The notes beneath the pieces are model-generated. The model was not told the DNA's origin, did no database searches, and saw only the letters and a program-made list of their open reading frames with translations. Below are positions 1-64,000 of a stretch of 64,000 nucleotides of DNA, piece after piece. This stretch comes from an uncultured Syntrophaceae bacterium (GTDB lineage: Bacteria > Desulfobacterota > Syntrophia > Syntrophales > UBA6807). Within the stretch, counting starts at the first letter, position 1. Each line of letters opens with the position of its first letter. Both the position numbers and the translations under genes were made by a program. The stretch is from the NCBI GenBank assembly GCA_964523565.1, contig CAZGAK010000001.1, positions 3,867 to 67,866 of the forward strand, read 5' to 3'.

Positions 1-2
1 CC

Positions 3-494
3 TCAGGCGGATTGGTGGGAGATATTTCCATGCCTGCCATATTAAAGGGCTGGCTGGTTCCTGTTCACACCATGCTGTCCCTTACGGGGGAAGCGCTTTT
101 TGCCCTGGCCTGCCTGTCCGGTATTATGTATTTGATTCAGGATAATTTTTTAAAAAAGAAGAAATCATACAGTTTCAGCCGCCTTCTTCCTCCCCTGCGA
201 GATCTCGACAGGATAAATCATATCTGTGTCCTGTGGGGTTTTCCGCTTCTTACATTAGGGGTTATTGCAGGTTCAATCTGGGCACGAACTGTATGGGGAA
301 GTCACTGGCAGTGGGATCCAAAACAGGTATGGACCATGATCTCCTGGTTGTTATATGCTTTTTTATTGCATCAAAGACTTGCAATAGGGTGGAAGGGGAG
401 AAAGGCGGCGGTTCTTTCCATTCTTGCTTTCGGTATTCTCCTCTTTGCCGTCGTTGGTGTTAGCATTTTTTCCGTAACGATGCACAGTTTTTGA
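3..494 (+). CDS. Cytochrome c assembly family membrane protein (CcsA/HemX-like), C-terminal part. The reading frame is open to the window start.
   Basis: Multi-pass hydrophobic protein with a tryptophan-rich heme-handling motif, WGSHWQWDPKQVW. It sits directly upstream of hemA, as HemX-type genes do. No stop lies between position 3 and the annotated Met. Confidence 0.6.
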   Translation, partial: SGGLVGDISMPAILKGWLVPVHTMLSLTGEALFALACLSGIMYLIQDNFLKKKKSYSFSRLLPPLRDLDRINHICVLWGFPLLTLGVIAGSIWARTVWGSHWQWDPKQVWTMISWLLYAFLLHQRLAIGWKGRKAAVLSILAFGILLFAVVGVSIFSVTMHSF

Positions 495-504
495 CATGAC
501 ATAC

Positions 505-709
505 AGATTCTTTATCCGTAACATGTACGGTTTTTGCGCAGATGTTGGCGACAGCTTATGCGAACAAGACAAAGAATTTTGGTTGCAGCTTTGCTGCTCT
601 GGAAACGTAGGGCAGGGCTTTAGCCCTGCATAAAGCCCAATGCAAGGCTAAAGCCTTGCCCTACATGCAAGAGGTCAACACCTCTTTGGCTGTAGCTTTA
701 CCGCCTTAG
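505..709 (+). repeat. Modular intergenic repeat family 1, alpha core (degenerate left arm, alpha core, right arm)
   Basis: AGATTCTTTAT...TTTTTGCGCAGATGTTGG, then the alpha core including a 58 nt palindrome (607-664), then ...GCTTTACCGCCTTAG. It ends 6 nt before the hemA ATG. Confidence 0.85.
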
Positions 710-715
710 AAAAAT

Positions 716-1990
716 ATGAGTATAATTCTAATAGGAATGAATCATAAAACAGCGCCCTTGCATATAAGGGAGAGACTGTCTATATCCTGCGAGGAAGATA
801 ATAACAGGAACTTGAATGAGATAAAAAAGATTTCTCAGGTGCATGAGGTGATGTATCTCGCAACCTGTAACCGTGTGGAAGTATTGGCGAACATGGAAGA
901 TGTTGAGGGAAGTGCGGAAAAATTAAAAACCATTATCCTTTCACATGGTAATCTGTCTCATGAAGAGATGAAAGAATGCCTCTATGTTTATCGCGACGAT
1001 GATGCAGTGCGTCATCTTTTCAGAGTGGCCTCAAGTCTTGATTCCATGGTTATGGGAGAGCCCCAGATTCTCGGTCAGGTGAAGGCTGCATATAGTCACA
1101 GCGTTGAGCAAAAAGCATCAGGAATTATACTGAACAAATTACTTCACCATGCTTTTCGTGTAGCAAAGAGGGTGAGAACGGAAACGGGAATTGCCAATAA
1201 TGCCGTATCTGTGAGCTTTGCCGCCGTAGAGCTGGCTAAAAAGATATTCGGGTATCTTCATGGGAAAACTGTTCTTCTTGTCGGTGCCGGTGAGATGTCG
1301 GAGCTTGCGGCAAAGCATTTAATGAACAATGGTGTAAGCAAGATTATTTTTGCCAACAGGACGTATGAAAATGCGGTAAGGTTAGCTAATGATTTTCATG
1401 GCGTGGCCGTTAGTTTTGATCTTCTCGTAGAAAAACTCAAGGAAGTCGATATCATCATCAGTTCTACAGGCGCTTCCGGCTATGTTATCACCGAGGAAAT
1501 GATCACAGAAGCCTTGCGAAGACGTAAAAACAGACTCATGTTTATAATAGATATAGCCGTACCAAGAGATGTGGCCCCGACCGTAGAGGAAATCGACAAT
1601 GTCTATTTGTATAACATCGACAATCTTCAGGAAATCGTGGATGAAAATTTGAGGAGCCGTATGGGAGAGGCGGAAAAGGCGGAGACAATAATTGCTGAAG
1701 AGATCGTTAACTTTACAAGTTGGCTCAATACGCTGAAAGTTGTTCCTGCCATTGTCTCTCTCAGAAAAAAGGCCGAGAACATTATAGAAGGAGAACTCGA
1801 AAAATCCCTGTCATGGATGAGAAGTTTAAATGAAGAGGAAAATGAAAAAATCAAAATACTTGCCTCTTCCATCGTCAATAAATTACTTCATGATCCGATT
1901 ACAAGTCTTAAAGATGAAAGTCAAAACAGCGGAGCCGATCCTTATGTAGCTGCCATCATGAAGTTGTTCAGGCTGGAAGGGGAGAAATGA
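716..1990 (+). CDS. hemA: Glutamyl-tRNA reductase
   Basis: 424 aa. N-terminus is GMNHKTAPLHIRERL with the active-site region LATCNRVE. NADPH-binding GAGEMSELAAKHL is present, and the gene sits in a heme-gene context. Confidence 0.95.
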   Translation: MSIILIGMNHKTAPLHIRERLSISCEEDNNRNLNEIKKISQVHEVMYLATCNRVEVLANMEDVEGSAEKLKTIILSHGNLSHEEMKECLYVYRDDDAVRHLFRVASSLDSMVMGEPQILGQVKAAYSHSVEQKASGIILNKLLHHAFRVAKRVRTETGIANNAVSVSFAAVELAKKIFGYLHGKTVLLVGAGEMSELAAKHLMNNGVSKIIFANRTYENAVRLANDFHGVAVSFDLLVEKLKEVDIIISSTGASGYVITEEMITEALRRRKNRLMFIIDIAVPRDVAPTVEEIDNVYLYNIDNLQEIVDENLRSRMGEAEKAETIIAEEIVNFTSWLNTLKVVPAIVSLRKKAENIIEGELEKSLSWMRSLNEEENEKIKILASSIVNKLLHDPITSLKDESQNSGADPYVAAIMKLFRLEGEK

Positions 1991-2958
1991 TTTCCGGTTT
2001 ATCCGGGTCAGGAGGAGAAAATATTAAGGATATATTAAAAATAGGAACGCGAGGAAGTCGTCTTGCACTGATACAGGCGAATCTTGTGGCAGATCAATTG
2101 AAAAATAAATACCCTGACTTGCATATCGAAATCACTGCCATCAAAACGAAGGGAGATAAGTTGCAGGATGTTGCCTTGGTCAAGATCGGAGGGAAGGGTG
2201 TTTTTGTCAAGGAGATAGAAGAAGCCCTTTTGCGGGGAGATATCGATATTGCCGTTCATAGCATGAAGGATGTGCCGGTAGAACTGCCTGATGAGCTGGA
2301 AATAGGAGCTATTCCTGCAAGAGAGGACCCCCGCGATGTTCTCGTATCGAAGAATAACAGCAAGATAGAAGAACTTCCGAAAGGGGCAAAGATAGGGACT
2401 GGTTCCCTGAGAAGAACAATTCAGCTCCAGAGTCTCTTGCCGGATATTGAGATTGTGCCGATCCGGGGGAACCTCGATACGCGAATCAGAAAAATCGTAA
2501 CAGAAGATCTTGATGGTATAATAGTGGCCGCAGCCGGAATGAGACGTATGGGTTTGAAAAAGGAGATTTCTCAATATATTCCCATAGAGTGGATGATACC
2601 TTCAGCAGGGCAGGGGGTGCTCGGAATTGAACTTAGAAAGAATGATGAAGAAATCAAAAACCTTGTTTCCTTTCTCAATCATACGGATACGGTGATCGAA
2701 CTTTCTGCCGAGAGAACCTTCCTGAAACACCTGGGTGGAGGATGCCAGGTGCCGATAGGCGCTATTTGCAAAAAACAGGGTGACAGATTAATTCTCAGAG
2801 GTCTTCTGGGAAGTATTGATGGCGGTATAATTATTTCGGATGAAGTAAGGGGGTCCTGTAAAGATTCGGAAGAGATGGGCAGAACAATGGCAGAGAATAT
2901 CCTGTCAAGAGGCGGCCGGGAGCTGCTGGAGGAAATATATAGAGACTGTGAAACTTGA
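1987..2958 (+). CDS. hemC: Hydroxymethylbilane synthase (porphobilinogen deaminase)
   Basis: Contains IGTRGSRLALIQA, AVHSMKDVP, GTGSLRR and the cofactor cysteine context GGCQVPIG. A 4-nt overlap with hemA suggests translational coupling. Confidence 0.95.
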   Translation: MISGLSGSGGENIKDILKIGTRGSRLALIQANLVADQLKNKYPDLHIEITAIKTKGDKLQDVALVKIGGKGVFVKEIEEALLRGDIDIAVHSMKDVPVELPDELEIGAIPAREDPRDVLVSKNNSKIEELPKGAKIGTGSLRRTIQLQSLLPDIEIVPIRGNLDTRIRKIVTEDLDGIIVAAAGMRRMGLKKEISQYIPIEWMIPSAGQGVLGIELRKNDEEIKNLVSFLNHTDTVIELSAERTFLKHLGGGCQVPIGAICKKQGDRLILRGLLGSIDGGIIISDEVRGSCKDSEEMGRTMAENILSRGGRELLEEIYRDCET

Positions 2959-3127
2959 AAGTGGTAAGTGAAAAGTATCTGAATGTCAAATTCCAAAGCT
3001 CAAATGCCAAATTAAATCTAAATTTAAAAAACCAAGAGTTATTTTTGTAATTTGGACTTAGGATTTTGGAATTATATTTAAGACAAGACAGGCTTAAATG
3101 TAACTTCTCGAAAAGTAGGGATAATAT

Positions 3128-3212
3128 CTCAAAAAACAGGAGCACTATAAAAGGCTCACGCCTAAATTCCTTATTTGGAGTTTACCCATAAGGGTTTTAC
3201 CCTGATTTATTG
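3128..3212 (+). repeat. Repeat family 2 (85 bp)
   Basis: CTCAAAAAACAGGAGCACTATAAAAGGCTCACGCCTAAATTCCTTATTTGGAGTTTACCCATAAGGGTTTTACCCTGATTTATTG. A second copy lies at 37694-37810. Confidence 0.8.
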
Positions 3213-3250
3213 AGAAGATACGCTTAAACTAATTAAGGTATCTATATTAA

Positions 3251-4771
3251 ATGAAGAAACAGGGCAAAGTATATATCATCGGTGCGGGGCCGGGTGACCC
3301 GGACCTTATAACAATTCGGGGAGTGGAATGCCTCAAAAGATCCGATGTAATTGTCTATGATTATCTTGTTTCCAGGGATATTCTGAAATATACGAGGAAA
3401 GATGCCCGCTTGATCTATGTCGGGAAAAAGGGTGGCGACCATACGGTGCCTCAGGAAAATCTGAATCAGATTCTTGTGAAAGAGGCATCGGAGGGAAATG
3501 TCGTTGCCAGGCTGAAGGGTGGTGATCCCTTTATCTTTGGAAGAGGGGGGGAGGAGGCCGAGGTCCTTTCCAAGGCGGAAATACCATTTGAGATAATCCC
3601 CGGCGTTACTTCGGCCATAGCTGTTCCTGCCTATGCCGGCATTCCTCTGACCCATCGAAAATATGCGTCTTCCGTTACCTTTGTGACAGGGCATGAAGAT
3701 CCGACGAAGGGCAAGAGCAGTATTGATTGGGAGAACATATCTGCCGTTGGGACCATTGTATTCCTGATGGGGGTAAAGAACCTGACCCATATTGTGACAA
3801 GTCTGATAGAAAATGGGAGGGATCCCGGTACACCCGTTGCCTTGATCAGATGGGGGACAACTTCCTATCAGGAGACGTTGACCGGAACGCTGAGTAGTAT
3901 AGCGGAATTGGCAAAGGAAAAGAACTTTTTGCCACCCGCCATATTTGTCGTGGGAGATGTAGTTAAATTTAGAGATGATCTCAGCTGGTTTGAAAAAAAG
4001 CCCCTTTTTGGAAAGGGAATCATGATTACAAGGCCGGAGGAGCAGTCGGAAGAATTTTCGTCTCTTTTACGTGAAGAGGGAGCGAGGGTTATCCCGTTTC
4101 CCACCATCAAAATCGTTCCTCCTGATCGTTTCGATGATCTGGATCGGGCGATCAAAAACATTGAAAGATATGAATGGATTATATTTACCAGTGCAAATGG
4201 AGCGAAGTTCTTTTTTAATCGCTTTTGGGAATTGGGCAGTGACATACGAGACCTCAAGGGTATTAAAATATGTACAATCGGTCCCGCAACCGCCTCTGCC
4301 ATAGAGATGCTGGGTGTCAAAGTCGATCTTGTCCCTGACGAATATATCTCCGAGGGTGTTGTGGATGCATTTAAGGGGAAAGTAATGCAGGGGAAGAAAG
4401 TGCTTCTGCCCAGGGCTGAAATCGCCAGAGATGTTATCCCCCAGGGTCTTTCGAAAGTGGGTGCACATGTCGATGTTGTAACGTCTTATCGAACTGTCAA
4501 TTCGGGAAAGAATAAGGCAGAGCTTGATGAAATGATGGATCAGAACAAAGTCGATGTGATTACCTTTACAAGTCCGTCAACGGTGACTAATTTTATAGAT
4601 ATAATCGGGAAGGATACAAGACTTCCGGAACATGTAAAGATTGCATGTATAGGGCCGGTGACATTGGATGCAGCAAGAAAGGCAGGCCTGAAAGTTGATA
4701 TCATGCAGGGGCCCTATGTCATTTCCGGCCTGGTAGATGCCATTATAAAGGCATTTGAGAGTGAAGAGTGA
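3251..4771 (+). CDS. cobA-hemD: Bifunctional uroporphyrinogen-III C-methyltransferase / uroporphyrinogen-III synthase
   Basis: The N-terminal roughly 250 aa has the SUMT signature VYIIGAGPGDPDLITIRG...VVARLKGGDPFIFGRGGEE. The C-terminal roughly 250 aa is HemD-like (IFTSANGAKFF, ITFTSPSTV). Total length 506 aa. Confidence 0.9.
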   Translation: MKKQGKVYIIGAGPGDPDLITIRGVECLKRSDVIVYDYLVSRDILKYTRKDARLIYVGKKGGDHTVPQENLNQILVKEASEGNVVARLKGGDPFIFGRGGEEAEVLSKAEIPFEIIPGVTSAIAVPAYAGIPLTHRKYASSVTFVTGHEDPTKGKSSIDWENISAVGTIVFLMGVKNLTHIVTSLIENGRDPGTPVALIRWGTTSYQETLTGTLSSIAELAKEKNFLPPAIFVVGDVVKFRDDLSWFEKKPLFGKGIMITRPEEQSEEFSSLLREEGARVIPFPTIKIVPPDRFDDLDRAIKNIERYEWIIFTSANGAKFFFNRFWELGSDIRDLKGIKICTIGPATASAIEMLGVKVDLVPDEYISEGVVDAFKGKVMQGKKVLLPRAEIARDVIPQGLSKVGAHVDVVTSYRTVNSGKNKAELDEMMDQNKVDVITFTSPSTVTNFIDIIGKDTRLPEHVKIACIGPVTLDAARKAGLKVDIMQGPYVISGLVDAIIKAFESEE

Positions 4772-4858
4772 AGAGATAAATTTTGAATTTTGAATTAGAA
4801 GAATCGGAATTCGTATTCTTTCCGGGATCTCTGTGGTTAGTAATAAAAAGGGTGAAAA

Positions 4859-6037
4859 ATGATCGGAATTTCTAAATTATACTGTGGTGGCGTTGAACCT
4901 TCGGATGTCCTCCGTTACGGAGCGGAATCGGGGAAACTCCCCTCCCATCTCCTCCAGTTTTCAAAGGATAAACGTCCCGTCGTGGTATGGAACGCGACAA
5001 GGAGATGCAACTTACAATGCATACACTGCTATTCCAGTTCCCAGAATGTTAAATATGGTGATGAGTTAAATACGGATGAAGGTAAAAGATTGATATCCGA
5101 TCTTGCCTCGTTTGGCAGCCCTGTCATCCTGTTTTCCGGGGGAGAACCCCTGTTGAGAAGAGACCTGCCCGAACTTGTGCAATTTGCCGTAGATAAGGAA
5201 ATGCGGGCAGTCATATCGACAAACGGTACACTCATTACGAAGGAAAAGGCCGCAATTTTTAGTAAAATCGGTCTTTCCTACGTTGGTGTGAGTATTGATG
5301 GCATGAAAGAAACGCATGATCTGTTCAGGGGGGTCAATGGGGCATATGATGCTACTCTTCGAGGGATCAGGAACTGCCAGGATGCGGGGATCAAAGTAGG
5401 GGTGCGTTTTACCATAACGGGAAAAAATTATTCTGAAATCCCTGCAATTTTTGACTTCATTGAAAAAGAAAACATACCCCGGGCATGCTTCTATCATCTT
5501 GTTTATTCGGGCCGCGGTTCCGCCCTGATCGAAGAGGATTTATCCCACACTGAAACGCGGAAAGTTGTCGATGCAATAATGGACAGAACACGTGATCTCT
5601 TTGAAAGGGGTATATCCAAAGAAATACTTACTGTGGACAACCATGCCGATGGTCCCTATATTTATCTGCGCCTGCTTAAGGAAGATCCGAAGAGGGCGGA
5701 AGAGGTTTTGGAACTTCTCAAAATGAATGAGGGAAACAATTCAGGGAGAGGAATCGGTTGTGTAAGCTGGGATGGTGAGGTGTATGCAGACCAGTTCTGG
5801 AGAAACATCTCTTTTGGAAATGTCAGGAAACGCCCCTTCAGTAAAATCTGGCTGGACACCTCCAATGAATTGATGGCACAGTTAAAGGATAAAAAGTCTC
5901 ATGTGAAGGGAAGATGTGCCACATGCCGCTGGCTCGACGTATGCGGAGGAAATTTCCGGACAAGAGCCGAGGCCGTTGCCGGTGATATCTGGGCTCCTGA
6001 TCCCGCATGTTATCTGATGGATGGAGAAATAGGCTAA
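4859..6037 (+). CDS. ahbC: Radical SAM/SPASM enzyme of the NirJ family, probably AhbC (Fe-coproporphyrin III synthase, NirJ2 type)
   Basis: CNLQCIHCY radical SAM cluster motif and a C-terminal Cys-rich auxiliary-cluster region, CATCRWLDVCGGNFRTRA. The N-terminus ISKLYCGGVEPSDVLRYG is typical of the NirJ2 type, and the gene lies in the heme cluster. Assigning this gene rather than its paralog as AhbC relies on memory of family N-termini. Confidence 0.65.
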   Translation: MIGISKLYCGGVEPSDVLRYGAESGKLPSHLLQFSKDKRPVVVWNATRRCNLQCIHCYSSSQNVKYGDELNTDEGKRLISDLASFGSPVILFSGGEPLLRRDLPELVQFAVDKEMRAVISTNGTLITKEKAAIFSKIGLSYVGVSIDGMKETHDLFRGVNGAYDATLRGIRNCQDAGIKVGVRFTITGKNYSEIPAIFDFIEKENIPRACFYHLVYSGRGSALIEEDLSHTETRKVVDAIMDRTRDLFERGISKEILTVDNHADGPYIYLRLLKEDPKRAEEVLELLKMNEGNNSGRGIGCVSWDGEVYADQFWRNISFGNVRKRPFSKIWLDTSNELMAQLKDKKSHVKGRCATCRWLDVCGGNFRTRAEAVAGDIWAPDPACYLMDGEIG

Positions 6038-6088
6038 AGGTGAAAGGCTAAAGGCAAAAGGAAAAAAAGAGGAGGGGGAAAGTAAACC

Positions 6089-7063
6089 ATGCAATATCCT
6101 GATTATAGACCGAGGAGATTAAGAAAAAACGAAAATTTCAGGAGGATGATCCGGGAGACCAAATTGTCCGTTGATGATCTTGTTTATCCTCTTTTCGTGA
6201 CGTTTGGAAAAGATGTCAAAAAACCGATTACTTCCATGCCGGGTAATTTTCAGATGTCGATTGATTATCTGGTAAAGGAGGTACAAAAGACAAAGGATAT
6301 GGGCATACCTGCTGTTCTCCTTTTCGGTATTCCCGAGAAAAAGGATGAAACGGCTTCAGGGGCCTTTACAGAGGATGGAATTATCCAGCGTGCCGTAAGA
6401 GAAATCAAAGATAAGGTTCCCGATATCCTGGTGATCACCGATTTGTGCCTTTGTGAATATACAAGCCACGGTCATTGCGGGATGCTTGAAGGTGATGAAG
6501 TGGATAATAATTCCACCCTTGAGGTCCTCGCGGAAACAGCAGTGTCTCAGGCAAAGGCCGGTGTCGATATAGTTGCTCCTTCAGGGATGATGGACGGTCA
6601 GGTCGTTGCGATTCGGGAGGCCCTTGATGATGCAGGTTATGAAACACTCCCTATCATGGCGTATTCGGCCAAGTATGCCTCATGTTTTTATGGTCCTTTC
6701 CGGGAAGCTGCCGAGAGTGCCCCCCAGTTTGGTGACAGAAAGGCTTATCAAATGGATCCTCCCAACAGCGATGAAGCCATCAGGGAAATAACACTCGATG
6801 TCGAGGAGGGAGCCGATATTATTATGGTTAAACCCGCACTTCCGTATCTTGACATTATACGCAGGGCAAAAGAGGAATTTGATTTACCTCTGGCGGCCTA
6901 CAACGTAAGTGGAGAGTTTTCCATGATCAAGGCGGCGGCAAACCTTGGATGGATTGATGGAGAAATGGCCATGATGGAAACCCTGATTTCGATCAAGAGG
7001 GCGGGAGCCGATATTATTATTACCTATTTCGCGCAGGATGCGGCGGACATTCTTGCAAAATAG
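6089..7063 (+). CDS. hemB: Porphobilinogen synthase (delta-aminolevulinate dehydratase)
   Basis: RPRRLR N-terminus, cysteine-rich metal site [14 protein letters not shown], and active-site lysine contexts [11 protein letters not shown] and AYNVSGEF. Confidence 0.95.
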
Positions 7064-7148
7064 GTTTCGTCCCCTTACCTATCGCGATATGAAGGAATTG
7101 ACAATTTGTTACTCTAAAATAAACAAATTGCTATTCAGGAGGGGCGAG

Positions 7149-9416
7149 ATGAGAGATCCGGGGATACAAGAAAAAGCAATTGAGGCAATTGTCATAATGA
7201 ATGCGGCTATTACCAATCTGCGTATTTATCCCCCTGCGAGTGCTATGATCAGTAATACAGTTGACAGGGCCTACCAGGTCTTCCTGGCAATCCTTGAGGA
7301 TGAAGAGTCGGTAATATTTGCGGAATCGGAGAAAAACATTCTTGTCTGCGGCCAGTTGCTGGATCAAAAAGACCAGGGAAGACCTCAGGTAGTGGCCTTT
7401 CTTGAATTACTGCTCAATTTCGGGATTAAGAGTGTTACATTTGACAGGGGGATGGATAGAACAGAGCTCCTGACATTTCTGGAAATAATGAAGGAAAAGT
7501 CGGAAAATGTGGAGAAAGAGGGTGGTATACAGAAGATTATCAAAAGTAAAAAACTGCCGCATATCATCCTGGATCAAAAGGTCTATGTTGCGACAGACAA
7601 AGATCGGAAAATCCTGTCTGGTTTGGACATTAAAGATGAGGAAATTATCAAATATTTAGTGGGCGATAATGCGACTTCAGAAATAGACATGGAAAAGGTC
7701 AAAGAGATGGCCGGGGATCCTGAATGGATCTCCCGGATAATTCAGTCTGGCATGAAGCATGCTACAGGGGGGAAGGGGATTGTCCCGGACAGCGAGATAT
7801 CTGAAAATGTTGTCCTTATGATTCGTGCCCTGGACAAAATTGCTGACAGGGTCGACAAAGAAAAAATATCCGGCCAGATATCGAAGTCCATTGCGGGTAT
7901 GGACATTGAAGTTATAAGTGCGGTCTTGATTCGGGGTATCGACGAACTGATTGGAGACGGAATTTTTGATCAGATCGCTAACGAAATCGATGATGAAACG
8001 TTTGAAGATGTCGTTGTCAACATCAAACATGTGGGCGATAGAATTTCGGCCGGGGATAAAAAGTATATACATTCTGACATCGAGTCAGTCAGGCGAGCGT
8101 ATAAAAGTATGATGAATTCCGATAAAGGGCAGCGGAAAAGAGATAAAATTGAGGAAAGGATAGCCGGCGAAGAGAAAGAGGAAGAACAAAAGATCGTTCA
8201 ACTTAAAGATACTGTTGGCCATATTTTGAAGGGTAAAAAGGAATATTTCTTTGATGAACAGATGATGCAATCCTTGCCCGGTATTACCGAACAGCTTTTT
8301 GTCAAGAAGGAAAATGAAACGGTTGAAGATATAATTGACAAGTTGACTGGTGGACTTCTCAGCGAGAACGCAGAAGTACGTACTCAGGCATCGGAGGCCT
8401 TGTCCCGCATTATCGGGAGCTTAACTGTTGAACAGCGAACAGATATGGTAGGCAGAATTTCGGGCAGATTAGTTGATTGGATAAAATTTGAGACCACCGT
8501 GACACCTGCCTACACAAAAATCTGCAGTGAATTGAAAGATCTGGCTCAAACGATGATAAGAGCTAAACAGTTTACTGAATGTGGGTCCATACTGGACGTT
8601 TTTAATGTGATACATTCTGGAAAAGTTGAAAAGATTAAAGAGATTCAGGTTATATCGGGTGATGTGTTACGGGAGATAGCCACAGAAGAGATATTGGACA
8701 TACTCTTTGATGAATTTGAGACAAACAAACAGAACAGACTGGGGGATGCGGGTCTCAATCTGTCTCGATTGGGGACGGCACCTTTGAATCGCTTGCTAGA
8801 CATACTGTTAGAAAGCCCGGATAGCGCTGAACGCATTCGAATCTTAAAAATTGTTTCTGAGATCGGACACGTTGCGGTGCCTGTCCTGACAGAGCGAATT
8901 AAGGAAGGTGAACCCTGGTATTTCATACGCAATTTAGTGTACCTGATAGGTAAAGTAGGGGGAGAAGACCAGGCGAAACTCCTGGGGCCGCTTCTGGTTG
9001 ACAAACGTCCTCAGGTTCGTGAAGAAACTCTGAAAAGTATTTACAGCATAGGGGGAAAATATCGGGTAAATATTCTCCTTTCTTCCCTGCCTGAGTCTGC
9101 TGAACAAATGAAAAGCAACATCGTGGAAATGTTAGGTTCCCTGAAAGACACCAATTCTGTACGTCCTCTGCTGGAAATGCTAAAATCAAAACCACTTATT
9201 ACCTCGAAGGTAAGAAACGAACTGGAAGAAAAGATCTGCGTTGCTCTCGGCAACATAGGGAGTCAAGAGGCGATTCCGACACTAATGGTAATTAGTGGAC
9301 AAAGGGGTTTATTAGGCGTAAAGCGTTATAGCCCAAAGGTAAAAGTAGTTGCCGGTAAAGCTGTAGCAACCATAAGGAGGAAGCAGTCTGAAGAAGATAA
9401 TAAAAAACATCGGTAA
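7149..9416 (+). CDS. Large HEAT/armadillo-repeat protein of unknown function
   Basis: The C-terminal roughly 230 aa shows repeated HEAT-like units (SAERIRILKIVSEIG, PQVREETLKSIYSIG, NSVRPLLEMLKS, GNIGSQEAIPTLM). I prefer the start at ATG 7149, preceded by AGGAGG at 7136-7141, over the track start at 7038, which overlaps hemB. Confidence 0.55.
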   Translation: MRDPGIQEKAIEAIVIMNAAITNLRIYPPASAMISNTVDRAYQVFLAILEDEESVIFAESEKNILVCGQLLDQKDQGRPQVVAFLELLLNFGIKSVTFDRGMDRTELLTFLEIMKEKSENVEKEGGIQKIIKSKKLPHIILDQKVYVATDKDRKILSGLDIKDEEIIKYLVGDNATSEIDMEKVKEMAGDPEWISRIIQSGMKHATGGKGIVPDSEISENVVLMIRALDKIADRVDKEKISGQISKSIAGMDIEVISAVLIRGIDELIGDGIFDQIANEIDDETFEDVVVNIKHVGDRISAGDKKYIHSDIESVRRAYKSMMNSDKGQRKRDKIEERIAGEEKEEEQKIVQLKDTVGHILKGKKEYFFDEQMMQSLPGITEQLFVKKENETVEDIIDKLTGGLLSENAEVRTQASEALSRIIGSLTVEQRTDMVGRISGRLVDWIKFETTVTPAYTKICSELKDLAQTMIRAKQFTECGSILDVFNVIHSGKVEKIKEIQVISGDVLREIATEEILDILFDEFETNKQNRLGDAGLNLSRLGTAPLNRLLDILLESPDSAERIRILKIVSEIGHVAVPVLTERIKEGEPWYFIRNLVYLIGKVGGEDQAKLLGPLLVDKRPQVREETLKSIYSIGGKYRVNILLSSLPESAEQMKSNIVEMLGSLKDTNSVRPLLEMLKSKPLITSKVRNELEEKICVALGNIGSQEAIPTLMVISGQRGLLGVKRYSPKVKVVAGKAVATIRRKQSEEDNKKHR

Positions 9417-9450
9417 AGATTCTTCTTTAATTTTACCCAACACCCTTCGC

Positions 9451-10485
9451 ATGATCGCCTGGGAGGTGACACGAAGGTGTAATCTGTCATGCCTCCACTG
9501 CCGGGCTTCTTCAGAGCATGGCCCCTATGAAGGGGAATTTACCACAAATCAGTGTTTTAAACTCCTCGATGACATAGCAGCATTCAGTAAGCCCGTAATT
9601 ATCCTTACCGGAGGGGAGCCGTACCTTCGTGATGATATTTATGAAATCGCTTCCTACGGGGATCAAAAAGGTTTACGCATGGTGCTGGCAACCAACGGCA
9701 CCCTTGTTACCGATGAAATCGCGAGAAAGACTCTGGAATCGGGGATTAAAAGGGTCAGCATCAGCATTGACGGTTCCAATGCAGACAATCACGATACCTT
9801 TCGCGGTGTTCCCGGTGCATTTGATGGTTCTATGGCAGGTATTGAGTCCTTTAAGAAAGCCGGCGTAGAATTTCAGATCAATACGACAATAACACGCCTG
9901 AACCTGGATCAGATTGAGGACATTTTTAAACTGGCGATTGATTTAGGTGCCGCTGCCCACCATATCTTCCTTCTGGTTCCAACCGGTCGTGCCAGGGAAA
10001 TGCTGGATCAGGAGATACCGCCGGAAGATTACGAAAAGACTTTGAACTGGTTTTATAAACAGAGTTTCTCCTGCCCGCTCCAGCTTAAAGCAACATGTGC
10101 CCCCCAGTATTACCGGATTTTCCATCAAGGGAAAAAAGAGAGAGAAAAAAAATCAGTAATCGAGGAGAATCCGTTTCATGCCATGACAAGGGGCTGTATG
10201 GGGGGAAGTTCCTTTTGCTTTATTTCCCATACAGGGCAGGTACAGCCTTGCGGTTTCCTTGAGGTTGACTGCGGTCAGATTAAAGAAGATAATTTTGAAG
10301 ATATCTGGAATGATTCACCTGTTTTTAGCGACTTGAGGGATCTCAGGCTGTATAAAGGAAAGTGCGGACGTTGCGAGTTCATAAAAGTATGCGGGGGGTG
10401 TCGTGCCCGTGCCTACGAAATTACAGGAGATTATCTTGCCGAGGAACCGTTTTGCGTTTATGAACCAGGGAATAGGGGGCAGTGA
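9451..10485 (+). CDS. ahbD: Radical SAM/SPASM enzyme of the NirJ family, probably AhbD (heme b synthase, NirJ1 type)
   Basis: N-terminus MIAWEVTRRCNLSCLHCRA and C-terminal CGRCEFIKVCGGCRARAY auxiliary-cluster motif, in the heme-cluster context. Confidence 0.65.
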   Translation: MIAWEVTRRCNLSCLHCRASSEHGPYEGEFTTNQCFKLLDDIAAFSKPVIILTGGEPYLRDDIYEIASYGDQKGLRMVLATNGTLVTDEIARKTLESGIKRVSISIDGSNADNHDTFRGVPGAFDGSMAGIESFKKAGVEFQINTTITRLNLDQIEDIFKLAIDLGAAAHHIFLLVPTGRAREMLDQEIPPEDYEKTLNWFYKQSFSCPLQLKATCAPQYYRIFHQGKKEREKKSVIEENPFHAMTRGCMGGSSFCFISHTGQVQPCGFLEVDCGQIKEDNFEDIWNDSPVFSDLRDLRLYKGKCGRCEFIKVCGGCRARAYEITGDYLAEEPFCVYEPGNRGQ

Positions 10486-10559
10486 TCAGTGGTCAGTGAT
10501 GAGTAAGTTGTCTTGATCAGATACAAATTGAACCTTGAACCTTTTACCTTTGCCTTGCC

Positions 10560-11006
10560 ATGGACGAAACAGACAAAAAAATTCTTAATATTATCCAAAC
10601 CGATTTTCCTGTAGAAGCAGAGCCCTTTAAGGTTCTTGGAGAGAAAATTGGCATCAGCGAAGATGAAGCCCTGAAGCGTGTAAAAAAGCTTAAAGACGGC
10701 GGAATCATACGCAGAATCGGAGCGATATTCGATATCGGAAAGCTCGGATTTGCGAGTACCCTCTGTGCCGCAAGGGTTCCGGAAGAGAAAATCAATGAAT
10801 TTGTTAAGGTTGTTAATTCATATCCTGGTGTTACCCACAATTACAGAAGAACCCATGAGTACAATATCTGGTTTACCTTTATTGCTCCATCCGAGGATGA
10901 AATAAAAAGATCCCTGAAAGAAATCAGTGATAAAACCGGAATTGCTGATATTCTCAATTTGCCTGCGAGAAGAAAATTCAAAATTGATGCCAGCTTTGAG
11001 CTGTAA
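10560..11006 (+). CDS. Siroheme decarboxylase subunit (AhbA/AhbB; NirD/G/H/L-type Lrp/AsnC-like protein)
   Basis: 148 aa. It has an N-terminal HTH (DKKILNIIQTDFPVEAEPF) followed by an AsnC-type domain (GVTHNYRR), and it is adjacent to the ahbD-like gene. Confidence 0.6.
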   Translation: MDETDKKILNIIQTDFPVEAEPFKVLGEKIGISEDEALKRVKKLKDGGIIRRIGAIFDIGKLGFASTLCAARVPEEKINEFVKVVNSYPGVTHNYRRTHEYNIWFTFIAPSEDEIKRSLKEISDKTGIADILNLPARRKFKIDASFEL

Positions 11007-11045
11007 TGTTGAGACCTTTTTCAAAGGTCTCCTTAAGAGTAAAAA

Positions 11046-13727
11046 ATGACAAAGGAAACAAAAAAACCAAGATTATTTCTTATCGACGGCAGTAATTATA
11101 TCTATCGCGCCTATTACGCGATTCGTGAGCTTTCCAACTCCAGTGGGTTTCCCACCAATGCGATCTATGGTTTTACCAATATGCTGATAAAGCTCTGCCG
11201 TGATTGGGAGCCTGATTATATTGCCGTTGTGTTTGATTTGAAAGGCCCCACATTCCGGCATGAAATCTATGACCTGTATAAAGCAAATCGCAAGACTATG
11301 CCGGACGACCTGATTCCCCAGGTTCCTTACATCAAGGATGTTGTTCGGGGTTTTTCCATGCCGGTTATAGAAGAGGAGGGCATGGAGGCCGATGATATTA
11401 TCGGGACTCTTGTGAAGACCTATGCGTCGGAAGGAATGGAAACGGTTATTGTATCCGGTGACAAGGATTTCATGCAGCTCGTGTCGGATGATGTGTTGCT
11501 GATCGATACGATGAAGGAGAAAACCTATGATGTGGAAGGGGTCAAAGAGCGTTTTGGCGTTGAGCCGGACAAAGTCGTGGACATACTCGGCCTTGCTGGG
11601 GATGCATCGGATAACATTCCCGGTGTTCCCGGTGTAGGAGAAAAGACGGCGATCAAACTTATAGAGGAATTTGGCAGCATGGAAGGTGTTTTAGAAAATG
11701 CCGATCGTGTTAAAAACAAAAGGACAAGAAATAATCTGAAGGAATTTGCCGATCAGGCACGTTTGAGCCGGGATCTGGCTACCATAAAAACTGATATCGA
11801 TCTGAAGCTTGATCTGGAGGATTTCCGCCGCACAGAGCCGAATGCGGAAGCCCTGAAGGAATTATTCAGGGAATTTGAATTTTCATCTCTCCTCCAGACG
11901 TTAAAGATTCAGGAGGAGGATGAGGAGAGAAAATACGGCCTGATTCTGAAAGAATCTGAATTAGGCAATCTTGTGAAAAGACTCAGGGGGTTAAAGGAAT
12001 TTTCCTTTGATCTCGCCCTGACCTCGAATGAACCGATGAGGGCCGAAATTGTCGGGCTTTCCATTTGTCCTGAACCGCGGGAGGCTTATTATATTCCTCT
12101 TTCCCATGACTATGAGGAAGTGCCCGTCCAGCTTCATCCTGGTGTCGTGCTAAAAGAAATAACGCCTTTTCTTGAAAATGAGGGAATTAAAAAACACGGA
12201 TATGATATAAAAAATTCCCTCATTGTCCTTTCCGGGAAAGGGATTGAGCTGAAGGGCATTTCCTGTGATTGCATGGTGGCCTCATATGTCCTGAATCCTT
12301 CAAAACGAAGTTTTGGATTGGATGATCTTGCGAGAGATTATCTCGACCGAGAGCTTATTCCTGTAAAAGGATTGACGGGTAGCGGTTCAAAGGCGATTCC
12401 CTTCAGCGCCGTTCCTCTGGACAAGGCAATGAATTATTCATGCCAGAGGGCGGACTTTGTTTCTCGACTGTCTTCAATACTCTGCGAAGAAATCGAAAAA
12501 GAAGGGTTCATGGATCTTTTCTACGATGTTGAAATGCCGCTGATTGAGGTATTAGCCTCCATGGAGAAGAAGGGGGTTTTGCTTGATGGCAAACTGCTCG
12601 ATGAATTATCACAGCAACTTGGAGAGTTGCTGAACCTTTCCGAGGAAAAGATCTATCACCTTGCCGGTGAAAAGTTCAATATTAACTCTCCTAAACAATT
12701 GCAGGTCATTCTGTTCGATAAGCTGGGGCTGCCAAAGGGGAAAAGGACAAAAAAGGGCTATTCAACAGATGTAGAGGTGCTGACCTATCTGGCCCAGTCT
12801 TACGAACTTCCGGCAGAAATCCTGGCGTACAGGAGTCTGACAAAACTGAAATCCACCTACGTTGATGCCTTACCCGTGCTGGTCAATCCTGAAACAGGAA
12901 GAATCCATACATCATATAACCAGACCGTTACGGCAACGGGAAGACTTTCCGGCAGCAATCCGAATCTGCAGAATATTCCCATAAGGACAACGGAGGGAAA
13001 AAGAATTCGTCAGGCCTTTATTGCCCCGGAGGGGAGCATAATCGTTTCAGCCGATTACTCTCAGATAGAACTCCGTGTCCTGGCCCACCTTTCCGGAGAC
13101 GAGACACTGATTCGTGCATTTCAGACGGATGAAGATATTCATACGAGAACGGCTTCCGATGTCTTTGGTGTATTTCCCGAGATGGTAAATGCCGAGATGA
13201 GACGGCAGGCGAAGGTAATAAATTTCGGCATCCTTTACGGGATGAGTCCTTTCGGCCTCTCAAGGGAACTCGGTATAAATCAGAAGCTGGCCAGGGCATA
13301 TATAGATGAATATTTTAATAAATTCCACGGAGTTCGTGAATTTTTGGATCACATCCTGCAGAAGGCGAGGAAAGACGGTTTTGTTACAACCCTTCTGAAT
13401 CGCCGCCGATATCTGCCCGATATCAACAGTAAAAATTCAACGGTTCGTCAGTTTGCCGAGCGTATGGCAATCAATACCCCCATACAGGGAACTGCGGCCG
13501 ATCTCATCAAGGTGGCCATGCTGAATATCTGGAGAAAACTGAAGGGAAAAGGGCTGTCGGCAGATATGATTATGCAGGTTCATGATGAACTTGTCTTTGA
13601 AGTTCCGATGGTCGAAAAGGACGATGTCATGGATCTGGTCAAACGGGAAATGGAGAATGTCATAACGTTAAAAGTTCCCCTCAAGGTGGAAATATCTTCC
13701 GGGGAGAACTGGGATGAGGCACATTAA
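11046..13727 (+). CDS. polA: DNA polymerase I
   Basis: 893 aa. It has a 5'-nuclease N-terminus (LIDGSNYIYRAYYA, SGDKDFMQL) and polymerase motifs (DYSQIELRVLAH, RRQAKVINFGILYGMS, QVHDELVFE). Confidence 0.95.
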   Translation: MTKETKKPRLFLIDGSNYIYRAYYAIRELSNSSGFPTNAIYGFTNMLIKLCRDWEPDYIAVVFDLKGPTFRHEIYDLYKANRKTMPDDLIPQVPYIKDVVRGFSMPVIEEEGMEADDIIGTLVKTYASEGMETVIVSGDKDFMQLVSDDVLLIDTMKEKTYDVEGVKERFGVEPDKVVDILGLAGDASDNIPGVPGVGEKTAIKLIEEFGSMEGVLENADRVKNKRTRNNLKEFADQARLSRDLATIKTDIDLKLDLEDFRRTEPNAEALKELFREFEFSSLLQTLKIQEEDEERKYGLILKESELGNLVKRLRGLKEFSFDLALTSNEPMRAEIVGLSICPEPREAYYIPLSHDYEEVPVQLHPGVVLKEITPFLENEGIKKHGYDIKNSLIVLSGKGIELKGISCDCMVASYVLNPSKRSFGLDDLARDYLDRELIPVKGLTGSGSKAIPFSAVPLDKAMNYSCQRADFVSRLSSILCEEIEKEGFMDLFYDVEMPLIEVLASMEKKGVLLDGKLLDELSQQLGELLNLSEEKIYHLAGEKFNINSPKQLQVILFDKLGLPKGKRTKKGYSTDVEVLTYLAQSYELPAEILAYRSLTKLKSTYVDALPVLVNPETGRIHTSYNQTVTATGRLSGSNPNLQNIPIRTTEGKRIRQAFIAPEGSIIVSADYSQIELRVLAHLSGDETLIRAFQTDEDIHTRTASDVFGVFPEMVNAEMRRQAKVINFGILYGMSPFGLSRELGINQKLARAYIDEYFNKFHGVREFLDHILQKARKDGFVTTLLNRRRYLPDINSKNSTVRQFAERMAINTPIQGTAADLIKVAMLNIWRKLKGKGLSADMIMQVHDELVFEVPMVEKDDVMDLVKREMENVITLKVPLKVEISSGENWDEAH

Positions 13728-13749
13728 AGTCTTCCCCCCCTGCCTGTTA

Positions 13750-14313
13750 TTATGATTGCATTTCTTTCATAAATTCTTCCGAAGTTATTATCTTGAATAG
13801 AGGGTAAAGAGGATTTTTCCGGTAAATATTCAACATTGATTCGTGTATTTCCTGATTGAAGGACGCGCAGCAGTCTTCAATGATATAAGCGCGAAAATCA
13901 TGGGAAAGGGCATCCAGGGCAGTTGTCAAAACACACCAGTGGGTGGCGAGTCCTGTGATTGCAACGGTATCCACTCCATATAAGCGCAGTGTTTGATCCA
14001 GATCTGTCTTAAAAAAAGCGCTGAAGCGTCGCTTTGGAAGAAATAAATCCGTATCACACTGGACAAGTTCATCCGTAACCTCAGCTCCTTCGGTGCCGCG
14101 GATAGAATGCTCGTTCATTTTTCCCTGAAATATGAAGTCACCCGGAAGAAAACTGTCCATGGCAAAAATGACCGGTATCGAACGACTCCTGGCAGATTCC
14201 GTAAGGCGATTGGTACTTGCTGTAATTGCCCTGGCAAAGGGTGTTATTGGCAACTTATGTTCATCATTGAAAGTATCTTTAAGCATATCCACTATAACAA
14301 TTGCCGGTCTCAT
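13750..14313 (-). CDS. Isochorismatase-family cysteine hydrolase (nicotinamidase-like)
   Basis: 187 aa. N-terminal IVIVDMLKDF-type motif and a conserved Cys context GLATHWCVLTTALDA. Confidence 0.7.
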   Translation of the reverse strand: MRPAIVIVDMLKDTFNDEHKLPITPFARAITASTNRLTESARSRSIPVIFAMDSFLPGDFIFQGKMNEHSIRGTEGAEVTDELVQCDTDLFLPKRRFSAFFKTDLDQTLRLYGVDTVAITGLATHWCVLTTALDALSHDFRAYIIEDCCASFNQEIHESMLNIYRKNPLYPLFKIITSEEFMKEMQS

Positions 14314-14335
14314 AATGTAACCCCTTTATCACTTA

Positions 14336-14469
14336 TTAGATTCTTTATTCTCAACAACCGAGTCCTTTGAGCAGATATTGAAAGGCGAAAGGCTGAAGGC
14401 TAAGGGCTGAAGGAAAAACCTTTAGCCCTTGGTCCTCATTGCTCAGTCCTTGCGGCTTTGCCGCATTAG
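14336..14469 (+). repeat. Modular repeat family 1, beta core
   Basis: TTAGATTCTTTATTCTCAACAAC..., a heptad-built beta core, then GCGGCTTTGCCGCATTAG. It is nearly identical to the reverse complement of 25251-25398. Confidence 0.9.
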
Positions 14470-14491
14470 ATTGTTGATCCTCTCGCAATGT

Positions 14492-14956
14492 TTAAGGTTC
14501 AGAGATCGTAGGTTCGATGGTTACGGCATCCGCAACCGCTTTTTCAGATGGAGCTTCCAGCAGGCGGTTCGGATTTTGTTCGATTCGCATTGTAAGTGCC
14601 CCGCCCATAATGCTGACTTCAAACTTTTTATCAGATAGATTCATCTCTTTAACAGTTTCCCGAAGGTTTCTAAATTGTCTCTTTGCCCAGTAATATGTAA
14701 ATATGAATCCGCCTACTGCTGCCAGTAAAATCACCAGAAACACCCACCAGGGTGTGGTAATGACTTTTCCCACTACTGTGAAGATTATTATCAGACCGAA
14801 GAGGAGAAGTAACTGAAGGCCGATAACCAGGTACATATAAACGAGACCCTGGCGAACATCAGAGGGCTTCTCAAGTTTTAACCCTTCCTTTTCTTTCTTT
14901 ACTTTTTTCTCTTCTTTCTTTTTCCCCCGGCGCTCAAATAACCGCTTGAAAAGCAT
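14492..14956 (-). CDS. Hypothetical membrane protein with a lysine-rich N-terminus
   Basis: Two predicted TM helices (LVYMYLVIGLQLLLLFGLIIIF, WWVFLVILLAAVGGFIF). I recognise no family. Confidence 0.35.
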   Translation of the reverse strand: MLFKRLFERRGKKKEEKKVKKEKEGLKLEKPSDVRQGLVYMYLVIGLQLLLLFGLIIIFTVVGKVITTPWWVFLVILLAAVGGFIFTYYWAKRQFRNLRETVKEMNLSDKKFEVSIMGGALTMRIEQNPNRLLEAPSEKAVADAVTIEPTISEP

Positions 14957-15139
14957 AATTTATTCACATTTATCATTATTTTTTTGTTTGTAGCGAAAAA
15001 GGCTATCATTCGCTTATTGGGGTGTCAATGAAAATTGAAAGGCGAAAAGGCAAGATCTTAAGCCTGCAGGGCCCGAGAGAAAAACAGGGGGAGGGTTGAA
15101 ACTGAATAAATTATCCTGGATAAAAATATTTGAAGGCTT

Positions 15140-15664
15140 TTACTGATACGTTTTTTTCTTGAGAGAAAGAATCAAAGTAAATTTGGCCACCGGCTCATCC
15201 CCGAACTTGCCGGGAACTGTTGCAATCACATGAATGGGAGATTCCACTCGTTCCGTTGACTCGGTGGCAGCGTTCACCAGGTCGGAGATAACGCGACCGT
15301 CGTTGCAGATAAAATGAACATCTCCTTCTGCGCGCTTCAGGAATTCTGCTGTGAGTGTTTTGAAAATCAGAGAAATATTTTCAGAACTTTCCTGTATAAG
15401 TTTCATGGCCATGAGTCCACCGGCACAATCAGCTCCCATCGCGAGAGCTCCGAAGTACATTGACCTCAGATGATTCATTGTCCTTCGACGTAAAGGAATC
15501 TTGACCACCACTCTTTCCCTGGACAATTCAATGACAGATGGTCGGACAAACAATAATAAAGGAATCTTTGTTAAGCCAAAAAATCGCAGCGTGAGGGTTG
15601 CTAATACGTTTTCCGGGATAAATCTGTCCAGCCGTTTCAACAAGTAAGTTCCTTTTCTAACCAT
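15140..15664 (-). CDS. Hotdog-fold thioesterase-like protein (DUF4442/PaaI-like)
   Basis: 174 aa. The NHLRSMYFGALAMGADCAGG segment resembles the hotdog thioesterase core. Confidence 0.45.
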   Translation of the reverse strand: MVRKGTYLLKRLDRFIPENVLATLTLRFFGLTKIPLLLFVRPSVIELSRERVVVKIPLRRRTMNHLRSMYFGALAMGADCAGGLMAMKLIQESSENISLIFKTLTAEFLKRAEGDVHFICNDGRVISDLVNAATESTERVESPIHVIATVPGKFGDEPVAKFTLILSLKKKTYQ

Positions 15665-15861
15665 TTGTCAGTATTACTCCTTAAATGTTTTTTGCTTTCT
15701 CAAGTTCCGGAATAAGCCATATCTTTTCCCGGCGGAATTTGCAAATGTTAAACTTTACGATTATTTTATTAAATGGTCTTTGTCGATATCTTTGATCACG
15801 CCTAATGCACCTGACATCTGACATTGGCGAGATACCGACCATCTGTACAAAAGTCTCACAA

Positions 15862-15901
15862 ACAAAAAGGGGGGAGTCAAGACATCCGTCTGATTCCCCC
15901 C
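15862..15901 (-). terminator. Rho-independent terminator after the formamidase gene
   Basis: GGGGGGAGTCA (15869-15879) pairs with TGATTCCCCCC (15891-15901) with one mismatch, followed on the minus strand by a T-run. It lies 19 nt past the stop codon. Confidence 0.7.
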
Positions 15902-15919
15902 TTCCTCTTGTTTTTCCTG

Positions 15920-17221
15920 TTACCCAATGCCATACTGTTCACGGACAAAGGGAAGGAGACCGGCACTTTCCAAATTCTTCAATGGTGCCAGGAAGGTAAC
16001 ATGAATAACTCCCGGTAGACGTCCGATTTCAACAGCACCGGTAATTGTAGCACGGTTCTTCACTTCCGGGACGCTCATCCCTAAAAGAGTGGCGGCTCGT
16101 TGCAATCCGTTTTCTGTGGCTTTATTTAAATCAGCCCCTGTTCCGATGACAGAGATGGGAGCGGATTCCTCTAACGTGGAGAGTCCCCACTTTTGTGCCA
16201 GAATCTGGGCACGTCCCCTTTCCTCGGAACTAAAAGGCCTGGCCAGATAAGGAAGATCCTCAACAAGAGGGAAAAGTATCGGTCCCTGAAGCTCTCGTTC
16301 CTTTACCACATTAACCTGTACGGTGATAATGCCGGCTACGTCCATGGTGTGGCCGGCAATCTCTCCGTCTCCCTGGAGTGCGTGCATGTCGCCCATATAC
16401 ACACCGCCGCCCGGCACTTTCACGGGAGCCAGCACAATCGTTCCCGGTCTGACTGCGTCGATATCCATGTGTCCGTCGGTGCGCGATTCGAGTTGCTCGG
16501 CGGTGAGTGCATAATCATGAGGTGCGCCGACAAGAAATACGCCGAAATCACCGGCGTTGTGAGAATCCGGCATTCTCACGGCAGGCGTTGTCCCGAGTTG
16601 ACCCATGAAGGGTCTCATTCTGGATATAGTTCCGACGAGATCGTGCGGGGCAAAAAGAAGAATTGAATGCTGTGTGCAATTTTCTGAAAGCCTGGCATAA
16701 TTTTTTGCATCACGTGCGATTCGCTCTGCGGCATCTTTGTCCATGGTTACACCGAGGGTTCGGCCCTCGTCAAACACGACAGTATAACCGTGCTCGAATT
16801 GAAATGGCGTCACAGGAGTACCGCAATTAGAACAGCGCACCGCATCCTGGCCGATTCCCTCAACAATAGTTTCGGGGTACATTGTGCCGCACCCGGGACA
16901 TTTCTTGGCCACAAATGGATCACCAAGGAAATGTCCATCAACCATGCGGTCCTGTCCGGAAGCAGTGGCAACTGATGTGACATTTATCTCCCGGATTCTG
17001 ATGGCGATGGCGTCACCAGGTTCTGCATTTTCAACATAAACCGGCTGAGTTACCTCATGTCCACCACGGAGATGAGGAGTGATCATCGGCCCCCAGCAGC
17101 CAGGCATGGTATTTGCCTCGATGAGGCCGCCATCCCGGACCGGACCGAGCATGGGCTCTCCGGGGTCTAAAATACCGTTTGTGTACGTTGAAACAATAAC
17201 CTTTTTATTATTTTCAGCCAT
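15920..17221 (-). CDS. Acetamidase/formamidase family amidohydrolase
   Basis: 433 aa with FmdA/AmdA-like blocks (TMPGCWGPMITP, GDAIAIRI, GGGVYMGDMHALQGDGEIAGH). Confidence 0.8.
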   Translation of the reverse strand: MAENNKKVIVSTYTNGILDPGEPMLGPVRDGGLIEANTMPGCWGPMITPHLRGGHEVTQPVYVENAEPGDAIAIRIREINVTSVATASGQDRMVDGHFLGDPFVAKKCPGCGTMYPETIVEGIGQDAVRCSNCGTPVTPFQFEHGYTVVFDEGRTLGVTMDKDAAERIARDAKNYARLSENCTQHSILLFAPHDLVGTISRMRPFMGQLGTTPAVRMPDSHNAGDFGVFLVGAPHDYALTAEQLESRTDGHMDIDAVRPGTIVLAPVKVPGGGVYMGDMHALQGDGEIAGHTMDVAGIITVQVNVVKERELQGPILFPLVEDLPYLARPFSSEERGRAQILAQKWGLSTLEESAPISVIGTGADLNKATENGLQRAATLLGMSVPEVKNRATITGAVEIGRLPGVIHVTFLAPLKNLESAGLLPFVREQYGIG

Positions 17222-17406
17222 GTCTTTTACCTCCTATCTTATTTTTGCGGTGACAGGTTTCAAAATATCATTCGTTGAGGACGATATTCAATTTCCGGCC
17301 TTCTATAGAGATTGGAGAATGAAAGCGACTAGTAAAATGAGATCAAAATTTATGTACGGGATACTAACACGAAAAAAGTTTTCAGTCAGCATCTTATTGT
17401 ATTTGA

Positions 17407-18072
17407 TTATGCAAACTCTCGAACCGTTTTCCACGCTACAGATTGCAGAAAACGGGTTTTGTTTTCCTGGAGATTAAGTATCTCATTACCGTCAATAACA
17501 ATAGTACCTGTTAGGCCTGCGGGGCTTGTGCGAAAGAACGTCGAATAGAAGACACATGCTGCCAGGTAGGAGCCCACGGCGGTGGGATGACTTTTATCTT
17601 TCCTGTGAAGGGTTAAATAGGGGTCAGTTTGAAGGGCTTTTTGCCAGGCGATACCGACGGGAACAACTGTTGCATCAAGTTTCATGGCCAGGCTTGTATA
17701 TGCTTCTGTTAATCCTTCCTGCATCTGGGGTATGTGCTGCCTTGCCCAGGTTAGGTAAAGGAAGGTCCGTGCTCCGGACAACTTGATTTCGTGGTCAAGC
17801 TTTGACGCAAACTGGAACATTCTGGCCTTTTCCCTGACGGGGCGGGTACTGAATTCCTGCAGAACGACGATATCCCAATCTGCTTTTCTTATTGCCTTTA
17901 TAGTTTCCGGATTACTATAATGCCACTCTAATGTCTTCTCACCAGCCGCCACCATACTGACATCAAGCCTGTGAGGTTCATCAGACAATTCCGCCAGCTT
18001 TGATATCATCGAAGGCAGATTATTATAGTAAGTATAGCTGTTTCCGATAAAAAGAACCTTCAAAGATTGCAT
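17407..18072 (-). CDS. SGNH/GDSL-like hydrolase-fold protein
   Basis: N-terminus VLFIGNSYTYYNNLP is typical of SGNH-like (DUF4886-type) proteins. Confidence 0.4.
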   Translation of the reverse strand: MQSLKVLFIGNSYTYYNNLPSMISKLAELSDEPHRLDVSMVAAGEKTLEWHYSNPETIKAIRKADWDIVVLQEFSTRPVREKARMFQFASKLDHEIKLSGARTFLYLTWARQHIPQMQEGLTEAYTSLAMKLDATVVPVGIAWQKALQTDPYLTLHRKDKSHPTAVGSYLAACVFYSTFFRTSPAGLTGTIVIDGNEILNLQENKTRFLQSVAWKTVREFA

Positions 18073-18165
18073 AATTCAAATTCTTGCGTATCCTTATCCA
18101 GAGTATAGCCCTTTAAAGCGAAACGATTCTCAACAGCTCTCCGGATTGATTCATTAATCAGTTTA

Positions 18166-18438
18166 TCAGACAAATTCGATGGTCAGATCGGGGAATTCCT
18201 TTTGAAATTCTGCCTCAAGATTTTTTAGAATGGTAGCTGAAATAACCATGGCAATGCCGGCACAGGTCATACATCCGGGGCTGTGACTGACAAAATCGGT
18301 AAAGATGTATAACAAATTTTCTTTTTCACTGTAACGAACCTTTTTTACAAGCCCCAGCCTGGCCACAGAAAGGTCGCTTTCAGGGTCTTTTACCCTGTCC
18401 AGAATCGAATCGATCTTTTTTATCATTTCGGCTTCCAT
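18166..18438 (-). CDS. DUF59 (MIP18/SufT-like) small protein
   Basis: The VKDPESDLSVARLGLVKKV motif resembles the DUF59 core. 90 aa. Confidence 0.45.
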   Translation of the reverse strand: MEAEMIKKIDSILDRVKDPESDLSVARLGLVKKVRYSEKENLLYIFTDFVSHSPGCMTCAGIAMVISATILKNLEAEFQKEFPDLTIEFV

Positions 18439-18642
18439 TTAAAACCTGCCATATTCCGATTTTTTTTATTTTAACCCAGGTTGCATCATTACTCAATCAG
18501 ATAAATAAGGTACGTATGTCAATTTTACTGCATTTATATTTCTCTTGACCAACAATGCTATATTTCTTATATTTGACACAATTAATGAATTCTATATGGT
18601 AACTACTAATGGCGCTAAATTCTTTCTTAAAGGAAATCCAGT

Positions 18643-18954
18643 ATGAAAATTAAGGTGGAAAGAGAAAAGATTATTAAGGCGGTGAAGAAGCTGGAAGGAA
18701 TTGAACTTGTATTGGATGATTCAAGTGATGCAAAAGAGGCAATAGATCTTATTCTGAGAAGGACTGAATTGTTTAATAGCGATCATTACCAGAAACTTAA
18801 TGATGTTAAGGTAACACCAATCCAGGAATATAAGACATCGGCTGTCGATTATAAGATTCTATTCCTGCTGGATTTCGTCTTTGAAGAAAATGCTTCCCTG
18901 GATACAAAGGCAGGCTTCATTAAAGATCTGCAGAGTTTCTTCAACAAATTGTGA
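18643..18954 (+). CDS. Hypothetical protein
   Basis: An isolated 103 aa ORF in its own intergenic window. I recognise no family. Confidence 0.3.
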   Translation: MKIKVEREKIIKAVKKLEGIELVLDDSSDAKEAIDLILRRTELFNSDHYQKLNDVKVTPIQEYKTSAVDYKILFLLDFVFEENASLDTKAGFIKDLQSFFNKL

Positions 18955-18974
18955 CAGACAGCAGATACAGGTGA

Positions 18975-20576
18975 TCACATCCTGTCCGGGTCTGCCGTTA
19001 TCTTCAGAGTTTTATTTTTAAGCATGGAAGCTTTTGTTGTTTCCAGCCATAAGCGGAACTGTTCTTCTCCTTTAAATCTCAAAAGGGTGTTTTTCAGGTT
19101 ATCTTTCCGGGTTTCAAGGTCTCCTAAATCCAGCTCTCCCCTTTCTTTAAATCTGACGATTACGTAATTCCCATTTACGTAAAATGGTTTATCGGGGTAG
19201 GGGTCTTTTTCGGAAAGCAGAAACAGTGCCTGACCGAGTTCTACGGAAGAACCTATGACGGGTATATCCGGAGTTGGCAAAAACATGCCCGTTTCTTCCG
19301 CTTTGAGATTTTCATTCCTCGCGACTTCCTTTAAATCACCGCCCTTTTTTAGACGATCGAGTATGTCTTCAGCTTTTTTTCGACATAATATTTTGCATTC
19401 ATCTTTTATGTAGCTTTTTTTAACCCTGTTTCTGGCTTCCTTGAGACCTGGTATGTAAGGAGGTTTAATTGAATTTAGTTTAATGATGTAAAAGCCTTGA
19501 TCGTCAGAGAGGAGAGGTGCCGTCTCATTTCCTTTCATCTCAAATGCATATTTCTTAAAGTCTTTAATCCCGGATAGTTCCTTCGGAAGAGCATCAATGG
19601 TGAAAAATTCAGTAGTTTTTATCTCAAGCTTGTTTTTGTTTCCGTACTCTTCAAAAATTTCCTCCTGGTAGATAATGTCATTGGCTTTTTTTGCTTCTTT
19701 TACAGCTCTGTCCATCCCTTTTATGAGCTTCAGTTTGGCGCGGACCTTATCCTTGACTTCCGACAGAGAATATGCCTCGTCATTCGATTTCAGAAATTCG
19801 CTTTTGTTGTAGTCGTAATAATCTTCAACAGCTTCTTCTGAAACCTCTATGGAATTCGCAAAATCTTTTCCCAGGAAAGCAATATATTTGACCTGAATCT
19901 TTCGGGGTATCCGAAAATCTTCGGCATGTTCCTTCAGATAGTTTTCAAGGTCTTCATCGGATGGTTTTGCCCTTGCCTTGAAATTTTCCGGAGATATTTT
20001 AATAAAATCTATATTAATTTGTTCATTTTGAATCCTGTATATATCATATACTTCCTCGTCAGAGACCTTTATTGCTTCCTTTATAAGTTTCTCTAATTTA
20101 CCGATAATGAGTACTTTTTTCTGTATTTCCTCGAAATCTTCGGGAGTCAGCCTGTTGTAACGGAGCATGCGATGATAAAGATCCTTATCGAAAACACCGT
20201 CTCTCTGGAAAGCAGGATATGAAAAAATGGCAGATCTGATTTCCTCATCACTTACGCCTAATTTGAATTCCTCTGCCCTGGAAAGAAGAACTGCCTGATT
20301 AATTACATTATTGAGCGCGCGCTGCTTGAGGTTTAACGCCTTGAGCATGTCGTCAGTTAAAGTACCCTTATAGCGCTGACGATAAAAGTCTATGAGTTTT
20401 TCGTATTCCTCTTTGAACTCGGCATAGCCTATCGCTTTGTTTTTAACGATTGCTATTGATTCAGCCTCCCTTTCCCCCCGCATAGATCCGAAGTAAAAAA
20501 TAAAGACAAGGATAATAATGCCCAGAAGTACCTGCATGAACCAGGCTCTGGCATGTTTTCTCATTAAGCGCAACAT
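18975..20576 (-). CDS. Periplasmic chaperone / peptidyl-prolyl isomerase, PpiD-like (SurA N-terminal domain protein)
   Basis: 533 aa. The N-terminal anchor MLRLMRKHARAWFMQVLLGIIILVFIFYFG is typical of PpiD, and the body is long and rich in helices and Lys/Glu. Confidence 0.6.
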   Translation of the reverse strand: MLRLMRKHARAWFMQVLLGIIILVFIFYFGSMRGEREAESIAIVKNKAIGYAEFKEEYEKLIDFYRQRYKGTLTDDMLKALNLKQRALNNVINQAVLLSRAEEFKLGVSDEEIRSAIFSYPAFQRDGVFDKDLYHRMLRYNRLTPEDFEEIQKKVLIIGKLEKLIKEAIKVSDEEVYDIYRIQNEQINIDFIKISPENFKARAKPSDEDLENYLKEHAEDFRIPRKIQVKYIAFLGKDFANSIEVSEEAVEDYYDYNKSEFLKSNDEAYSLSEVKDKVRAKLKLIKGMDRAVKEAKKANDIIYQEEIFEEYGNKNKLEIKTTEFFTIDALPKELSGIKDFKKYAFEMKGNETAPLLSDDQGFYIIKLNSIKPPYIPGLKEARNRVKKSYIKDECKILCRKKAEDILDRLKKGGDLKEVARNENLKAEETGMFLPTPDIPVIGSSVELGQALFLLSEKDPYPDKPFYVNGNYVIVRFKERGELDLGDLETRKDNLKNTLLRFKGEEQFRLWLETTKASMLKNKTLKITADPDRM

Positions 20577-20679
20577 ATATAATATTCCTTATTAATAAAT
20601 TTACGAAAACGAAATCATAATTATGAGCGGTATAAGTAGTATAGTCACCGGCAAAATGCAATATTTTTTTAGAAAGGCA

Positions 20680-20708
20680 TTGATTAGGCCATTCAAATGC
20701 TGTATAAG
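20680..20708 (+). promoter_or_regulatory. Candidate sigma70-type promoter for mreB
   Basis: TTGATT (20680-20685), a 17 nt spacer, then TATAAG (20703-20708), 35 nt upstream of the mreB start. Confidence 0.35.
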
Positions 20709-20730
20709 GTGCTTTGCTGAAAAAAAATAG

Positions 20731-21780
<1,050 letters not shown>

Positions 21781-21841
21781 ACTGAATGTTTAGTCTTCTA
21801 TAGAAAAATATCCTCAGGATTTCGCATCACCCTTCGAGTGA

Positions 21842-22044
21842 TTAGAGTCTTTATTCACAACAACTGCGTTTTTTGCGCAGATGCTGGCGGAAAATAAATC
21901 CGAAATTCGAATATCGAAATACGAAACAAATTCGAATATCAAATAACAAAATTTCGAAACAGTTTTGGACATTCGAGTTTAGGGTTTTGATATTGTTTCG
22001 AATTTCGTACTTCGGATTTCGAATTTGCAGCTTTGCTGCCTTAG
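21842..22044 (+). repeat. Modular repeat family 1, gamma core (flip orientation)
   Basis: TTAGAGTCTTTATTCACAACAACTGCGTTTTTTGCGCAGATG, then an AT-rich palindromic gamma core, then GCAGCTTTGCTGCCTTAG. Confidence 0.9.
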
Positions 22045-22098
22045 AATATACCCCCGGAAGGTACGTGGTTTCGCTAAATTCTTCTTTTTAGATGAAAA

Positions 22099-22908
22099 AT
22101 GTCATTTCCTAAAAAATACCAATCAATCATCATAGCATCAATTCTGATCATTATCTTCATGTTAACCGTCTCATTCATTGTGAAGCCTTCAGGTGAAACA
22201 GGATTTTTCAGAAAGCTGGTTCTGGAGGTAGTGATACCTTTAGAGAACCTGGTTAATACATCAATCGACAGCATTGGCAGGACGTGGACCAGGTATATCT
22301 TTTTGGTTGGTCTGGAAGAGGAAAACAGAAGACTCAAGAAAAAAGTTTCATCTTTAACAAGCGAGATTAATGCCAGCAACGAAACATGTCTAGAATATAA
22401 TCGTTTAAGGAAGCTATTAGCCCTGCAGGAAAGTTCCAGTTTTGAGACAATTGCTGCTAAAGTTGTCGGCAGAGAACGATCCTCTGTGTTTAAGACAATA
22501 TTAATTAACAGGGGAAGTTCCGATGGGCTAACGGTCGGATTGCCGGTTCTTGCGTTTGAAGGCGTTGCCGGTAGAATAATCGATGTTTCCTGGAATGTAT
22601 CTACGGTGCTTCTTGTTATAGATTATAATAGTAATATTGATGCGCTTGTCCAGAGTGTCAGGGCTCAGGGCATATTGCAGGGTTCCGGCCGTGAGGGATG
22701 TACCTTAAAATACGTACAGCGATTAGAGGAAGTCAAGGCGGGTGATTCTGTAATATGTTCAGGTTTGGCCGGCGTTTTTCCGAAAGGGCTACTGCTTGGT
22801 ACTGTCGTAAGTGTCGACAGGGAAGAGACGGCTTTGTTTCAAAAGATACAGGTTGTTCCGGCAGTTGATGTGACAAAGCTCGAAGAAGTATTGGTGATCT
22901 TAAAATGA
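22099..22908 (+). CDS. mreC: Rod shape-determining protein MreC
   Basis: N-terminal TM helix, a coiled-coil (EENRRLKKKVSSL) and C-terminal beta domains (GLPVLAFEGVAGRI, SGLAGVFPKGLLLGTV). It lies between mreB and mreD. Confidence 0.85.
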   Translation: MSFPKKYQSIIIASILIIIFMLTVSFIVKPSGETGFFRKLVLEVVIPLENLVNTSIDSIGRTWTRYIFLVGLEEENRRLKKKVSSLTSEINASNETCLEYNRLRKLLALQESSSFETIAAKVVGRERSSVFKTILINRGSSDGLTVGLPVLAFEGVAGRIIDVSWNVSTVLLVIDYNSNIDALVQSVRAQGILQGSGREGCTLKYVQRLEEVKAGDSVICSGLAGVFPKGLLLGTVVSVDREETALFQKIQVVPAVDVTKLEEVLVILK

Positions 22909-23399
22909 TATATTACCTTTTAATGCCAATATTTTCATTGTTGTTACTTGTGTTTCAGGCAACGATTCTCGACCTTTTTTTCCTGGGAAAAATAAGGTTG
23001 GAAATATCCCTTATACTGGTTATCTACGCGGGCTTTTATCTTGATCTTGTCAAGGGTGGAATTCTGTCCTTTACTCTGGGATTTTTTCTTGACTGCATGA
23101 CAAGTCTGGTTCCGGGACTTTTTACTTTTATTTATATGGTAATATTTTTTATTTCCAAGAATGTTTCCTATAGAGTTTATCCTGAAGGAATTCCGTTTAT
23201 CATGATGTTTACGTTTATATGCGCATTTTCAGAAGGGATTGTAATATTTTTACTCTATAAATTTATGTTCGGTGCAAATATATTTCATGATATTTTGAAT
23301 ATGTATCTCCCGCAGTCTCTGGTAATTGCGGTTATTTGTCCAGCCTGTTTTGCGTTGTTTTATCGGCTCGAGGGTTTGTTACATGACGGAAAAGAATAG
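22905..23399 (+). CDS. mreD: Rod shape-determining protein MreD
   Basis: 164 aa polytopic membrane protein following mreC with a 4-nt overlap. Confidence 0.7.
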   Translation: MIYYLLMPIFSLLLLVFQATILDLFFLGKIRLEISLILVIYAGFYLDLVKGGILSFTLGFFLDCMTSLVPGLFTFIYMVIFFISKNVSYRVYPEGIPFIMMFTFICAFSEGIVIFLLYKFMFGANIFHDILNMYLPQSLVIAVICPACFALFYRLEGLLHDGKE

Positions 23400-25254
23400 T
23401 AAATTAGCCCAATATGACCCTGGTGAATTCAGGAGGAAGTTTAGGGTATTGATATGGTTGGTACTCTTTGCATTTGTTTTTCTCGTTGCCAAAATGTGGT
23501 ATCTCCAGGTAATAAAGGGAGAGGAATTAATTCAGCGATCCAAGAACAACAGGATTCGCCTTCAGGAAACAAAACCATTAAGAGGCTTGATTCTGGATAC
23601 GCGCGGGAAAGTCCTGGTAGATAATCAACCGTCCTTTGACATTTCAATCATTCCAGAAGTAGCAAAAAATGTGGAAGGTGTTATCAAAAGGCTGGCCTGT
23701 GAATATGGCGAGAATGAAATAGAACTCTATAACAATTTTTCATCATCAAAGCACAGGAAACCTTTCGTTCCGATTAAGCTTGAAAAAAATATTGGAAGAG
23801 ATAAGTTAGCCGTAGTTGAGACAAACTCTTTGGATTTGCCCGGCGTCGTCGTTGATGTTGTGCCTGTGAGAAAGTATATTTATGGTGAGATGATGGCTCA
23901 TATCCTTGGTTATGTGAGTGAGATTAGTACTGTTGACCTGGGCAGGGATTTGTACGGTGAATACAAGCCCGGTGATATTGTCGGTAAATCAGGCATTGAA
24001 AAATGGGTAGACAGATATTTAAAGGGTGAAAGCGGGGGAGAACAGATAGAGGTAAATGTTAACGGTAGAAAATTGAATGTCCTGGGGAAGGTTGAATCCG
24101 TTCCCGGATACAATGTCATGCTAACCATCGATGCCGATCTTCAAAGGATTTGCTGGGATGCCTTTCAGGAAAAGGCGGGCACCGTGATCATGATGGACCC
24201 TCGAGACGGTTCTATACTGGCCATGATAAATAAACCTTCTTTTGATCCAAATCTTTTTAACCGGGGCATATCAGGCGAGGATTGGAACAAACTTTTAAAT
24301 AACCCACTCAGTCCCATGCAGAATAAGGCTATTTCCGGGCAATACCCCCCCGGTTCCACATATAAATTGATCGTGGCTGCTGCCGCTCTTGAAGAGGGCC
24401 TGGTAACCCCTCACACAAGGTATCTTTGTGATGGTACGTATAAGATGGGTAACCGGACATTCAGGTGTTGGAAAAAGTATGGCCATGGTAATGTCAGTTT
24501 ACACCGTGCTATTGTAGAGTCCTGTGACGTATATTTTTACAATCTGGGAGCACAAATCGGCGTTGATAAATTGGCACAGTATGCACGGAAGTTTGGGTTA
24601 GGATCGAAAGCGGGTGTGGAGCTTTCCGGAGAGAAAAGCGGCTTGATACCAACAAAGGAGTGGAAACTGAAAAGGTTGAATAAACACTGGCAGATGGGCG
24701 AGACGATTTCATTATCTATAGGTCAGGGGTTTATTTTGTTGACTCCTTTACAACTTATTAGAACCTACTGTGCCCTGGCGAATGATGGTGTTCTATATAA
24801 ACCGAGACTTATAAAAAGAATTATGACGGAACAGGGGCAGATCATTAAGGAATTCCCTCCTGAAAAGGAGCCTCTTATACCTGTCAGTAAAAAAAATATT
24901 GAGATATTAAACCTTGCATTATGGGGAGCTGTAAACGAAGATCATGGTACGGGACTGGCTGTGAGAAGAAGGGGGAAGGATGTCTGTGGGAAGACAGGTA
25001 CTGCGCAAGTCATAGCAATGCCTCAGGATAAGAAAGATAGTGATATAGAAAACATTCCGTATAAATATAGAGATCACGCCCTTTTCGTTTGTTTCGCGCC
25101 GTATAAAGATCCTGAAGTAGCAGTAGTAGTGATTGTAGAACATGGAGGTCATGGGGGATCTGCTGCCGCTCCCATTTCGAGAAAGATTATTGACGGGTAT
25201 TTTGAAATCAAAGAGAGGAGAAACAGCCTCCAGTCTCGTGAAGTACAAGGCTAA
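23383..25254 (+). CDS. mrdA: Penicillin-binding protein 2 (elongasome transpeptidase)
   Basis: Contains STYK (GSTYKLI), SCD-type (SxN-equivalent) and KTGTAQ motifs. I prefer ATG 23383 (MTEKNSKL...) to the track start at 23326. The stop codon TAA at 25252-25254 lies inside a repeat arm. Confidence 0.9.
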   Translation: MTEKNSKLAQYDPGEFRRKFRVLIWLVLFAFVFLVAKMWYLQVIKGEELIQRSKNNRIRLQETKPLRGLILDTRGKVLVDNQPSFDISIIPEVAKNVEGVIKRLACEYGENEIELYNNFSSSKHRKPFVPIKLEKNIGRDKLAVVETNSLDLPGVVVDVVPVRKYIYGEMMAHILGYVSEISTVDLGRDLYGEYKPGDIVGKSGIEKWVDRYLKGESGGEQIEVNVNGRKLNVLGKVESVPGYNVMLTIDADLQRICWDAFQEKAGTVIMMDPRDGSILAMINKPSFDPNLFNRGISGEDWNKLLNNPLSPMQNKAISGQYPPGSTYKLIVAAAALEEGLVTPHTRYLCDGTYKMGNRTFRCWKKYGHGNVSLHRAIVESCDVYFYNLGAQIGVDKLAQYARKFGLGSKAGVELSGEKSGLIPTKEWKLKRLNKHWQMGETISLSIGQGFILLTPLQLIRTYCALANDGVLYKPRLIKRIMTEQGQIIKEFPPEKEPLIPVSKKNIEILNLALWGAVNEDHGTGLAVRRRGKDVCGKTGTAQVIAMPQDKKDSDIENIPYKYRDHALFVCFAPYKDPEVAVVVIVEHGGHGGSAAAPISRKIIDGYFEIKERRNSLQSREVQG

Positions 25255-25398
25255 GGCGGCAAAGCCGCAAGGGCTGAGCAATGAGCAATGAGCAATGAGG
25301 ACCAAGGGCTAAAGGTTTTTCCTTCAGCCCTTAGCCTTCAGCCTTTCGCCTTTCAATATCTGCGCAAAGAACGCGGTTGTTGAGAATAGAGATTCTAA
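25251..25398 (-). repeat. Modular repeat family 1, beta core, inverted orientation
   Basis: CTAAGGCGGCAAAGCCGC...CTGCGCAAAGAACGCGGTTGTTGAGAATAGAGATTCTAA. It contains the mrdA stop codon. Confidence 0.9.
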
Positions 25399-25434
25399 TA
25401 AGTACCTTAATTGTAAAGTTCTTGCAAAAATGGC

Positions 25435-25573
25435 AAAAGAATTTGGCTGTAACTTTGCAGACTTGGAAACGTAGGGCAGGGCTTTAGCCCTGCATAAAGC
25501 CCAATGCAAGGCTAAAGCCTTGCCCTACATGCAAGAGGTCAGCACCTCTTTGGTTACGGATTTGCCGCCTTAG
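25435..25573 (+). repeat. Modular repeat family 1, alpha core, left arm missing
   Basis: Carries the alpha core with a 58 nt palindrome (25471-25528) identical to that at 607-664, plus the right arm ...GGATTTGCCGCCTTAG. It ends 10 nt before the rodA ATG. Confidence 0.85.
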
Positions 25574-25583
25574 GTAATATAAA

Positions 25584-26693
25584 ATGAAAATAGATCGCAG
25601 GTTGTTTGTAAATTTTGATTGGATACCTCTCGTTCTGGTGCTGTCAATAAGTTGTATTGGACTTTTGAACCTGTACAGTACAAATTATAACCTGGCTCAA
25701 ATAGGCGGTAAACCGCTTTATGTGAAGCAGATTTACTGGATTCTGATTGGCCTCGCGTTGATGGTTGTCTCCGCAAGTATAGATTATCGTTTTATTATCA
25801 GGTATGGTTACGTTATTTACTTTATTTCTTTGTTATTCCTTTTTTTGGTTTTCGTGAAGGGGAATATAACTCACGGTTCGCAAAGGTGGCTGGTCTTATG
25901 GGGATTTTCTTTCCAGCCGTCTGAATTGATGAAGTTGACAATTATTATTGCTTTGACAAAGTATATTGCCGACAATAAAATTGGCGAGAGTTATCATATA
26001 AAAAGCCTTGCAATTCCTTTTATCATAGTAGCCATTCCCTGTTTGCTTATAATTAATCAGCCCGATCTTGGCACGGCCCTTTTTTTATTTATCCTGTTTT
26101 TTTCTGTGATCCTTTTTGTCGGTGTCAACAGGAAGGCGCTTATTCTTTTTGCCACAAGCGGTATTCTTCTGATTCCAATATGCTGGTTTTTTATAAAAGA
26201 TTATCAAAGGGAGAGAATCCTGACCTTTTTAAACCCCGAGAGAGATCCTCTCGGTTCCGGGTATCATATTATCCAGTCCATAATCGCTATTGGATCGGGA
26301 GGTATTTTGGGGAAAGGGTTTTTAAAGGGCACGCAAAGTCAGTTAAAGTTTTTGCCTGAGCAGCAGACTGATTTTGTGTTTTCCGTTTTTGCCGAGGAGT
26401 GGGGTTTTGTGGGTGCGGTAATTCTGATATTTATGTTCCTTGCACTATTATTGTGGGGTTTTAAGATTGCCCGCAATTCAAGAGATTTGGCAGGGACCTT
26501 GATTGCCTTCGGCGTAACCATGTTAGTCTTTTGGGGTGTCTTTATCAACATCGGTATGGTTCTCGGAACTCTTCCTGTCGTGGGCATCCCCCTTCCCTTT
26601 TTGAGCTATGGAGGTTCTTCTATGGTAGTTTTGATGATGGGGGTAGGTTTGTTGATTAATGTAAGTATGCGAAGGTTCATGCTTCAACCGTAA
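25584..26693 (+). CDS. rodA: Peptidoglycan glycosyltransferase RodA (SEDS family)
   Basis: 369 aa SEDS protein (QPSELMKL, PDLGTAL, LPEQQTDFVFSVFAEEWGF, LPFLSYGGSS), downstream of mrdA. Confidence 0.9.
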   Translation: MKIDRRLFVNFDWIPLVLVLSISCIGLLNLYSTNYNLAQIGGKPLYVKQIYWILIGLALMVVSASIDYRFIIRYGYVIYFISLLFLFLVFVKGNITHGSQRWLVLWGFSFQPSELMKLTIIIALTKYIADNKIGESYHIKSLAIPFIIVAIPCLLIINQPDLGTALFLFILFFSVILFVGVNRKALILFATSGILLIPICWFFIKDYQRERILTFLNPERDPLGSGYHIIQSIIAIGSGGILGKGFLKGTQSQLKFLPEQQTDFVFSVFAEEWGFVGAVILIFMFLALLLWGFKIARNSRDLAGTLIAFGVTMLVFWGVFINIGMVLGTLPVVGIPLPFLSYGGSSMVVLMMGVGLLINVSMRRFMLQP

Positions 26694-26778
26694 ATTTGCG
26701 GAGATTTTATTTAACGCAGATTTTGTGGTAGATTGCTACTGCAAAATATGGGTTTAAGGAGGGTTTAAGGAGGGTTAA

Positions 26779-27162
26779 ATGGCGGATAAAAAAACGAATG
26801 GAGATATTATTGCTTTCTTAGGGAAGGGGACGGAATTTGACGGGAAGCTGGTTATTAAAGGTTCTATCCGGATCGACGGGACTTTCAAAGGAGAAATATC
26901 GGGAGCGGGAACTTTGATTATCGGGGAGGGTGCACGTATTGAGGCGGATATTGCCGTTGATAACTTATTAATATTCGGAGATGTAAAGGGTAATTTTGAA
27001 ATCAAGGACAGGGTGGAAATTTGCTCTACCGGCAAGCTGTTTGGTAATTTAAAAACTCCCGCATTTGTAGTGCAGGAAGGAGCTATATTTGATGGGGGCT
27101 GTCAAATGGGGAACAGACCGGAGAAGATATCGATAGAGGAAAATCAGCAACATCCAGAATAA
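26779..27162 (+). CDS. Bactofilin (polymer-forming cytoskeletal protein)
   Basis: 127 aa beta-helix repeat pattern (GKLVIKGSIRIDGTFKGEI...GEGARIEADI...GDVKGNF...GKLFGNLKTPAFVVQEGAIFDG). Confidence 0.8.
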   Translation: MADKKTNGDIIAFLGKGTEFDGKLVIKGSIRIDGTFKGEISGAGTLIIGEGARIEADIAVDNLLIFGDVKGNFEIKDRVEICSTGKLFGNLKTPAFVVQEGAIFDGGCQMGNRPEKISIEENQQHPE

Positions 27163-27280
27163 ATTCGGTGAGTTGTCCGTTCCATACCCTATGATTCCGA
27201 TCAATATTCACAGGCCGTTTCACCAGCACCGATCGTTTATTTTGAACAGGAGTGAATATTAAAACGTGGGCAAAAAATGC

Positions 27281-27310
27281 TTGACAACATTTGAGAGTTA
27301 TGCTTATTAG
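27281..27310 (+). promoter_or_regulatory. Candidate sigma70-type promoter for the atp operon
   Basis: TTGACA (27281-27286), an 18 nt spacer, then TATTAG (27305-27310). This implies a leader of about 190 nt before atpF'. The -10 element is weak. Confidence 0.25.
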
Positions 27311-27502
27311 TCCCCGTCTTTTAGTAAAGTATAGTTGAAGGATGCGTTAGTGGTGGAAGTCAGGGAAATAAAATTTGTCGTTTTTTATGAAAAAACAGGT
27401 CTTTATGCCTTAATAGGAAAAATATTCAAATTTGCAGAACCGGGTGATTATCCTTTTTGGACACGCGGTTTTTTTTGTCTTTTAATTACGAGGTGATCAG
27501 AA

Positions 27503-27931
27503 ATGGTTTCAATAGATAGTACTATATGGTTTCAGATGGCAAATTTCCTTATTCTGATGTTTGTATTGAATGTAGTTCTTTTCAAACCCATTTTGCGTGT
27601 GATTGAAAGAAGAGAGAAACATCTTCAGGGTTTGGATGAAGAGGTAAAATCTCTTGATCAGTCTGTTGAGGAGAAAATGGCCAATTATGAGGAGAAGCTC
27701 CGTCAGGCCAGGCTGGAAGCAATGAGTGAAAAGAATGAAATTCAGCAAAAAGCATCTGGAGAAGGTAAGAGTAAAATGGATGAGGCAAGAAATGAGATTT
27801 TGCAGATTTTCGATGACTTCAAGCAAAAACTTGACAAAGAAATGTCGAGCGCAAGGAAAATATTAAAAACTCAAGCTGAGAAAATATCTGTTGAGATTTC
27901 TGAAAAGGTGCTGGGAAGGAGTATTCAATGA
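27503..27931 (+). CDS. atpF2: F-type ATP synthase subunit b'
   Basis: 142 aa with a single N-terminal TM helix followed by a long charged helix. It is the first of two b-type genes. Confidence 0.75.
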   Translation: MVSIDSTIWFQMANFLILMFVLNVVLFKPILRVIERREKHLQGLDEEVKSLDQSVEEKMANYEEKLRQARLEAMSEKNEIQQKASGEGKSKMDEARNEILQIFDDFKQKLDKEMSSARKILKTQAEKISVEISEKVLGRSIQ

Positions 27932-28542
27932 AAGAATCTTTAAAAGGTGTTCTCTCAAAACGATTTATATTGACTTCTTTTTTGCCTGCAGTCCTTTTTT
28001 TGATTCTCACCGCGGCGGTTGTTTATGCTTCGGGAGGTGGTGAGGGAGAAGGACATAACACGAGCAAGTGGATCTCCTTTGGATGGAAAACCCTGAATGT
28101 TGCAATCTTGTTTGGTGTTCTTTATTGGCTTTCCGCAAAAGCAATCAAGGGCTTTTTTATTGGGAGGCGCGATTCTATCAAGACATCCCTGGAAAAGGCC
28201 ATCGCTTTGAAGGAAGAATCTCAGAATAAATTTAATGAGTATTCTGCCAAACTGGATGAGGCGGCGGGAGAAATTGAGGGAATTTCCGAAATGATTAAGG
28301 CACAGGGGTTGGCAGAGAGGGAAAAAATTCTCACAGATGCAGAGAGAACTGCGGAGAAAATGAAGGAAGACGCGAAAGCCCGGATGGATCAGGAATTTAA
28401 AAAGATGAGGAATGAATTGAGAGCGGAAGCGGCTGAACTTTCCGTCCAGATCGCTGAGGAGCTTTTAAGGAAGAATATAAAAAAGAATGATCATGAAGTT
28501 ATGGTAGAAGATTTTTTAGATAGGATGGTGAAGATAAATTGA
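27928..28542 (+). CDS. atpF: F-type ATP synthase subunit b
   Basis: 204 aa with an N-terminal TM region and a long coiled-coil, between b' and delta. Confidence 0.75.
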   Translation: MKESLKGVLSKRFILTSFLPAVLFLILTAAVVYASGGGEGEGHNTSKWISFGWKTLNVAILFGVLYWLSAKAIKGFFIGRRDSIKTSLEKAIALKEESQNKFNEYSAKLDEAAGEIEGISEMIKAQGLAEREKILTDAERTAEKMKEDAKARMDQEFKKMRNELRAEAAELSVQIAEELLRKNIKKNDHEVMVEDFLDRMVKIN

Positions 28543-29084
28543 GATGGAGCGAAATTGCAAAACGTTATTCCAAGGCTTTCTTCGCGATAGCCGCGGAAGA
28601 GGCTAAGTATGAAGAATACTATAATGAACTTGGAAAATTTTCTTCTCTCCTTGAGCAAAATGAAAATCTTAGAGAATTTTTGAATATTCCGATTTTTGCT
28701 CAGTCTGATAAGAAAGCCGTTCTGGATGAGGTGCTGAAAAAAGTTGATGTATCGCCCGTAACGGCTAATTTTTTGAAGTTATTACTGGAAAAAAGAAGGA
28801 TAAATCTCCTTCCGGAAATTGAAGCTTGTTATCAACATTATATGGATAATGTGTTGAACAAGGTAAGGGTAAATGTAAAATCGGCCTACAAGTTATCGGA
28901 TAAGCTGTCCGAACAGATTAAGGCGCGGATGGAAGAGGTTACCGCTAAAAAAGTCGAAATGGAAATTGAAAGGGATACATCTTTGTTGGGAGGTATTGTT
29001 GTAAAAGTAGGTGACACCCTTTACGATGGAAGTATAAAAACCCAGCTTAATAGTATTAGGGAACTCTTAAGGGAGGAGATATAG
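28539..29084 (+). CDS. atpH: F-type ATP synthase subunit delta (OSCP)
   Basis: 181 aa. IAKRYSKAFFAIA N-terminus and GGIVVKVGDTLYDGSI C-terminal motif. Confidence 0.9.
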   Translation: MRWSEIAKRYSKAFFAIAAEEAKYEEYYNELGKFSSLLEQNENLREFLNIPIFAQSDKKAVLDEVLKKVDVSPVTANFLKLLLEKRRINLLPEIEACYQHYMDNVLNKVRVNVKSAYKLSDKLSEQIKARMEEVTAKKVEMEIERDTSLLGGIVVKVGDTLYDGSIKTQLNSIRELLREEI

Positions 29085-29087
29085 AGG

Positions 29088-30602
29088 ATGGAAGCGATCA
29101 AGGCAGAGGAAATAACTCAGATAATTTCCAGGCAGATAAGGGATTATGAGAAAAAACTGGATGTGAGCGAAACAGGGACCGTTCTGTCCGTAGGCGATGG
29201 TGTTGCCAGGGTCTATGGTGTTGAGAATGCCATGGCCATGGAACTGGTGGAGTTCCCCGGTGGTATTTTAGGGATGGTCTTGAATTTAGAGACGGATAAC
29301 GTAGGTGTGGCCATTCTCGGTGAGGATATCCATATCAAAGAAGGTGATATCGTCAAGAGAACAGGAAGAATCGCTGAGGTTCCCGTTGGTGAAGAGGTTC
29401 TCGGACGCGTTATCGATGCAACGGGTGCGCCCATAGATGGAAAGGGCCCCATCGAGGCGAAACAGACAAGAAGGATCGAGATGATTGCCCCCGGTGTTAT
29501 CCAGCGTCAACCCGTTAATCAGCCCCTGTATACGGGATTAAAGGCCATCGATGCCATGACTCCTATAGGAAGGGGCCAGAGAGAGCTGATCATTGGTGAC
29601 AGGCAGATCGGAAAAACAGCCATCTGTGTTGATGCTATTATAAGGCAGAAAGATACAGGCGTTAAGTGTATCTATGTCGCCATAGGGCAGAAGAAGTCGA
29701 CCGTCGCACAGGTAGTGGAGGCCCTCAGGAGACATGGTGCTATGGATTATACCTGTGTTGTTTCAGCCTGTGCGAGTGATCCTGCCACGTTGCAGTATGT
29801 TTCCGCATATGCGGGATGCAGCATGGGGGAATATTTCCGCGACAATGGGCAGGACGCCCTTATCTTGTATGACGATCTTTCCAAACAGGCCGTTGCGTAC
29901 AGGCAGATATCGCTTCTTTTGAGAAGACCTCCGGGACGTGAGGCCTTCCCGGGAGATATTTTCTTTAACCATTCGAGACTGCTGGAACGTGCGGCCAGGG
30001 TTAATGATGAACTCGGTGGTGGTTCCCTGACGGCCCTTCCCATCATTGAAACCCAGGCTGGAGATGTTTCCGCGTATATTCCTACAAACGTTATTTCCAT
30101 TACGGATGGCCAGGTCTACCTTGAACCCAGTTTGTTCTATTCCGGTGTAAGGCCTGCAATCAATGTGGGTCTGTCAGTTTCGAGAGTAGGTGGAGCAGCT
30201 CAGGTAAAAGCGATGAAACAGGTAGCAGGAACCTTGAAACTTGACCTGGCACAATACAGGGAACTGGCCGCTTTTGCCCAGTTTGGAAGTGACCTTGATA
30301 AATCGACACAGGCTCAGCTGGACAGAGGAGCCAGATTGGTCGAGTTATTGAAACAACCGCAATATCATCCCATGTCCTTAGGGCAGCAAGTGTTGGTGTT
30401 ATTTTCCGGTGTTAGAGGATTTGTGGATAAATATCCCCTGGAGCGTCTTAAGAACTACGAAAGCGAACTCCTGAGCTTTGTTGAAGGCAAATATCCTGAA
30501 TTGATGAAGGAAATAGATGAGAAAGAGGAGATAAGTGACGGACTGGAAGATAAGTTGCGAGATGCTCTGACTGAATTTGATTCAATTTTTGCCGCTGAAT
30601 AA
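29088..30602 (+). CDS. atpA: F-type ATP synthase subunit alpha
   Basis: Walker A GDRQIGKT and the typical alpha blocks ([27 protein letters not shown]). Confidence 0.97.
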
Positions 30603-30636
30603 AAACTGAATATTTTGTAGAATGGGAGTAGGTTGA

Positions 30637-31512
30637 ATGGCCTCGTTAAAGGATATTAAAGATAAAATTCAGGGAGTTAGTAAAACGAAGCAGATCACCA
30701 GGGCGATGAACATGGTGGCTGCATCGAAGCTGAAAAGCACTCAATTAAGAATGGAAAACTTCAGGCCATATGCGGAGAAGTTTATGGAGGTACTAAACAG
30801 TGTGGCCCTGCGGGTAAATCCTGACATGCATCCTCTCCTGGCAGTCAGAGAACCGAAAAAAGTTCGAATCATATGTATGACATCGGACAGGGGCTTGTGC
30901 GGTGGTTTTAACTCGAATGTGATGAGGGCAGTAGAAGGATTCATCAGGCACAGGTCTAAGGAGGGTCAGGAAGTTTCGTTGGTTGCTGTCGGGCGAAAAG
31001 GAAGAGATCACTTCAGAAAGAAGGCAAATATGATCGGTCAGCACACGGACGTTTTTAAACAGTTTGACATCAGTCTGGCTGACAGTATCGGGAGAGAATT
31101 GATTTCTTCTTTTATAGATGGGGAATATGATGAATTGCACATTGCATACAATGAGTTTCGGAATATCGCTGTTCAGAGGCCGAAGATAGACAGACTGCTT
31201 CCGATGAAATCTACAGACTCGGCAGAGGAGATTGCGCCGGAAAGAAAACTTGGGTACATTTATGAACCGGAAGAAGAGATTCTAATAGAAAAACTTCTCC
31301 CAACATATATCAGGGTAATGACTTTCAGGGCACTTCTGGAGACAGCGGCAGGTGAAAACGGAGCTCGAATGGTTGCCATGGACAACGCAACAATCAGTTG
31401 CGAAGAGATGATTGGGGATCTGTCCTTGAAATACAACAAGGCGAGGCAGCAGGCTATTACTGCAGAACTCATGGACATTGTCGGGGGTACGGAGGCCTTG
31501 TCCAAGGGGTGA
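30637..31512 (+). CDS. atpG: F-type ATP synthase subunit gamma
   Basis: N-terminus LKDIKDKIQGVSKTKQITRAMNMVAASKL and C-terminus QAITAELMDIVGG. Confidence 0.95.
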   Translation: MASLKDIKDKIQGVSKTKQITRAMNMVAASKLKSTQLRMENFRPYAEKFMEVLNSVALRVNPDMHPLLAVREPKKVRIICMTSDRGLCGGFNSNVMRAVEGFIRHRSKEGQEVSLVAVGRKGRDHFRKKANMIGQHTDVFKQFDISLADSIGRELISSFIDGEYDELHIAYNEFRNIAVQRPKIDRLLPMKSTDSAEEIAPERKLGYIYEPEEEILIEKLLPTYIRVMTFRALLETAAGENGARMVAMDNATISCEEMIGDLSLKYNKARQQAITAELMDIVGGTEALSKG

Positions 31513-31529
31513 TTAAATTCTTAATTCTT

Positions 31530-31682
31530 AAATTTGATGGTTTCGTAAAAAGTCAAAAACTCGCTAATATGTCATTCCCGCGAAAGCGGGAATCCAGTAA
31601 TTACACGCAGTTATAGATTCCCGATCAGATCGGGAATGACAAAACGGCAAAAACTCCGACTTTTTACGAACTTGTCAAATTT
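31530..31682 (+). mobile_element. 153 bp MITE-like structured repeat (family 3), complete copy with terminal inverted repeats
   Basis: The TIRs are AAATTTGATGGTTTCGTAAAAAGTC... and ...GACTTTTTACGAACTTGTCAAATTT. Internal hairpins are ATTCCCGC-GAAA-GCGGGAAT and ATTCCCGAT-CAG-ATCGGGAAT. A second, truncated copy lies at 49010-49122. Confidence 0.8.
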
Positions 31683-31781
31683 GAGTTTTTAATTAAAAAT
31701 TGAGAACATAAAATTCAAAATCCATTACCGATGGATTTTATAAATATTTGATTATAAAAAAGTACAATAAATACTCTTTAA

Positions 31782-33203
<1,422 letters not shown>

Positions 33204-33223
33204 CGAAGCCGGAGGAGTGTTAA

Positions 33224-33634
33224 ATGGCTGACGAATTGATGGTGGAAATTGCCACACCTGAAAAAATGGTGTTCAGTGATAAAGTTGAAGAGGTGACGAT
33301 TCCAGGGGTTGATGGTGAGTTTGGTGTGCTGTTCGGTCATGCTCCCCTTTTGACTTTAGTTAATATTGGTGAGTTGAATTATACCAGGGATAATAAAAAG
33401 ACACATTATGCCATTGGAGCAGGATATGTGGAGGTAACCTATCAGAAAGTAACATTACTTCTTGATAGCGCTGAGAGATCTGATGAGATTAATAAGGAGA
33501 GCGCAAGAAGAGAAAAAGATGCGGCAGAGGCGAAGCTCTCAAAGATGAACAAGGAAGAAGATAAGGGTTATAAGGAGGCGAAAGACAATCTGAGTCTGGC
33601 AGAGGCGAGGCTCAAGGTTGCAGAGAAGACATAG
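33224..33634 (+). CDS. atpC: F-type ATP synthase subunit epsilon
   Basis: 136 aa. An N-terminal beta-sandwich (VEIATPEKMVFSDKVEEVTIPGVDGEFGVL) plus a C-terminal helical hairpin. Confidence 0.9.
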   Translation: MADELMVEIATPEKMVFSDKVEEVTIPGVDGEFGVLFGHAPLLTLVNIGELNYTRDNKKTHYAIGAGYVEVTYQKVTLLLDSAERSDEINKESARREKDAAEAKLSKMNKEEDKGYKEAKDNLSLAEARLKVAEKT

Positions 33635-33685
33635 CGGATTTTCCTCAGGAAAGAAAGACTCTGTTTTGGAAAAAATCGAATGATT

Positions 33686-33722
33686 CAAGCCAGGGAGGTT
33701 TCACTTTCCTGGCTTGTTTTTT
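33686..33722 (+). terminator. Rho-independent terminator after atpC
   Basis: A 9 bp stem, CAAGCCAGG (33686-33694) with CCTGGCTTG (33708-33716), followed by TTTTTT. Confidence 0.75.
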
Positions 33723-33737
33723 AGTTGTATAGACATT

Positions 33738-33931
33738 ATATTCTTTATTCTCGACAACTGCGTTTTTTGCGCAGATGTTGGCGGAAAATAAATCCGAAGT
33801 ACGAAATTCGAAACAATATCAAAATCTTAAACTCGAATGTCCAAAACTGTTTCGAAAATTTGTTATTTGACTTCGACGTGAGCTCAGTCGAACGATATTC
33901 GGATTTCGGATTTGCGGCTTTGCCGCTTTAG
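33738..33931 (+). repeat. Modular repeat family 1, gamma core (flop orientation)
   Basis: The left arm ATTCTTTATTCTCGACAACTGCGTTTTTTGCGCAGATG and right arm GCGGCTTTGCCGCTTTAG are in the same orientation as 21842-22044. However, the 79 nt central segment 33790-33868 is the reverse complement of 21941-22019. Confidence 0.9.
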
Positions 33932-33941
33932 GAGTTTAATC

Positions 33942-35420
33942 ATGGTGCGAGCAAAGGGGTTCTTGTCAGGTCTTTTTATAGTTGCTTTGTTTTGTACTCT
34001 ATTTTTGGATCCAGGTGTTGCTTACTGTGCCGCCGAAGAGGCCTCACATCATGGAGGTAATATAGGAGAAATATTATCGGCCTGGACAGTGATTCCTTTT
34101 GTCGGTATTTTACTGTCCATAGCTTTGCTTCCTTTGCTTATGCCTCACTTCTGGCATAATCACTTCGGTAAGATTTCGGCATTCTGGGCGTTGCTGTTTG
34201 CGATTCCGTTTCTCTATGTTTATCATTATGTGGCATTATACGAAATTCTGCACATCTATCTAATTGATTATTTCCCGTTTATCATTCTTCTCTGGGGCCT
34301 CTTTACCGTTGCGGGAGGAATCGTGGTCGGTGGTTCAATAAAGGGGACCCCGGTTGTCAACACGATTATGTTATTGATAGGAACGATATTGGCCTCCTGG
34401 GTAGGAACGACGGGAGCAGCCATGGTTATGATACGTCCTCTTTTAAGGGCAAACAAGAACAGGGTAAACAAAGTACATGTCGTGTGCTTTTTTATATTTC
34501 TTGTGGCCAATATCGGGGGTTCGCTCACACCGCTTGGCGATCCGCCGCTATTTCTTGGATTTCTCCATAATGTTCCGTTTTTCTGGGTTACGACAGCTAT
34601 CCTCCCACATATGTTGTTAACGTCGTTGATACTGTTGGTTCTGTTTTTTGCCGTTGACACATTTTACTATAATAAAGAGAAAGATGAGTTGAAAAAGATA
34701 GGGCCAATGGAACAAGTTCCCATCAGGATTCAGGGTGTGCATAATTTCATTTTTCTGGCGGGTATTGTCGTCCTCGTTCTCATAAGCGGTTATTGGAAAG
34801 CGGGACATTTCAGTGTAATGGGTATTCACATGACGTATCAGAATCTCCTGCGGGATGTTGGAATTATCATTATGGGAACACTCTCTCTCCTGTTAACCTC
34901 CAAGAGTCTTCGGGAAGAAAACGAATTCAGCTGGTTTCCGATAATGGAAGTGGCCAAACTTTTTGCCGGCATTTTTATGACGATTATTCCTTGCCTGGCA
35001 ATCCTGAAAGCTGGAAGTAACGGTGCCATGGCCGGTCTTGTAGCTGTCGTGAAAGAGCCGTTTCATTATTTCTGGGTAGCCGGCACACTCTCCTCTTTCC
35101 TTGATAATGCGCCTACCTATCTCACCTTCTTTAACCTTGCTCTGGGCAAACTCGGCTTAACAGAGGCAATGGTTCCGGCTGCGCTGGCGGCAAAAGCGGC
35201 GACGGCAAATCCTGTGTTTATCAGTTATCTGAAAGCAATATCAGCAGGTGCGGTCTTTATGGGCGCCAATACCTATATCGGCAATGCGCCGAATTTCATG
35301 GTTAAATCTATTGCTGAAGAAGCGGGAATTAATATGCCGAGTTTTTTCGGTTATATGTTTAAATATTCAATTCCTATTCTTATTCCCATATTTGTTGTTG
35401 TAACTTTTGTATTCTTTTAG
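33942..35420 (+). CDS. Ion transporter of the ArsB/NhaD permease superfamily (putative Na+/H+ antiporter)
   Basis: Polytopic membrane protein of about 490 aa resembling NhaD/citrate-transporter-type permeases. I prefer ATG 33942, 10 nt after AGGAG; the track start at 33912 lies inside a repeat. The stop codon TAG at 35418-35420 lies in a repeat arm. Confidence 0.55.
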   Translation: MVRAKGFLSGLFIVALFCTLFLDPGVAYCAAEEASHHGGNIGEILSAWTVIPFVGILLSIALLPLLMPHFWHNHFGKISAFWALLFAIPFLYVYHYVALYEILHIYLIDYFPFIILLWGLFTVAGGIVVGGSIKGTPVVNTIMLLIGTILASWVGTTGAAMVMIRPLLRANKNRVNKVHVVCFFIFLVANIGGSLTPLGDPPLFLGFLHNVPFFWVTTAILPHMLLTSLILLVLFFAVDTFYYNKEKDELKKIGPMEQVPIRIQGVHNFIFLAGIVVLVLISGYWKAGHFSVMGIHMTYQNLLRDVGIIIMGTLSLLLTSKSLREENEFSWFPIMEVAKLFAGIFMTIIPCLAILKAGSNGAMAGLVAVVKEPFHYFWVAGTLSSFLDNAPTYLTFFNLALGKLGLTEAMVPAALAAKAATANPVFISYLKAISAGAVFMGANTYIGNAPNFMVKSIAEEAGINMPSFFGYMFKYSIPILIPIFVVVTFVFF

Positions 35421-35624
35421 ATTCTTTATTCTCAACAACTGCGTTTTTTGCGCAGATGTTGGTATCAGCTTATGCGAATAAGACAAAGAATTCTGGTTGC
35501 ACCTTTGCTGCCTTGGAAACGTAGGGCAGGGCTTTAGCCCTGCGTAAAGCCCAATGCAAGGCTAAAGCCTTGCCCTACATGCAAGAGGCCAACACCTCTT
35601 TGGTTGCGGCTTTGCCGCCTCAGG
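35417..35624 (+). repeat. Modular repeat family 1, alpha core, full length
   Basis: TTAGATTCTTTATTCTCAACAACTGCGTTTTTTGCGCAGATG, then the alpha core (palindrome 35521-35578, one substitution), then GCGGCTTTGCCGCCTCAG. Confidence 0.9.
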
Positions 35625-35648
35625 GATATAATGACGGGAGAATGAGAA

Positions 35649-36230
35649 ATGACAAAATCATATTATGAAGTAATATTACAAGGATCGTTTGGTCTCATCA
35701 AGGGTTTTGTTCTGGGCTTTTTAGAAGGAAGCGGAATTAAAGGGGAGGCGATCTTTGGCCGGGAGCATCATGTGGAAAACGAAAGCAAGTTTGGCCAGCT
35801 CATGCGCTTGATTCATGTCAAGGGTAATAAAGTTCATGTTATTGTTGGTGCCGGGATCCATAATTTACTGAAAGATGCAGTGGGTAACAGACAAGATGGA
35901 CTTGACATAAAGATATTGTCTGTCAGAGAAATTACGGATGCCCATTTTGATTTTATCTATAAAGCCTTTGCAAAAGAATTTGGTGATAAGTTGAAAGAAC
36001 TTTTTAAAAATCTGCCTGAGGGACTTGAACTTGGGCCAGGCTACGAACCTAAAGAAACAATAACGCCGGAGGGGAAGGGGATAGAAGCCTATGCCCCGCT
36101 ACATGAATATGAAATAAAAGCCAATGGAAGGATATACGGTCCCATAAAAGCTGTAATCAATTTTTATGGCGAGGTGGAGCATAATCCATTGGTTGAATTG
36201 GGAGACATAAAGCTCCAATATAAGAATTAG
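35649..36230 (+). CDS. Hypothetical soluble protein (orphan, 193 aa)
   Basis: A clean ORF with a plausible SD (GGGAGAATGAGAAATG). I recognise no family or motif. Confidence 0.35.
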   Translation: MTKSYYEVILQGSFGLIKGFVLGFLEGSGIKGEAIFGREHHVENESKFGQLMRLIHVKGNKVHVIVGAGIHNLLKDAVGNRQDGLDIKILSVREITDAHFDFIYKAFAKEFGDKLKELFKNLPEGLELGPGYEPKETITPEGKGIEAYAPLHEYEIKANGRIYGPIKAVINFYGEVEHNPLVELGDIKLQYKN

Positions 36231-36266
36231 GTATTAAGGATTATAGTCGAAGATCCGCTTGATCTC

Positions 36267-36427
36267 CTAAGGCGGCAAAGCCGCAAGGACTGAGCAACGA
36301 GCAATGAGGACTGAGAACTAAAGGCTAAAGGTTTTTCCTTGATCCTTTGTCCTTGTACCTTGCACCTTTTCACTGCTGACACTAAAATCTGCGCAAAAAA
36401 TGCAGTTGTTGAGAATAAAGAATCTAA
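36267..36427 (-). repeat. Modular repeat family 1, delta core, inverted orientation, full length
   Basis: CTAAGGCGGCAAAGCCGC..., then a heptad-built delta core, then ...CTGCGCAAAAAATGCAGTTGTTGAGAATAAAGAATCTAA. It contains the stop codon of the speD-speE fusion. Confidence 0.9.
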
Positions 36428-37512
36428 TCCTTTAACCTTGAGATATGTGCCGAAGCAAATATCCACGGCGTGCAGAAAGACTGGATATTCGTTTTTGAGA
36501 ATTTAACATTAATGAAAGCCCGGCTGAGGATTTTTTCTGACATAATAAGTGTATCCTTGTCATATTCGGAACAGCACTGAGACGTTATCATGCCATTGGG
36601 ATTGAGGCAGTCTTTAATTTTTGCGAAGAGATCTTCCAGGTACAGCTCGCGATCCATATTGATAAACGTTTCAGGATGCATGGTTAAATCATAGATAATT
36701 GCATCAAAACGCCTGTCAGTATTTAAGAAATTATTTACATCATCGTTTATAATCTCTACCCGCGGATCATCGAACGCATCATGACAGATACACTGTAGAT
36801 ATTTCCTGGAAGCGTTTATAACTTCTTCGTCTATATCGATGAGTGTAACCTTGCCGGGGTTGTATTTCAAAAGTTCATAAAGGACCCCCCCGTCTCCACC
36901 GCCCAGGATTGCTACATTTTCTAAAGGATTTTTTGCTTCAACAAGAGGTGATACCATGCTCTGGTTGTAAAGATGAGCATCATATTCGGCAATCTGCAGA
37001 TCATTATTCAAAAACAGCAGCTTACCGAAAATTTCATTTTCTATGATGTCTATCTGCTGATATTTTGACATCTTGCTGAAAATTGCTTTTTCGATGTGGT
37101 ACCGTATGTCGAATCCGACCGTATCGGAAACGTCGGTTATCCAATTGGTTTCTGACACTTCGATTGGGTTTCCCCGGATAATTTCGGCTGTCCTCGTTGT
37201 AGTCGGTTTAAATTTATCCTTCAGATAATGTAACAGATTATTCGTTACCTCCTTGTCGGGAGAACAGGTATATATATCCACAGAAGCGTGACGCGCTTCG
37301 GGGTATGTATGGATGGCAACATGGGATTCACTGATGACTGCTATGGATGTGACACCGATGGGATCGTAGCAATGACTGTTGATAGCTACAAGAGATAGTC
37401 CGCATTCTCTGATACCATTACGCAGAATGTTTTCGATGGCCTCTTTATCGTTTAAAATATCTCTGGAACAGTTGTGAAATTCCGCTACGATTTGCATCCC
37501 GATTGGCTTCAT
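36424..37512 (-). CDS. speD-speE: Fusion of S-adenosylmethionine decarboxylase proenzyme and an aminopropyltransferase (spermidine synthase-like)
   Basis: The N-terminal roughly 115 aa is class-1 AdoMetDC with the self-processing site context VISESHVAIHTYPE. The C-terminal roughly 240 aa has the spermidine synthase fold motifs YQQIDIIE, ILGGGDGGVLYELLKY, IDIDEEVI and DPRVEIINDD. Confidence 0.8.
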   Translation of the reverse strand: MKPIGMQIVAEFHNCSRDILNDKEAIENILRNGIRECGLSLVAINSHCYDPIGVTSIAVISESHVAIHTYPEARHASVDIYTCSPDKEVTNNLLHYLKDKFKPTTTRTAEIIRGNPIEVSETNWITDVSDTVGFDIRYHIEKAIFSKMSKYQQIDIIENEIFGKLLFLNNDLQIAEYDAHLYNQSMVSPLVEAKNPLENVAILGGGDGGVLYELLKYNPGKVTLIDIDEEVINASRKYLQCICHDAFDDPRVEIINDDVNNFLNTDRRFDAIIYDLTMHPETFINMDRELYLEDLFAKIKDCLNPNGMITSQCCSEYDKDTLIMSEKILSRAFINVKFSKTNIQSFCTPWIFASAHISRLKD

Positions 37513-37525
37513 GGCAAAATAAACT

Positions 37526-37658
37526 TTCTTTATAAAGGTACAAGGTACAAGGACAAAGGATCAAGGACAAAGGACAAAGGATCAAGGAAAAACCTTTAGC
37601 CTTTAGTTCTCAGTCCTCATTGCTCGTTGCTCAGCCCTTTGCGGCTTTGCCGCATTAG
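37526..37658 (+). repeat. Modular repeat family 1, delta core, left arm reduced to TTCTTTAT
   Basis: AGGTACA AGGTACA AGGACAA AGGATCA AGGACAA AGGACAA AGGATCA AGG..., ending GCGGCTTTGCCGCATTAG. Confidence 0.85.
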
Positions 37659-37693
37659 TCCCTTAAGCGAGAAATTAAATTTTCTTGTAACAG

Positions 37694-37810
37694 CTCAAAA
37701 AACAGGGGCATCATAAAAGGCTCACGCCTGAATTCCTTATTTGGAGTTTACCCGTAAGGGTTATACACTTATTTGGAGTTTACCCGTAAGGGTTTTACCG
37801 TGATTTATTG
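37694..37810 (+). repeat. Repeat family 2 (117 bp) with an internal 32 bp tandem duplication
   Basis: Same sequence as 3128-3212 with a few substitutions. CTTATTTGGAGTTTACCCGTAAGGGTT(A/T)TAC(A/C) is present twice in tandem. Confidence 0.8.
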
Positions 37811-37826
37811 GGCTGATTCATTTTCT

Positions 37827-37945
37827 TTCTTTATAGAGGTACAAGGTACAAGGACAAAGGATCAAGGAAAAACCTTCAGCCTTTAGCCTTTAGTTCTCAG
37901 TCCTCATTGCTCATTGCTCAGCCCTTTGCGGCTTTGCCGCCTCAG
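37827..37945 (+). repeat. Modular repeat family 1, delta core, left arm reduced to TTCTTTAT
   Basis: Same as 37526-37658 but with three fewer AGGNNCA heptads and one extra CCTTTAG unit. It ends GCGGCTTTGCCGCCTCAG. Confidence 0.85.
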
Positions 37946-37957
37946 GTGTCACTATAT

Positions 37958-37990
37958 AAAAAAAAGAGTATTCCATGTCAAGGGGAATAC
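37958..37990 (-). terminator. Rho-independent terminator downstream of the CDP-alcohol phosphatidyltransferase gene
   Basis: On the minus strand, GTATTCC and GGAATAC form a stem (plus-strand 37968-37974 and 37984-37990) followed by a T8 run. Confidence 0.6.
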
Positions 37991-38044
37991 AGAGATTATA
38001 GAAATAATACATTGATTCAGGCGGCCTGCAAAGGTCTCAAGCTG

Positions 38045-38674
38045 TTATTCCGTTTGAGCAAGGTCCTTTTTCCCTTCGAGAAGCCTGTGGATGACCGTTA
38101 TATTTGTTAAAACGGCCAGCACTATCAACGTCCCCATAAAGATACAGTCAGGACATTCGGGAAAATATCTTCCAATGGGCGCGTTCAGGAGCGAACCGGC
38201 AGAAACCAAAATTAATCTTTCGGGTCGCTGCATCAAGCCGATAACTCTTATACTTCCCAGTGATTCGGCACGGGCCTTTACGTAACTGACCATGACCGAA
38301 CCCAGCAAGGCCAGCATAACCACATAAAACATCCAGCTGTTTTGATAGTAAAAGAGAAGCCCGAAAAATACGAAAAACTCGGCATAACGATCCAGCGTTG
38401 AATCCAGTAAGGCGCCGAACCTGGTTGATTGTCCTGTAAGACGGGCAATGGAACCATCCATTGTATCCGCTATCCCTGATAGCAAGAGCAAAATTCCACC
38501 CATGAAAATGGCCCCGAAGGCATAAAATAATGCCGAAATCAGAGAAAGGCATAATGAAAAGAGGGTGATTGCGTTGGGTGAAACACCTCTGTTAACCAGC
38601 GGTTTCATCCATCTTTCCATAAGAGAATAATACCTCTTAATCATCTGGTGACGCGCTTCAGTAAAATTCATCAT
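38045..38674 (-). CDS. CDP-alcohol phosphatidyltransferase family protein
   Basis: Signature DTMDGSIARLTGQSTRFGALLDSTLDRYAE matches D-x2-DG-x2-AR...G-x3-D-x3-D. The protein is polytopic. Confidence 0.8.
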   Translation of the reverse strand: MMNFTEARHQMIKRYYSLMERWMKPLVNRGVSPNAITLFSLCLSLISALFYAFGAIFMGGILLLLSGIADTMDGSIARLTGQSTRFGALLDSTLDRYAEFFVFFGLLFYYQNSWMFYVVMLALLGSVMVSYVKARAESLGSIRVIGLMQRPERLILVSAGSLLNAPIGRYFPECPDCIFMGTLIVLAVLTNITVIHRLLEGKKDLAQTE

Positions 38675-38693
38675 GTAATCCTGTCCTGGAAGG

Positions 38694-38921
38694 TTATAAC
38701 GTTAGAAAATCGTCTATGGATAAACCGGATTGAGATATTATGGATTTCAGGGTCTTTTGAGGTATGTCTTTCCCTGGATGGTTGGGAATTACAACTCTCC
38801 TTTTGGTTACAGGATTATACCAGATTTCGTGACTCCCCTTTGCCTGGCGATCAAAAACAAATCCCGCCTTTTTAAGTTTCCGTATTACCTTAATCGGGGT
38901 CAAACTTTTCAACTTCGTCAT
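38694..38921 (-). CDS. hicA: HicA-family mRNA interferase toxin
   Basis: 75 aa. VIRKLKKAGFVFDRQAKGSHEIW...IPNHPGKDIPQKTLKSIISQSGL is the typical HicA/YcfA pattern. Confidence 0.85.
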   Translation of the reverse strand: MTKLKSLTPIKVIRKLKKAGFVFDRQAKGSHEIWYNPVTKRRVVIPNHPGKDIPQKTLKSIISQSGLSIDDFLTL

Positions 38922-39172
38922 ATGGCCATCGAGATAGGAATCTTGGCTTCAACGGCGACGTTATCAGCCCTCAAGGCCTTCAATGTTTCGGGGAGGGGAT
39001 CTCCATGTTCAAGGTATGATTCCACAAGCTTCCGAGCTACATCCTGTGCTATCTCCATAGTTTCTGCGACGGTTCTCCCTTGGGCGAGTAACTCAGGCAG
39101 GCATTTACTCGTTGCCAGATAACCTCCCTCCTCCAAGGGTTCAATTGTAATTGATAAGAAGAATTCAGGCAT
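38918..39172 (-). CDS. hicB: HicB-family antitoxin
   Basis: 84 aa from the internal Met (MPEFFLSITIEPLEEGGYLATSKCLPELLAQGRTVAETMEIAQD), which is HicB/UPF0150-like. It overlaps hicA by 4 nt. Confidence 0.7.
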   Translation of the reverse strand: MPEFFLSITIEPLEEGGYLATSKCLPELLAQGRTVAETMEIAQDVARKLVESYLEHGDPLPETLKALRADNVAVEAKIPISMAI

Positions 39173-39342
39173 AATGTTCACCTTTTTTGATTTAATAATT
39201 ATAACAATGGAATAAGAAGAGTAATATTTATACGCCAAGAGAACGCCACAGTCAACAAATTTTAGATTATAGAAATGTCAACAATACTGAGCAGTATCCC
39301 CGGATTTCCCTCGCTGCCGACAGGCAGTCACTGGAAGCATGG

Positions 39343-40245
39343 GTGAAGGGACTGCCGGGACCTTGGATAGGCGCTATGGAAGCAACAATATTCACCGGAT
39401 GGGTGTATGACTTTTTAAAGCCGCACGCCATTGTCCTGAAGGTGGCTCATCCTGCGATGCTGAAGGCCATAACAGCCGCCAAGAAAAAGAACGATCGTGC
39501 CGATGCCGAGAAAATAGCCGATCTGTTACGGGTGAATCTTCTGCCTGAATGCCACATGCTTTCAGAAGAGATTCGTGAACTGCGACGGATATTACGGTAT
39601 CGCAACCATATTGTTCGGACGGCAGTTAAGATGCAGAACAAGATGTCGGGTCTGCTCATGGAAGTTGGTGTCAGCTACAGCAAGAAACGCTTGCACGGCA
39701 AGAAATACTTTCGTGAACTTCTAGAACGAGTCGATGAAATTCCCCCTTCCGTCAAGGAGCTTCTTCAGCTGAGTCGTTCAAGCTACGAGATGTTTCGCTC
39801 TTTCCAGAAGCGGCTTGTTGCAACGCTTCGCACCGACAGCCTGATACGTGATCGGGTACATCGTCTCATGACCATCCCCGGTGTAGGAGAGATAACGGCA
39901 CTGACCTGGGTATTGGAGATCGGCGATCCCGAACTATTATCATCCATTCGTAAGGCAATCAGCTACTGCGGGCTGTGCAGCGCACAAAAAGAATCGGCGG
40001 GCAAGGAGCAGCGAGGCCCCATCTCCAAGAAACGGAACAAACACCTGCAAACCATACTCATTGAAGCCGCAAAGCTTGCACCATACTGGAACGAGCAACT
40101 GGCCATTGTACATGAGCGGGAATCGAAGAAAGGAAACAAAAACAGGGCAACCCTTGCCGTTGCGAGAAAGCTTGTGGCTTACATGCTGGCTGTTGACAGG
40201 AAAGGGAGCGATTTCAAGCTTCCCTCAGAAACGCAAGCAGCCTGA
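39343..40245 (+). pseudogene. IS110-family (DEDD) transposase, 5'-truncated remnant
   Basis: Contains the second half of the DEDD domain (GAMEATIFTGW, KKNDRADAEKIADLL) and the Transposase_20 region (IPGVGEITALTWVLEIGD, SAGKEQRGPISKKRNKHL). The N-terminal GIDxxK block is absent. The frame stays open upstream to 39205 without a start or the missing motif. Confidence 0.7.
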
Positions 40246-40662
40246 AACAGACGCTGTATGAACATATAAATCTGCCGAGATGAAGATCTTCCCGCCGGGC
40301 CTTGCCGTCTGGGGACTGTGCATGCGATAAACGCAATGCAACGATTATAGTGTTTCGAGGCCGGTGGGTTGACCCAAACTCAATCTTCTGTATAGGTCAT
40401 TAAGGATATGGTGTAACGCGAACCTATCCGACCTTGGTACAGCAAATGGATGTCTGGTCGCATACGATCTATTAGTGCGGACCACAAAGAATGAAGAAAA
40501 AGATCGAGTTGAGGCAGATCAACAGAAATAACCGCCGGGAATCCGTCAATCCGGAAGGTCAAGGGAAATCTCCGTTTTCCCCTTGACAAAACTTATCATG
40601 GATGTCCCCGGATTTCTGGTGTCCCCGGATTTCCCCAAATATATGCTATTTCGTGCACACCA

Positions 40663-40696
40663 AACAAAAAAGGCAGAGCCTCACAGACTCTGCCTT
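40663..40696 (-). terminator. Rho-independent terminator after the PEP-CTERM gene
   Basis: AAGGCAGAG (40670-40678) pairs with CTCTGCCTT (40688-40696), followed on the minus strand by a T-run. It lies 32 nt past the stop codon. Confidence 0.7.
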
Positions 40697-40727
40697 TCCT
40701 AATTCAGCGAGTTACACACTCGGGTCG

Positions 40728-41522
40728 TTAGCACTTCCTCCTGAATCCTGCAAGACCGACGATACCCGTCATCAGCAGAACCATCGTCAGGGGCTCGGGG
40801 ACGGAAGGGTTGACTTCTTCCCCGATCTTCTCTTTGACTGCCAGTCCAAAGTCGTCAAAACTCGCGACAACCCAGACAAACGGATTGGTGCCTCCGATAA
40901 CGTTATCTTCACCATATGGTGTGGCTTGGATGGAATCTTCAGGATCATCGCCGAAGTAGTCACGATCGTTAACGAACAGGGCGTTAATCGTATCGACACC
41001 GCTTGCAAGCGCCGCATCCCTTGCATCCTGTACATTCGGAGCTATCTGGGCATAACTGATGGAATCAGCGCCGTCGCCCGTCACGTCTATGACCTGCCGG
41101 GTTCCCTCAAAAGCATTAGTGAAAAGTGGATACCCGTAATTCATGGCTGCGGCCATTTGCGTTCCACCAAAAAAGGGACGGGTAGTGCCAGCGATGGCAT
41201 CTGCAAAAGCATACGAACTAGCCTCGCTGTTAATGTACATCCAATCAAGCGCAAGGGATTGACTGTCAGACCAGTAGACGAGCGATACCGCAATTGAACC
41301 GTAGGTGCCAGCGGTCGTGATGGAGTTAATGATGCTGGCATCCCTGAACGCCGCTTCGTAACCGCCCCTGATAAGGTCGAAGTCAGTAGCGTCTACACTG
41401 CCAGAAACATCACAGAGTAACAAGAGTTCAAGGTCGACAGAAACGGCCGCGGCTTGCTGCGGTACTGCCAAGCAAAGAGCGAGGGCGATCGCGAGCATTA
41501 CTGAAAATATTTTCTTTTTCAT
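40728..41522 (-). CDS. Secreted DUF1194 (VWA-like) domain protein with a C-terminal PEP-CTERM sorting signal
   Basis: Signal peptide MKKKIFSVMLAIALALCLAVPQQAAA. DUF1194-like start LELLLLCDVSGSVDATDFDLIRGGYEAAF. C-terminus VPEPLTMVLLMTGIVGLAGFRRKC, giving PEP, a TM helix and a basic tail. Confidence 0.7.
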   Translation of the reverse strand: MKKKIFSVMLAIALALCLAVPQQAAAVSVDLELLLLCDVSGSVDATDFDLIRGGYEAAFRDASIINSITTAGTYGSIAVSLVYWSDSQSLALDWMYINSEASSYAFADAIAGTTRPFFGGTQMAAAMNYGYPLFTNAFEGTRQVIDVTGDGADSISYAQIAPNVQDARDAALASGVDTINALFVNDRDYFGDDPEDSIQATPYGEDNVIGGTNPFVWVVASFDDFGLAVKEKIGEEVNPSVPEPLTMVLLMTGIVGLAGFRRKC

Positions 41523-41601
41523 TCTTTTTACCTCCTTTCCTTTTAAAATATATTTTGTTTAATGGTAAATTAAGCAAAAATGATGCCATTTGCATAACCA
41601 T

Positions 41602-41623
41602 TTGATATTACAAACAATATCAA
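41602..41623. promoter_or_regulatory. Perfect 8-6-8 palindrome upstream of the PEP-CTERM gene (candidate operator)
   Basis: TTGATATT-ACAAAC-AATATCAA, located 80-100 nt upstream of the start codon at 41522. Confidence 0.3.
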
Positions 41624-41945
41624 AAATGCTATTCCGATTACTGCTTTCATTTTGTAAACGTATCCGACAGTTTTTTGCGATTTTTATGAAAATTTGCGGG
41701 GCATAAAAAGATAACTGCTTATATTAATTGACAGAACAGCCCAAAAAAGGCCGTAACAAAAAGTGTCGGCATGCTTTACAGCTTTCGGCTTGTTTTACAA
41801 ATCGAACATTAAAACTCTCATTGTTCTTTAAAAAAAAAGAAAAAAAGGGAAAAAAGGATTGAAGGATTGGAGGCTAAATCATAAATAAGTCGAAAGTGGA
41901 CCTCTTTCCCCCATTCTTTTCCAGTAGGGCCCGTTCCCCGAACGA

Positions 41946-43360
41946 AGTAATTCGGGGACGTTGTTGACTATGTTGACTTTCTATTTTTCCGATCTACTGA
42001 TAATTTTTGAGATGGCAGATGTTGATACTCCCAGTTGACGTGCTATCTCTGCAAATGGAATTCCATACTGTTCCGCTAAACTGATCGCTAACTTCGACCT
42101 TATCTTTGATATTGATCCCCTGCGGCTTCCGTATTTAAGTTCTTTAATATTAATGTTTTCCTGCTTGCATGCCTTTTCTATGAATTGCTCCACCTTTTTC
42201 AGGCGGTCTTGTCCCAAAAATTGATGTCTCACCTTTTGATCAACCTCTTGTAACAGATAATCGACGAATTCTCCGCCACCCAATATCCGCTCATCAGAAC
42301 TCGCACGCATTCCTGAAAATCGCATAGTCTTGACTTGAGTCCAACCGCCCATAGATCGAATCAAGCCTCCGCCAACTAACTCCGGCCGTCTGCCTTGATT
42401 AATTCCTTCTTGAATAAATTCCCGGTAGCAACTTCTGGCCACTCCTTCTGTTTTGCCAAACCACCTTAATATGTAATCACGATCTTGCCAATCGTTTGTT
42501 CTTTTACCCATTACAGTCGCATGCCCACACCAGCGGTAGATGTCCAGTTCCGATAAACTCTTCACAAGTTTTGCCCGCAGTGGATTTAAATGAATATAGC
42601 GGACTAACTCCTTAAAATAAACATCCTCTTCACAAATTATCGATTTAGAGTAATTCGGAGTAATTCGGGGACGTTGTTGACTATGTTGACTTTCTATTTT
42701 TCCGATCTACTGATAATTTTTGAGATGGCAGATGTTGATACTCCCAGTTGACGTGCTATCTCTGCAAATGGAATTCCATACTGTTCCGCTAAACTGATCG
42801 CTAACTTCGACCTTATCTTTGATATTGATCCCCTGCGGCTTCCGTATTTAAGTTCTTTAATATTAATGTTTTCCTGCTTGCATGCCTTTTCTATGAATTG
42901 CTCCACCTTTTTCAGGCGGTCTTGTCCCAAAAATTGATGTCTCACCTTTTGATCAACCTCTTGTAACAGATAATCGACGAATTCTCCGCCACCCAATATC
43001 CGCTCATCAGAACTCGCACGCATTCCTGAAAATCGCATAGTCTTGACTTGAGTCCAACCGCCCATAGATCGAATCAAGCCTCCGCCAACTAACTCCGGCC
43101 GTCTGCCTTGATTAATTCCTTCTTGAATAAATTCCCGGTAGCAACTTCTGGCCACTCCTTCTGTTTTGCCAAACCACCTTAATATGTAATCACGATCTTG
43201 CCAATCGTTTGTTCTTTTACCCATTACAGTCGCATGCCCACACCAGCGGTAGATGTCCAGTTCCGATAAACTCTTCACAAGTTTTGCCCGCAGTGGATTT
43301 AAATGAATATAGCGGACTAACTCCTTAAAATAAACATCCTCTTCACAAATTATCGATTTA
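41946..43360. repeat. Perfect tandem duplication, 2 x 702 bp joined by an 11 bp junction (period 713 bp)
   Basis: By my reading, 41946-42647 is identical base for base to 42659-43360. The junction GAGTAATTCGG (42648-42658) partly re-copies the first 10 nt of the unit. Confidence 0.85.
41981..42565 (-). pseudogene. Duplicated 3' fragment of the HUH/Y1 transposase-like gene, lacking the catalytic N-terminus
   Basis: The 194 aa translation is identical to the C-terminal 194 aa of the 42694-43665 product. There is no HUH motif. Confidence 0.75.
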
Positions 43361-43665
43361 TAACGATTTTGAAACAAATGACCGTGGCGACGATGGCGCC
43401 GGTTATAGGATAACGCATATCCGGTGAGTAGCCTCCTCATATAGAAGGATAGACCAGAAGAAGAGCTTTTCAACAATATGTGAGCATGATTAGACATCAA
43501 CGACCAGGCATAAATTGCCGTACCGGTATCAGAGGCGATTTGTCCCATTCGGGAGACAAAATCTTCTCGATCAGTTGTATCATCGACGATCCTGCGTTTT
43601 TCAATCCCCCGCACGATCACATGATGCAGCGTTCCAGGGGCATCAAGCCGGGCTTGTCGTGGCAT
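42694..43665 (-). CDS. HUH (Y1) transposase-like protein (IS200/RAYT-related) with a C-terminal DnaA-domain-IV-like HTH
   Basis: N-terminus GTLHHVIVRGIEKR and HUH motif SNHAHILL, with a catalytic Tyr context VRYIHLNPLRA. The C-terminus RSKLAISLAEQYGIPFAEIARQLGVSTSAISKI is a helix-turn-helix. Confidence 0.7.
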   Translation of the reverse strand: MPRQARLDAPGTLHHVIVRGIEKRRIVDDTTDREDFVSRMGQIASDTGTAIYAWSLMSNHAHILLKSSSSGLSFYMRRLLTGYALSYNRRHRRHGHLFQNRYKSIICEEDVYFKELVRYIHLNPLRAKLVKSLSELDIYRWCGHATVMGKRTNDWQDRDYILRWFGKTEGVARSCYREFIQEGINQGRRPELVGGGLIRSMGGWTQVKTMRFSGMRASSDERILGGGEFVDYLLQEVDQKVRHQFLGQDRLKKVEQFIEKACKQENINIKELKYGSRRGSISKIRSKLAISLAEQYGIPFAEIARQLGVSTSAISKIISRSEK

Positions 43666-43940
43666 TCGTTACCTTCTCATTAAACGATTGACCGAATGCT
43701 AACATAATTATTCAAGCTTGTCAACTACGTCCCTTTTATTCCCCCTTTTATTCCCGGTGGGGCTATAAGTTAAAAGAAGCAGACGATTATGTGAGGCTGC
43801 ATTATTCGCAGGTAAGTAAGATAGATTCAAGGGGGGGCAAAAGACAAGACCTTACCCCCTTTATCCTTCCGACGCAGAAAAAGATACATCTTGACATTCG
43901 GTCCATATTTGGTATTGTATGCGGACCGGGGGTGGTGAAA

Positions 43941-44219
43941 ATGAAAATAACAAAGGATATAAAGCCAGTCACTTATTTAAAATCCAGAGCTGCGGATTTG
44001 TTAAACCAAATTAACGAAACCCATCGACCTGTAATTATAACCCAAAATGGGGAACCCAGAGCTGTTCTTCAGGATCCTGAAAGTTACGAAAATATGCGAA
44101 ATGCAATTGGTTTATTGAAACTGATATCTCAAGGTGAAAGTGATGTGCGGAATGGAAGGGTAAAGTCACAAGAGGAAGTATTTAAAGATATTGAGAATTC
44201 TCTGAAAGAAAAACTGTAA
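43941..44219 (+). CDS. Phd/YefM-family antitoxin
   Basis: 92 aa from ATG 43941. HRPVIITQNGEPRAVLQDPESYE is the Phd/YefM core. The stop codon overlaps the toxin start (TAATG). Confidence 0.8.
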   Translation: MKITKDIKPVTYLKSRAADLLNQINETHRPVIITQNGEPRAVLQDPESYENMRNAIGLLKLISQGESDVRNGRVKSQEEVFKDIENSLKEKL

Positions 44220-44542
44220 TGAATCCAAAGTATAAGATAATTTGGACCAGTGTTGCGGAAAATGATTTAAAAAATATCATTGAATACATTTCAGTGGATA
44301 GCCCACAAAATGCCATAAAAATATTGGAAAAGATAAAGAAAAAAGCTTCAAATCTTTATACCCTTTCCGAAAGGGGTCGCATCGTGCCAGAGCTTCAAGG
44401 CCAGGGCATATTGCAATACAGGGAGTTGGTAATTCCACCATGGCGATTAATATACAGAATTGATGAGCGAAAAATATATGTATTGTCTGTAATTGATTCT
44501 CGGCAGAATGTTGAGGATATCCTATTAACCCGATTGATTTAG
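44219..44542 (+). CDS. RelE/ParE-family toxin
   Basis: 107 aa (IIWTSVAENDLKNIIEYI...RELVIPPWRLIYRIDERKIYVLSVIDSRQ). Confidence 0.8.
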   Translation: MNPKYKIIWTSVAENDLKNIIEYISVDSPQNAIKILEKIKKKASNLYTLSERGRIVPELQGQGILQYRELVIPPWRLIYRIDERKIYVLSVIDSRQNVEDILLTRLI

Positions 44543-44700
44543 AAGCAATTGGCGGAAAGCTTGAGAAAGCTTGGGGTCAAATCTTTATTCTTTAATATTC
44601 TCACCGCGAATCCTTACTATAAATGCCAAATCCCCGTAAACTCAATGATCAAGATTTGATCCCAGGACCCCCCCCCAGGGCTTGGGGGATGTGCTAATGG

Positions 44701-45000
44701 TCAAGCGGCTGTCACTCGAACTTTTACTTCTTTCTCCAGGCGGTCAGACAATGCAATTTTAGCCATTTCAGTGTCGTAATGAGTTTGAATGCCTGTCCAA
44801 AATTCAACCGACATGCCAAAGTAACGGGCAAGGCGAAGCGCGGTGTCAGCACTGATGCCCCTTTCACAACGGACAATCTTGTTGATCCGCATGGCCGGAA
44901 CTCCTATGTCTTTAGCGAGCCGGTACTGGCTGATGCCCATCGGCTGTAAAAATTCCTCAAGCAAGATTTCGCCGGGATGGGTTGGCGGAAAGTCTCTCAT
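44701..45000 (-). CDS. higA: HigA-family antitoxin (XRE-type HTH)
   Basis: HPGEILLEEFLQPMGISQYRLAKDIGVPAMRINKIVRCERGISADTALRLARYFG is the classical HigA pattern. Confidence 0.85.
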   Translation of the reverse strand: MRDFPPTHPGEILLEEFLQPMGISQYRLAKDIGVPAMRINKIVRCERGISADTALRLARYFGMSVEFWTGIQTHYDTEMAKIALSDRLEKEVKVRVTAA

Positions 45001-45009
45001 AATATTACC

Positions 45010-45291
45010 TCAATGATAATCCACTATTTCGACGTTATACACGCCGTTTGTTTGCCATTCAAAGCAAATACGCCATTTATCGTTAATCCGAATACTGTGT
45101 TGACCTCGTCGATCTTCCTTCAACGCTTCCAGCCGGTTTGCCGGAGGAACCCGAAGGTCGTTAAGCTCTGCGGCTTTATGGAGCATAATCAGTTTCCGTT
45201 CGGCAACTCGCTGGATGTCTTGAGGTAGTTTTTTGGAAAAACGCCCATGAAAAATCTTTTCAGTCTCTCTGCATTTGAATGCCTTGATCAT
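45010..45291 (-). CDS. higB: HigB-family toxin (RelE superfamily, plasmid maintenance system killer type)
   Basis: From the internal Met: MIKAFKCRETEKIFHGRFSKKLPQDIQRVAERKL...RGQHSIRINDKWRICFEW. It lies upstream of higA, which is the usual toxin-first order. Confidence 0.85.
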   Translation of the reverse strand: MIKAFKCRETEKIFHGRFSKKLPQDIQRVAERKLIMLHKAAELNDLRVPPANRLEALKEDRRGQHSIRINDKWRICFEWQTNGVYNVEIVDYH

Positions 45292-45491
45292 GAAAATATA
45301 ATAACCCAAAATGATAATATCGTCAAGCGTTATTAGTCAAAATTGGGAACGGGTTCACATTTAATGATCGCTGATCCAATTTCCACACACGGACAAATGA
45401 TACTGAAACAAGTTCAGCCTTCGGCGTGAGCTCAATCGAACGGTTCGGCTGCAAATTCCCCGTGCTGAGTTAGTAAAACCGAAACCTCTTT

Positions 45492-47282
45492 CTATCTATA
45501 TTGTGCCTCGATTAATTCCCTATATCTCTCGATTACAATACGCCGTTTCAGTTTCATCGTCTGTGTCAGTGTCCCATTTTCCAGGGAAAAGTTTTCACTC
45601 AGATAGATAAATTTCTTCGGGATTTCATAACCGGCATATTTGCCTGTCAGGAACGTGACGATTTCACTGCTTATCAGCTCTTTTATTTCTTCTCTCTCGA
45701 TTAACTCTTCAGGTTTTGCCGGAAGATTATTTTTTTCAGCATACTTTCCTAAAACCAGAAAGTCGGGCACAACCAGGCAGACATTGTACGGCCTGTTCTC
45801 ACCGTAAATCATAACATTTTCTACATATGGAATGAGGGCGATATCTTCCTCCAGGGAAGCGGGAAAGACAAATTTTCCATTTTCCAGTTTGAATTGTTCC
45901 TTGATCCTGCCTGTGATGTATAAAAAACCATCCTCATCCAATCTGCCCCGATCACCCGTTCTGAGGCCTCCATCGTCAGTCATGATCTCTTTGGTCTGCT
46001 CCGGTTTATTGTGATAGCCCTTCATTACATTAGGTCCGTAAACGATGATTTCACCATCATCTTTCTCCCGATCTCCCAAAGATTTATCGATGACAATCCG
46101 CACCTTCTCGATTGCTTTTCCAACGGTTCCCAGTTTGTAGTTAAAAGACGCATTCATGGTAACAGCAGGCGATGTCTCCGTTAAGCCATAGCAATCGTAT
46201 AGAGGAATACCGACATCAAAGAAAAAGATGGCAATTTCCGGATTCATCATTGCGCTGCCCGTCATGGAACCCATAAGGTGCCCTCCGAGCCTGTCACGAA
46301 TCTTCTGAAATACTATCTTGTCTGCGATTTTAAATTTTAGATTGGTCGTAAAACCGGACATACCTTTTTCAGCCAGTTCACGCTTTTCCCGGGCGCTTTC
46401 CACACCCATAACAAATAATTTTTTTGCCAGTCCGCCTTCTTCATTCATCCTGGCCCATAGTCCGTCATAAATCCGATTAAACACGCGGGGGACTGCTATA
46501 AGCCATGTAGGTTTAACCAGGGCCATATCATTGGCAATGGTCGTTGGATCTTCCATAAATCCGATAGACCCTCCCAGGTAAATCATTGTATATAACTCCG
46601 CTGTCTGACCGTAAGAGTGTGCCCATGGCAAAATCGAAAGACTTCTGCCAGTTGCCGTCAGTTCAGGATACATCTTGCGACCTGCGTGGGAATTACTTGT
46701 GAAATTACCGTGTGACAATAAAACGCCTTTAGGATCCCCTGTTGTACCTGAAGTGTAAATTAACCCGGCTATGTCATCGGAATGGGGTTGAATCGAAGGA
46801 ACCGGATTATCCCGACCTGTCCTTTCCAGTGCCGCCATGCTGTTATCACTGTTACCTTCTATCAAAACGATCTTTTCCAGAGTGGGTATTTCTTCTATAA
46901 AATCTTTAACCTTTTCATATATCTCCGGTTTCGAAACAAAGAGTACCTTAACGGAACTATCGTTAATGATATATTTCCATATATGGACAAGTTCAGACTC
47001 ATACATGGGAATATAGCGTGCGCCAAGTCCATAGCCGGCAAAGGCGGCTACAGCCCATTCGACCCTGTTATTGGCGATGAGACCTACAGCATCGTCTTTA
47101 CCTATGCCGATACTCGCCAGTCCGCCCCGGAGGTTATCTACTCTCTCACCGACCTCCCTGTATGTTATCCAATCGTAAGTTCCACTCGGACTCTTGGTTC
47201 CAAATAAAAAATTATCCGGGTACTTCGCCACGCTACCTTCCAGGAATGCTACCAGATTATCGGGTTCTTCAGGCTGATACAT
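45492..47282 (-). CDS. Long-chain acyl-CoA synthetase (AMP-forming)
   Basis: 596 aa. AMP-binding motif YTSGTTGDPKGV, plus TGDRGRLDEDGFLYITGR and the C-terminal KLKRR. Confidence 0.85.
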   Translation of the reverse strand: MYQPEEPDNLVAFLEGSVAKYPDNFLFGTKSPSGTYDWITYREVGERVDNLRGGLASIGIGKDDAVGLIANNRVEWAVAAFAGYGLGARYIPMYESELVHIWKYIINDSSVKVLFVSKPEIYEKVKDFIEEIPTLEKIVLIEGNSDNSMAALERTGRDNPVPSIQPHSDDIAGLIYTSGTTGDPKGVLLSHGNFTSNSHAGRKMYPELTATGRSLSILPWAHSYGQTAELYTMIYLGGSIGFMEDPTTIANDMALVKPTWLIAVPRVFNRIYDGLWARMNEEGGLAKKLFVMGVESAREKRELAEKGMSGFTTNLKFKIADKIVFQKIRDRLGGHLMGSMTGSAMMNPEIAIFFFDVGIPLYDCYGLTETSPAVTMNASFNYKLGTVGKAIEKVRIVIDKSLGDREKDDGEIIVYGPNVMKGYHNKPEQTKEIMTDDGGLRTGDRGRLDEDGFLYITGRIKEQFKLENGKFVFPASLEEDIALIPYVENVMIYGENRPYNVCLVVPDFLVLGKYAEKNNLPAKPEELIEREEIKELISSEIVTFLTGKYAGYEIPKKFIYLSENFSLENGTLTQTMKLKRRIVIERYRELIEAQYR

Positions 47283-47647
47283 GATTTCCTCCGTTTTTTT
47301 ATTTTAAAATAATCTTGACAGGTTTGTGAAAAGCTTCACTATGCCGACGCGTCGGCATTATAATGGAAAGTAACTTTTACAAAGCATGTTTAAAGCCGAT
47401 GGGGGCATCGGCATTGTTTTGGGATTTTACACGGATATTACAGTTTTATCCATATATTTATTATCCTGGAAAAGATTCTTCATTGTCAATATCGATTCCA
47501 CCCGGGTAAAAGCACGAGCTTCTTCATTAAGTTCGCGAGCAGGATGCATGGCGCGTTCTTTTACCTCATCCGGCCATTCGCCGGGTGTAAGCTCCTCGCG
47601 TAGGTGAAGAAGTAAAACTCGACCATTATGAAGACCTATCCAGAACA

Positions 47648-47696
47648 GTCTTGACTATTTTGAACAATACTCCCAAAAGGTCTTGACTATTTTGAA
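47648..47696 (+). promoter_or_regulatory. Two perfect 17 bp direct repeats directly upstream of the AAA ATPase gene
   Basis: GTCTTGACTATTTTGAA at 47648-47664 and again at 47680-47696, a period of 32 bp. Each copy contains TTGACT. Confidence 0.4.
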
Positions 47697-47699
47697 TAT

Positions 47700-48956
47700 A
47701 TGTGCAAAATGGTCCCCATGGAAAGATTGGTCGGCAAATACATATTTGATCCTGAAATGACCGCAGATAAGATGATCTTTCTTACCGGTCCCCGCCAGGT
47801 TGGGAAAACCACGTTCGCAAGGATGTGGCTTGAATCTGCCGGATCGAAGGAGACGTACTTCAACTGGGACGATCCTTCGGTCGTGATAGAATACAAAAGG
47901 AACCCTCTCTATTTTCGTAATGTTATAAACGAAAAAGTCAAGAATAAGCCCGTTCCTCTCGTATTCGATGAGATACATAAACATACGGCATGGAGAGATA
48001 TCCTGAAAGGCCTCTATGATACAAACCGGGAAAGAATGAGGCTTCTTGTCACTGGGTCTTCCCGTCTCGGATTCGTGCGAAAGTCAGGTGATTCACTGGT
48101 GGGGCGTTACTTTTCCTACCAGATGTTTCCCCTTGGGCTTCCAGAAGTCGTGGGAAATTTTTCTCATGTCCTTCAGGATGATCGCCCATTTGCCGACGGC
48201 GAGTTACTTGCCCGGCTTGCAAGAGAAGCGGATACAAAAACAGCGGTTGAGGGGCTTGAACAACTCCTGAAGTTCGGCGGTTTCCCGGAGCCGTTTTTAA
48301 AAGGTTCGGATAGATTTCACCGAAGGTGGCAAAATGATTACAAAGCGCTCCTTACGAAGGAAGAAGTGCGGGATTTTTCACGGATCCAGGATATAAAAGG
48401 TCTTGAGACGATGGTAGAAATCCTGCCGACGAAAGTGGGATCCAACCTGAGCATACCTTCGCTGGTTGATGTCCTGAATGTATCTCATAAGACGATCACA
48501 AACTGGATTGAGGTATTGAAGGGTGTGTATCTGGTGTTTACAATCGCGCCCTGGCATAGAAACATTAAGCGTTCAATCGTAAAGGAAAAAAAGCTGTATT
48601 TCTTCGAATGGTCACTGCTTTCCGATAGCGGATCACGATTTGAGAACCTTCTTGCCGTTAGCCTTCTCAGGATGGCAGCAAGGTTCACAGAGATCGGAAT
48701 AGGGAACTTTGAAGTTTGTTACATCAGGGATAAAGAAAAACGCGAGGTTGATTTTGTCCTTGTAAAAGACAATGAGCCGGTTGCTCTTTTCGAGGCGAAA
48801 GAAAGTGGCACAAATATAAGTAAGCCGGGGAGCTTTTACCGCAAAAAGTTGAATATTCCCATGTTCCAGATAGTTCACAAGGCCCGGAAAGTCGAAGCCT
48901 TTCCGGAAAATTGTTTTGTTATCCCCGCCTCGAACTTCCTGATGCTGACAGGGTAA
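47700..48956 (+). CDS. AAA-type ATPase with a DUF4143-like C-terminal domain
   Basis: Walker A GPRQVGKTT, Walker B LVFDEIH, and a C-terminal region (EVDFVLV) typical of the COG1373 family. The start is ambiguous among 47700, 47709 and 47721. Confidence 0.7.
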   Translation: MCKMVPMERLVGKYIFDPEMTADKMIFLTGPRQVGKTTFARMWLESAGSKETYFNWDDPSVVIEYKRNPLYFRNVINEKVKNKPVPLVFDEIHKHTAWRDILKGLYDTNRERMRLLVTGSSRLGFVRKSGDSLVGRYFSYQMFPLGLPEVVGNFSHVLQDDRPFADGELLARLAREADTKTAVEGLEQLLKFGGFPEPFLKGSDRFHRRWQNDYKALLTKEEVRDFSRIQDIKGLETMVEILPTKVGSNLSIPSLVDVLNVSHKTITNWIEVLKGVYLVFTIAPWHRNIKRSIVKEKKLYFFEWSLLSDSGSRFENLLAVSLLRMAARFTEIGIGNFEVCYIRDKEKREVDFVLVKDNEPVALFEAKESGTNISKPGSFYRKKLNIPMFQIVHKARKVEAFPENCFVIPASNFLMLTG

Positions 48957-49009
48957 TATTCTAAAGAAAGACGAGGGGTCTTCACTTTTGACAGTTTTAC
49001 TTTCTTTTC

Positions 49010-49122
49010 AAATTTGACGGTATCGTAAAAAGTCAAAAATACGCGAACTGGTCATTCCCGCGAAAGCGGGAATCCAGTGATTACACGTAGTTATGGATTC
49101 CCGATCAGGTCGGGAATGACAA
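49010..49122 (+). mobile_element. MITE-like repeat family 3, 3'-truncated copy
   Basis: Shares the left TIR and both internal hairpins with 31530-31682. It diverges after GGGAATGACAAA, so the right TIR is missing. Confidence 0.75.
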
Positions 49123-49500
49123 AGAAGAAGGGGAATAATGTAATGGGGTCGGACCAAGATAATCGCCTGTAATCCATAAAATTGTCCCTGAAAACAGGGC
49201 CAATTTTACCCTTAGAGGCACCATTTCAGCATCAAAAAGGGCGTCCTAAGAAATTCTATGCGGAAAAAAGATCGCGCCTGAAAGATGCTCTCACACCTTG
49301 AACCTTATACCTCATACCTGTTTTTTTACAGTGCCCAGCGCCTATTGTTGTTCACCATATAAACTGCGGATTACGTAAAAGACCTGTAAGATAGTTTTGG
49401 ATTTACTGAAAAGGCAAAATCAATAGCACTATCCATTTACACTCATCAGTGAAATGAGTTATAAACACTACAGTTTGATGTCTTCTACCATAGGGAATTT

Positions 49501-50730
49501 ATGAAAATATTACACACCTCCGACTGGCATATCGGCCGCACTTTATACGGCCGCAAGCGATACGCGGAATTCGAGGCATTCCTGAACTGGCTGGCCGGTC
49601 TTATTGATGATGAAGACATAGATGTCCTGCTTGTGGCAGGGGACGTGTTTGACAACAGCACCCCAAGCAATCGTGCACAGGAACTCTATTACCGGTTCCT
49701 CTGCCGTGTAGCGGCCTCTCCAAAACGCCATGTGGTGGTGACGGCAGGGAATCATGATTCGCCGTCTTTCTTGAATGCGCCAAAGGAACTCCTGAAATTT
49801 CTGAATGTCCATGTCGTAGGGAGCGCATCCGACTCTCCGGATGACGAACTGATCGTGCTTACCGGGCCCGATCAGGAGCCCCTGCTCATTGTCTGTGCCG
49901 TCCCGTATCTCAGAGACCGTGATATACGCACGGCTGAAGCCGGAGAGAGCGTCGAGGACAAGGAGAGGAAGATCGTTGAGGGAATCAGGACTCATTACCG
50001 GATGGTCTGTGAATTGGCCGAACAAAAACGCGCCATGCTGGATAATTCTGTTCCGATTGTCGCAATGGGACATTTGTTTGCCGCGGGCGGCGAGACCGTT
50101 GACGGTGACGGGGTGCGTGAACTGTATATCGGCTCTCTTGCGCAAGTAAGAAGGGATGTGTTCCCCGAATGTATTGACTACGTTGCACTCGGGCATCTTC
50201 ATATTCCTCAAAGGGTTGGCGGTTCGGACTTCATACGCTACTGCGGTTCTCCCCTGCCCATTGGCTTCGGGGAGGCGCAGCAGGAAAAGGGCATGGTTCT
50301 TGTGGAGTTTTCGAGTAATGCACCCAATGTTACCAATATTCCCGTACCCATATTCCAGGAATTGAAGATTCTGCACGGGGATTGGCAAACCATTGCCCGG
50401 AAGATCGACATACTGAAGTCCGAAGGAAGCAATGCCTGGCTGGAGATAGTATATGATGGAGACGAGATAGCCGGTGATTTACGCGAGCGATTGGATGAGG
50501 CAATCGAAAAAACCGGCCTGGAGATCCTCCGCGTTAAGAACAATCGTGTGCTGGAACGGGCTATGAGTGGGATGGATGCGGAAGAAACACTCGATGATCT
50601 GGACGTAACCGACGTGTTCACGCGCTGCCTGGAATCGCATGAAATACCAGAGGATCAGCGCCCGGCGCTTTTGAATGCATATCAGGAAATCATTGTAGCT
50701 CTGAACGAAGCGGACCCGATGGCTGAATAG
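49501..50730 (+). CDS. sbcD: Exonuclease SbcD (Mre11-type nuclease)
   Basis: MKILHTSDWHIG, VAGDVFD, GNHDS and GHLH phosphoesterase motifs. Confidence 0.9.
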   Translation: MKILHTSDWHIGRTLYGRKRYAEFEAFLNWLAGLIDDEDIDVLLVAGDVFDNSTPSNRAQELYYRFLCRVAASPKRHVVVTAGNHDSPSFLNAPKELLKFLNVHVVGSASDSPDDELIVLTGPDQEPLLIVCAVPYLRDRDIRTAEAGESVEDKERKIVEGIRTHYRMVCELAEQKRAMLDNSVPIVAMGHLFAAGGETVDGDGVRELYIGSLAQVRRDVFPECIDYVALGHLHIPQRVGGSDFIRYCGSPLPIGFGEAQQEKGMVLVEFSSNAPNVTNIPVPIFQELKILHGDWQTIARKIDILKSEGSNAWLEIVYDGDEIAGDLRERLDEAIEKTGLEILRVKNNRVLERAMSGMDAEETLDDLDVTDVFTRCLESHEIPEDQRPALLNAYQEIIVALNEADPMAE

Positions 50731-50741
50731 GAGAACATGGC

Positions 50742-53700
50742 ATGAGGATACTTGGTGTTCGATTTAAGAATCTTAATTCTCTCATCGGGGAATGGAATAT
50801 CGATTTCACCCACCCGGAGTATTTGTCCGACGGCATATTCGCCATCACCGGCCCTACCGGCGCAGGAAAGACGACCATTATGGACGCTATATGCCTCGGG
50901 CTTTACGGAAGGACGCCCCGCCTTGACAAGGTTACGAAAAGCAGCAACGAGATCATGTCGCGCCAGACAGGCGAATGCTTTGCGGAAGTTGCATTTGAGA
51001 CACAGAAGGGCCGTTACCGTTGCCACTGGAGCCAGCACCGTGCCCGGAGAAGGTCTGATGGCGAGTTACAACAGGCAAAGCATGAAATAGCCGATGCAGA
51101 AAACGAGACAGTCCTGGAATCAAGAATAACCCAGGTTAATGAATTTATCGAGAAGGCCACGGGTATGGACTTTGAGCGTTTTACCCGTTCGATGCTGCTC
51201 GCCCAGGGCGGATTTGCAGCCTTTCTTCAGGCGTCCCCCGATAAGCGAGCCCCCATCCTTGAGCAAATTACCGGCACCGAAATCTACAGTCGTATATCCG
51301 TAAAAGTGCATGAACGCAGTAGAGAAGAACGTGAAAAGCTGGAATTGCTGCAATCTGAACTGAAAGGAATCCAAGTATTAAGCGCAGATGAGGAAAGGGA
51401 CCTGCAAACGGGCCTGAAGGAAGCGCAGTTACATGAAGCGGAGCGGAGCACTCAGTTCGACAGCCTTCGAAAGGCTGCTGCCTGGCTTGAAACCGTGACT
51501 GCGCTGGGAAAGGGGATTGGCGATCTGGATAAACTCACGGAGGATCTTGAGAAACGTTCTCAGGTGTTCGCGCCGGAAAGAATACGGCTGGAAAAATCAC
51601 GGAGGGCTCTCGGTCTGGAGGGAGATTACCGGGGAGTGGTCGCCTTACGGGATCTGCAGAAAAATGAGACAAAGGAACTCAATGACGCTCTCGCGGCCCT
51701 GCCGCTTAAGAATAAGGCCTGTGAAGATGCGGTGACTATCAAAAAGACCGCTGAAACCGGTCTTGATGAAACACGAAAACGGCAGCAGTCCGAAGCGGAT
51801 GTCATCAAAAAGGTTCGCGAACTCGATGCCAGACTGAGCGAGCAGAAAAAGCAGATAGAGGAGAAGGATAAGTCGATATCATTGGCGGAGAAGCAGGGCA
51901 AAGCGTATACCGTGAATATCGATAAGGCTTCGCAGGCCCTGCAAAAATCACAGGATGGCCTGAAAGCCGTCCAGGATTACCAGACAAAGCAAGCCGTCGA
52001 TGCCGCGCTTTTGACCGACCTGGCTGCAATCTCCAGGGTATTCATCTCACTTCGCGATCGTGAAGAAAGGAATATCAAGGTTCAAGAAACGCGTGCCGCA
52101 GCTGCCAGGGAAAAAGAGGCTGCCATTGCCGCGCACAAAAAGATAGAGGCCGATCACGGGAAATCCCACAAGGAATTCGAGAAGCATCAAGGCGACCTGA
52201 AGGTTCTGACTGACAAGGCTGCATCCATCCTCAAGGGACGTGAAATAGGCCGGTGGCACCAGGATCATAGTGTCCTGAAAGAACGCGAGGGTCTCCTGAG
52301 GCAGGCGGGTGACACCATTGAGCGGAGGAACACGACATCCGCAGCATTGGACAAACTGAACACGAATCTTGAAGTATTGAAGGCCGGTCATGAGAAGCTC
52401 TCCGGGGAGATCACAACCTGTACCGAGAAAAAAGCGCTCCTGGAGGGAACTGTTGCAACTATGGAAACACAGGTGACCCTCCTGAGCCGCATTCGGGACC
52501 TTGAGGAGGAAAGGATGCGGCTTGAAGACGGCATGCCATGCCCCCTGTGTGGTGCCCTCGAGCATCCCTATGCAAAAGGCAATGTACCTGAATTAAACAA
52601 GGTGGAAAAAGAATTGAAGGATGCCAGGGTCACGTTCAAAAAGGTATCTGATGAGTTGAGCAAGCTGGAAACGGAGCACGCCAGGATGCTGGTGGAAATC
52701 GGGCATGTTGAAAAAGACAAGGATGAAAAGAAGGCTGCGTTGGAAGTCGATGATAAGCAATGCACCGACAATCTGTTAAAACTGAATATCGCGGCAGGTA
52801 CTGAAGAACGGGCCGGGAAAGTACGCGAAGCGATTGCAGACGCTCAATCGAAGATCGCTGAAATATCCGGCATTATCGTTGCCGCCGAAGAATTAAACCG
52901 AAAGGAGAAGGCGTCGCACAAAAACCTGGAGAAGTTAAGGATGCTTCTGGAAAGCTCGGGCAAGGCCTTGCATGATGCCAGGCATAACGTTGATAAGGCC
53001 GGCCGTGAGCATGAGCGGCTGATTAAGGAGGACGAAGCGCTTGGCAAGGAGCTTGAGAAGGCCCGTGCAGATGCGCTGAAGGATGTTGAGCCCTTTGGTA
53101 TTAGACAGATACCATCAACCGATCTCGACACCATATTGAAAGACCTTACGGAACGCAGAGATATCTGGCAGGCAAAGCTCGACGAAAAAAACGAATTTGA
53201 GAAAAAGATCCATAGCCTGGAAGCCGGTATCGATAAGGACAAAGCCCTGTTGGCAAAGCTCGAACATGATCTAAAAACGAGCCGCAAGGATCGCGAGGGT
53301 CTGCTGCGGCAACATGCGTCCCTGGGTACTTCACGCCGCGAATTGTACGGTGAAAAGAATACCGACCAGGAGGAGAAACGCCTGGCTGACGCAGTGGATC
53401 AGGCAGGTAAGGTTTTAGAAAAAGCACGGGAAGAACACGCCAAGGTGGAAAAAGCACTCAACTCACTGAAAGAGAAAAGAGACGATCTGGAAAAAAAGAC
53501 AGGCAAACGGGCGATTGACCTGCTACAGGCGGAACAAAACCTGACTGAGCGAATAAAGAAAACCGGGTTTGGTGACGAAACCGACTATTTGTCTGCGTGC
53601 CTGAGCGAAGAAGAACGGGAAGGGCTCGCACAACAGGAAAAGGTTCTGATCAGGGAGAAAACGGAGCTGGACGCCCGCAAGAAGGATAAGTCGGCAGCCC

Positions 53701-54413
53701 TCGCGGCTGAGCGTGAGAAAAACCTGACGGATCAACCGCTGGAAACGGTCGAGAAAGATATCGACACCTGTGATTCGGACTTGAAACGGATAAGGATCGA
53801 CATCGGAGGCATGATAAAGATGCTGAGCGAAAACGAAAAACAAAGGGAAAAGCAGCAGGTTCGCATAAAGAACATTGAAGCCCGGAAAAAGGAATGCGTG
53901 CGGTGGGATGACCTGCATCAACTCATCGGTTCAGCCGATGGAAAAAAATTCAGGAACTTTGCACAGGGCCTGACGTTTGAGATGATGACAACACATGCCA
54001 ACCGCCAACTCAGGAAAATGACGGACCGCTATCTGCTCATACGCGACGTATCACAACCGCTGGAACTGAATGTCATCGATAATTATCAGGCAGGCGAAAT
54101 CCGATCTACGAAAAACCTCTCCGGCGGCGAAAGCTTTATCGTGAGCCTTGCTCTGGCGCTTGGTCTTTCTCAGATGGCCAGCCGAAATGTACGGGTGGAT
54201 TCGCTCTTTCTCGATGAAGGATTCGGAACGCTCGACGACGACGCCCTCGAAACGGCCTTGGAGACTCTTGCGGGACTGCAGCAGGACGGCAAGCTCATCG
54301 GTGTTATATCCCATGTCACTGCACTCAAGGAACGCATCGGCACACAGATACAGGTGATCCCAGAAACAGGGGGGCGAAGCAGCTTGAGCGGCCCCGGATG
54401 CCGGAGGATTTAA
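50742..54413 (+). CDS. sbcC: Exonuclease SbcC (Rad50-type SMC-like ATPase)
   Basis: 1223 aa. Walker A GPTGAGKTT, a very long coiled-coil with a central zinc hook (CPLCG), signature LSGGESF, and Walker B LFLDEGFGTLD. Confidence 0.9.
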   Translation: MRILGVRFKNLNSLIGEWNIDFTHPEYLSDGIFAITGPTGAGKTTIMDAICLGLYGRTPRLDKVTKSSNEIMSRQTGECFAEVAFETQKGRYRCHWSQHRARRRSDGELQQAKHEIADAENETVLESRITQVNEFIEKATGMDFERFTRSMLLAQGGFAAFLQASPDKRAPILEQITGTEIYSRISVKVHERSREEREKLELLQSELKGIQVLSADEERDLQTGLKEAQLHEAERSTQFDSLRKAAAWLETVTALGKGIGDLDKLTEDLEKRSQVFAPERIRLEKSRRALGLEGDYRGVVALRDLQKNETKELNDALAALPLKNKACEDAVTIKKTAETGLDETRKRQQSEADVIKKVRELDARLSEQKKQIEEKDKSISLAEKQGKAYTVNIDKASQALQKSQDGLKAVQDYQTKQAVDAALLTDLAAISRVFISLRDREERNIKVQETRAAAAREKEAAIAAHKKIEADHGKSHKEFEKHQGDLKVLTDKAASILKGREIGRWHQDHSVLKEREGLLRQAGDTIERRNTTSAALDKLNTNLEVLKAGHEKLSGEITTCTEKKALLEGTVATMETQVTLLSRIRDLEEERMRLEDGMPCPLCGALEHPYAKGNVPELNKVEKELKDARVTFKKVSDELSKLETEHARMLVEIGHVEKDKDEKKAALEVDDKQCTDNLLKLNIAAGTEERAGKVREAIADAQSKIAEISGIIVAAEELNRKEKASHKNLEKLRMLLESSGKALHDARHNVDKAGREHERLIKEDEALGKELEKARADALKDVEPFGIRQIPSTDLDTILKDLTERRDIWQAKLDEKNEFEKKIHSLEAGIDKDKALLAKLEHDLKTSRKDREGLLRQHASLGTSRRELYGEKNTDQEEKRLADAVDQAGKVLEKAREEHAKVEKALNSLKEKRDDLEKKTGKRAIDLLQAEQNLTERIKKTGFGDETDYLSACLSEEEREGLAQQEKVLIREKTELDARKKDKSAALAAEREKNLTDQPLETVEKDIDTCDSDLKRIRIDIGGMIKMLSENEKQREKQQVRIKNIEARKKECVRWDDLHQLIGSADGKKFRNFAQGLTFEMMTTHANRQLRKMTDRYLLIRDVSQPLELNVIDNYQAGEIRSTKNLSGGESFIVSLALALGLSQMASRNVRVDSLFLDEGFGTLDDDALETALETLAGLQQDGKLIGVISHVTALKERIGTQIQVIPETGGRSSLSGPGCRRI

Positions 54414-54518
54414 GAGGAATCCAAGAGCCGGATAAAAGGCGCGGATTTCGCTTTCTTCTGATGCCGGACCCGGCAAAATTGACTGGATTTTTGACCGGTA
54501 ACCCGTTAAACAGGATTT

Positions 54519-55715
54519 ATGAAGATCATCTTTGCACTGCTCATCATTGTTTTCCTTGCTTTCAGTGGCTACCATCTGACCTTTCGAGGCTTCAAATTGC
54601 CACTTTTTGCGCGTGAATTTTATCTCACGGGGACGGAATTTCTTTTTCTCGGGCTTCTGCTGGGGCCACAATTCTTGAATCTTCTGGATACGGAAACACT
54701 TAAGGGTCTGGAACCTGTGGGAGCCCTCTTGTTAGGCTGGATAGGCCTGCTTTTCGGCTTTCAGTTCGAAATCGCCAAGATCAGGCGATTTCCTCTCGAT
54801 TTTTTTAAAGCAGCTATCCTGGAAAGTTTTCTGACATTTGTATTGGTCTTTTTCGGTGTTTATTATACGTTACCACTGTTTTTCGAGATACCGGAAGCCA
54901 GGCATATTGTGTTATCACTTACCCTTTCAGCGGCTGCTGCCTGCACGGCCCAGACGGGGCTGGCCCTTCTGGCACCGGATTTTACTGCACAGCATCAAAA
55001 AACCTTAGGCCTTTTAAGGTATATTTCCAGCATCGACGGTTTGAGCGCCCTGTTGATTTTTGGCATGGTATTTTTTTTCCGTAGATCGTCAATTAAGGGG
55101 TTTTCATGGGTCGGGGATCTGGCTCTGGGAACGGTGTTCATTCTCGTCATAAGCATCGGGCTTGTTTTTCTGTATATTGTTTTTATCTCCAGCCATCGTG
55201 AGGAAAGCGAACTGGCCCTGGTGGTTATCGCTATGGCCGTGCTTACAAGTGGTGTTGCTTCGATACTGCACTTTTCACCACTTGTGACCAATTTTTTCGT
55301 CGGTTTTTGCCTTGTGAATCTTTGTCGTCAAAAAGAGCGACTTTTCAAAATCTTGGGCGGTGTTGAAAAACCCGTTTATCTGCTTCTACTGGTCTTTTTA
55401 GGTGCCTACTGGAAGTTAGATTCCATCTGGATAATTGTTCTGGCAGCACTGTACTGTTTGTATCGATTTACAGGGAAGTTATTCGGAGGTTTTATGGTTA
55501 CTCGCTTAAGCCGGGAACTAAGTAGTTATCCATCCCATCTGGGGTTTGGTCTTCTCGCCCAGGGGGGGCTTCCCCTGGCCATCCTGTTTGATTTCCAGCA
55601 GGGCATTTCCTGCGATATTGCTACGAGTGTAGTCAGCCTGGCACTGCTGGCGGTCATTTACAACGAGTTTCTGAGTCCGTACATGCTTGTGCGGTTGTTG
55701 AAAGAGGTTAAATAA
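54519..55715 (+). CDS. Cation:proton antiporter family membrane protein
   Basis: 398 aa polytopic protein with a Na+/H+-exchanger-like layout. It has no soluble regulatory domain. Confidence 0.6.
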   Translation: MKIIFALLIIVFLAFSGYHLTFRGFKLPLFAREFYLTGTEFLFLGLLLGPQFLNLLDTETLKGLEPVGALLLGWIGLLFGFQFEIAKIRRFPLDFFKAAILESFLTFVLVFFGVYYTLPLFFEIPEARHIVLSLTLSAAAACTAQTGLALLAPDFTAQHQKTLGLLRYISSIDGLSALLIFGMVFFFRRSSIKGFSWVGDLALGTVFILVISIGLVFLYIVFISSHREESELALVVIAMAVLTSGVASILHFSPLVTNFFVGFCLVNLCRQKERLFKILGGVEKPVYLLLLVFLGAYWKLDSIWIIVLAALYCLYRFTGKLFGGFMVTRLSRELSSYPSHLGFGLLAQGGLPLAILFDFQQGISCDIATSVVSLALLAVIYNEFLSPYMLVRLLKEVK

Positions 55716-57070
55716 TGGTTGACCTTTATCAGAACAGACGAAACTTGATAACGTATATCCTGACACTTCTTGTCGTTACCCTTTTTGCATTATGGCTCAG
55801 ACACCTGGATATAGAATCGAGCTGGCAGCGAGCAGGCATGATAAATTTTTCACTCGGTTTTGTACTGCTGGCGGCCTATATGAGCGCGCAGATTCTGAAA
55901 ATGGTCCGACTTCCCCTTATCAGCGGTTATATCATTGTCGGAATTATTGCGGGTCCTTATGTGAGCGATTTTCTTACGGAGGATATGATTACCAGATTCG
56001 GGTTTATCAATGACGTTGCCCTGAGTTTTATCGCGCTGACTGCCGGTGGCGCCTTGCATCTGCAATCTCTCAAGAAACGCCGCAAAATCATTGTCCTCAA
56101 CATTTTGTTTCTTACCCTGATGGTTTTCGGATTTGTGTTTATGTTTTTTGTATTTATGGGAAACCATTTCAGTCTTACACGGAACCTCTCATCAATTCAG
56201 ATCATGGCATTTGCCGTTCTGGTTGGTGTTGTTGCCGTGGCACGGTCCCCCTCATCCGCTATTGCGATTATCAGTGAATCTCGCGCTTCCGGTCCATTTA
56301 CGGAAACCGTACTCGGGGTTACAGTTGCCATGGATGTGCTTATAATCGTCCTCTTCACGGTTGCGCTGACAGTGGCCAGGATTATTCTGGGCGGCAGTGG
56401 AATGGTGGATACACAGGTCTTTATGGCCGTATCCATGGAAATAGCGGTTTCATTCTTTCTTGGCGCGTTGCTGGGTAAAGGAATTTCGCTTTATATTGAT
56501 CGAATTCGACATGACCTTCCTCTGTTCCTCCTTTTCCTGGCTTTCGGAGTGAGCAAGATTTCCATGTGGGCAAGCAGTTCCATGGAGAGCTATTTTGATA
56601 TACATCTGCATTTAGAACCATTGCTGATTTGTATGAGTGCCGGGTTTGTCGTTCAGAATTTCAGTAAAACGGGATCTTATTTTATGGAGAGCCTGGACCG
56701 TATTAGTCTGCCCGTCTATGTCCTCTTTTTTTCTCTTGCGGGTGCTTCCCTGAACTTTGATGCACTTAAAGTGTGCTGGTTGTTGACTTTATGCCTTGCA
56801 GTTGTACGTGTGGCGGGGATTTTTTGTGCCACATGGCTTGCCGGTACCGTTGCCGGGGACCCGCCACTTCACAACCGCAGTGCGTGGATGGCTTACCTTA
56901 CACAGGCCGGGGTTGCCATAGGCCTGGCCCAAATGGCCGAGCGCGAGTTTCCTGGAATTGGTGTGTATTTGACCACTGTTATCCTGGCTTTGATTTTTGT
57001 CAATCAGGTGGTAGGGCCTGTTACATTCAAGACAGTTCTGAATCTCGTAGGAGAGGCAAAGATCCGCTGA
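55715..57070 (+). CDS. Cation:proton antiporter family membrane protein
   Basis: 451 aa polytopic protein (PLISGYIIVGIIAGPYV, typical of the Na_H_Exchanger N-terminus). Its start abuts the stop of the preceding paralog. Confidence 0.65.
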   Translation: MVDLYQNRRNLITYILTLLVVTLFALWLRHLDIESSWQRAGMINFSLGFVLLAAYMSAQILKMVRLPLISGYIIVGIIAGPYVSDFLTEDMITRFGFINDVALSFIALTAGGALHLQSLKKRRKIIVLNILFLTLMVFGFVFMFFVFMGNHFSLTRNLSSIQIMAFAVLVGVVAVARSPSSAIAIISESRASGPFTETVLGVTVAMDVLIIVLFTVALTVARIILGGSGMVDTQVFMAVSMEIAVSFFLGALLGKGISLYIDRIRHDLPLFLLFLAFGVSKISMWASSSMESYFDIHLHLEPLLICMSAGFVVQNFSKTGSYFMESLDRISLPVYVLFFSLAGASLNFDALKVCWLLTLCLAVVRVAGIFCATWLAGTVAGDPPLHNRSAWMAYLTQAGVAIGLAQMAEREFPGIGVYLTTVILALIFVNQVVGPVTFKTVLNLVGEAKIR

Positions 57071-57074
57071 AATC

Positions 57075-57551
57075 CTAATCCCGGGCAGGTTTTTCTTTCA
57101 GAGCCCTTCCTATCTTTTTTTCTATGTGGCGATGACGTTCTACCGGATCTTCCCGGCGGCCCAGACGCCCGAAACGTGTAGCGGGCGCAACAATATAAAT
57201 ACCCTGGGAAGGTTTTCCCGTGTCGGCACATAGCGCTTCAAGATAAGCAATCGCCTGATCGAGGACCTCCTGATCCTTGATGATGGTAAACAGGGTTTTG
57301 TTGTGGGGCATTCCGCCGCTGGTAAGAGCCCGGAAACCTGCGAAGATAGGAATATGGTGGCTGATCAACTGAAGGGAGTCGGTGCTCTCTATTACCGTGG
57401 CACCGGTGATTCCGATATCCAGCCAGCCCGTGATGAGTTCATCCAGGAGTTCTTCATTATTAATCACGGTAATTAGAATATACACGTATTGCTCTCTTCT
57501 TGAGACCTTTGCATAACGTCCCCTTTTGCCCAATTTCTGCGTCATGCTCAA
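57075..57551 (-). CDS. Hypothetical protein with a PII-like (double beta-alpha-beta) pattern
   Basis: YVYILITVINNEELLDELITGWLDIGITGATVIES and TLFTIIKDQEVLDQAIAYLE resemble PII-like fold repeats. The assignment is weak. Confidence 0.3.
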   Translation of the reverse strand: MSMTQKLGKRGRYAKVSRREQYVYILITVINNEELLDELITGWLDIGITGATVIESTDSLQLISHHIPIFAGFRALTSGGMPHNKTLFTIIKDQEVLDQAIAYLEALCADTGKPSQGIYIVAPATRFGRLGRREDPVERHRHIEKKIGRALKEKPARD

Positions 57552-57670
57552 ATTTTAATCCTCGAAATACTCAATGTATTCCTGTGGTTAAAATTTTCAC
57601 CTTCCTTGAACTTGAACAAAATTGAACATTCTGCAAAGGTCTCTTCTTAAAGTAAGTTGCTTATTAACGA

Positions 57671-58141
57671 TCAGTGGAAAGGCATTTTTTCTTCGAGATC
57701 GGTGATTTCCTCGCAGAGCTTCTTCGGGATCCTTGCTTTTCTCACTGTTTCTAAAAATTCAGGCTTCTTGCAGAGCCTTGAGACGCCTGCGAGTATTCGA
57801 AGGTGCAGAGTCGTTTGATTTTCAGGAACAATCAGCGCCAGAATAATGTCTACAGGTAAAGCGTCCAGGGCTTCAAAATCGATGGGTTCTGCCAGGTGGA
57901 TCATAATAATGAATGCATCCTGTGCTTCCCGGCTGGTTGTGTGAGGTAAACCAATACCGCCGCCTACACCTGTACTCATGGTTTGTTCCCGTTTTTTCAT
58001 GCCTTCATAGAGAGCGTCAGCGTCTTCCACAATGCCGTCCTTCGTGCAGGTATCGGCCACAAAACGAAGCACAGCCTCCTTGTCTGGAAATAGAGTGTTC
58101 AAAAAAATATGTTCGGTCCGAAGGTATCTGCAGATTTTCAT
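57671..58141 (-). CDS. ptsN: PTS EIIA(Ntr)-type regulatory protein (PtsN-like)
   Basis: 156 aa. Phosphorylatable His context GIGLPHT, with an EIIA-2 fold pattern. Confidence 0.75.
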   Translation of the reverse strand: MKICRYLRTEHIFLNTLFPDKEAVLRFVADTCTKDGIVEDADALYEGMKKREQTMSTGVGGGIGLPHTTSREAQDAFIIMIHLAEPIDFEALDALPVDIILALIVPENQTTLHLRILAGVSRLCKKPEFLETVRKARIPKKLCEEITDLEEKMPFH

Positions 58142-58410
58142 AATACGTCAACTCTCTTATAGTAAACAGGAAATTACTTCTCTATTAATTTTATTATAAA
58201 AAAATGTCAAGTACGAACAAAGGGAAGCAAACAGCAAAATGGGAGTCAACTATCTTCCGGGACTACACGGTTATCTGTAAAAAGGCCTTCAAATAAGGAT
58301 GCAAGATTCGTCAACCTTTACACGCTTTACATTGACAGGTAATTATACTATATTAACTTTTTTAAAATTAATGATAAGTTTTTCCAAAAGGCCTTGTAAT
58401 ATATTCAACA

Positions 58411-58574
58411 ATAACTAGTGTCATGGCAAGCTTGCAATGACGCACAAGCCTTCGTCATTGCGAGGCCGAAGGCCGTGGCAATCTCTTGGATTATGCCAAG
58501 TTAGCTCCCAGTAGCAGGAGATTGCTTCGCTTCGCTCGCAATGAAACTCGAGACTTGACACGACACTAGTGTTA
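58411..58574. mobile_element. 164 bp MITE-like structured repeat (family 4) with roughly 20 bp terminal inverted repeats
   Basis: Left end ATAACTAGTGTCATGGCAAG; right end CTTGACACGACACTAGTGTTAT. Internally, TCATTGCGAGGCCGAAGGCCGTGGCAATCTC is paired with GAGATTGCTTCGCTTCGCTCGCAATGA. Confidence 0.75.
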
Positions 58575-58593
58575 TCTTGATTGAGGTGTCTTT

Positions 58594-59052
58594 CTGGTAG
58601 AAAAATTTATAAAAGTTACGGCAACCGGTTTCGGTGTCGGCCTTTCACCGTATGCTCCAGGTACCCTGGGAACATTAATTGGAATACCTGTATACCTTGT
58701 CTTTTCACGCTTCCCCTGGTTTTTACATCTTCTGTCGGTGGTTGCTTTGTCCTTCCTTGCGGTGTACATATCCCAGGAAGCGGAGAAAATATTCAATAAA
58801 AAGGATGCGTCACAGATTGTCATTGATGAGATTGTGGGGTTTCAATTTACCATGTTTCTTGTTACGCCGACGATTTCGCATGTATTGACGGGATTTATTC
58901 TTTTCAGGTTTTTTGATATATTAAAACCCTTCCCTGTTCGTTTATGTGAAAGGCGTTTACCTGGTGGATACGGAGTAGTAGTGGACGATATCGCTGCGGG
59001 TATTTACGGGAATGTCATTTTACTGTTATTGATTAAATTCGCTGGAATTTAG
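58594..59052 (+). CDS. pgpA: Phosphatidylglycerophosphatase A, with a probable non-canonical CTG start
   Basis: The conserved N-terminal motif TATGFGVGLSPYAPGTLGTLIGIP is encoded at about 58615-58686. That is in frame with, but upstream of, the first ATG/GTG/TTG at 58738. CTG 58594 is preceded by GAGGTG at a spacing of 5 nt, and an in-frame stop lies at 58582. Confidence 0.65.
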   Translation: MVEKFIKVTATGFGVGLSPYAPGTLGTLIGIPVYLVFSRFPWFLHLLSVVALSFLAVYISQEAEKIFNKKDASQIVIDEIVGFQFTMFLVTPTISHVLTGFILFRFFDILKPFPVRLCERRLPGGYGVVVDDIAAGIYGNVILLLLIKFAGI

Positions 59053-59056
59053 AGAG

Positions 59057-60325
59057 TTGTTCAAATTGGATGTCGGCATATTAACAATCGGAGATGAATT
59101 AACAAGCGGTATGATACAGGATACCAATTCCTCATTCATGTCGCGCCAGTTGAATTCCGAGGGATGGCACGTATCAGCCACTATGTCCGTTGGTGACGAT
59201 GAAGCTGCCATTAAAAAGGGATTGGAATATCTTCTTGAGATCTCAGATGCAGTTATCGTTACAGGCGGTCTTGGTCCAACTTCCGACGATATAACAACTG
59301 CCTCTATAGCAAAAGCATTTGGGCTCAAATTGTATACGGATGACTCTGTTCTCAGCGAAATTAAGAAAAGATTTGAGAAATTCCGCATTCAATGGACGGA
59401 TAACAATGCCAAACAGGCCATGTTTCCTGAAGGCGCTGCCACGATATTGAATCCCGTCGGAACTGCCTGGGGTTTTTCTCTGAAAAAGGATGGTAAAATT
59501 GTTGCTGTCATACCCGGTGTTCCTTTTGAGGTAAAAAGGATGTTTCCCGAAGGTGTAATTCCTCTATTCAGAAAAGAATTTAAGGAGCCCGTTCAATACA
59601 GTTCAAAAAGGACAATAAAGCTTTTCGGGATTTCTGAATCCAGGGTCGATGAGGCTCTGTCCGGTGAGGAGTTTAAGATTCCCGGTGTGGCTATTGGATT
59701 TTACCCCAGATTTCCGGAAAATCATCTGGTTATCACGTCAAAGGGCGACGACAAGGAAACGTCAATAGAGAATCTGAAAGTAATAGAAGAAAAAATTATA
59801 GAAAGACTTGAAAAATATATATTTGGCTATGATAATGAAACCCTCGAAGGAATAGTTGCATCTCTTCTTACGAAGAAAAATTTGACACTGTCAGTAGCAG
59901 AATCGTGCACCGGCGGCCTCATAACCGATCGTCTCACAAATATACCGGGGAGCTCGAAATTTCTTGACAGGGGAGTGGTTGTCTACAGTAATATCTCAAA
60001 GATGGAAATTCTCGATGTTCCCTCTTCAGTCCTGGATGAGCATGGTGCCGTAAGTGAGCAAACGGCTGTTTCGATGGCGGAAGGCGTACGAAAGCTGGGG
60101 AAAACAGATATCGGTCTCTCCGTGACAGGTATTGCGGGACCAACGGGTGGAACGGTAGAAAAACCGGTCGGCACCGTCTTTATTGCGGTGACTGATGGAA
60201 GTGATACGGTTTGCCGCAAGTTTCTCTTTCGCTGGGAGAGAAGGAGAGTAAAGGAAATTTCATCTCAATGGTCTCTTGAAATTCTCAGGAGGTTCCTAGT
60301 GAGGTATGGTGACAGTGACAGATGA
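59057..60325 (+). CDS. cinA: CinA-family competence/damage-inducible protein (MoCF-binding domain plus PncC NMN deamidase domain)
   Basis: N-terminus ILTIGDELTSG...VIVTGGLGPTSDDIT and C-terminus LSVAESCTGGLITDRLT...GLSVTGIAGPTGG. Confidence 0.85.
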   Translation: MFKLDVGILTIGDELTSGMIQDTNSSFMSRQLNSEGWHVSATMSVGDDEAAIKKGLEYLLEISDAVIVTGGLGPTSDDITTASIAKAFGLKLYTDDSVLSEIKKRFEKFRIQWTDNNAKQAMFPEGAATILNPVGTAWGFSLKKDGKIVAVIPGVPFEVKRMFPEGVIPLFRKEFKEPVQYSSKRTIKLFGISESRVDEALSGEEFKIPGVAIGFYPRFPENHLVITSKGDDKETSIENLKVIEEKIIERLEKYIFGYDNETLEGIVASLLTKKNLTLSVAESCTGGLITDRLTNIPGSSKFLDRGVVVYSNISKMEILDVPSSVLDEHGAVSEQTAVSMAEGVRKLGKTDIGLSVTGIAGPTGGTVEKPVGTVFIAVTDGSDTVCRKFLFRWERRRVKEISSQWSLEILRRFLVRYGDSDR

Positions 60326-60896
60326 AAAACCGAAAAGAGTTTTTCTGGCTATAGAGCTTCCGGAGGATGTGAAAAATCGGATCATTACAATCCAGAACAG
60401 GTTAAAATATCTCATTGAAGGCGTCAGGTGGACGAGGCCGGAGGGAATCCATTTGACACTGAAGTTTTTTGGCAATATTTATGAAAAAGATGTTGCTCAA
60501 ATCTCGGAAGTCGTTTCAAGGAACACAAAAAATGCCGAGACTATTTCATTGAGAGGGGGAAAAGTTGGAGCATTCCCAAAGCTGGAAAGACCTCGAGTCC
60601 TGTGGTTTGGACTTGATGGAGACATAGAAAGGTTGTCGGTTCTTCAAAGGGCAATTGAGACAGATCTTGAGGCATACGGTTATAAAAAAGAAGAACGTAA
60701 GTTCAGACCTCATCTGACACTGGGAAGGGCCAGGTCATTCAGGGGGATGATAACGGGTCTTTCGGAAGCGATCAAAAGGGAAGATGATTATCAGGCAGGA
60801 CAATTTGATTCAAAAGGTCTAACCCTTTTTCAGAGTGAACTGAAGCCGGGTGGGGCCGTTTACACAGAGCTTGCATATTTTCCTTTTAGGGAGTAG
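60306..60896 (+). CDS. thpR: RNA 2',3'-cyclic phosphodiesterase (2H family, ThpR/LigT)
   Basis: Two H-x-T-x motifs, HLTLKF and HLTLGR, at the expected spacing. Confidence 0.8.
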   Translation: MVTVTDEKPKRVFLAIELPEDVKNRIITIQNRLKYLIEGVRWTRPEGIHLTLKFFGNIYEKDVAQISEVVSRNTKNAETISLRGGKVGAFPKLERPRVLWFGLDGDIERLSVLQRAIETDLEAYGYKKEERKFRPHLTLGRARSFRGMITGLSEAIKREDDYQAGQFDSKGLTLFQSELKPGGAVYTELAYFPFRE

Positions 60897-60970
60897 TAAA
60901 AATAAGTTTCGAGTTGAAGAATGAAACCCAGCAAAATGAAAAATGACGAAAAACGAAAAGGAGGGTCATT

Positions 60971-61993
60971 ATGGCATCCGATGTAGATAAAGAAAAAGCG
61001 GTAGATCTGGCGATAACCCAGATCGAACGGCAGTTTGGAAAAGGTTCAATAATGAGATTGGGGGGGGAGGTCGCTGTCCCGGGTGTTCCGGCCATATCGA
61101 CAGGTGCGCTCAGTCTCGATATAGCCCTCGGTGTCGGTGGAGTGCCTCGGGGACGGGTTGTTGAAATATTCGGTCCCGAGTCGGGTGGTAAAACGACATT
61201 AGCCCTCCATATCGTTGCAGAAGCACAGAAGAAGAGTGGGCTTGCCGCCTTTATTGATGCGGAACATGCTCTTGACATCAACTATGCGGCGAAGATCGGG
61301 GTAGATACTGATTCCCTGCTCATATCTCAACCCGATACGGGGGAACAGGCTCTTGAGATTGCTGAAGTCCTGGTGAGAAGCGGGGCACTGGACGTCCTTG
61401 TTATAGATTCCGTTGCCGCCCTCGTTCCCAAATCGGAACTTGAGGGTGATATGGGTGATGCCCAGATGGGTCTTCAGGCACGGCTAATGTCTCAGGCACT
61501 TCGAAAGCTTACGGGGAGCATCAGCAAGTCGAAGACAACGGTTATTTTTATCAACCAGATCAGGATGAAGATAGGTGTATTTTTCGGTAATCCCGAAACA
61601 ACAAGCGGTGGTAATGCCCTCAAATTTTACTCCTCCATGCGGATGGATATAAGAAGGATAGGTGCAATCAAACATGGACAGGATGTTATAGGAAACAGAA
61701 CCAGGGTTAAAGTTGTAAAGAACAAGGTCGCCCCTCCCTTCAGGGAAGCGGAGTTTGATATCATTTTCGGAGAAGGGATTTCAAAGGAAAATGATCTCAT
61801 AGATCTTGCTTCCAATGGTGGAATTATCGAGAAAAGCGGTGCATGGTATTCATATGGAGGAGAAAGACTGGGACAGGGAAGAGAAAATGCGGGGCTCTTT
61901 CTGAAGGAAAATCCTGACCTTTTGACCAAAATAGAAGATGAAATTCGAGAAAGATTCAACCTGAAAAAGGAGATTACAGAAGAGGAAGAATAA
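60971..61993 (+). CDS. recA: Recombinase RecA
   Basis: [10 protein letters not shown], Walker [10 protein letters not shown], and [38 protein letters not shown]. Confidence 0.97.
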
Positions 61994-62502
61994 TGGGAGG
62001 CGATCTTTTATTTGAAAAGGCAAAGCAAAAGGCCTTTCGTCTCCTCCTGGTGAGATCGAGAAGTACAAAAGAGTTGCGATTGAAACTGAAGGAAAGGGGT
62101 TTTGAGGAAACGGTAATAAATAACGTTATTGACAGGCTTTTAGAACTCAAGTACCTGGATGACGAAGCTTTTGCAAAAGGTTGGGCAAGAAATCTCGCAG
62201 TGAACAGACTGTGGGGAAATAGAAAAATTGAAATAAGCCTGCTGGAAAAAGGAATTTCCGGGGAGCTCGCTGAACAGTCTATTGTCCATGCAAGGGAAGA
62301 AATCGGGGAAAGAGGGGCTATCGAAAAACTTGTAGAAAAAAAATGTGGGAAAGCAGTTGCGTCTGAAGAGAACGCCAGGTTTATTTCTGCTAAAGAGAAA
62401 GGACGATTAATACGAAACCTTATGAGCAGGAGTTTTCCACTGGAATTGATATTTGATGTGTTAGGAAAACCAAGGGAGGAATGTACTGATGACAGGGAGT
62501 GA
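61993..62502 (+). CDS. recX: RecA regulator RecX
   Basis: 169 aa helical-repeat protein (ALRLL-type N-terminus, [14 protein letters not shown]), directly after recA. Confidence 0.85.
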
Positions 62503-64000
62503 AATCAGAGGGAAATTTTTAAAATACTTTGAGGAGAGAGGGCATGCCGTCATAGCGAGTTCGGGGCTTGTGCCAAAGGAAGATCCGACACTTCTCTTTA
62601 CGAATTCCGGTATGGTTCAATTCAAAAACCTGTTCCTGGGAACAGAGGAGCGAGGATACACCCGGGCTGCTTCCTCACAAAAATGTGTTCGGGCGGGTGG
62701 AAAGCATAACGACCTGGAAAATGTGGGGTTTACCGCACGTCATCATACCTTTTTTGAAATGTTGGGCAATTTTTCCTTCGGCGACTATTTCAAGGATGAG
62801 GCCATAGCCTGGGGGTGGGAATTTCTTACGGAGGTAATGGGTCTTCCTGAAGAAAAGCTGATAATTACCATTTATAAGGATGACGATGAGGCCTTTGAGA
62901 TATGGAATAAAAAGATGGGCATACCGGCGGAGCGAATTGTTCGTCTGGGTGAAAAAGACAATTTCTGGATGATGGGTGAGACAGGCCCCTGTGGACCCTG
63001 TTCGGAGATCCTCTATGATCAGGGTGAGGGAGTTGGCTGCGGCAGGCCGGAGTGTAATGTGGAATGTGAATGCGACCGTCATCTGGAACTCTGGAACCTC
63101 GTCTTTACCCAGTTTGATCGTGACGCATCAGGAACATTGACACCCCTTCCCAAGCCGAATATCGATACGGGGATGGGCCTGGAACGACTTGCGGCGGTAA
63201 TGCAGGGGGTACAGAGTAACTATGACTGTGATTTATTCCAGGAAATCATCGAGCATATTGAGAAGGCTACGGGCAAAAAATACAAGGATAATGAAAATGA
63301 CGATATTTCCATAAGGGCCATTGCAGACCACAGCAGGGCGGTTACTTTTCTGATCAGTGATGGCGTTCTTCCGAGCAATGAGGGGAGAGGTTATGTGCTC
63401 AGGAGGATACTGAGAAGGGCTGCGCGCCATGGTAAACTTCTCGGTATGGATAAACCGTTTTTACACGACATCGTTCCTGTTGTTATAGAAAAGATGAAGG
63501 ATGCTTATTTCGAACTTTTAGATAAGGAATCTTATGTTAGAAAAGTGGTCGTCAATGAAGAACAACGCTTCATGGAAACACTCGATGCCGGCTTGAAGAT
63601 ATTGAATGATGAGGTAGAGACTCTCAAAGAGAAAGGGAAAAAAGTGGTTCCCGGTGACGTTGTTTTCAAACTTTATGATACGTTCGGGTTCCCAACGGAT
63701 CTGACGGCAGATGCTGTTCGAATCCAGGATATGACTGTTGACATGGAAGGGTTTGAAAAGGCCATGGAGGCTCAGCGTGAAAAGGCAAGAGAGTCATGGA
63801 AGGGAAGCGGCGAAGAAGAGGTTTCGGACGTTTATAGAAAACTTTCATCGAAAGGAATCTCCAATGATTTTGTCGGCTATGAAGGGGTTACAGAGGCTAT
63901 ATCACGGATTACAGCGATTCTGAAAAATGATGAAAAGGTAGATACGCTTTCGGAAGGTGAAAACGGTGAGATATTTGTTGAAAAGACACCTTTCTATGGT
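62489..64000 (+). CDS. alaS: Alanine--tRNA ligase, N-terminal 504 codons; the gene runs off the window
   Basis: Not in the ORF track because there is no stop in the window. Translation from ATG 62489 gives [47 protein letters not shown]...[40 protein letters not shown], the class II AlaRS core. Confidence 0.95.

What the first reader, a model, noticed from the sequence alone, without database searches (positions are those of the whole stretch)
25251..25586. Repeat arm termini supply stop codons and sit 6-10 nt from start codons of essential genes; TTAG marks both boundaries
**Stop codons inside arm termini.**
- The mrdA TAA (25252-25254) lies inside CTAAGG of the inverted right arm.
- The permease TAG (35418-35420) lies inside the TTAG of the left arm.
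- The speD-speE TAG (36424-36426, minus strand) lies inside a left-arm TTAG.

**Right arms pointing at start codons.**
- 6 nt before the hemA ATG (709 versus 716)
- 10 nt before the rodA ATG (25573 versus 25584)
- 10 nt before the permease ATG (33931 versus 33942, where TTAG plus GAG creates the AGGAG Shine-Dalgarno)
- 24 nt before ORF 35649

**Boundary tetranucleotide.** TTAG is present at 5 of 7 recognisable left boundaries and 8 of 10 right boundaries. The two other right boundaries read TCAG.

**Possible explanations.**
- Insertion is targeted to TTAG/CTAA, which naturally overlaps stop codons. It could be a YTAR-type target duplication as in IS5-like elements, or a fixed cleavage tetranucleotide as in IS200/IS605-type elements.
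- The elements form the functional 5' UTR and translation initiation region of the downstream genes.
Basis: partly seen in the sequence, partly recalled or inferred. Interest (0 to 1): 0.6.

Follow-up and report, generated by a model that had tools for sequence, protein, structure and literature searches.

The report
TTAG-targeting hairpin-ended mobile repeats at gene boundaries
The repeats between these genes are small non-coding mobile elements that insert right after the four bases TTAG and carry their own TTAG at the far end, so they can land in stop codons and ribosome-binding sites without breaking them; this is an undescribed family of a familiar kind, not a new gene-control device.

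Summary
Every stop and start coordinate checks out, except that ORF 35649 lies 25 nt, not 24, from its arm. TTAG marks 5/7 left and 8/10 right boundaries in the window. In related metagenome contigs it marks 46/75 left and 54/62 right ends.

The repeats are 92-278 nt mosaic elements from an uncultured Syntrophales lineage. They have no terminal inverted repeats, a hairpin near each end, and a variable hairpin-rich centre.

Three element-free orthologous sites each hold a single tetranucleotide where the window has TTAG-element-TTAG:
- mreB-mreC: ATTAG|AATATA
- atpC-permease: GTAG|GAGTTT...ATG
- permease stop: TTTTAA|GGATATA

Variant left tetranucleotides do not co-vary with the right one, and the left end varies more. 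This fits an IS200/IS605-style or PATE-style rule: insertion 3' of a TTAG-like target, with an element-borne TTAG at the right end. It does not fit an IS5-like duplication.

Stop-codon overlap is about 3-fold enriched. Proximity to start codons is not enriched: unoccupied TTAG sites sit at the same distances, and the AGGAG ribosome-binding site exists in relatives that lack the element.

Removing both elements from the mrdA-rodA spacer leaves an inferred 14-nt junction.

The mobilising enzyme was not found. The Y1 transposase in the window has different ends.

The parts
25251..25398 (-). Complete type-B element. Right arm 25251-25270, heptamer-repeat hairpin centre, left arm 25354-25398. The CTAA at 25251-25254 is the element's own right-end TTAG and now supplies the mrdA stop (TAA 25252-25254). 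The CTAA at 25395-25398 is the inferred original target.
   Evidence: (I1, I19)
25399..25402 (+). TAAG, a TTAG-variant target tetranucleotide of the second element. Other copies with the same left end are preceded by TTAG.
   Evidence: L133, L157 and L176 have TTAG; the window has TAAG
25403..25573 (+). Second element. It has an alternative left end (TACCTTAATTGTAAAGTTC), a degenerate internal arm, a long type-A hairpin module and a right arm at 25554-25573 ending in TTAG.
25574..25586 (+). Native flank GTAATATAAA plus the rodA ATG (25584-25586). The flank is the same in the sister species, behind a different element.
503..709 (+). Type-A element between the cytochrome c assembly gene and hemA. 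Left tetranucleotide ACAG, right TTAG, 6 nt before the hemA ATG.
14336..14469 (+). Type-B element between two minus-strand genes, so antisense to both.
21842..22044 (+). Type-C element between mreB and mreC. The sister-species contig L137 has the empty site ATTAG|AATATA.
33736..33931 (+). Type-C element between atpC and the permease gene. Left tetranucleotide TTAT, right TTAG|GAG. Relatives have the empty site GTAG|GAGTTTGTAGTCATG.
35417..35623 (+). Type-A element inserted directly after the permease stop codon. Left TTAG contains the stop, right TCAG. Relatives have the empty site TTTTAA|GGATATAC.
36267..36427 (-). Type-B element. Its left TTAG contains the speD-speE stop codon.
37513..37658 (+). 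Type-B element with the left-arm hairpin deleted. It abuts the speD-speE start and replaces the GGAGG ribosome-binding site seen in relatives.
37815..37945 (+). Second left-arm-deleted type-B element; right end TCAG.

Best explanation
**What they are.** The repeats are a family of small (92-278 nt), non-coding, non-autonomous mobile elements of an uncultured Syntrophales lineage. Each has three parts:
- A left arm: 12 nt followed by an 11-bp hairpin, or an alternative left arm in a second subfamily.
- A variable centre built of long hairpins.
- A right arm: the 5-bp G+C hairpin GCGGC-TTT-GCCGC, then one variable base, then TTAG.

**How they insert.** They integrate immediately 3' of a TTAG-like tetranucleotide on one strand. 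ATAG, TTAA, TCAG and GTAG are tolerated, and a following G and a preceding A are preferred. They bring their own TTAG at the right end. The result is target-TTAG, then element, then element-TTAG, then the untouched flank, so the sequence context is regenerated on both sides.

**Why the boundaries look special.**
- TTAG contains TAG, its complement CTAA contains TAA, and TTAG|GAG is a ribosome-binding site.
- The sites where insertion is both possible and harmless are therefore largely stop codons and ribosome-binding sites.
- When the target was the CTAA of a converging gene, as at mrdA, the gene now uses the element-borne copy as its stop.

**The mrdA-rodA spacer.** It holds two such elements inserted back to back into adjacent tetranucleotides. 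Removing them gives ...CAAGG CTAA TAAG GTAATATAAA ATG, a 14-nt junction.

**Shown versus inferred.**
- Shown: the boundaries, the empty sites, the asymmetry of the two tetranucleotides and the hairpins.
- Inferred: that the chemistry is single-strand, HUH/Y1-type as in IS200/IS605 and their PATE derivatives, supplied in trans by an enzyme not identified here.
For: **Architecture and boundaries.**
- Arms and tetranucleotides in the window.
- Seventy-five further distinct copies show a sharp fall in conservation just outside TTAG.
- No inverted repeat exists between the ends (direct reading).
- The hairpins fold well: RNA z = -8.3 and DNA z = -6.1.
- The right-arm stem is kept by the compensatory variant GCAGC/GCTGC and by a different stem, CCAG/CTGG, in a second subfamily.

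**Empty sites with a single tetranucleotide and no loss of flank.**
- mreB-mreC in L137.
- atpC-permease and the permease stop in L188, L191 and L193.

**Asymmetry of the two ends.**
- The left tetranucleotide varies more than the right. After collapsing orthologous sites, 48/55 right ends read TTAG; about 41/67 left ends do, a count I estimated from the tables (one search gives 46/75 uncollapsed).
- Variant left ends (ATAG three times, TTAA three times, TCAG twice) pair with a right TTAG. Only one of about 20 variant pairs matches.
- Uncollapsed, ATAG left ends serve as the upstream gene's stop codon in 4 of 5 cases.

**The same rule across subfamilies and rearrangements.**
- A second subfamily with unrelated arms is also bounded by TTAG...TTAG.
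- At the mreB-mreC site in L148, a type-B body is joined to the 3' half of a type-C element exactly at an internal TTAG.
- The sister species has a different element behind the identical rodA flank.

**Fit to published descriptions.**
- The geometry matches PATEs as described in PMC3119063: no inverted terminal repeats, near-terminal palindromes, no target duplication, a 4-5 bp targeting sequence at the 5' end, and a longer distance from end to palindrome at the 5' end.
- It also matches the transposon-adjacent and transposon-encoded motif logic of IS200/IS605 in PMC10055086.
Against: - The two terminal hairpins are unlike each other. In the well-studied IS200/IS605 members the same transposase binds similar hairpins at both ends.
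- No copy with a gene between the arms was found in 785 kb of related contigs.
- The only Y1 transposase in the window (42694-43665) has its own, different inverted repeats.
- Contigs carrying its closest homologues (81-85% identity) have no arms.
- No significant strand bias was seen: 38 against 27 by local GC skew, p = 0.21. The skew here follows gene direction, so the test is weak.
- 29 of 55 pairs are TTAG/TTAG, so a 4-bp duplication followed by uneven decay cannot be strictly excluded.
- The empty-site comparisons for the permease region use relatives that differ by about 18% in protein sequence.
Confidence: 0.65

Rival explanations
1. The elements are ordinary MITEs moved by a DDE transposase of the IS5 type. 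That enzyme duplicates a 4-bp YTAR target, so both TTAGs are copies of the target.
For: - Empty sites have one tetranucleotide where filled sites have two.
- 29 of 55 pairs are identical TTAG/TTAG.
- TTAG fits the YTAR pattern (my own recollection of IS5 targets, not checked here).
Against: - There are no terminal inverted repeats at all.
- Variant tetranucleotides do not co-vary; only one of about 20 variant pairs matches.
- The left copy is more variable than the right.
- The polarity is the same on one strand at both ends, and subterminal hairpins sit at unequal distances from the ends.
Confidence: 0.08
2. The elements are kept, or were recruited, as functional intercistronic RNA modules. 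They would supply stop codons, ribosome-binding sites or stabilising and regulating hairpins for the flanking genes, much as REP/BIME sequences stabilise upstream mRNA in E. coli. On this reading their position at gene boundaries reflects function rather than target choice.
For: - The elements lie inside operons (mreB-mreC, mrdA-rodA), with no promoter or terminator match in the mrdA-rodA spacer or in the arms scanned at 33600-38100, so they are probably transcribed.
- The folds are very stable.
- In the mrdA-rodA spacer the two inverted right arms pair over 13 bp, bracketing the stop codon and the ribosome-binding region.
- The sister species also has arms at both ends of this spacer.
- At speD-speE the element has replaced the native GGAGG.
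- Stop-codon overlap is enriched about 3-fold.
Against: - The ribosome-binding site and the stop codon exist at the same positions in relatives without elements.
- Distances to start codons match those of unoccupied TTAG sites.
- Both orientations occur relative to genes. On the left side, 28 elements abut the stop of a same-strand gene and 18 abut the start of an opposite-strand gene. On the right side, 27 precede a same-strand start and 21 abut an opposite-strand stop.
- The centres are highly variable and are exchanged between copies at one site.
- The arm-to-arm helix is not reproduced in the sister species' spacer.
Confidence: 0.15
3. The elements are REP/REPIN-like sequences mobilised by the RAYT-like Y1 transposase encoded at 42694-43665 in the same window.
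For: - The protein has a Y1_Tnp domain, and its best NCBIfam match is REP-associated tyrosine transposase.
- Homologues are labelled RayT by JGI.
- The right arm is a short G+C hairpin next to an xTAG tetranucleotide, as in REPs (my own recollection of REP structure).
- The gene lies 4.7 kb from the nearest arm.
Against: - The NCBIfam score of 62 bits is below the 80-bit cut-off.
- The gene is flanked by its own conserved inverted repeats, GGGGACGTWGTTGAC, which are conserved in homologues and found nowhere else in the loci.
- No arms flank the gene.
- 48 kb around its closest homologues contain no arms.
- The elements are not inverted pairs of one REP, and both TTAGs are on the same strand.
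Confidence: 0.1

Closest known systems
PATEs (palindrome-associated transposable elements), the non-autonomous derivatives of IS200/IS605 elements (PMC3119063, PMC10055086)
   Same: - Too short to encode a protein.
- No inverted terminal repeats.
- A palindrome near each end, with the 5' one further from its end than the 3' one.
- A 4-5 base targeting sequence at the 5' boundary and a conserved terminal oligonucleotide at the 3' boundary.
- No duplication beyond that.
- Many heterogeneous copies, and nested or composite copies.
   Different: - The two terminal hairpins are unrelated in sequence and size.
- The target motif and the element-borne motif are the same (TTAG).
- The centre is a mosaic of interchangeable hairpin modules.
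- No parent IS with a tnpA or tnpB gene and these ends has been found.
REP/BIME and REPIN sequences with their RAYT transposases
   Same: - Intergenic and very abundant.
- A short G+C hairpin next to a conserved xTAG tetranucleotide.
- Mosaic arrangement, as in BIMEs.
- Presence inside operons.
- A RayT-annotated gene lies in the same window.
   Different: - The units are not inverted pairs of one palindrome.
- The tetranucleotide is TTAG rather than GTAG, and it lies on the same strand at both ends.
- The Y1 gene is not flanked by the arms and has its own different repeats.
IS5-family-derived MITEs with a YTAR target duplication
   Same: A TTAG tetranucleotide on both sides, and a single copy in empty sites.
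   Different: - No terminal inverted repeats.
- The two tetranucleotides do not co-vary.
- The ends are asymmetric.
Chunjie MITE of Geobacter uraniireducens (cited in PMC10969869)
   Same: - A small element in a deltaproteobacterial lineage.
- Variable in size.
- Inserted within an operon without disrupting it.
   Different: Chunjie has conserved terminal inverted repeats and direct repeats; these elements have neither inverted repeats nor co-varying repeats.

Membership tests
PATE / IS200-IS605-type non-autonomous element | No terminal inverted repeats; too short to encode a transposase | tested here: met
   Left end TTAGAGTCTTTATTC and the reverse complement of the right end, CTAAGGCGGCAAAGC, share nothing beyond the tetranucleotide. 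Lengths are 92-278 nt.
PATE / IS200-IS605-type non-autonomous element | A palindrome near each end, further from the end at the 5' side than at the 3' side | tested here: met
   The left hairpin starts 12 nt after TTAG. The right hairpin ends 1 nt before TTAG. The criterion is taken from PMC3119063.
PATE / IS200-IS605-type non-autonomous element | Insertion 3' of a fixed 4-5 base target without target duplication; a separate element-encoded motif at the right end | tested here: met
   Three empty sites hold a single tetranucleotide. Left and right variants do not co-vary, and the left end is more variable. Because target and element motif are both TTAG, a 4-bp duplication is disfavoured rather than excluded.
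PATE / IS200-IS605-type non-autonomous element | Left and right hairpins similar to each other (bound by one TnpA) | tested here: not met
   The left hairpin has an 11-bp stem with a 7-nt loop (CAACAACTGCG...CGCAGATGTTG). The right hairpin has a 5-bp stem with a 3-nt loop (GCGGC TTT GCCGC).
PATE / IS200-IS605-type non-autonomous element | Ends shared with an autonomous IS encoding TnpA (Y1) and/or TnpB | tested here: not met
   No arm pair 400-4000 nt apart encloses a transposase-like gene in 785 kb. The one candidate interval holds a host gene on the other strand. The left-arm pattern has no match in viral contigs. The complete host genome was not available, so absence is not shown.
PATE / IS200-IS605-type non-autonomous element | Orientation bias relative to replication (insertion into the lagging-strand template) | tested here: inconclusive
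   38 against 27 by flanking GC skew, p = 0.21. The skew tracks gene direction here.
REP/REPIN-RAYT system | Repeats are single palindromes or inverted pairs of one palindrome with a conserved adjacent tetranucleotide | tested here: not met
   The two arms are different sequences, and both TTAGs lie on the same strand. Only the right arm resembles a REP.
REP/REPIN-RAYT system | A RAYT gene flanked by the repeats it mobilises | tested here: not met
   The Y1 gene at 42694-43665 scores 62 bits against an 80-bit cut-off for REP_Tyr_transpos. It is flanked by GGGACGTNGTTGAC inverted repeats, not by arms.
IS5-type MITE with YTAR duplication | Terminal inverted repeats and identical direct repeats of the target | tested here: not met
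   There are no inverted repeats. Only one of about 20 variant pairs is identical on both sides.
Known structured RNA family (Rfam) | Match to a curated covariance model | tested here: not met
   No match at gathering score in the 64 kb window. Only sub-threshold matches, mostly to eukaryotic microRNA models, at E up to 5 in 35380-38060.

The most novel reading that the evidence does not exclude
The arms may be the ends of a single-strand (HUH-type) transposon family, not yet described, whose target motif and element-encoded motif are both TTAG. This identity would let it occupy stop codons and ribosome-binding sites of essential operons seamlessly. The conserved, highly structured right-hand modules, such as the 110-nt type-A module plus right arm, would be guide-RNA scaffolds of the omega-RNA type. 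PMC10055086 says PATEs often encode such RNAs. The guide portion would be the flank, here the ribosome-binding site and first codons of hemA, rodA and the permease gene. A TnpB-like nuclease encoded elsewhere in the genome would use them in trans.
Probability: 0.1. Interest if true: 0.6.

Novelty: new member of a known kind. Interest (0 to 1): 0.33.

Why it matters
The result explains a pattern that looks designed: repeats that "supply" stop codons and sit a ribosome-binding distance from essential genes. The pattern is the by-product of a four-base insertion rule combined with an element end that regenerates that same motif.

Practical consequences:
- Annotators of Syntrophales and related metagenome-assembled genomes get precise boundaries for an abundant repeat family that breaks assemblies. 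Several contigs here end inside these elements.
- The elements should not be mistaken for regulatory leaders.

The family is also a natural test case. It shows how far TIR-less, hairpin-ended elements can colonise operon junctions such as mreB-mreC, mrdA-rodA and atpC-permease without polar effects. If the mobilising enzyme is found, it may show whether one enzyme can use two dissimilar end hairpins.

Tried and rejected
1. **Rfam.** The whole window at gathering threshold and the 35380-38060 region at E up to 5 gave nothing meaningful.
2. **Promoter and terminator scans.** No sites in the arms and no excess over shuffles. I dropped my first impression of a -35/-10 pair spanning the right arm.
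3. **The window's Y1 transposase as mobiliser.** Rejected: it has its own conserved inverted repeats, no arms flank it, and no arms lie near its close homologues.
4. **Search for an autonomous copy.** I looked for arm pairs 400-4000 nt apart in 785 kb. The only candidate, in L155, encloses an ordinary host gene of unknown family on the other strand.
5. **Viral-contig scan with the left-arm pattern.** No match.
6. **Strand bias by GC skew.** Not significant, and confounded by gene direction.
7. **Flank-joining BLAST for empty sites among the metagenome loci.** One clean case was found. A second indel against the sister contig near 18.5 kb was too diverged to use.
8. **Arm-to-arm helix linking the mrdA stop and the rodA ribosome-binding site as a conserved coupling device.** It is present in the window but not reproduced in the sister species' spacer.
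9. **Literature searches.** Searches for TTAG with IS605, and for Syntrophus repeats, found no description of this family.
10. **Integron attC, IS91, IS630, IS110 and Helitron-like models.** I considered these from memory and set them aside. The two TTAGs are direct, not inverted; the motif is present on both sides; and the flanking bases are A and G rather than TA or AT.

Full report
**Source and gene context.** The window comes from an uncultured Syntrophales/Syntrophaceae population.
- Its RodA is 93% identical to that of a Syntrophaceae MAG and at most 69% identical to other Syntrophales.
- Identical genes occur on JGI, ENA and Logan metagenome contigs.

**Checking the observation.** A Hamming scan with the two arm consensus sequences found seven left arms and ten terminal right arms in the window.
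- Left boundaries read TTAG five times, with one ACAG and one TTAT.
- Right boundaries read TTAG eight times and TCAG twice.
- The three stop codons lie inside terminal tetranucleotides: mrdA TAA at 25252-25254, permease TAG at 35418-35420, and speD-speE TAG on the minus strand at 36424-36426.
- The gaps from right arm to ATG are 6, 10, 10 and 25 nt.

**Anatomy of the elements.**
- The left arm is TTAG, then 12 nt (AGTCTTTATTCA), then an 11-bp hairpin (CAACAACTGCG, loop TTTTTTG, CGCAGATGTTG).
- The centre is variable, and three centre types occur in this window.
  - Type A is a long, nearly perfect hairpin preceded by a degenerate internal arm.
  - Type B is a hairpin built of heptamer repeats such as AAGGNNN.
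  - Type C is a long CGAAAT-rich hairpin.
- The right arm is TTGCGGCTTTGCCGC, one variable base, then TTAG.
- The two ends share no inverted repeat.
- A second subfamily has an unrelated left end (TCCCTTAATTGTAAAGTTC) and a different right hairpin (CCAGTTTATCTGG). It is again bounded by TTAG on both sides.
- The single strands fold far better than shuffled sequences: z = -8.3 for the mrdA-rodA spacer as RNA and z = -6.1 for a type-A copy as DNA.
- The right stem survives through the compensatory variant GCAGC/GCTGC.

**A larger sample.** I scanned public metagenome contigs for a pattern inside the left hairpin only. The scan returned 88 stretches, containing 75 distinct left ends and 62 complete elements of 92-278 nt.

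| End | TTAG | Other readings |
|---|---|---|
| Left (75) | 46 | ATAG 5, TTAA 5, TCAG 4, others |
| Right (62) | 54 | TCAG 3, others |

- Per-position conservation falls from 0.8-0.98 inside the tetranucleotides to background two bases outside them.
- The base after the right end is G in 70% of copies, against 18% after unoccupied TTAG.
- The base before the left end is A in 55%, against 26%.

**Empty sites.** Three orthologous element-free sites were found.

| Site | Comparator | Empty site | Window |
|---|---|---|---|
| mreB-mreC | sister-species contig L137 | ...GATTAG\|AATATA... | ...GATTAG-element-TTAG\|AATATA... |
| atpC-permease | relatives with 81-82% permease identity and the same gene order | ...GTATAAAAGTAG\|GAGTTTGTAGTCATG | ...GTATAGACATTAT-element-TTAG\|GAGTTTAATCATG |
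| permease stop | same relatives | TTCTTTTAA\|GGATATACTG | TTCTTTTAG-element-TCAG\|GGATATAATG |

- Each empty site holds one TTAG-like tetranucleotide, and the flank resumes without loss.
- The permease stop codon and its AGGAG ribosome-binding site are native, not gifts of the element.

**Duplication, or target plus element-borne motif?**
- After collapsing orthologous sites, left variants pair with a right TTAG: ATAG three times, TTAA three times, TCAG twice, plus many singletons. Only one variant pair is identical on both sides.
- The left tetranucleotide varies more than the right. The right reads TTAG in 48 of 55 elements. The left reads TTAG in about 41 of 67, a count I estimated from the tables.
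- Before collapsing, four of the five ATAG left ends are the stop codon of the upstream gene. They therefore look like native targets.
- With the lack of inverted repeats, this favours the rule known from IS200/IS605 elements and their PATE derivatives. That rule is insertion 3' of a transposon-adjacent motif, with a transposon-encoded motif at the right end (PMC10055086; PMC3119063).
- It also explains mrdA. The original CTAA (TTAG on the minus strand) is now at 25395-25398, and the copy carried by the element at 25251-25254 serves as the stop.

**Other signs that TTAG is the breakpoint.**
- In L148, the mreB-mreC site holds a type-B body with its own right arm. It is joined to the 3' half of the type-C element exactly at an internal TTAG of the window's copy.
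- The sister species has a different element behind the same rodA flank, GTAATATAAA.

**The mrdA-rodA spacer itself (the finding's coordinates).** It contains two elements.
- A complete type-B element on the minus strand at 25251-25398.
- A plus-strand element at 25403-25573 with the alternative left end. Its target is TAAG at 25399-25402.
- Removing both gives ...CAA GGC TAA TAAGGTAATATAAA ATG. This is an inferred 14-nt junction with an AAGG ribosome-binding site.
- That reconstruction agrees with other Syntrophales, where mrdA and rodA overlap by ATGA or are separated by short spacers.

**Is the position at gene boundaries more than chance?**
- Stop codons: about 14 of about 55 independent elements have a boundary tetranucleotide that is the stop codon of a long ORF (hand-collapsed for orthologous sites). 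Stop-overlapping sites make up 8% of all TTAG/CTAA sites outside coding sequence. The enrichment is about 3-fold. One search ran the binomial test on the uncollapsed count of 19/62 and gave p = 3.5e-7.
- This fits purifying selection against insertions elsewhere, or the extended target preference. The gene calls behind it are crude.
- Start codons: 10 of 27 right ends lie 7-17 nt upstream of a start codon, while 36% of unoccupied TTAG sites upstream of genes do the same. There is no excess, because TTAG is common at that distance as TAGGAG or as the previous gene's stop.
- Orientation: elements occur in both orientations relative to their neighbours.

**The enzyme.** It was not identified.
- The window encodes a 323-aa Y1 (IS200-like) protein with a C-terminal helix-turn-helix at 42694-43665. 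Its best NCBIfam match is REP-associated tyrosine transposase, below the cut-off. JGI labels many homologues RayT.
- Its gene is flanked by its own inverted repeats, GGGGACGTWGTTGAC. These are conserved in homologues of 67-81% identity and absent elsewhere.
- 48 kb around its closest homologues contain no arms.
- No protein-coding element bounded by the arms exists in the 785 kb examined.
- The dissimilar end hairpins are a genuine departure from the textbook IS200/IS605 picture.

**Function.**
- I found no promoter-like or terminator-like sites in the arms and no Rfam family.
- The elements inside operons are presumably transcribed, and their hairpins could affect mRNA stability as REP sequences do. 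Nothing here shows that.
- The 13-bp pairing between the two inverted right arms of the mrdA-rodA spacer has no counterpart in the sister species.
- At speD-speE, a left-arm-deleted element has replaced the GGAGG site present in relatives. Individual copies can therefore alter an initiation region.

**Verdict.**
- Its first explanation is right in the IS200/IS605-like form and wrong in the IS5-like form.
- Its second explanation is not needed.
- I found no published description of this family.
- The family is best filed as PATE-like, with REP/BIME-like mosaic traits. Membership in the IS200/IS605 lineage remains unproven, because no parent element or enzyme was found and the end hairpins differ.

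Noticed in passing
window 41943-42655 and 42656-43368: A perfect 713-bp tandem duplication copies the 3' two-thirds of the Y1 transposase gene, producing a truncated second ORF at 41981-42565. Other assemblies of the same locus (L007-L011) lack it, so it is either a strain variant or an assembly artefact.
   Followed up: partly
window 42668-43733; L181, L183, L162: The Y1 (RayT-annotated) gene is a self-contained unit of about 1.1 kb, bounded by inverted repeats GGGGACGTWGTTGAC(AAGGTTGA) that are conserved across homologues. A distant homologue in L162 (9294-9962), bounded by AAAGGGGACGTTTC repeats, appears to lie within a sugar-nucleotide (GDP-mannose) dehydratase-like gene. Some contigs end exactly at the repeat.
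   Followed up: partly
window 39343-40245: An IS110-family transposase gene lies between the repeat cluster and the Y1 gene. The match starts at profile position 50, so the gene may be 5'-truncated. Its ends and target were not examined.
   Followed up: no
window 31520-31720 and 49000-49123: A different repeat family looks like a classical MITE. It has inverted ends AAATTTGANGGTNTCGTAAAAAGTC and two GTCATTCCCGCGAAAGCGGGAATC-type hairpins. One copy is complete and one is partial.
   Followed up: partly
window 3122-3219 and 37688-37817: An 87-nt repeat (89% identical) contains the motif CTTATTTGGAGTTTACCCGTAAGGGTTTTACC, once at 3122-3219 and in tandem at 37688-37817. One copy lies just upstream of the siroheme synthase/HemD-like gene. 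The other lies between two TTAG elements with no gene downstream. Its nature is unknown.
   Followed up: no
window 21939-22019 versus 33790-33870: The central 81 nt of the two type-C elements are reverse complements of each other (96%). The loop of the long hairpin has therefore flipped between copies. L123 shares one orientation and most other copies share the other.
   Followed up: partly
window 37510-37545 versus L188, L191, L193: The strong ribosome-binding site of speD-speE in relatives (GGAGGTGATTGTGCC-ATG) is absent in the window. Element sequence starts 8 nt upstream of the ATG. The window's SpeDE also has a C-terminal tail five residues longer, ending in the element-side TTAG.
   Followed up: partly
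L105, L127, L130 (metagenome copies): Several copies have a shortened right arm, TTGCGGCTTTAG or TTGCCGCTTTAG, as if half of the hairpin were deleted between short repeats. They keep the terminal TTAG followed by G or A.
   Followed up: no
window 15249-17390 and 18085-18384 versus L137: Relative to the sister-species contig, the window has an extra 2.1 kb spanning an unannotated 433-aa ORF and part of the DUF4442 gene, and an extra 300 nt. The sister has about 370 nt extra, containing a TTAG element, near window position 18590.
   Followed up: partly

Follow-up and report, generated by a model that had tools for sequence, protein, structure and literature searches.

The stretch of DNA analysed here, a 64-kb piece referred to as the window, carries on its minus strand an intact gene of 323 codons (42694–43665), which the preliminary description had read as encoding an HUH/Y1 transposase-like protein. 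This reading is borne out by a Pfam match to PF01797 (Y1_Tnp) over residues 15–121, with 49.3 bits against a cut-off of 23 (E = 6.7e-13). Within this N-terminal Y1/HUH domain the HUH motif, H60-A-H62, shows no variation among 28 relatives and aligns with the HUH of IS200-type TnpA structures, while the catalytic tyrosine lies in the stretch Y119-I-H-L-N123-P124, invariant in the same 28 relatives at every named position and agreeing with the Y---NP signature of TnpA_REP class 2. A search of the single sequence against solved structures returned no match; with a family profile, Tyr119 was aligned to Tyr115 of E. coli TnpA_REP 4er8 (alignment over residues 42–135). At the C-terminal end, HTH_23 scored 23.2 bits at residues 289–321, just under its cut-off of 24.6, and Bac_DnaA_C scored 16.5 bits on the orphan fragment described below, well under its cut-off of 31.5. 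The length of 323 residues and the domain architecture agree with the TIRYT proteins (subclass 2.1 of TnpA_REP), with the C-terminal HTH scores being sub-threshold. The exact protein is present on 12 contigs of other assemblies. Upstream of the gene, a promoter-like site (TTGACA, 17-nt spacer, TAGCAT, with TG; 43696–43724, minus strand) matches the consensus at 10 of 12 positions, a consensus match only, and has its -35 box inside the 5' repeat.

Terminal inverted repeats bracket the gene. The 3' repeat of the intact gene copy occupies 42667–42689 (plus strand) and has an identical copy, GGGGACGTTGTTGACTATGTTGA, at an offset of 713 nt (41954–41976, plus strand) beside the native flank; the 5' repeat (43712–43733, minus strand), which reads TCAAGCTTGTCAACTACGTCCC on the plus strand, agrees with the 3' repeat at 18 of 23 positions. 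Conservation was assessed in 80 relatives from several phyla, giving 81 loci with the window included. The 3' motif was found in 59 of these loci, 2–25 nt after the stop codon or, in several Chlorobiaceae/Chlorobium loci, about 85–150 nt after it, and the 5' repeat, a GGGACGTT-type motif, was found in 73, in most of them 55–100 nt upstream of the start codon. Across the same set, information content falls to zero 4 nt outside GTCCC. The relatives have several diverged copies per MAG, and no empty site was found. Apart from the duplication described below, the window holds no second copy of the gene. A search of Rfam over 41000–44600 gave no match. The window's dispersed 100–200-nt repeats did not match the gene flanks, and the surroundings of the gene show no match to the GTAG-tagged palindromes found in other parts of the window.

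Judged by its sequence, the locus is a TIRtron, that is, a Y1/HUH gene (TIRYT, TnpA_REP subclass 2.1) with terminal inverted repeats of about 22 nt at both ends. The TIRtron/TIRYT system (Di Nocera et al. 2013, PMC3733652) corresponds to TnpA_REP subclass 2.1 (Quentin et al. 2018, PMC6006769) and to RAYT group 1 of Bertels et al., and shares with our locus the Y1/HUH core with HUH and Y---NP, the length of about 320 residues, a putative C-terminal HTH of the HTH_23/Bac_DnaA_C type, the lack of REP hairpins, and GGGGAC-beginning inverted repeats that bracket the gene and whose distance to the coding sequence varies little. The family repeat consensus, GGGGACGT..., differs from the published GGGGWSAS, which it matches at 6 of 8 positions (1–6 fit, whereas 7–8, G and T, do not); the published motif is common to only ‘some’ repeats (Di Nocera et al. 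2013, PMC3733652) and so is not strictly defining. REPtrons (RAYTs, such as E. coli TnpA_REP, PDB 4er8) have the same catalytic core and a similarly domesticated-looking, apparently single-copy gene with inverted flanking sequences, but the gene studied here lacks flanking GTAG-tagged REP palindromes and has an additional C-terminal region of about 190 residues ending in the putative HTH; its score with NCBIfam NF047646 (REP_Tyr_transpos), 62.1 bits, is below the equivalog cut-off of 80. The IS200/IS605 transposases (IS608 and ISDra2 TnpA) share the HUH/Y1 chemistry, the 5'-phosphotyrosine intermediate and cleavage close to a recognised end structure; however, IS608/ISDra2-type elements have subterminal hairpins instead of inverted terminal repeats, and excise and insert precisely without duplications. 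With 23.6 bits against a cut-off of 55 for NCBIfam transpos_IS200, the protein falls outside IS200/IS605.

The most conspicuous feature of the locus is a perfect tandem duplication. Exact comparison of positions 41946–42647 with 42659–43360 gave 702 nt without a single mismatch at an offset of 713 nt, as the preliminary description had stated with the reservation that mismatches might have been overlooked, and at both edges of the identity the match ends abruptly. No other large tandem or near-identical repeat occurs in the window. The 713-base piece comprises the tail of the tyrosine-transposase gene and one terminal inverted repeat: the copy that is upstream in the gene sense (42659–43360) consists of the 3' terminal inverted repeat with 8 nt of non-conserved flank on its outer side, a short 3' spacer from the repeat to the stop codon, and codons 103–323, and the downstream copy (41946–42647) adjoins the native flank. 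Between the two lie 11 nt (42648–42658), GAGTAATTCGG, which are indeed, as had been noted, a repetition of the unit's first 10 nt, that is, a G followed by a third copy of AGTAATTCGG. On the gene-sense strand the junction reads GTCC/CCGAATTACT/CCGAATTACT/C/TAAATCG. The 10-nt and the 702-nt units share the same starting nucleotide, 41946. The outer breakpoint (41945/41946) is separated from the 3' repeat by 9 nt, and both jumps are all but free of microhomology.

The inner breakpoint falls directly after codon 102 (Tyr102), between the HUH motif and the catalytic Tyr119. We had considered that it might lie right after the catalytic tyrosine, with Tyr102 of the invariant FQNRY motif in that role; this is void, as both the 4er8 profile alignment and the published Y---NP signature place catalysis at Tyr119. 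A resemblance of the sequence following the inner breakpoint to the repeat core (TAACGATTTTGA vs. GACGTTGTTGA, 8 of 11 positions, p of about 0.05 after allowing for offsets) was too weak to be retained. The duplication leaves an orphan coding remnant on the minus strand (41981–42647) that lacks both the HUH motif and a promoter. It had been described as the last 194 codons of the gene; in fact it spans 221 codons (103–323) plus the stop codon, the figure of 194 being the count from the first in-frame GTG (42565), i.e. an ORF at 41981–42565. Neither the 194-residue nor a 176-residue version of the orphan is a called gene in any assembly of the searched collection, which does not include the window's source assembly.

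A hairpin, TCCCCGAA/CGAAGTAA/TTCGGGGA (41935–41958), with an 8-bp stem and an 8-nt loop does exist at the outer breakpoint, and 41945/41946 lies within its loop, as the preliminary description had pointed out. Folded as DNA it reaches about -8.9 kcal/mol in a 46-nt context (z of -1.9 to -2.1), with 7–11 of 200 shuffled sequences folding as well. Its right arm consists of 3 nt of flank and the outermost 5 nt of the 3' repeat (GGGGA), paired with a fortuitous TCCCCGAA. The copy at the junction (42638–42683) forms no hairpin because the left arm was not duplicated. In the relatives the hairpin proved absent: a stem of at least 6 bp occurs at only 1 of 129 other repeat ends, and in shuffled flanks 8-bp stems arise in 0.3% of cases. 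Therefore, the hairpin is not the recognition structure of the family, and its role as a conserved one is rejected; it may locally aid in exposing the site while being dispensable in the family.

In nine other independent sample assemblies from this population, with flank identity reaching up to 100%, the same organism has the segment only once, joined to the native flank; the duplication is derived and private to the window's assembly. The sister samples comprised ERZ27248895, ERZ27248897, ERZ27248920, ERZ27248937, ERZ27248939, ERZ27248954 and ERZ27248965, JGI 3300028161, 3300028169, 3300028193 and 3300028276, and SRR8437278; wherever the assembly of a sister sample is of the unitig-style MEGAHIT k141 kind, it has one copy. 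The contig from ERZ27248937 ends precisely on the final base of the 5' repeat. A 34-mer spanning the junction was absent from JGI metagenome contigs and IMG/VR, and comparison of the window with short-read contigs over 18 kb revealed no indels. The original statement that zero divergence means either a very recent event or an artefact is upheld. The most likely origin of the duplication, in our view, is processing at the element's end, of which it would be a side product formed very recently.

Repeat edges are recurrently duplicated throughout the family. Tandem duplications were found at 20 of 130 repeat edges of the relatives, against a background of 1–3 per 125–130 in windows shifted by 40–200 nt and of 62 per 4500 random positions (binomial p = 2e-15). 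All of these duplications have native outer limits between +6 and +13, spread over 8 nt with no single fixed distance, and the limit in the window is +9. The 5' repeat of our locus is itself such a case: a 12-nt unit, CCCTTTTATTCC, is repeated 2.1 times across its outer edge (43731–43755; 100% identity in TRF, outer limit +9/10), and this duplication is fixed, being present in 12 of 12 other loci that extend past that edge. In five relatives (L071, L019, L026, L040 and L083) units of different length have one outer limit in common, just as the 10-nt and 702-nt units do in the window. Longer products also occur, such as a 161-nt 5' fragment together with two whole copies at 96.7% identity in L049, duplications with periods of 156 and 168 nt in L079 and L031, respectively, and solo 5' fragments in L041, L069 and L060. 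Further, (G)AGTAATTCGG arrays adjoin GGGGAC-type repeats in unrelated contigs, where the 25-mer shape of the junction is seen as well. A 24-mer match in unrelated contigs, considered as a shared mobile end, is probably a coincidence aided by the conserved ...TTNGGGGAC terminus, with only about 6 non-conserved bases having to agree. Neither repeat-edge tandem duplications nor partial element duplications are reported in PMC3733652 or PMC6006769, and the word ‘tandem’ is absent from Quentin et al.

HUH enzymes nick DNA and remain attached to the 5' phosphate, and the free 3'-OH can prime synthesis. With this in mind, we favour, at about even odds, a real event triggered by a nick or a stall at the repeat edge, in which the TIRYT-bound repeat leads to out-of-register re-joining or re-priming. 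Very recently, in the source population, the DNA would have been copied a second time, starting at a fixed point 9 nt beyond the 3' repeat and reaching inward as far as codon 103, so that a 3' fragment without a promoter now comes after the intact element. Bound to its repeat, the TIRYT would give rise to a strand discontinuity a few bases further out. This could be a nick at a specific site, with the enzyme left on the 5' end, or a tight roadblock; synthesis starting or ending at this discontinuity would then be re-joined or re-primed out of register, a short round yielding the additional 10–11 nt and a long round the 702 nt. Short and long rounds from one fixed point would explain why both units begin at 41946. 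The extra G of the filler and the absence of common sequence at the joined 3' ends are unaccounted for by this model. A nick site outside the repeat is something we infer. The HUH cleavage-joining event put forward in the preliminary description stands as far as a role for the enzyme is concerned, which the edge duplications of the relatives, with limits 6–13 nt out, support; it fails as a simple one-step reaction, since cleavage and joining between sister strands predicts GAATTACT/TAAATCG without filler, whereas an 11-nt templated filler is seen.

More tentatively, and with real doubt, we consider that TIRYTs might be in vivo nickases that cut each strand about 6–13 nt outside the repeat, roughly a helical turn away from GTCCC; the 3'-OH would prime strand-displacement synthesis into the element, and premature re-joining would produce nested tandem duplications that start at the nick. 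Under such a scheme the products would range from 6–30-nt units through partial copies of 150–700 nt to whole-element tandems, with the window as the zero-divergence case. The enrichment at repeat edges could also arise from a bound-protein roadblock without nicking. Rolling-circle initiators (pC194/M13-type Rep) cause illegitimate recombination in which one end is set by an HUH nick and the other by aberrant termination or re-joining, either at a pseudo-site or at an unrelated one, and their rearrangements resemble ours in sharing one constant end; they differ in that they concern plasmid and phage origins and are mostly deletions, whereas here a chromosomal transposase-like gene has undergone a duplication with templated filler. 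The duplication in the window has no evident function and is probably neutral and transient.

Would the same structure form without the transposase? A strand stalled in the loop of the 8-bp hairpin could re-anneal upstream twice, by 10 nt and then by 702 nt, and such hairpin-promoted slippage or serial template switching is in keeping with the breakpoint in the loop of a real hairpin, with a templated filler typical of serial slippage, and with a distal breakpoint that also lies in a loop, that of a weak 4+4-bp hairpin. Spontaneous tandem duplications in bacteria are common and unstable, which fits as well, and microhomology-mediated or template-switch duplications are likewise recent, perfect and unstable, with short templated insertions at the junction. 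We nevertheless consider this explanation unlikely: microhomology is close to nil at both jumps, shuffled sequences fold as well as the distal hairpin (z of -0.1 to -0.5), and one endpoint lies at a position used recurrently across the element family. Moreover, relatives without a hairpin have the same edge-anchored duplications, and what all cases have in common is therefore the edge of the repeat and not a hairpin.

That the duplication is a product of assembly or library preparation, whether through chimeric reads, through overlapping contigs merged end to end or through the filling of gaps, in an organism with one copy and no junction, would agree with the perfect identity of the units, their occurrence in one assembly only, the absence of the junction from JGI contigs and IMG/VR, and the position of the window's source assembly outside the searched collections. 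We hold it to be quite unlikely, given that the filler is non-random, being an extra copy of the repeat-edge unit whose shape recurs at repeat edges of relatives assembled by many groups, and that the outer breakpoint sits in the middle of the family's range of +6 to +13. A merger of contigs would further require two ends 702 nt apart as well as invented bases, and the window has neither another such duplication nor indels relative to the short-read contigs over those 18 kb. A nanopore-adapter artefact, suggested by GAACGAAGTA, which we take to be a 10-nt match to an adapter, was dropped, as the same arrays are also found in Illumina-era JGI contigs and, relative to short-read contigs, the window is free of indels. 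Alternatively, the junction may be real and stem from a minority subpopulation or a 713-nt circular by-product; the HUH enzyme would have closed such a circle between the nick site and a pseudo-site within the gene, and a loop-resolving assembler would have threaded it once into the chromosome. The loop in the assembly graph would be the same as for a tandem duplication, all MEGAHIT k141 assemblies of sister samples have one copy, and circular single-strand intermediates are described for the Y1 transposases of IS200/IS605 (Quentin et al. 2018, PMC6006769). This reading, too, appears quite unlikely to us, as direct evidence for a circle is nil, the 11-nt filler would still have to be explained, and single-strand circles are poorly captured in standard libraries.

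Cumulatively, the window and the 130 repeat ends from 80 relatives point to a defined position outside the repeat at which strands recurrently break or stall. TIRYTs are present in roughly 15% of sequenced strains as TnpA_REP subclass 2.1 (Quentin et al. 2018, PMC6006769). If the nickase reading were true, the edge duplications would be the first footprint to show where enzymes of this uncharacterised class cut, and would hint that HUH elements with inverted repeats at their ends may follow a replicative ‘copy-out’ route. The predicted cut lies on the strand 5'-flank-GGGGACGTTG-3', about 6–13 nt upstream of GGGAC (the GTCCC boundary on the opposite strand), and would depend on Tyr119. The same process would drive local sequence amplification beside these genes. 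Where an annotation shows short arrays or truncated ‘transposase’ fragments beside TIRYT genes, these are likely to be products of the element rather than independent insertions.

Exact comparison bore out the tandem duplication claimed in the preliminary description: 41946-42647 (702 nt) recurs without a mismatch at 42659-43360, an offset of 713, and similarity stops sharply at both sides of the unit copies. The 11-nt junction, GAGTAATTCGG, was likewise found to be a G followed by the opening 10 nt of the unit once more, and on the minus (gene-sense) strand it reads ...AACGTCC-CCGAATTACT-CCGAATTACT-C-TAAATCGATAA.... The inner breakpoint falls directly after codon 102, so that the HUH motif and the catalytic tyrosine, Y119, lie on either side of it; a reading in which Y102, at the breakpoint, would be the catalytic residue was dropped. 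The orphan copy comprises codons 103-323, and the 194 codons reported earlier are only the ORF counted from the first in-frame GTG. No further large tandem or near-identical repeats were found across the 64-kb window.

The exact 323-aa protein occurs on 12 contigs of other assemblies, and more were retrieved through a neighbouring gene. In all nine samples, seven of them ENA MEGAHIT assemblies (ERZ27248895, ERZ27248897, ERZ27248920, ERZ27248937, ERZ27248939, ERZ27248954 and ERZ27248965) and two further sister samples (JGI 3300028276 and Logan SRR8437278), there is one copy with its native 3' flank, ...GTCCCCGAATTACTTCGTTCGGGG..., and one contig matches the window at 100% identity for 9.7 kb save for the absent 713 nt. 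This makes the single copy the ancestral, widespread state; the duplication is derived and, to date, confined to the window's assembly. The junction 34-mer was not found in JGI metagenome contigs or IMG/VR, and the orphan ORF has no record as a called gene in the gene calls of the searched assemblies. The duplication is probably a neutral, private structural variant. Another sister contig, L093 (JGI 3300028193), is 100% identical to the window across 12.9 kb; it starts at window position 42819 and L090 (3300028169) at 43234, both inside the TIRYT gene and neither coinciding with a duplication breakpoint. The window reaches past its matching MEGAHIT contig, and a search for one of its proteins, 451 aa long and encoded nearby, gave no recorded match. 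A 1286-nt MEGAHIT contig of a sister assembly (L007, ERZ27248937 k141_738999; window 41738-43733) ends at the last base of the 5' repeat, 43733, which suggests sequence heterogeneity in that sample starting at the repeat edge, e.g. differing numbers of units, an alternative flank or a junction.

The 323-aa ORF (42694-43665, minus strand) matches Pfam Y1_Tnp over threshold and has a probable helix-turn-helix at its C-terminus; against the NCBIfam models of REP-associated tyrosine transposases and of IS200 transposases, its scores fall under the cut-off in both cases. H60, H62 and Y119-x3-N123-P124 are invariant in an alignment of 28 family members, and in a profile search of solved structures Y119 pairs with Y115, the catalytic residue of E. 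coli TnpA_REP (4er8). Among species-representative genomes, which did not include the source genome, 80 relatives were detected at 45-65% identity, spanning Desulfobacterota, Nitrospirota, Chlorobiota, Methylomirabilota and others. A motif just 3' of the stop codon, (TCAAC...GTCAAC)AACGTCCCC, is strongly kept in these relatives, and the same motif in reverse complement, GGGACGTT..., is found 55-100 nt 5' of the start; with the window included, the upstream motif is present in 73/81 loci and the downstream motif in 59/81. Conserved motifs on both sides thus indicate that the TIRYT gene is bracketed by terminal inverted repeats, located in the window at 41954-41976 (3' repeat, with a duplicate at 42667-42689) and 43712-43733 (5' repeat). 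A position-wise count over 130 ends gave about 22 conserved positions, with information at zero from 4 nt outside GTCCC. The -35 box of a promoter-like site falls within the 5' repeat; the orphan copy is without such a site. Right past the inner breakpoint, at 43361-43372, the plus strand reads TAACGATTTTGA and matches the repeat core GACGTTGTTGA at 8/11 positions; it could be a pseudo-end, but the statistics are weak (about p = 0.05). Such genes were named TIRYTs and the units TIRtrons by Di Nocera et al. 2013 (PMC3733652), and Quentin et al. 2018 (PMC6006769) assigned TIRYTs to TnpA_REP subclass 2.1, equivalent to Bertels' RAYT group 1, whose traits are a C-terminal Bac_DnaA_C/HTH_23-type domain, a Y---NP tyrosine motif and the lack of REP sequences. 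Both the gene in the window and the inverted repeats around it fall into this known, experimentally untouched class.

Many relatives carry short tandem duplications across the outer edge of the repeat. The units are 6-30 nt long, some nested and some in 3-5 copies, and they occur at both repeats (relatives' loci L008-L087 and window 43731-43755); examples are CCCCTTTG x2 (L016), CCCAAACT x2 (L015), ACGTCCCCTAATTT x2 (L031) and a 10-nt unit x3 (L085). Under fixed criteria they were detected at 20/130 ends vs. 62/4500 randomly placed positions within those loci (p = 2e-15), and shifting the test window by 40-200 nt in or out left only 1-3 positives per 125-130. When reduced to the unduplicated state, the outer limits of the units always fell +6 to +13 beyond GTCCC, most often at +7 and +9/10, under criteria that permitted +2 to +33. 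Units of unlike length at one end have a common outer limit, as for units of 12, 21 and 18 nt in L071, 26 and 9 nt in L019, and 12, 28 and 9 nt in L026, with the same behaviour in L040 and L083. In the window, the outer edge of the 5' repeat likewise carries 12 nt x2.1 (43731-43755; limit +9/10), fixed in all assemblies. Larger anchored copies also occur: in L049 (2894-5327) a fragment of 161 nt, made up of the 5' repeat, the leader and 20 codons, precedes two complete tandem elements of 96.7% identity, each copy with the same 7-8 nt outer flank; similar 5' fragments are found in L079 (2845-3054, period 156 nt) and L031 (3001-3387, period 168 nt), and solo ones in L041 (1212-1341), L069 (888-1110) and L060 (1657-2093). 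In these MAGs the partial 5' copies, which span the repeat, the leader and the first 19-73 codons, and the whole-element tandems lie beside full TIRYT genes. The N-terminal PGTLHHV is coded by the repeat-like GGGACGCTG, near the end point of many 5' fragments.

The window event fits this series exactly, with its outer limit at +9 and its 10/11-nt and 702-nt units beginning at the same nucleotide; zero divergence is the sole difference, making the window a zero-age example of the family's edge duplications. The micro-duplicated part of the junction alone was found in three unrelated JGI contigs (L098:107-130, L099:960-1015 and L100:856-1015), where (G)AGTAATTCGG in two to five repeats directly abuts an inverted-repeat pair, GGGGACAG..., with four GAATTTTCCC units on the opposite side. 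These arrays are the same phenomenon in a different repeat subfamily, and the unit identity with the window is probably chance, aided by the conserved terminus. The pairs in these contigs (GGGGACAGACGG...) are gene-less, and their 25-mer GAGTAATTCGGAGTAATTCGGGGAC is identical to window 42648-42672. Edge tandem duplications are not mentioned in Di Nocera et al. 2013 (PMC3733652) or Quentin et al. 2018 (PMC6006769), the only two papers found to use the term TIRYT, and the sharp clustering of nested duplications at the outer edge of the repeats throughout the family appears to be new. The pattern is a practical clue to where TIRYTs would cleave and to their activity.

Given the recurrent family endpoint, the two very unlike unit lengths that start there, the templated junction and microhomology near zero, we infer that the TIRYT, bound to its repeat, fixes the position of a strand discontinuity lying a few bases beyond it. 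HUH chemistry leaves a 5'-phosphotyrosine and a free 3'-OH. The HUH domain could nick the strand 5'-flank/AGTAATTCGG-GGGACGTTG-3' at the slash and remain on the 5' end, while the 3'-OH of the flank primes strand-displacement synthesis into the element; premature re-joining of the enzyme-bound 5' end to the new 3' end, in rounds of about 10 nt and 702 nt, would give flank-U-...TTTA-(G)U-U-.... Alternatively, an outward-copying polymerase might run off at the nick or stall at the bound protein and then re-prime upstream twice, which would yield the same product. TIRYT cutting at this site outside the repeat is putative, and the proposed mechanism does not account for the extra G or the variable +6 to +13 offset.

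Plain slippage at a hairpin is a rival explanation, and the hairpin described previously, TCCCCGAA-CGAAGTAA-TTCGGGGA at 41935-41958 with the breakpoint 41945/41946 in its loop, is real (about -9 kcal/mol as DNA, z about -2) and occurs once in the window, the junction copy being without it since the unit does not include the left arm. That arm is flank, and the right arm consists of 3 flank bases plus GGGGA, the first five bases of the 3' repeat. Slippage is nevertheless unlikely, since hairpin-free relatives show the same behaviour. Among 130 repeat ends, the window's two included, just one other has a stem of at least 6 bp at the equivalent place, and shuffled flanks give 8-bp stems in 0.3% of cases. 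We therefore consider the hairpin a local accident that may have favoured the event at this one locus; a role as a family recognition structure was ruled out by its near-absence at relatives' repeat ends. An outright artefact is made less likely by a junction typical of the family and by a window free of indels and other duplications. A 713-nt circle or minority allele threaded into the contig via loop resolution would share the graph topology of a tandem duplication; we regard it as unlikely.

The TIRtron sits in an accessory-looking island (38700-45400) together with an IS110-family transposase (39343-40245), a DUF1194 protein with a PEP-CTERM-like tail (40728-41522), Phd/ParE (43791-44542), HigB/HigA (44701-45309) and, further left, a HicA-like toxin; SbcCD (49501-54413) lies downstream. 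A GTAG...CTAC-tagged double palindrome, GTAGGGCAGGGCTTTAGCCCTGC...GCAAGGCTAAAGCCTTGCCCTAC, is dispersed at about 90% identity (~600-680, 25475-25555 and 35520-35600); it is unrelated to the TIRYT gene flanks, is REP/REPIN-like and would go with a classical RAYT encoded at another genomic locus. Three more short dispersed repeat families (86-96% identity) comprise a palindromic GTCATTCCCGCGAAAGCGGGAATCC... unit (31570-31640 and 49050-49120), AAGGAC/AAGGCT-rich arrays (14331-14445, 25289-25403, 36267-36369 and 37534-37946) and an AT-rich TTCGAA-type inverted pair (21896-22019 and 33790-33913). Finally, a solo CACTATCAACGTCCCCATAAAG at 38120-38141, apparently within or beside a CDP-alcohol phosphatidyltransferase gene, is similar to the outer half of the terminal inverted repeat; the chance expectation of the 10-mer CAACGTCCCC is about 0.1 per 64 kb.
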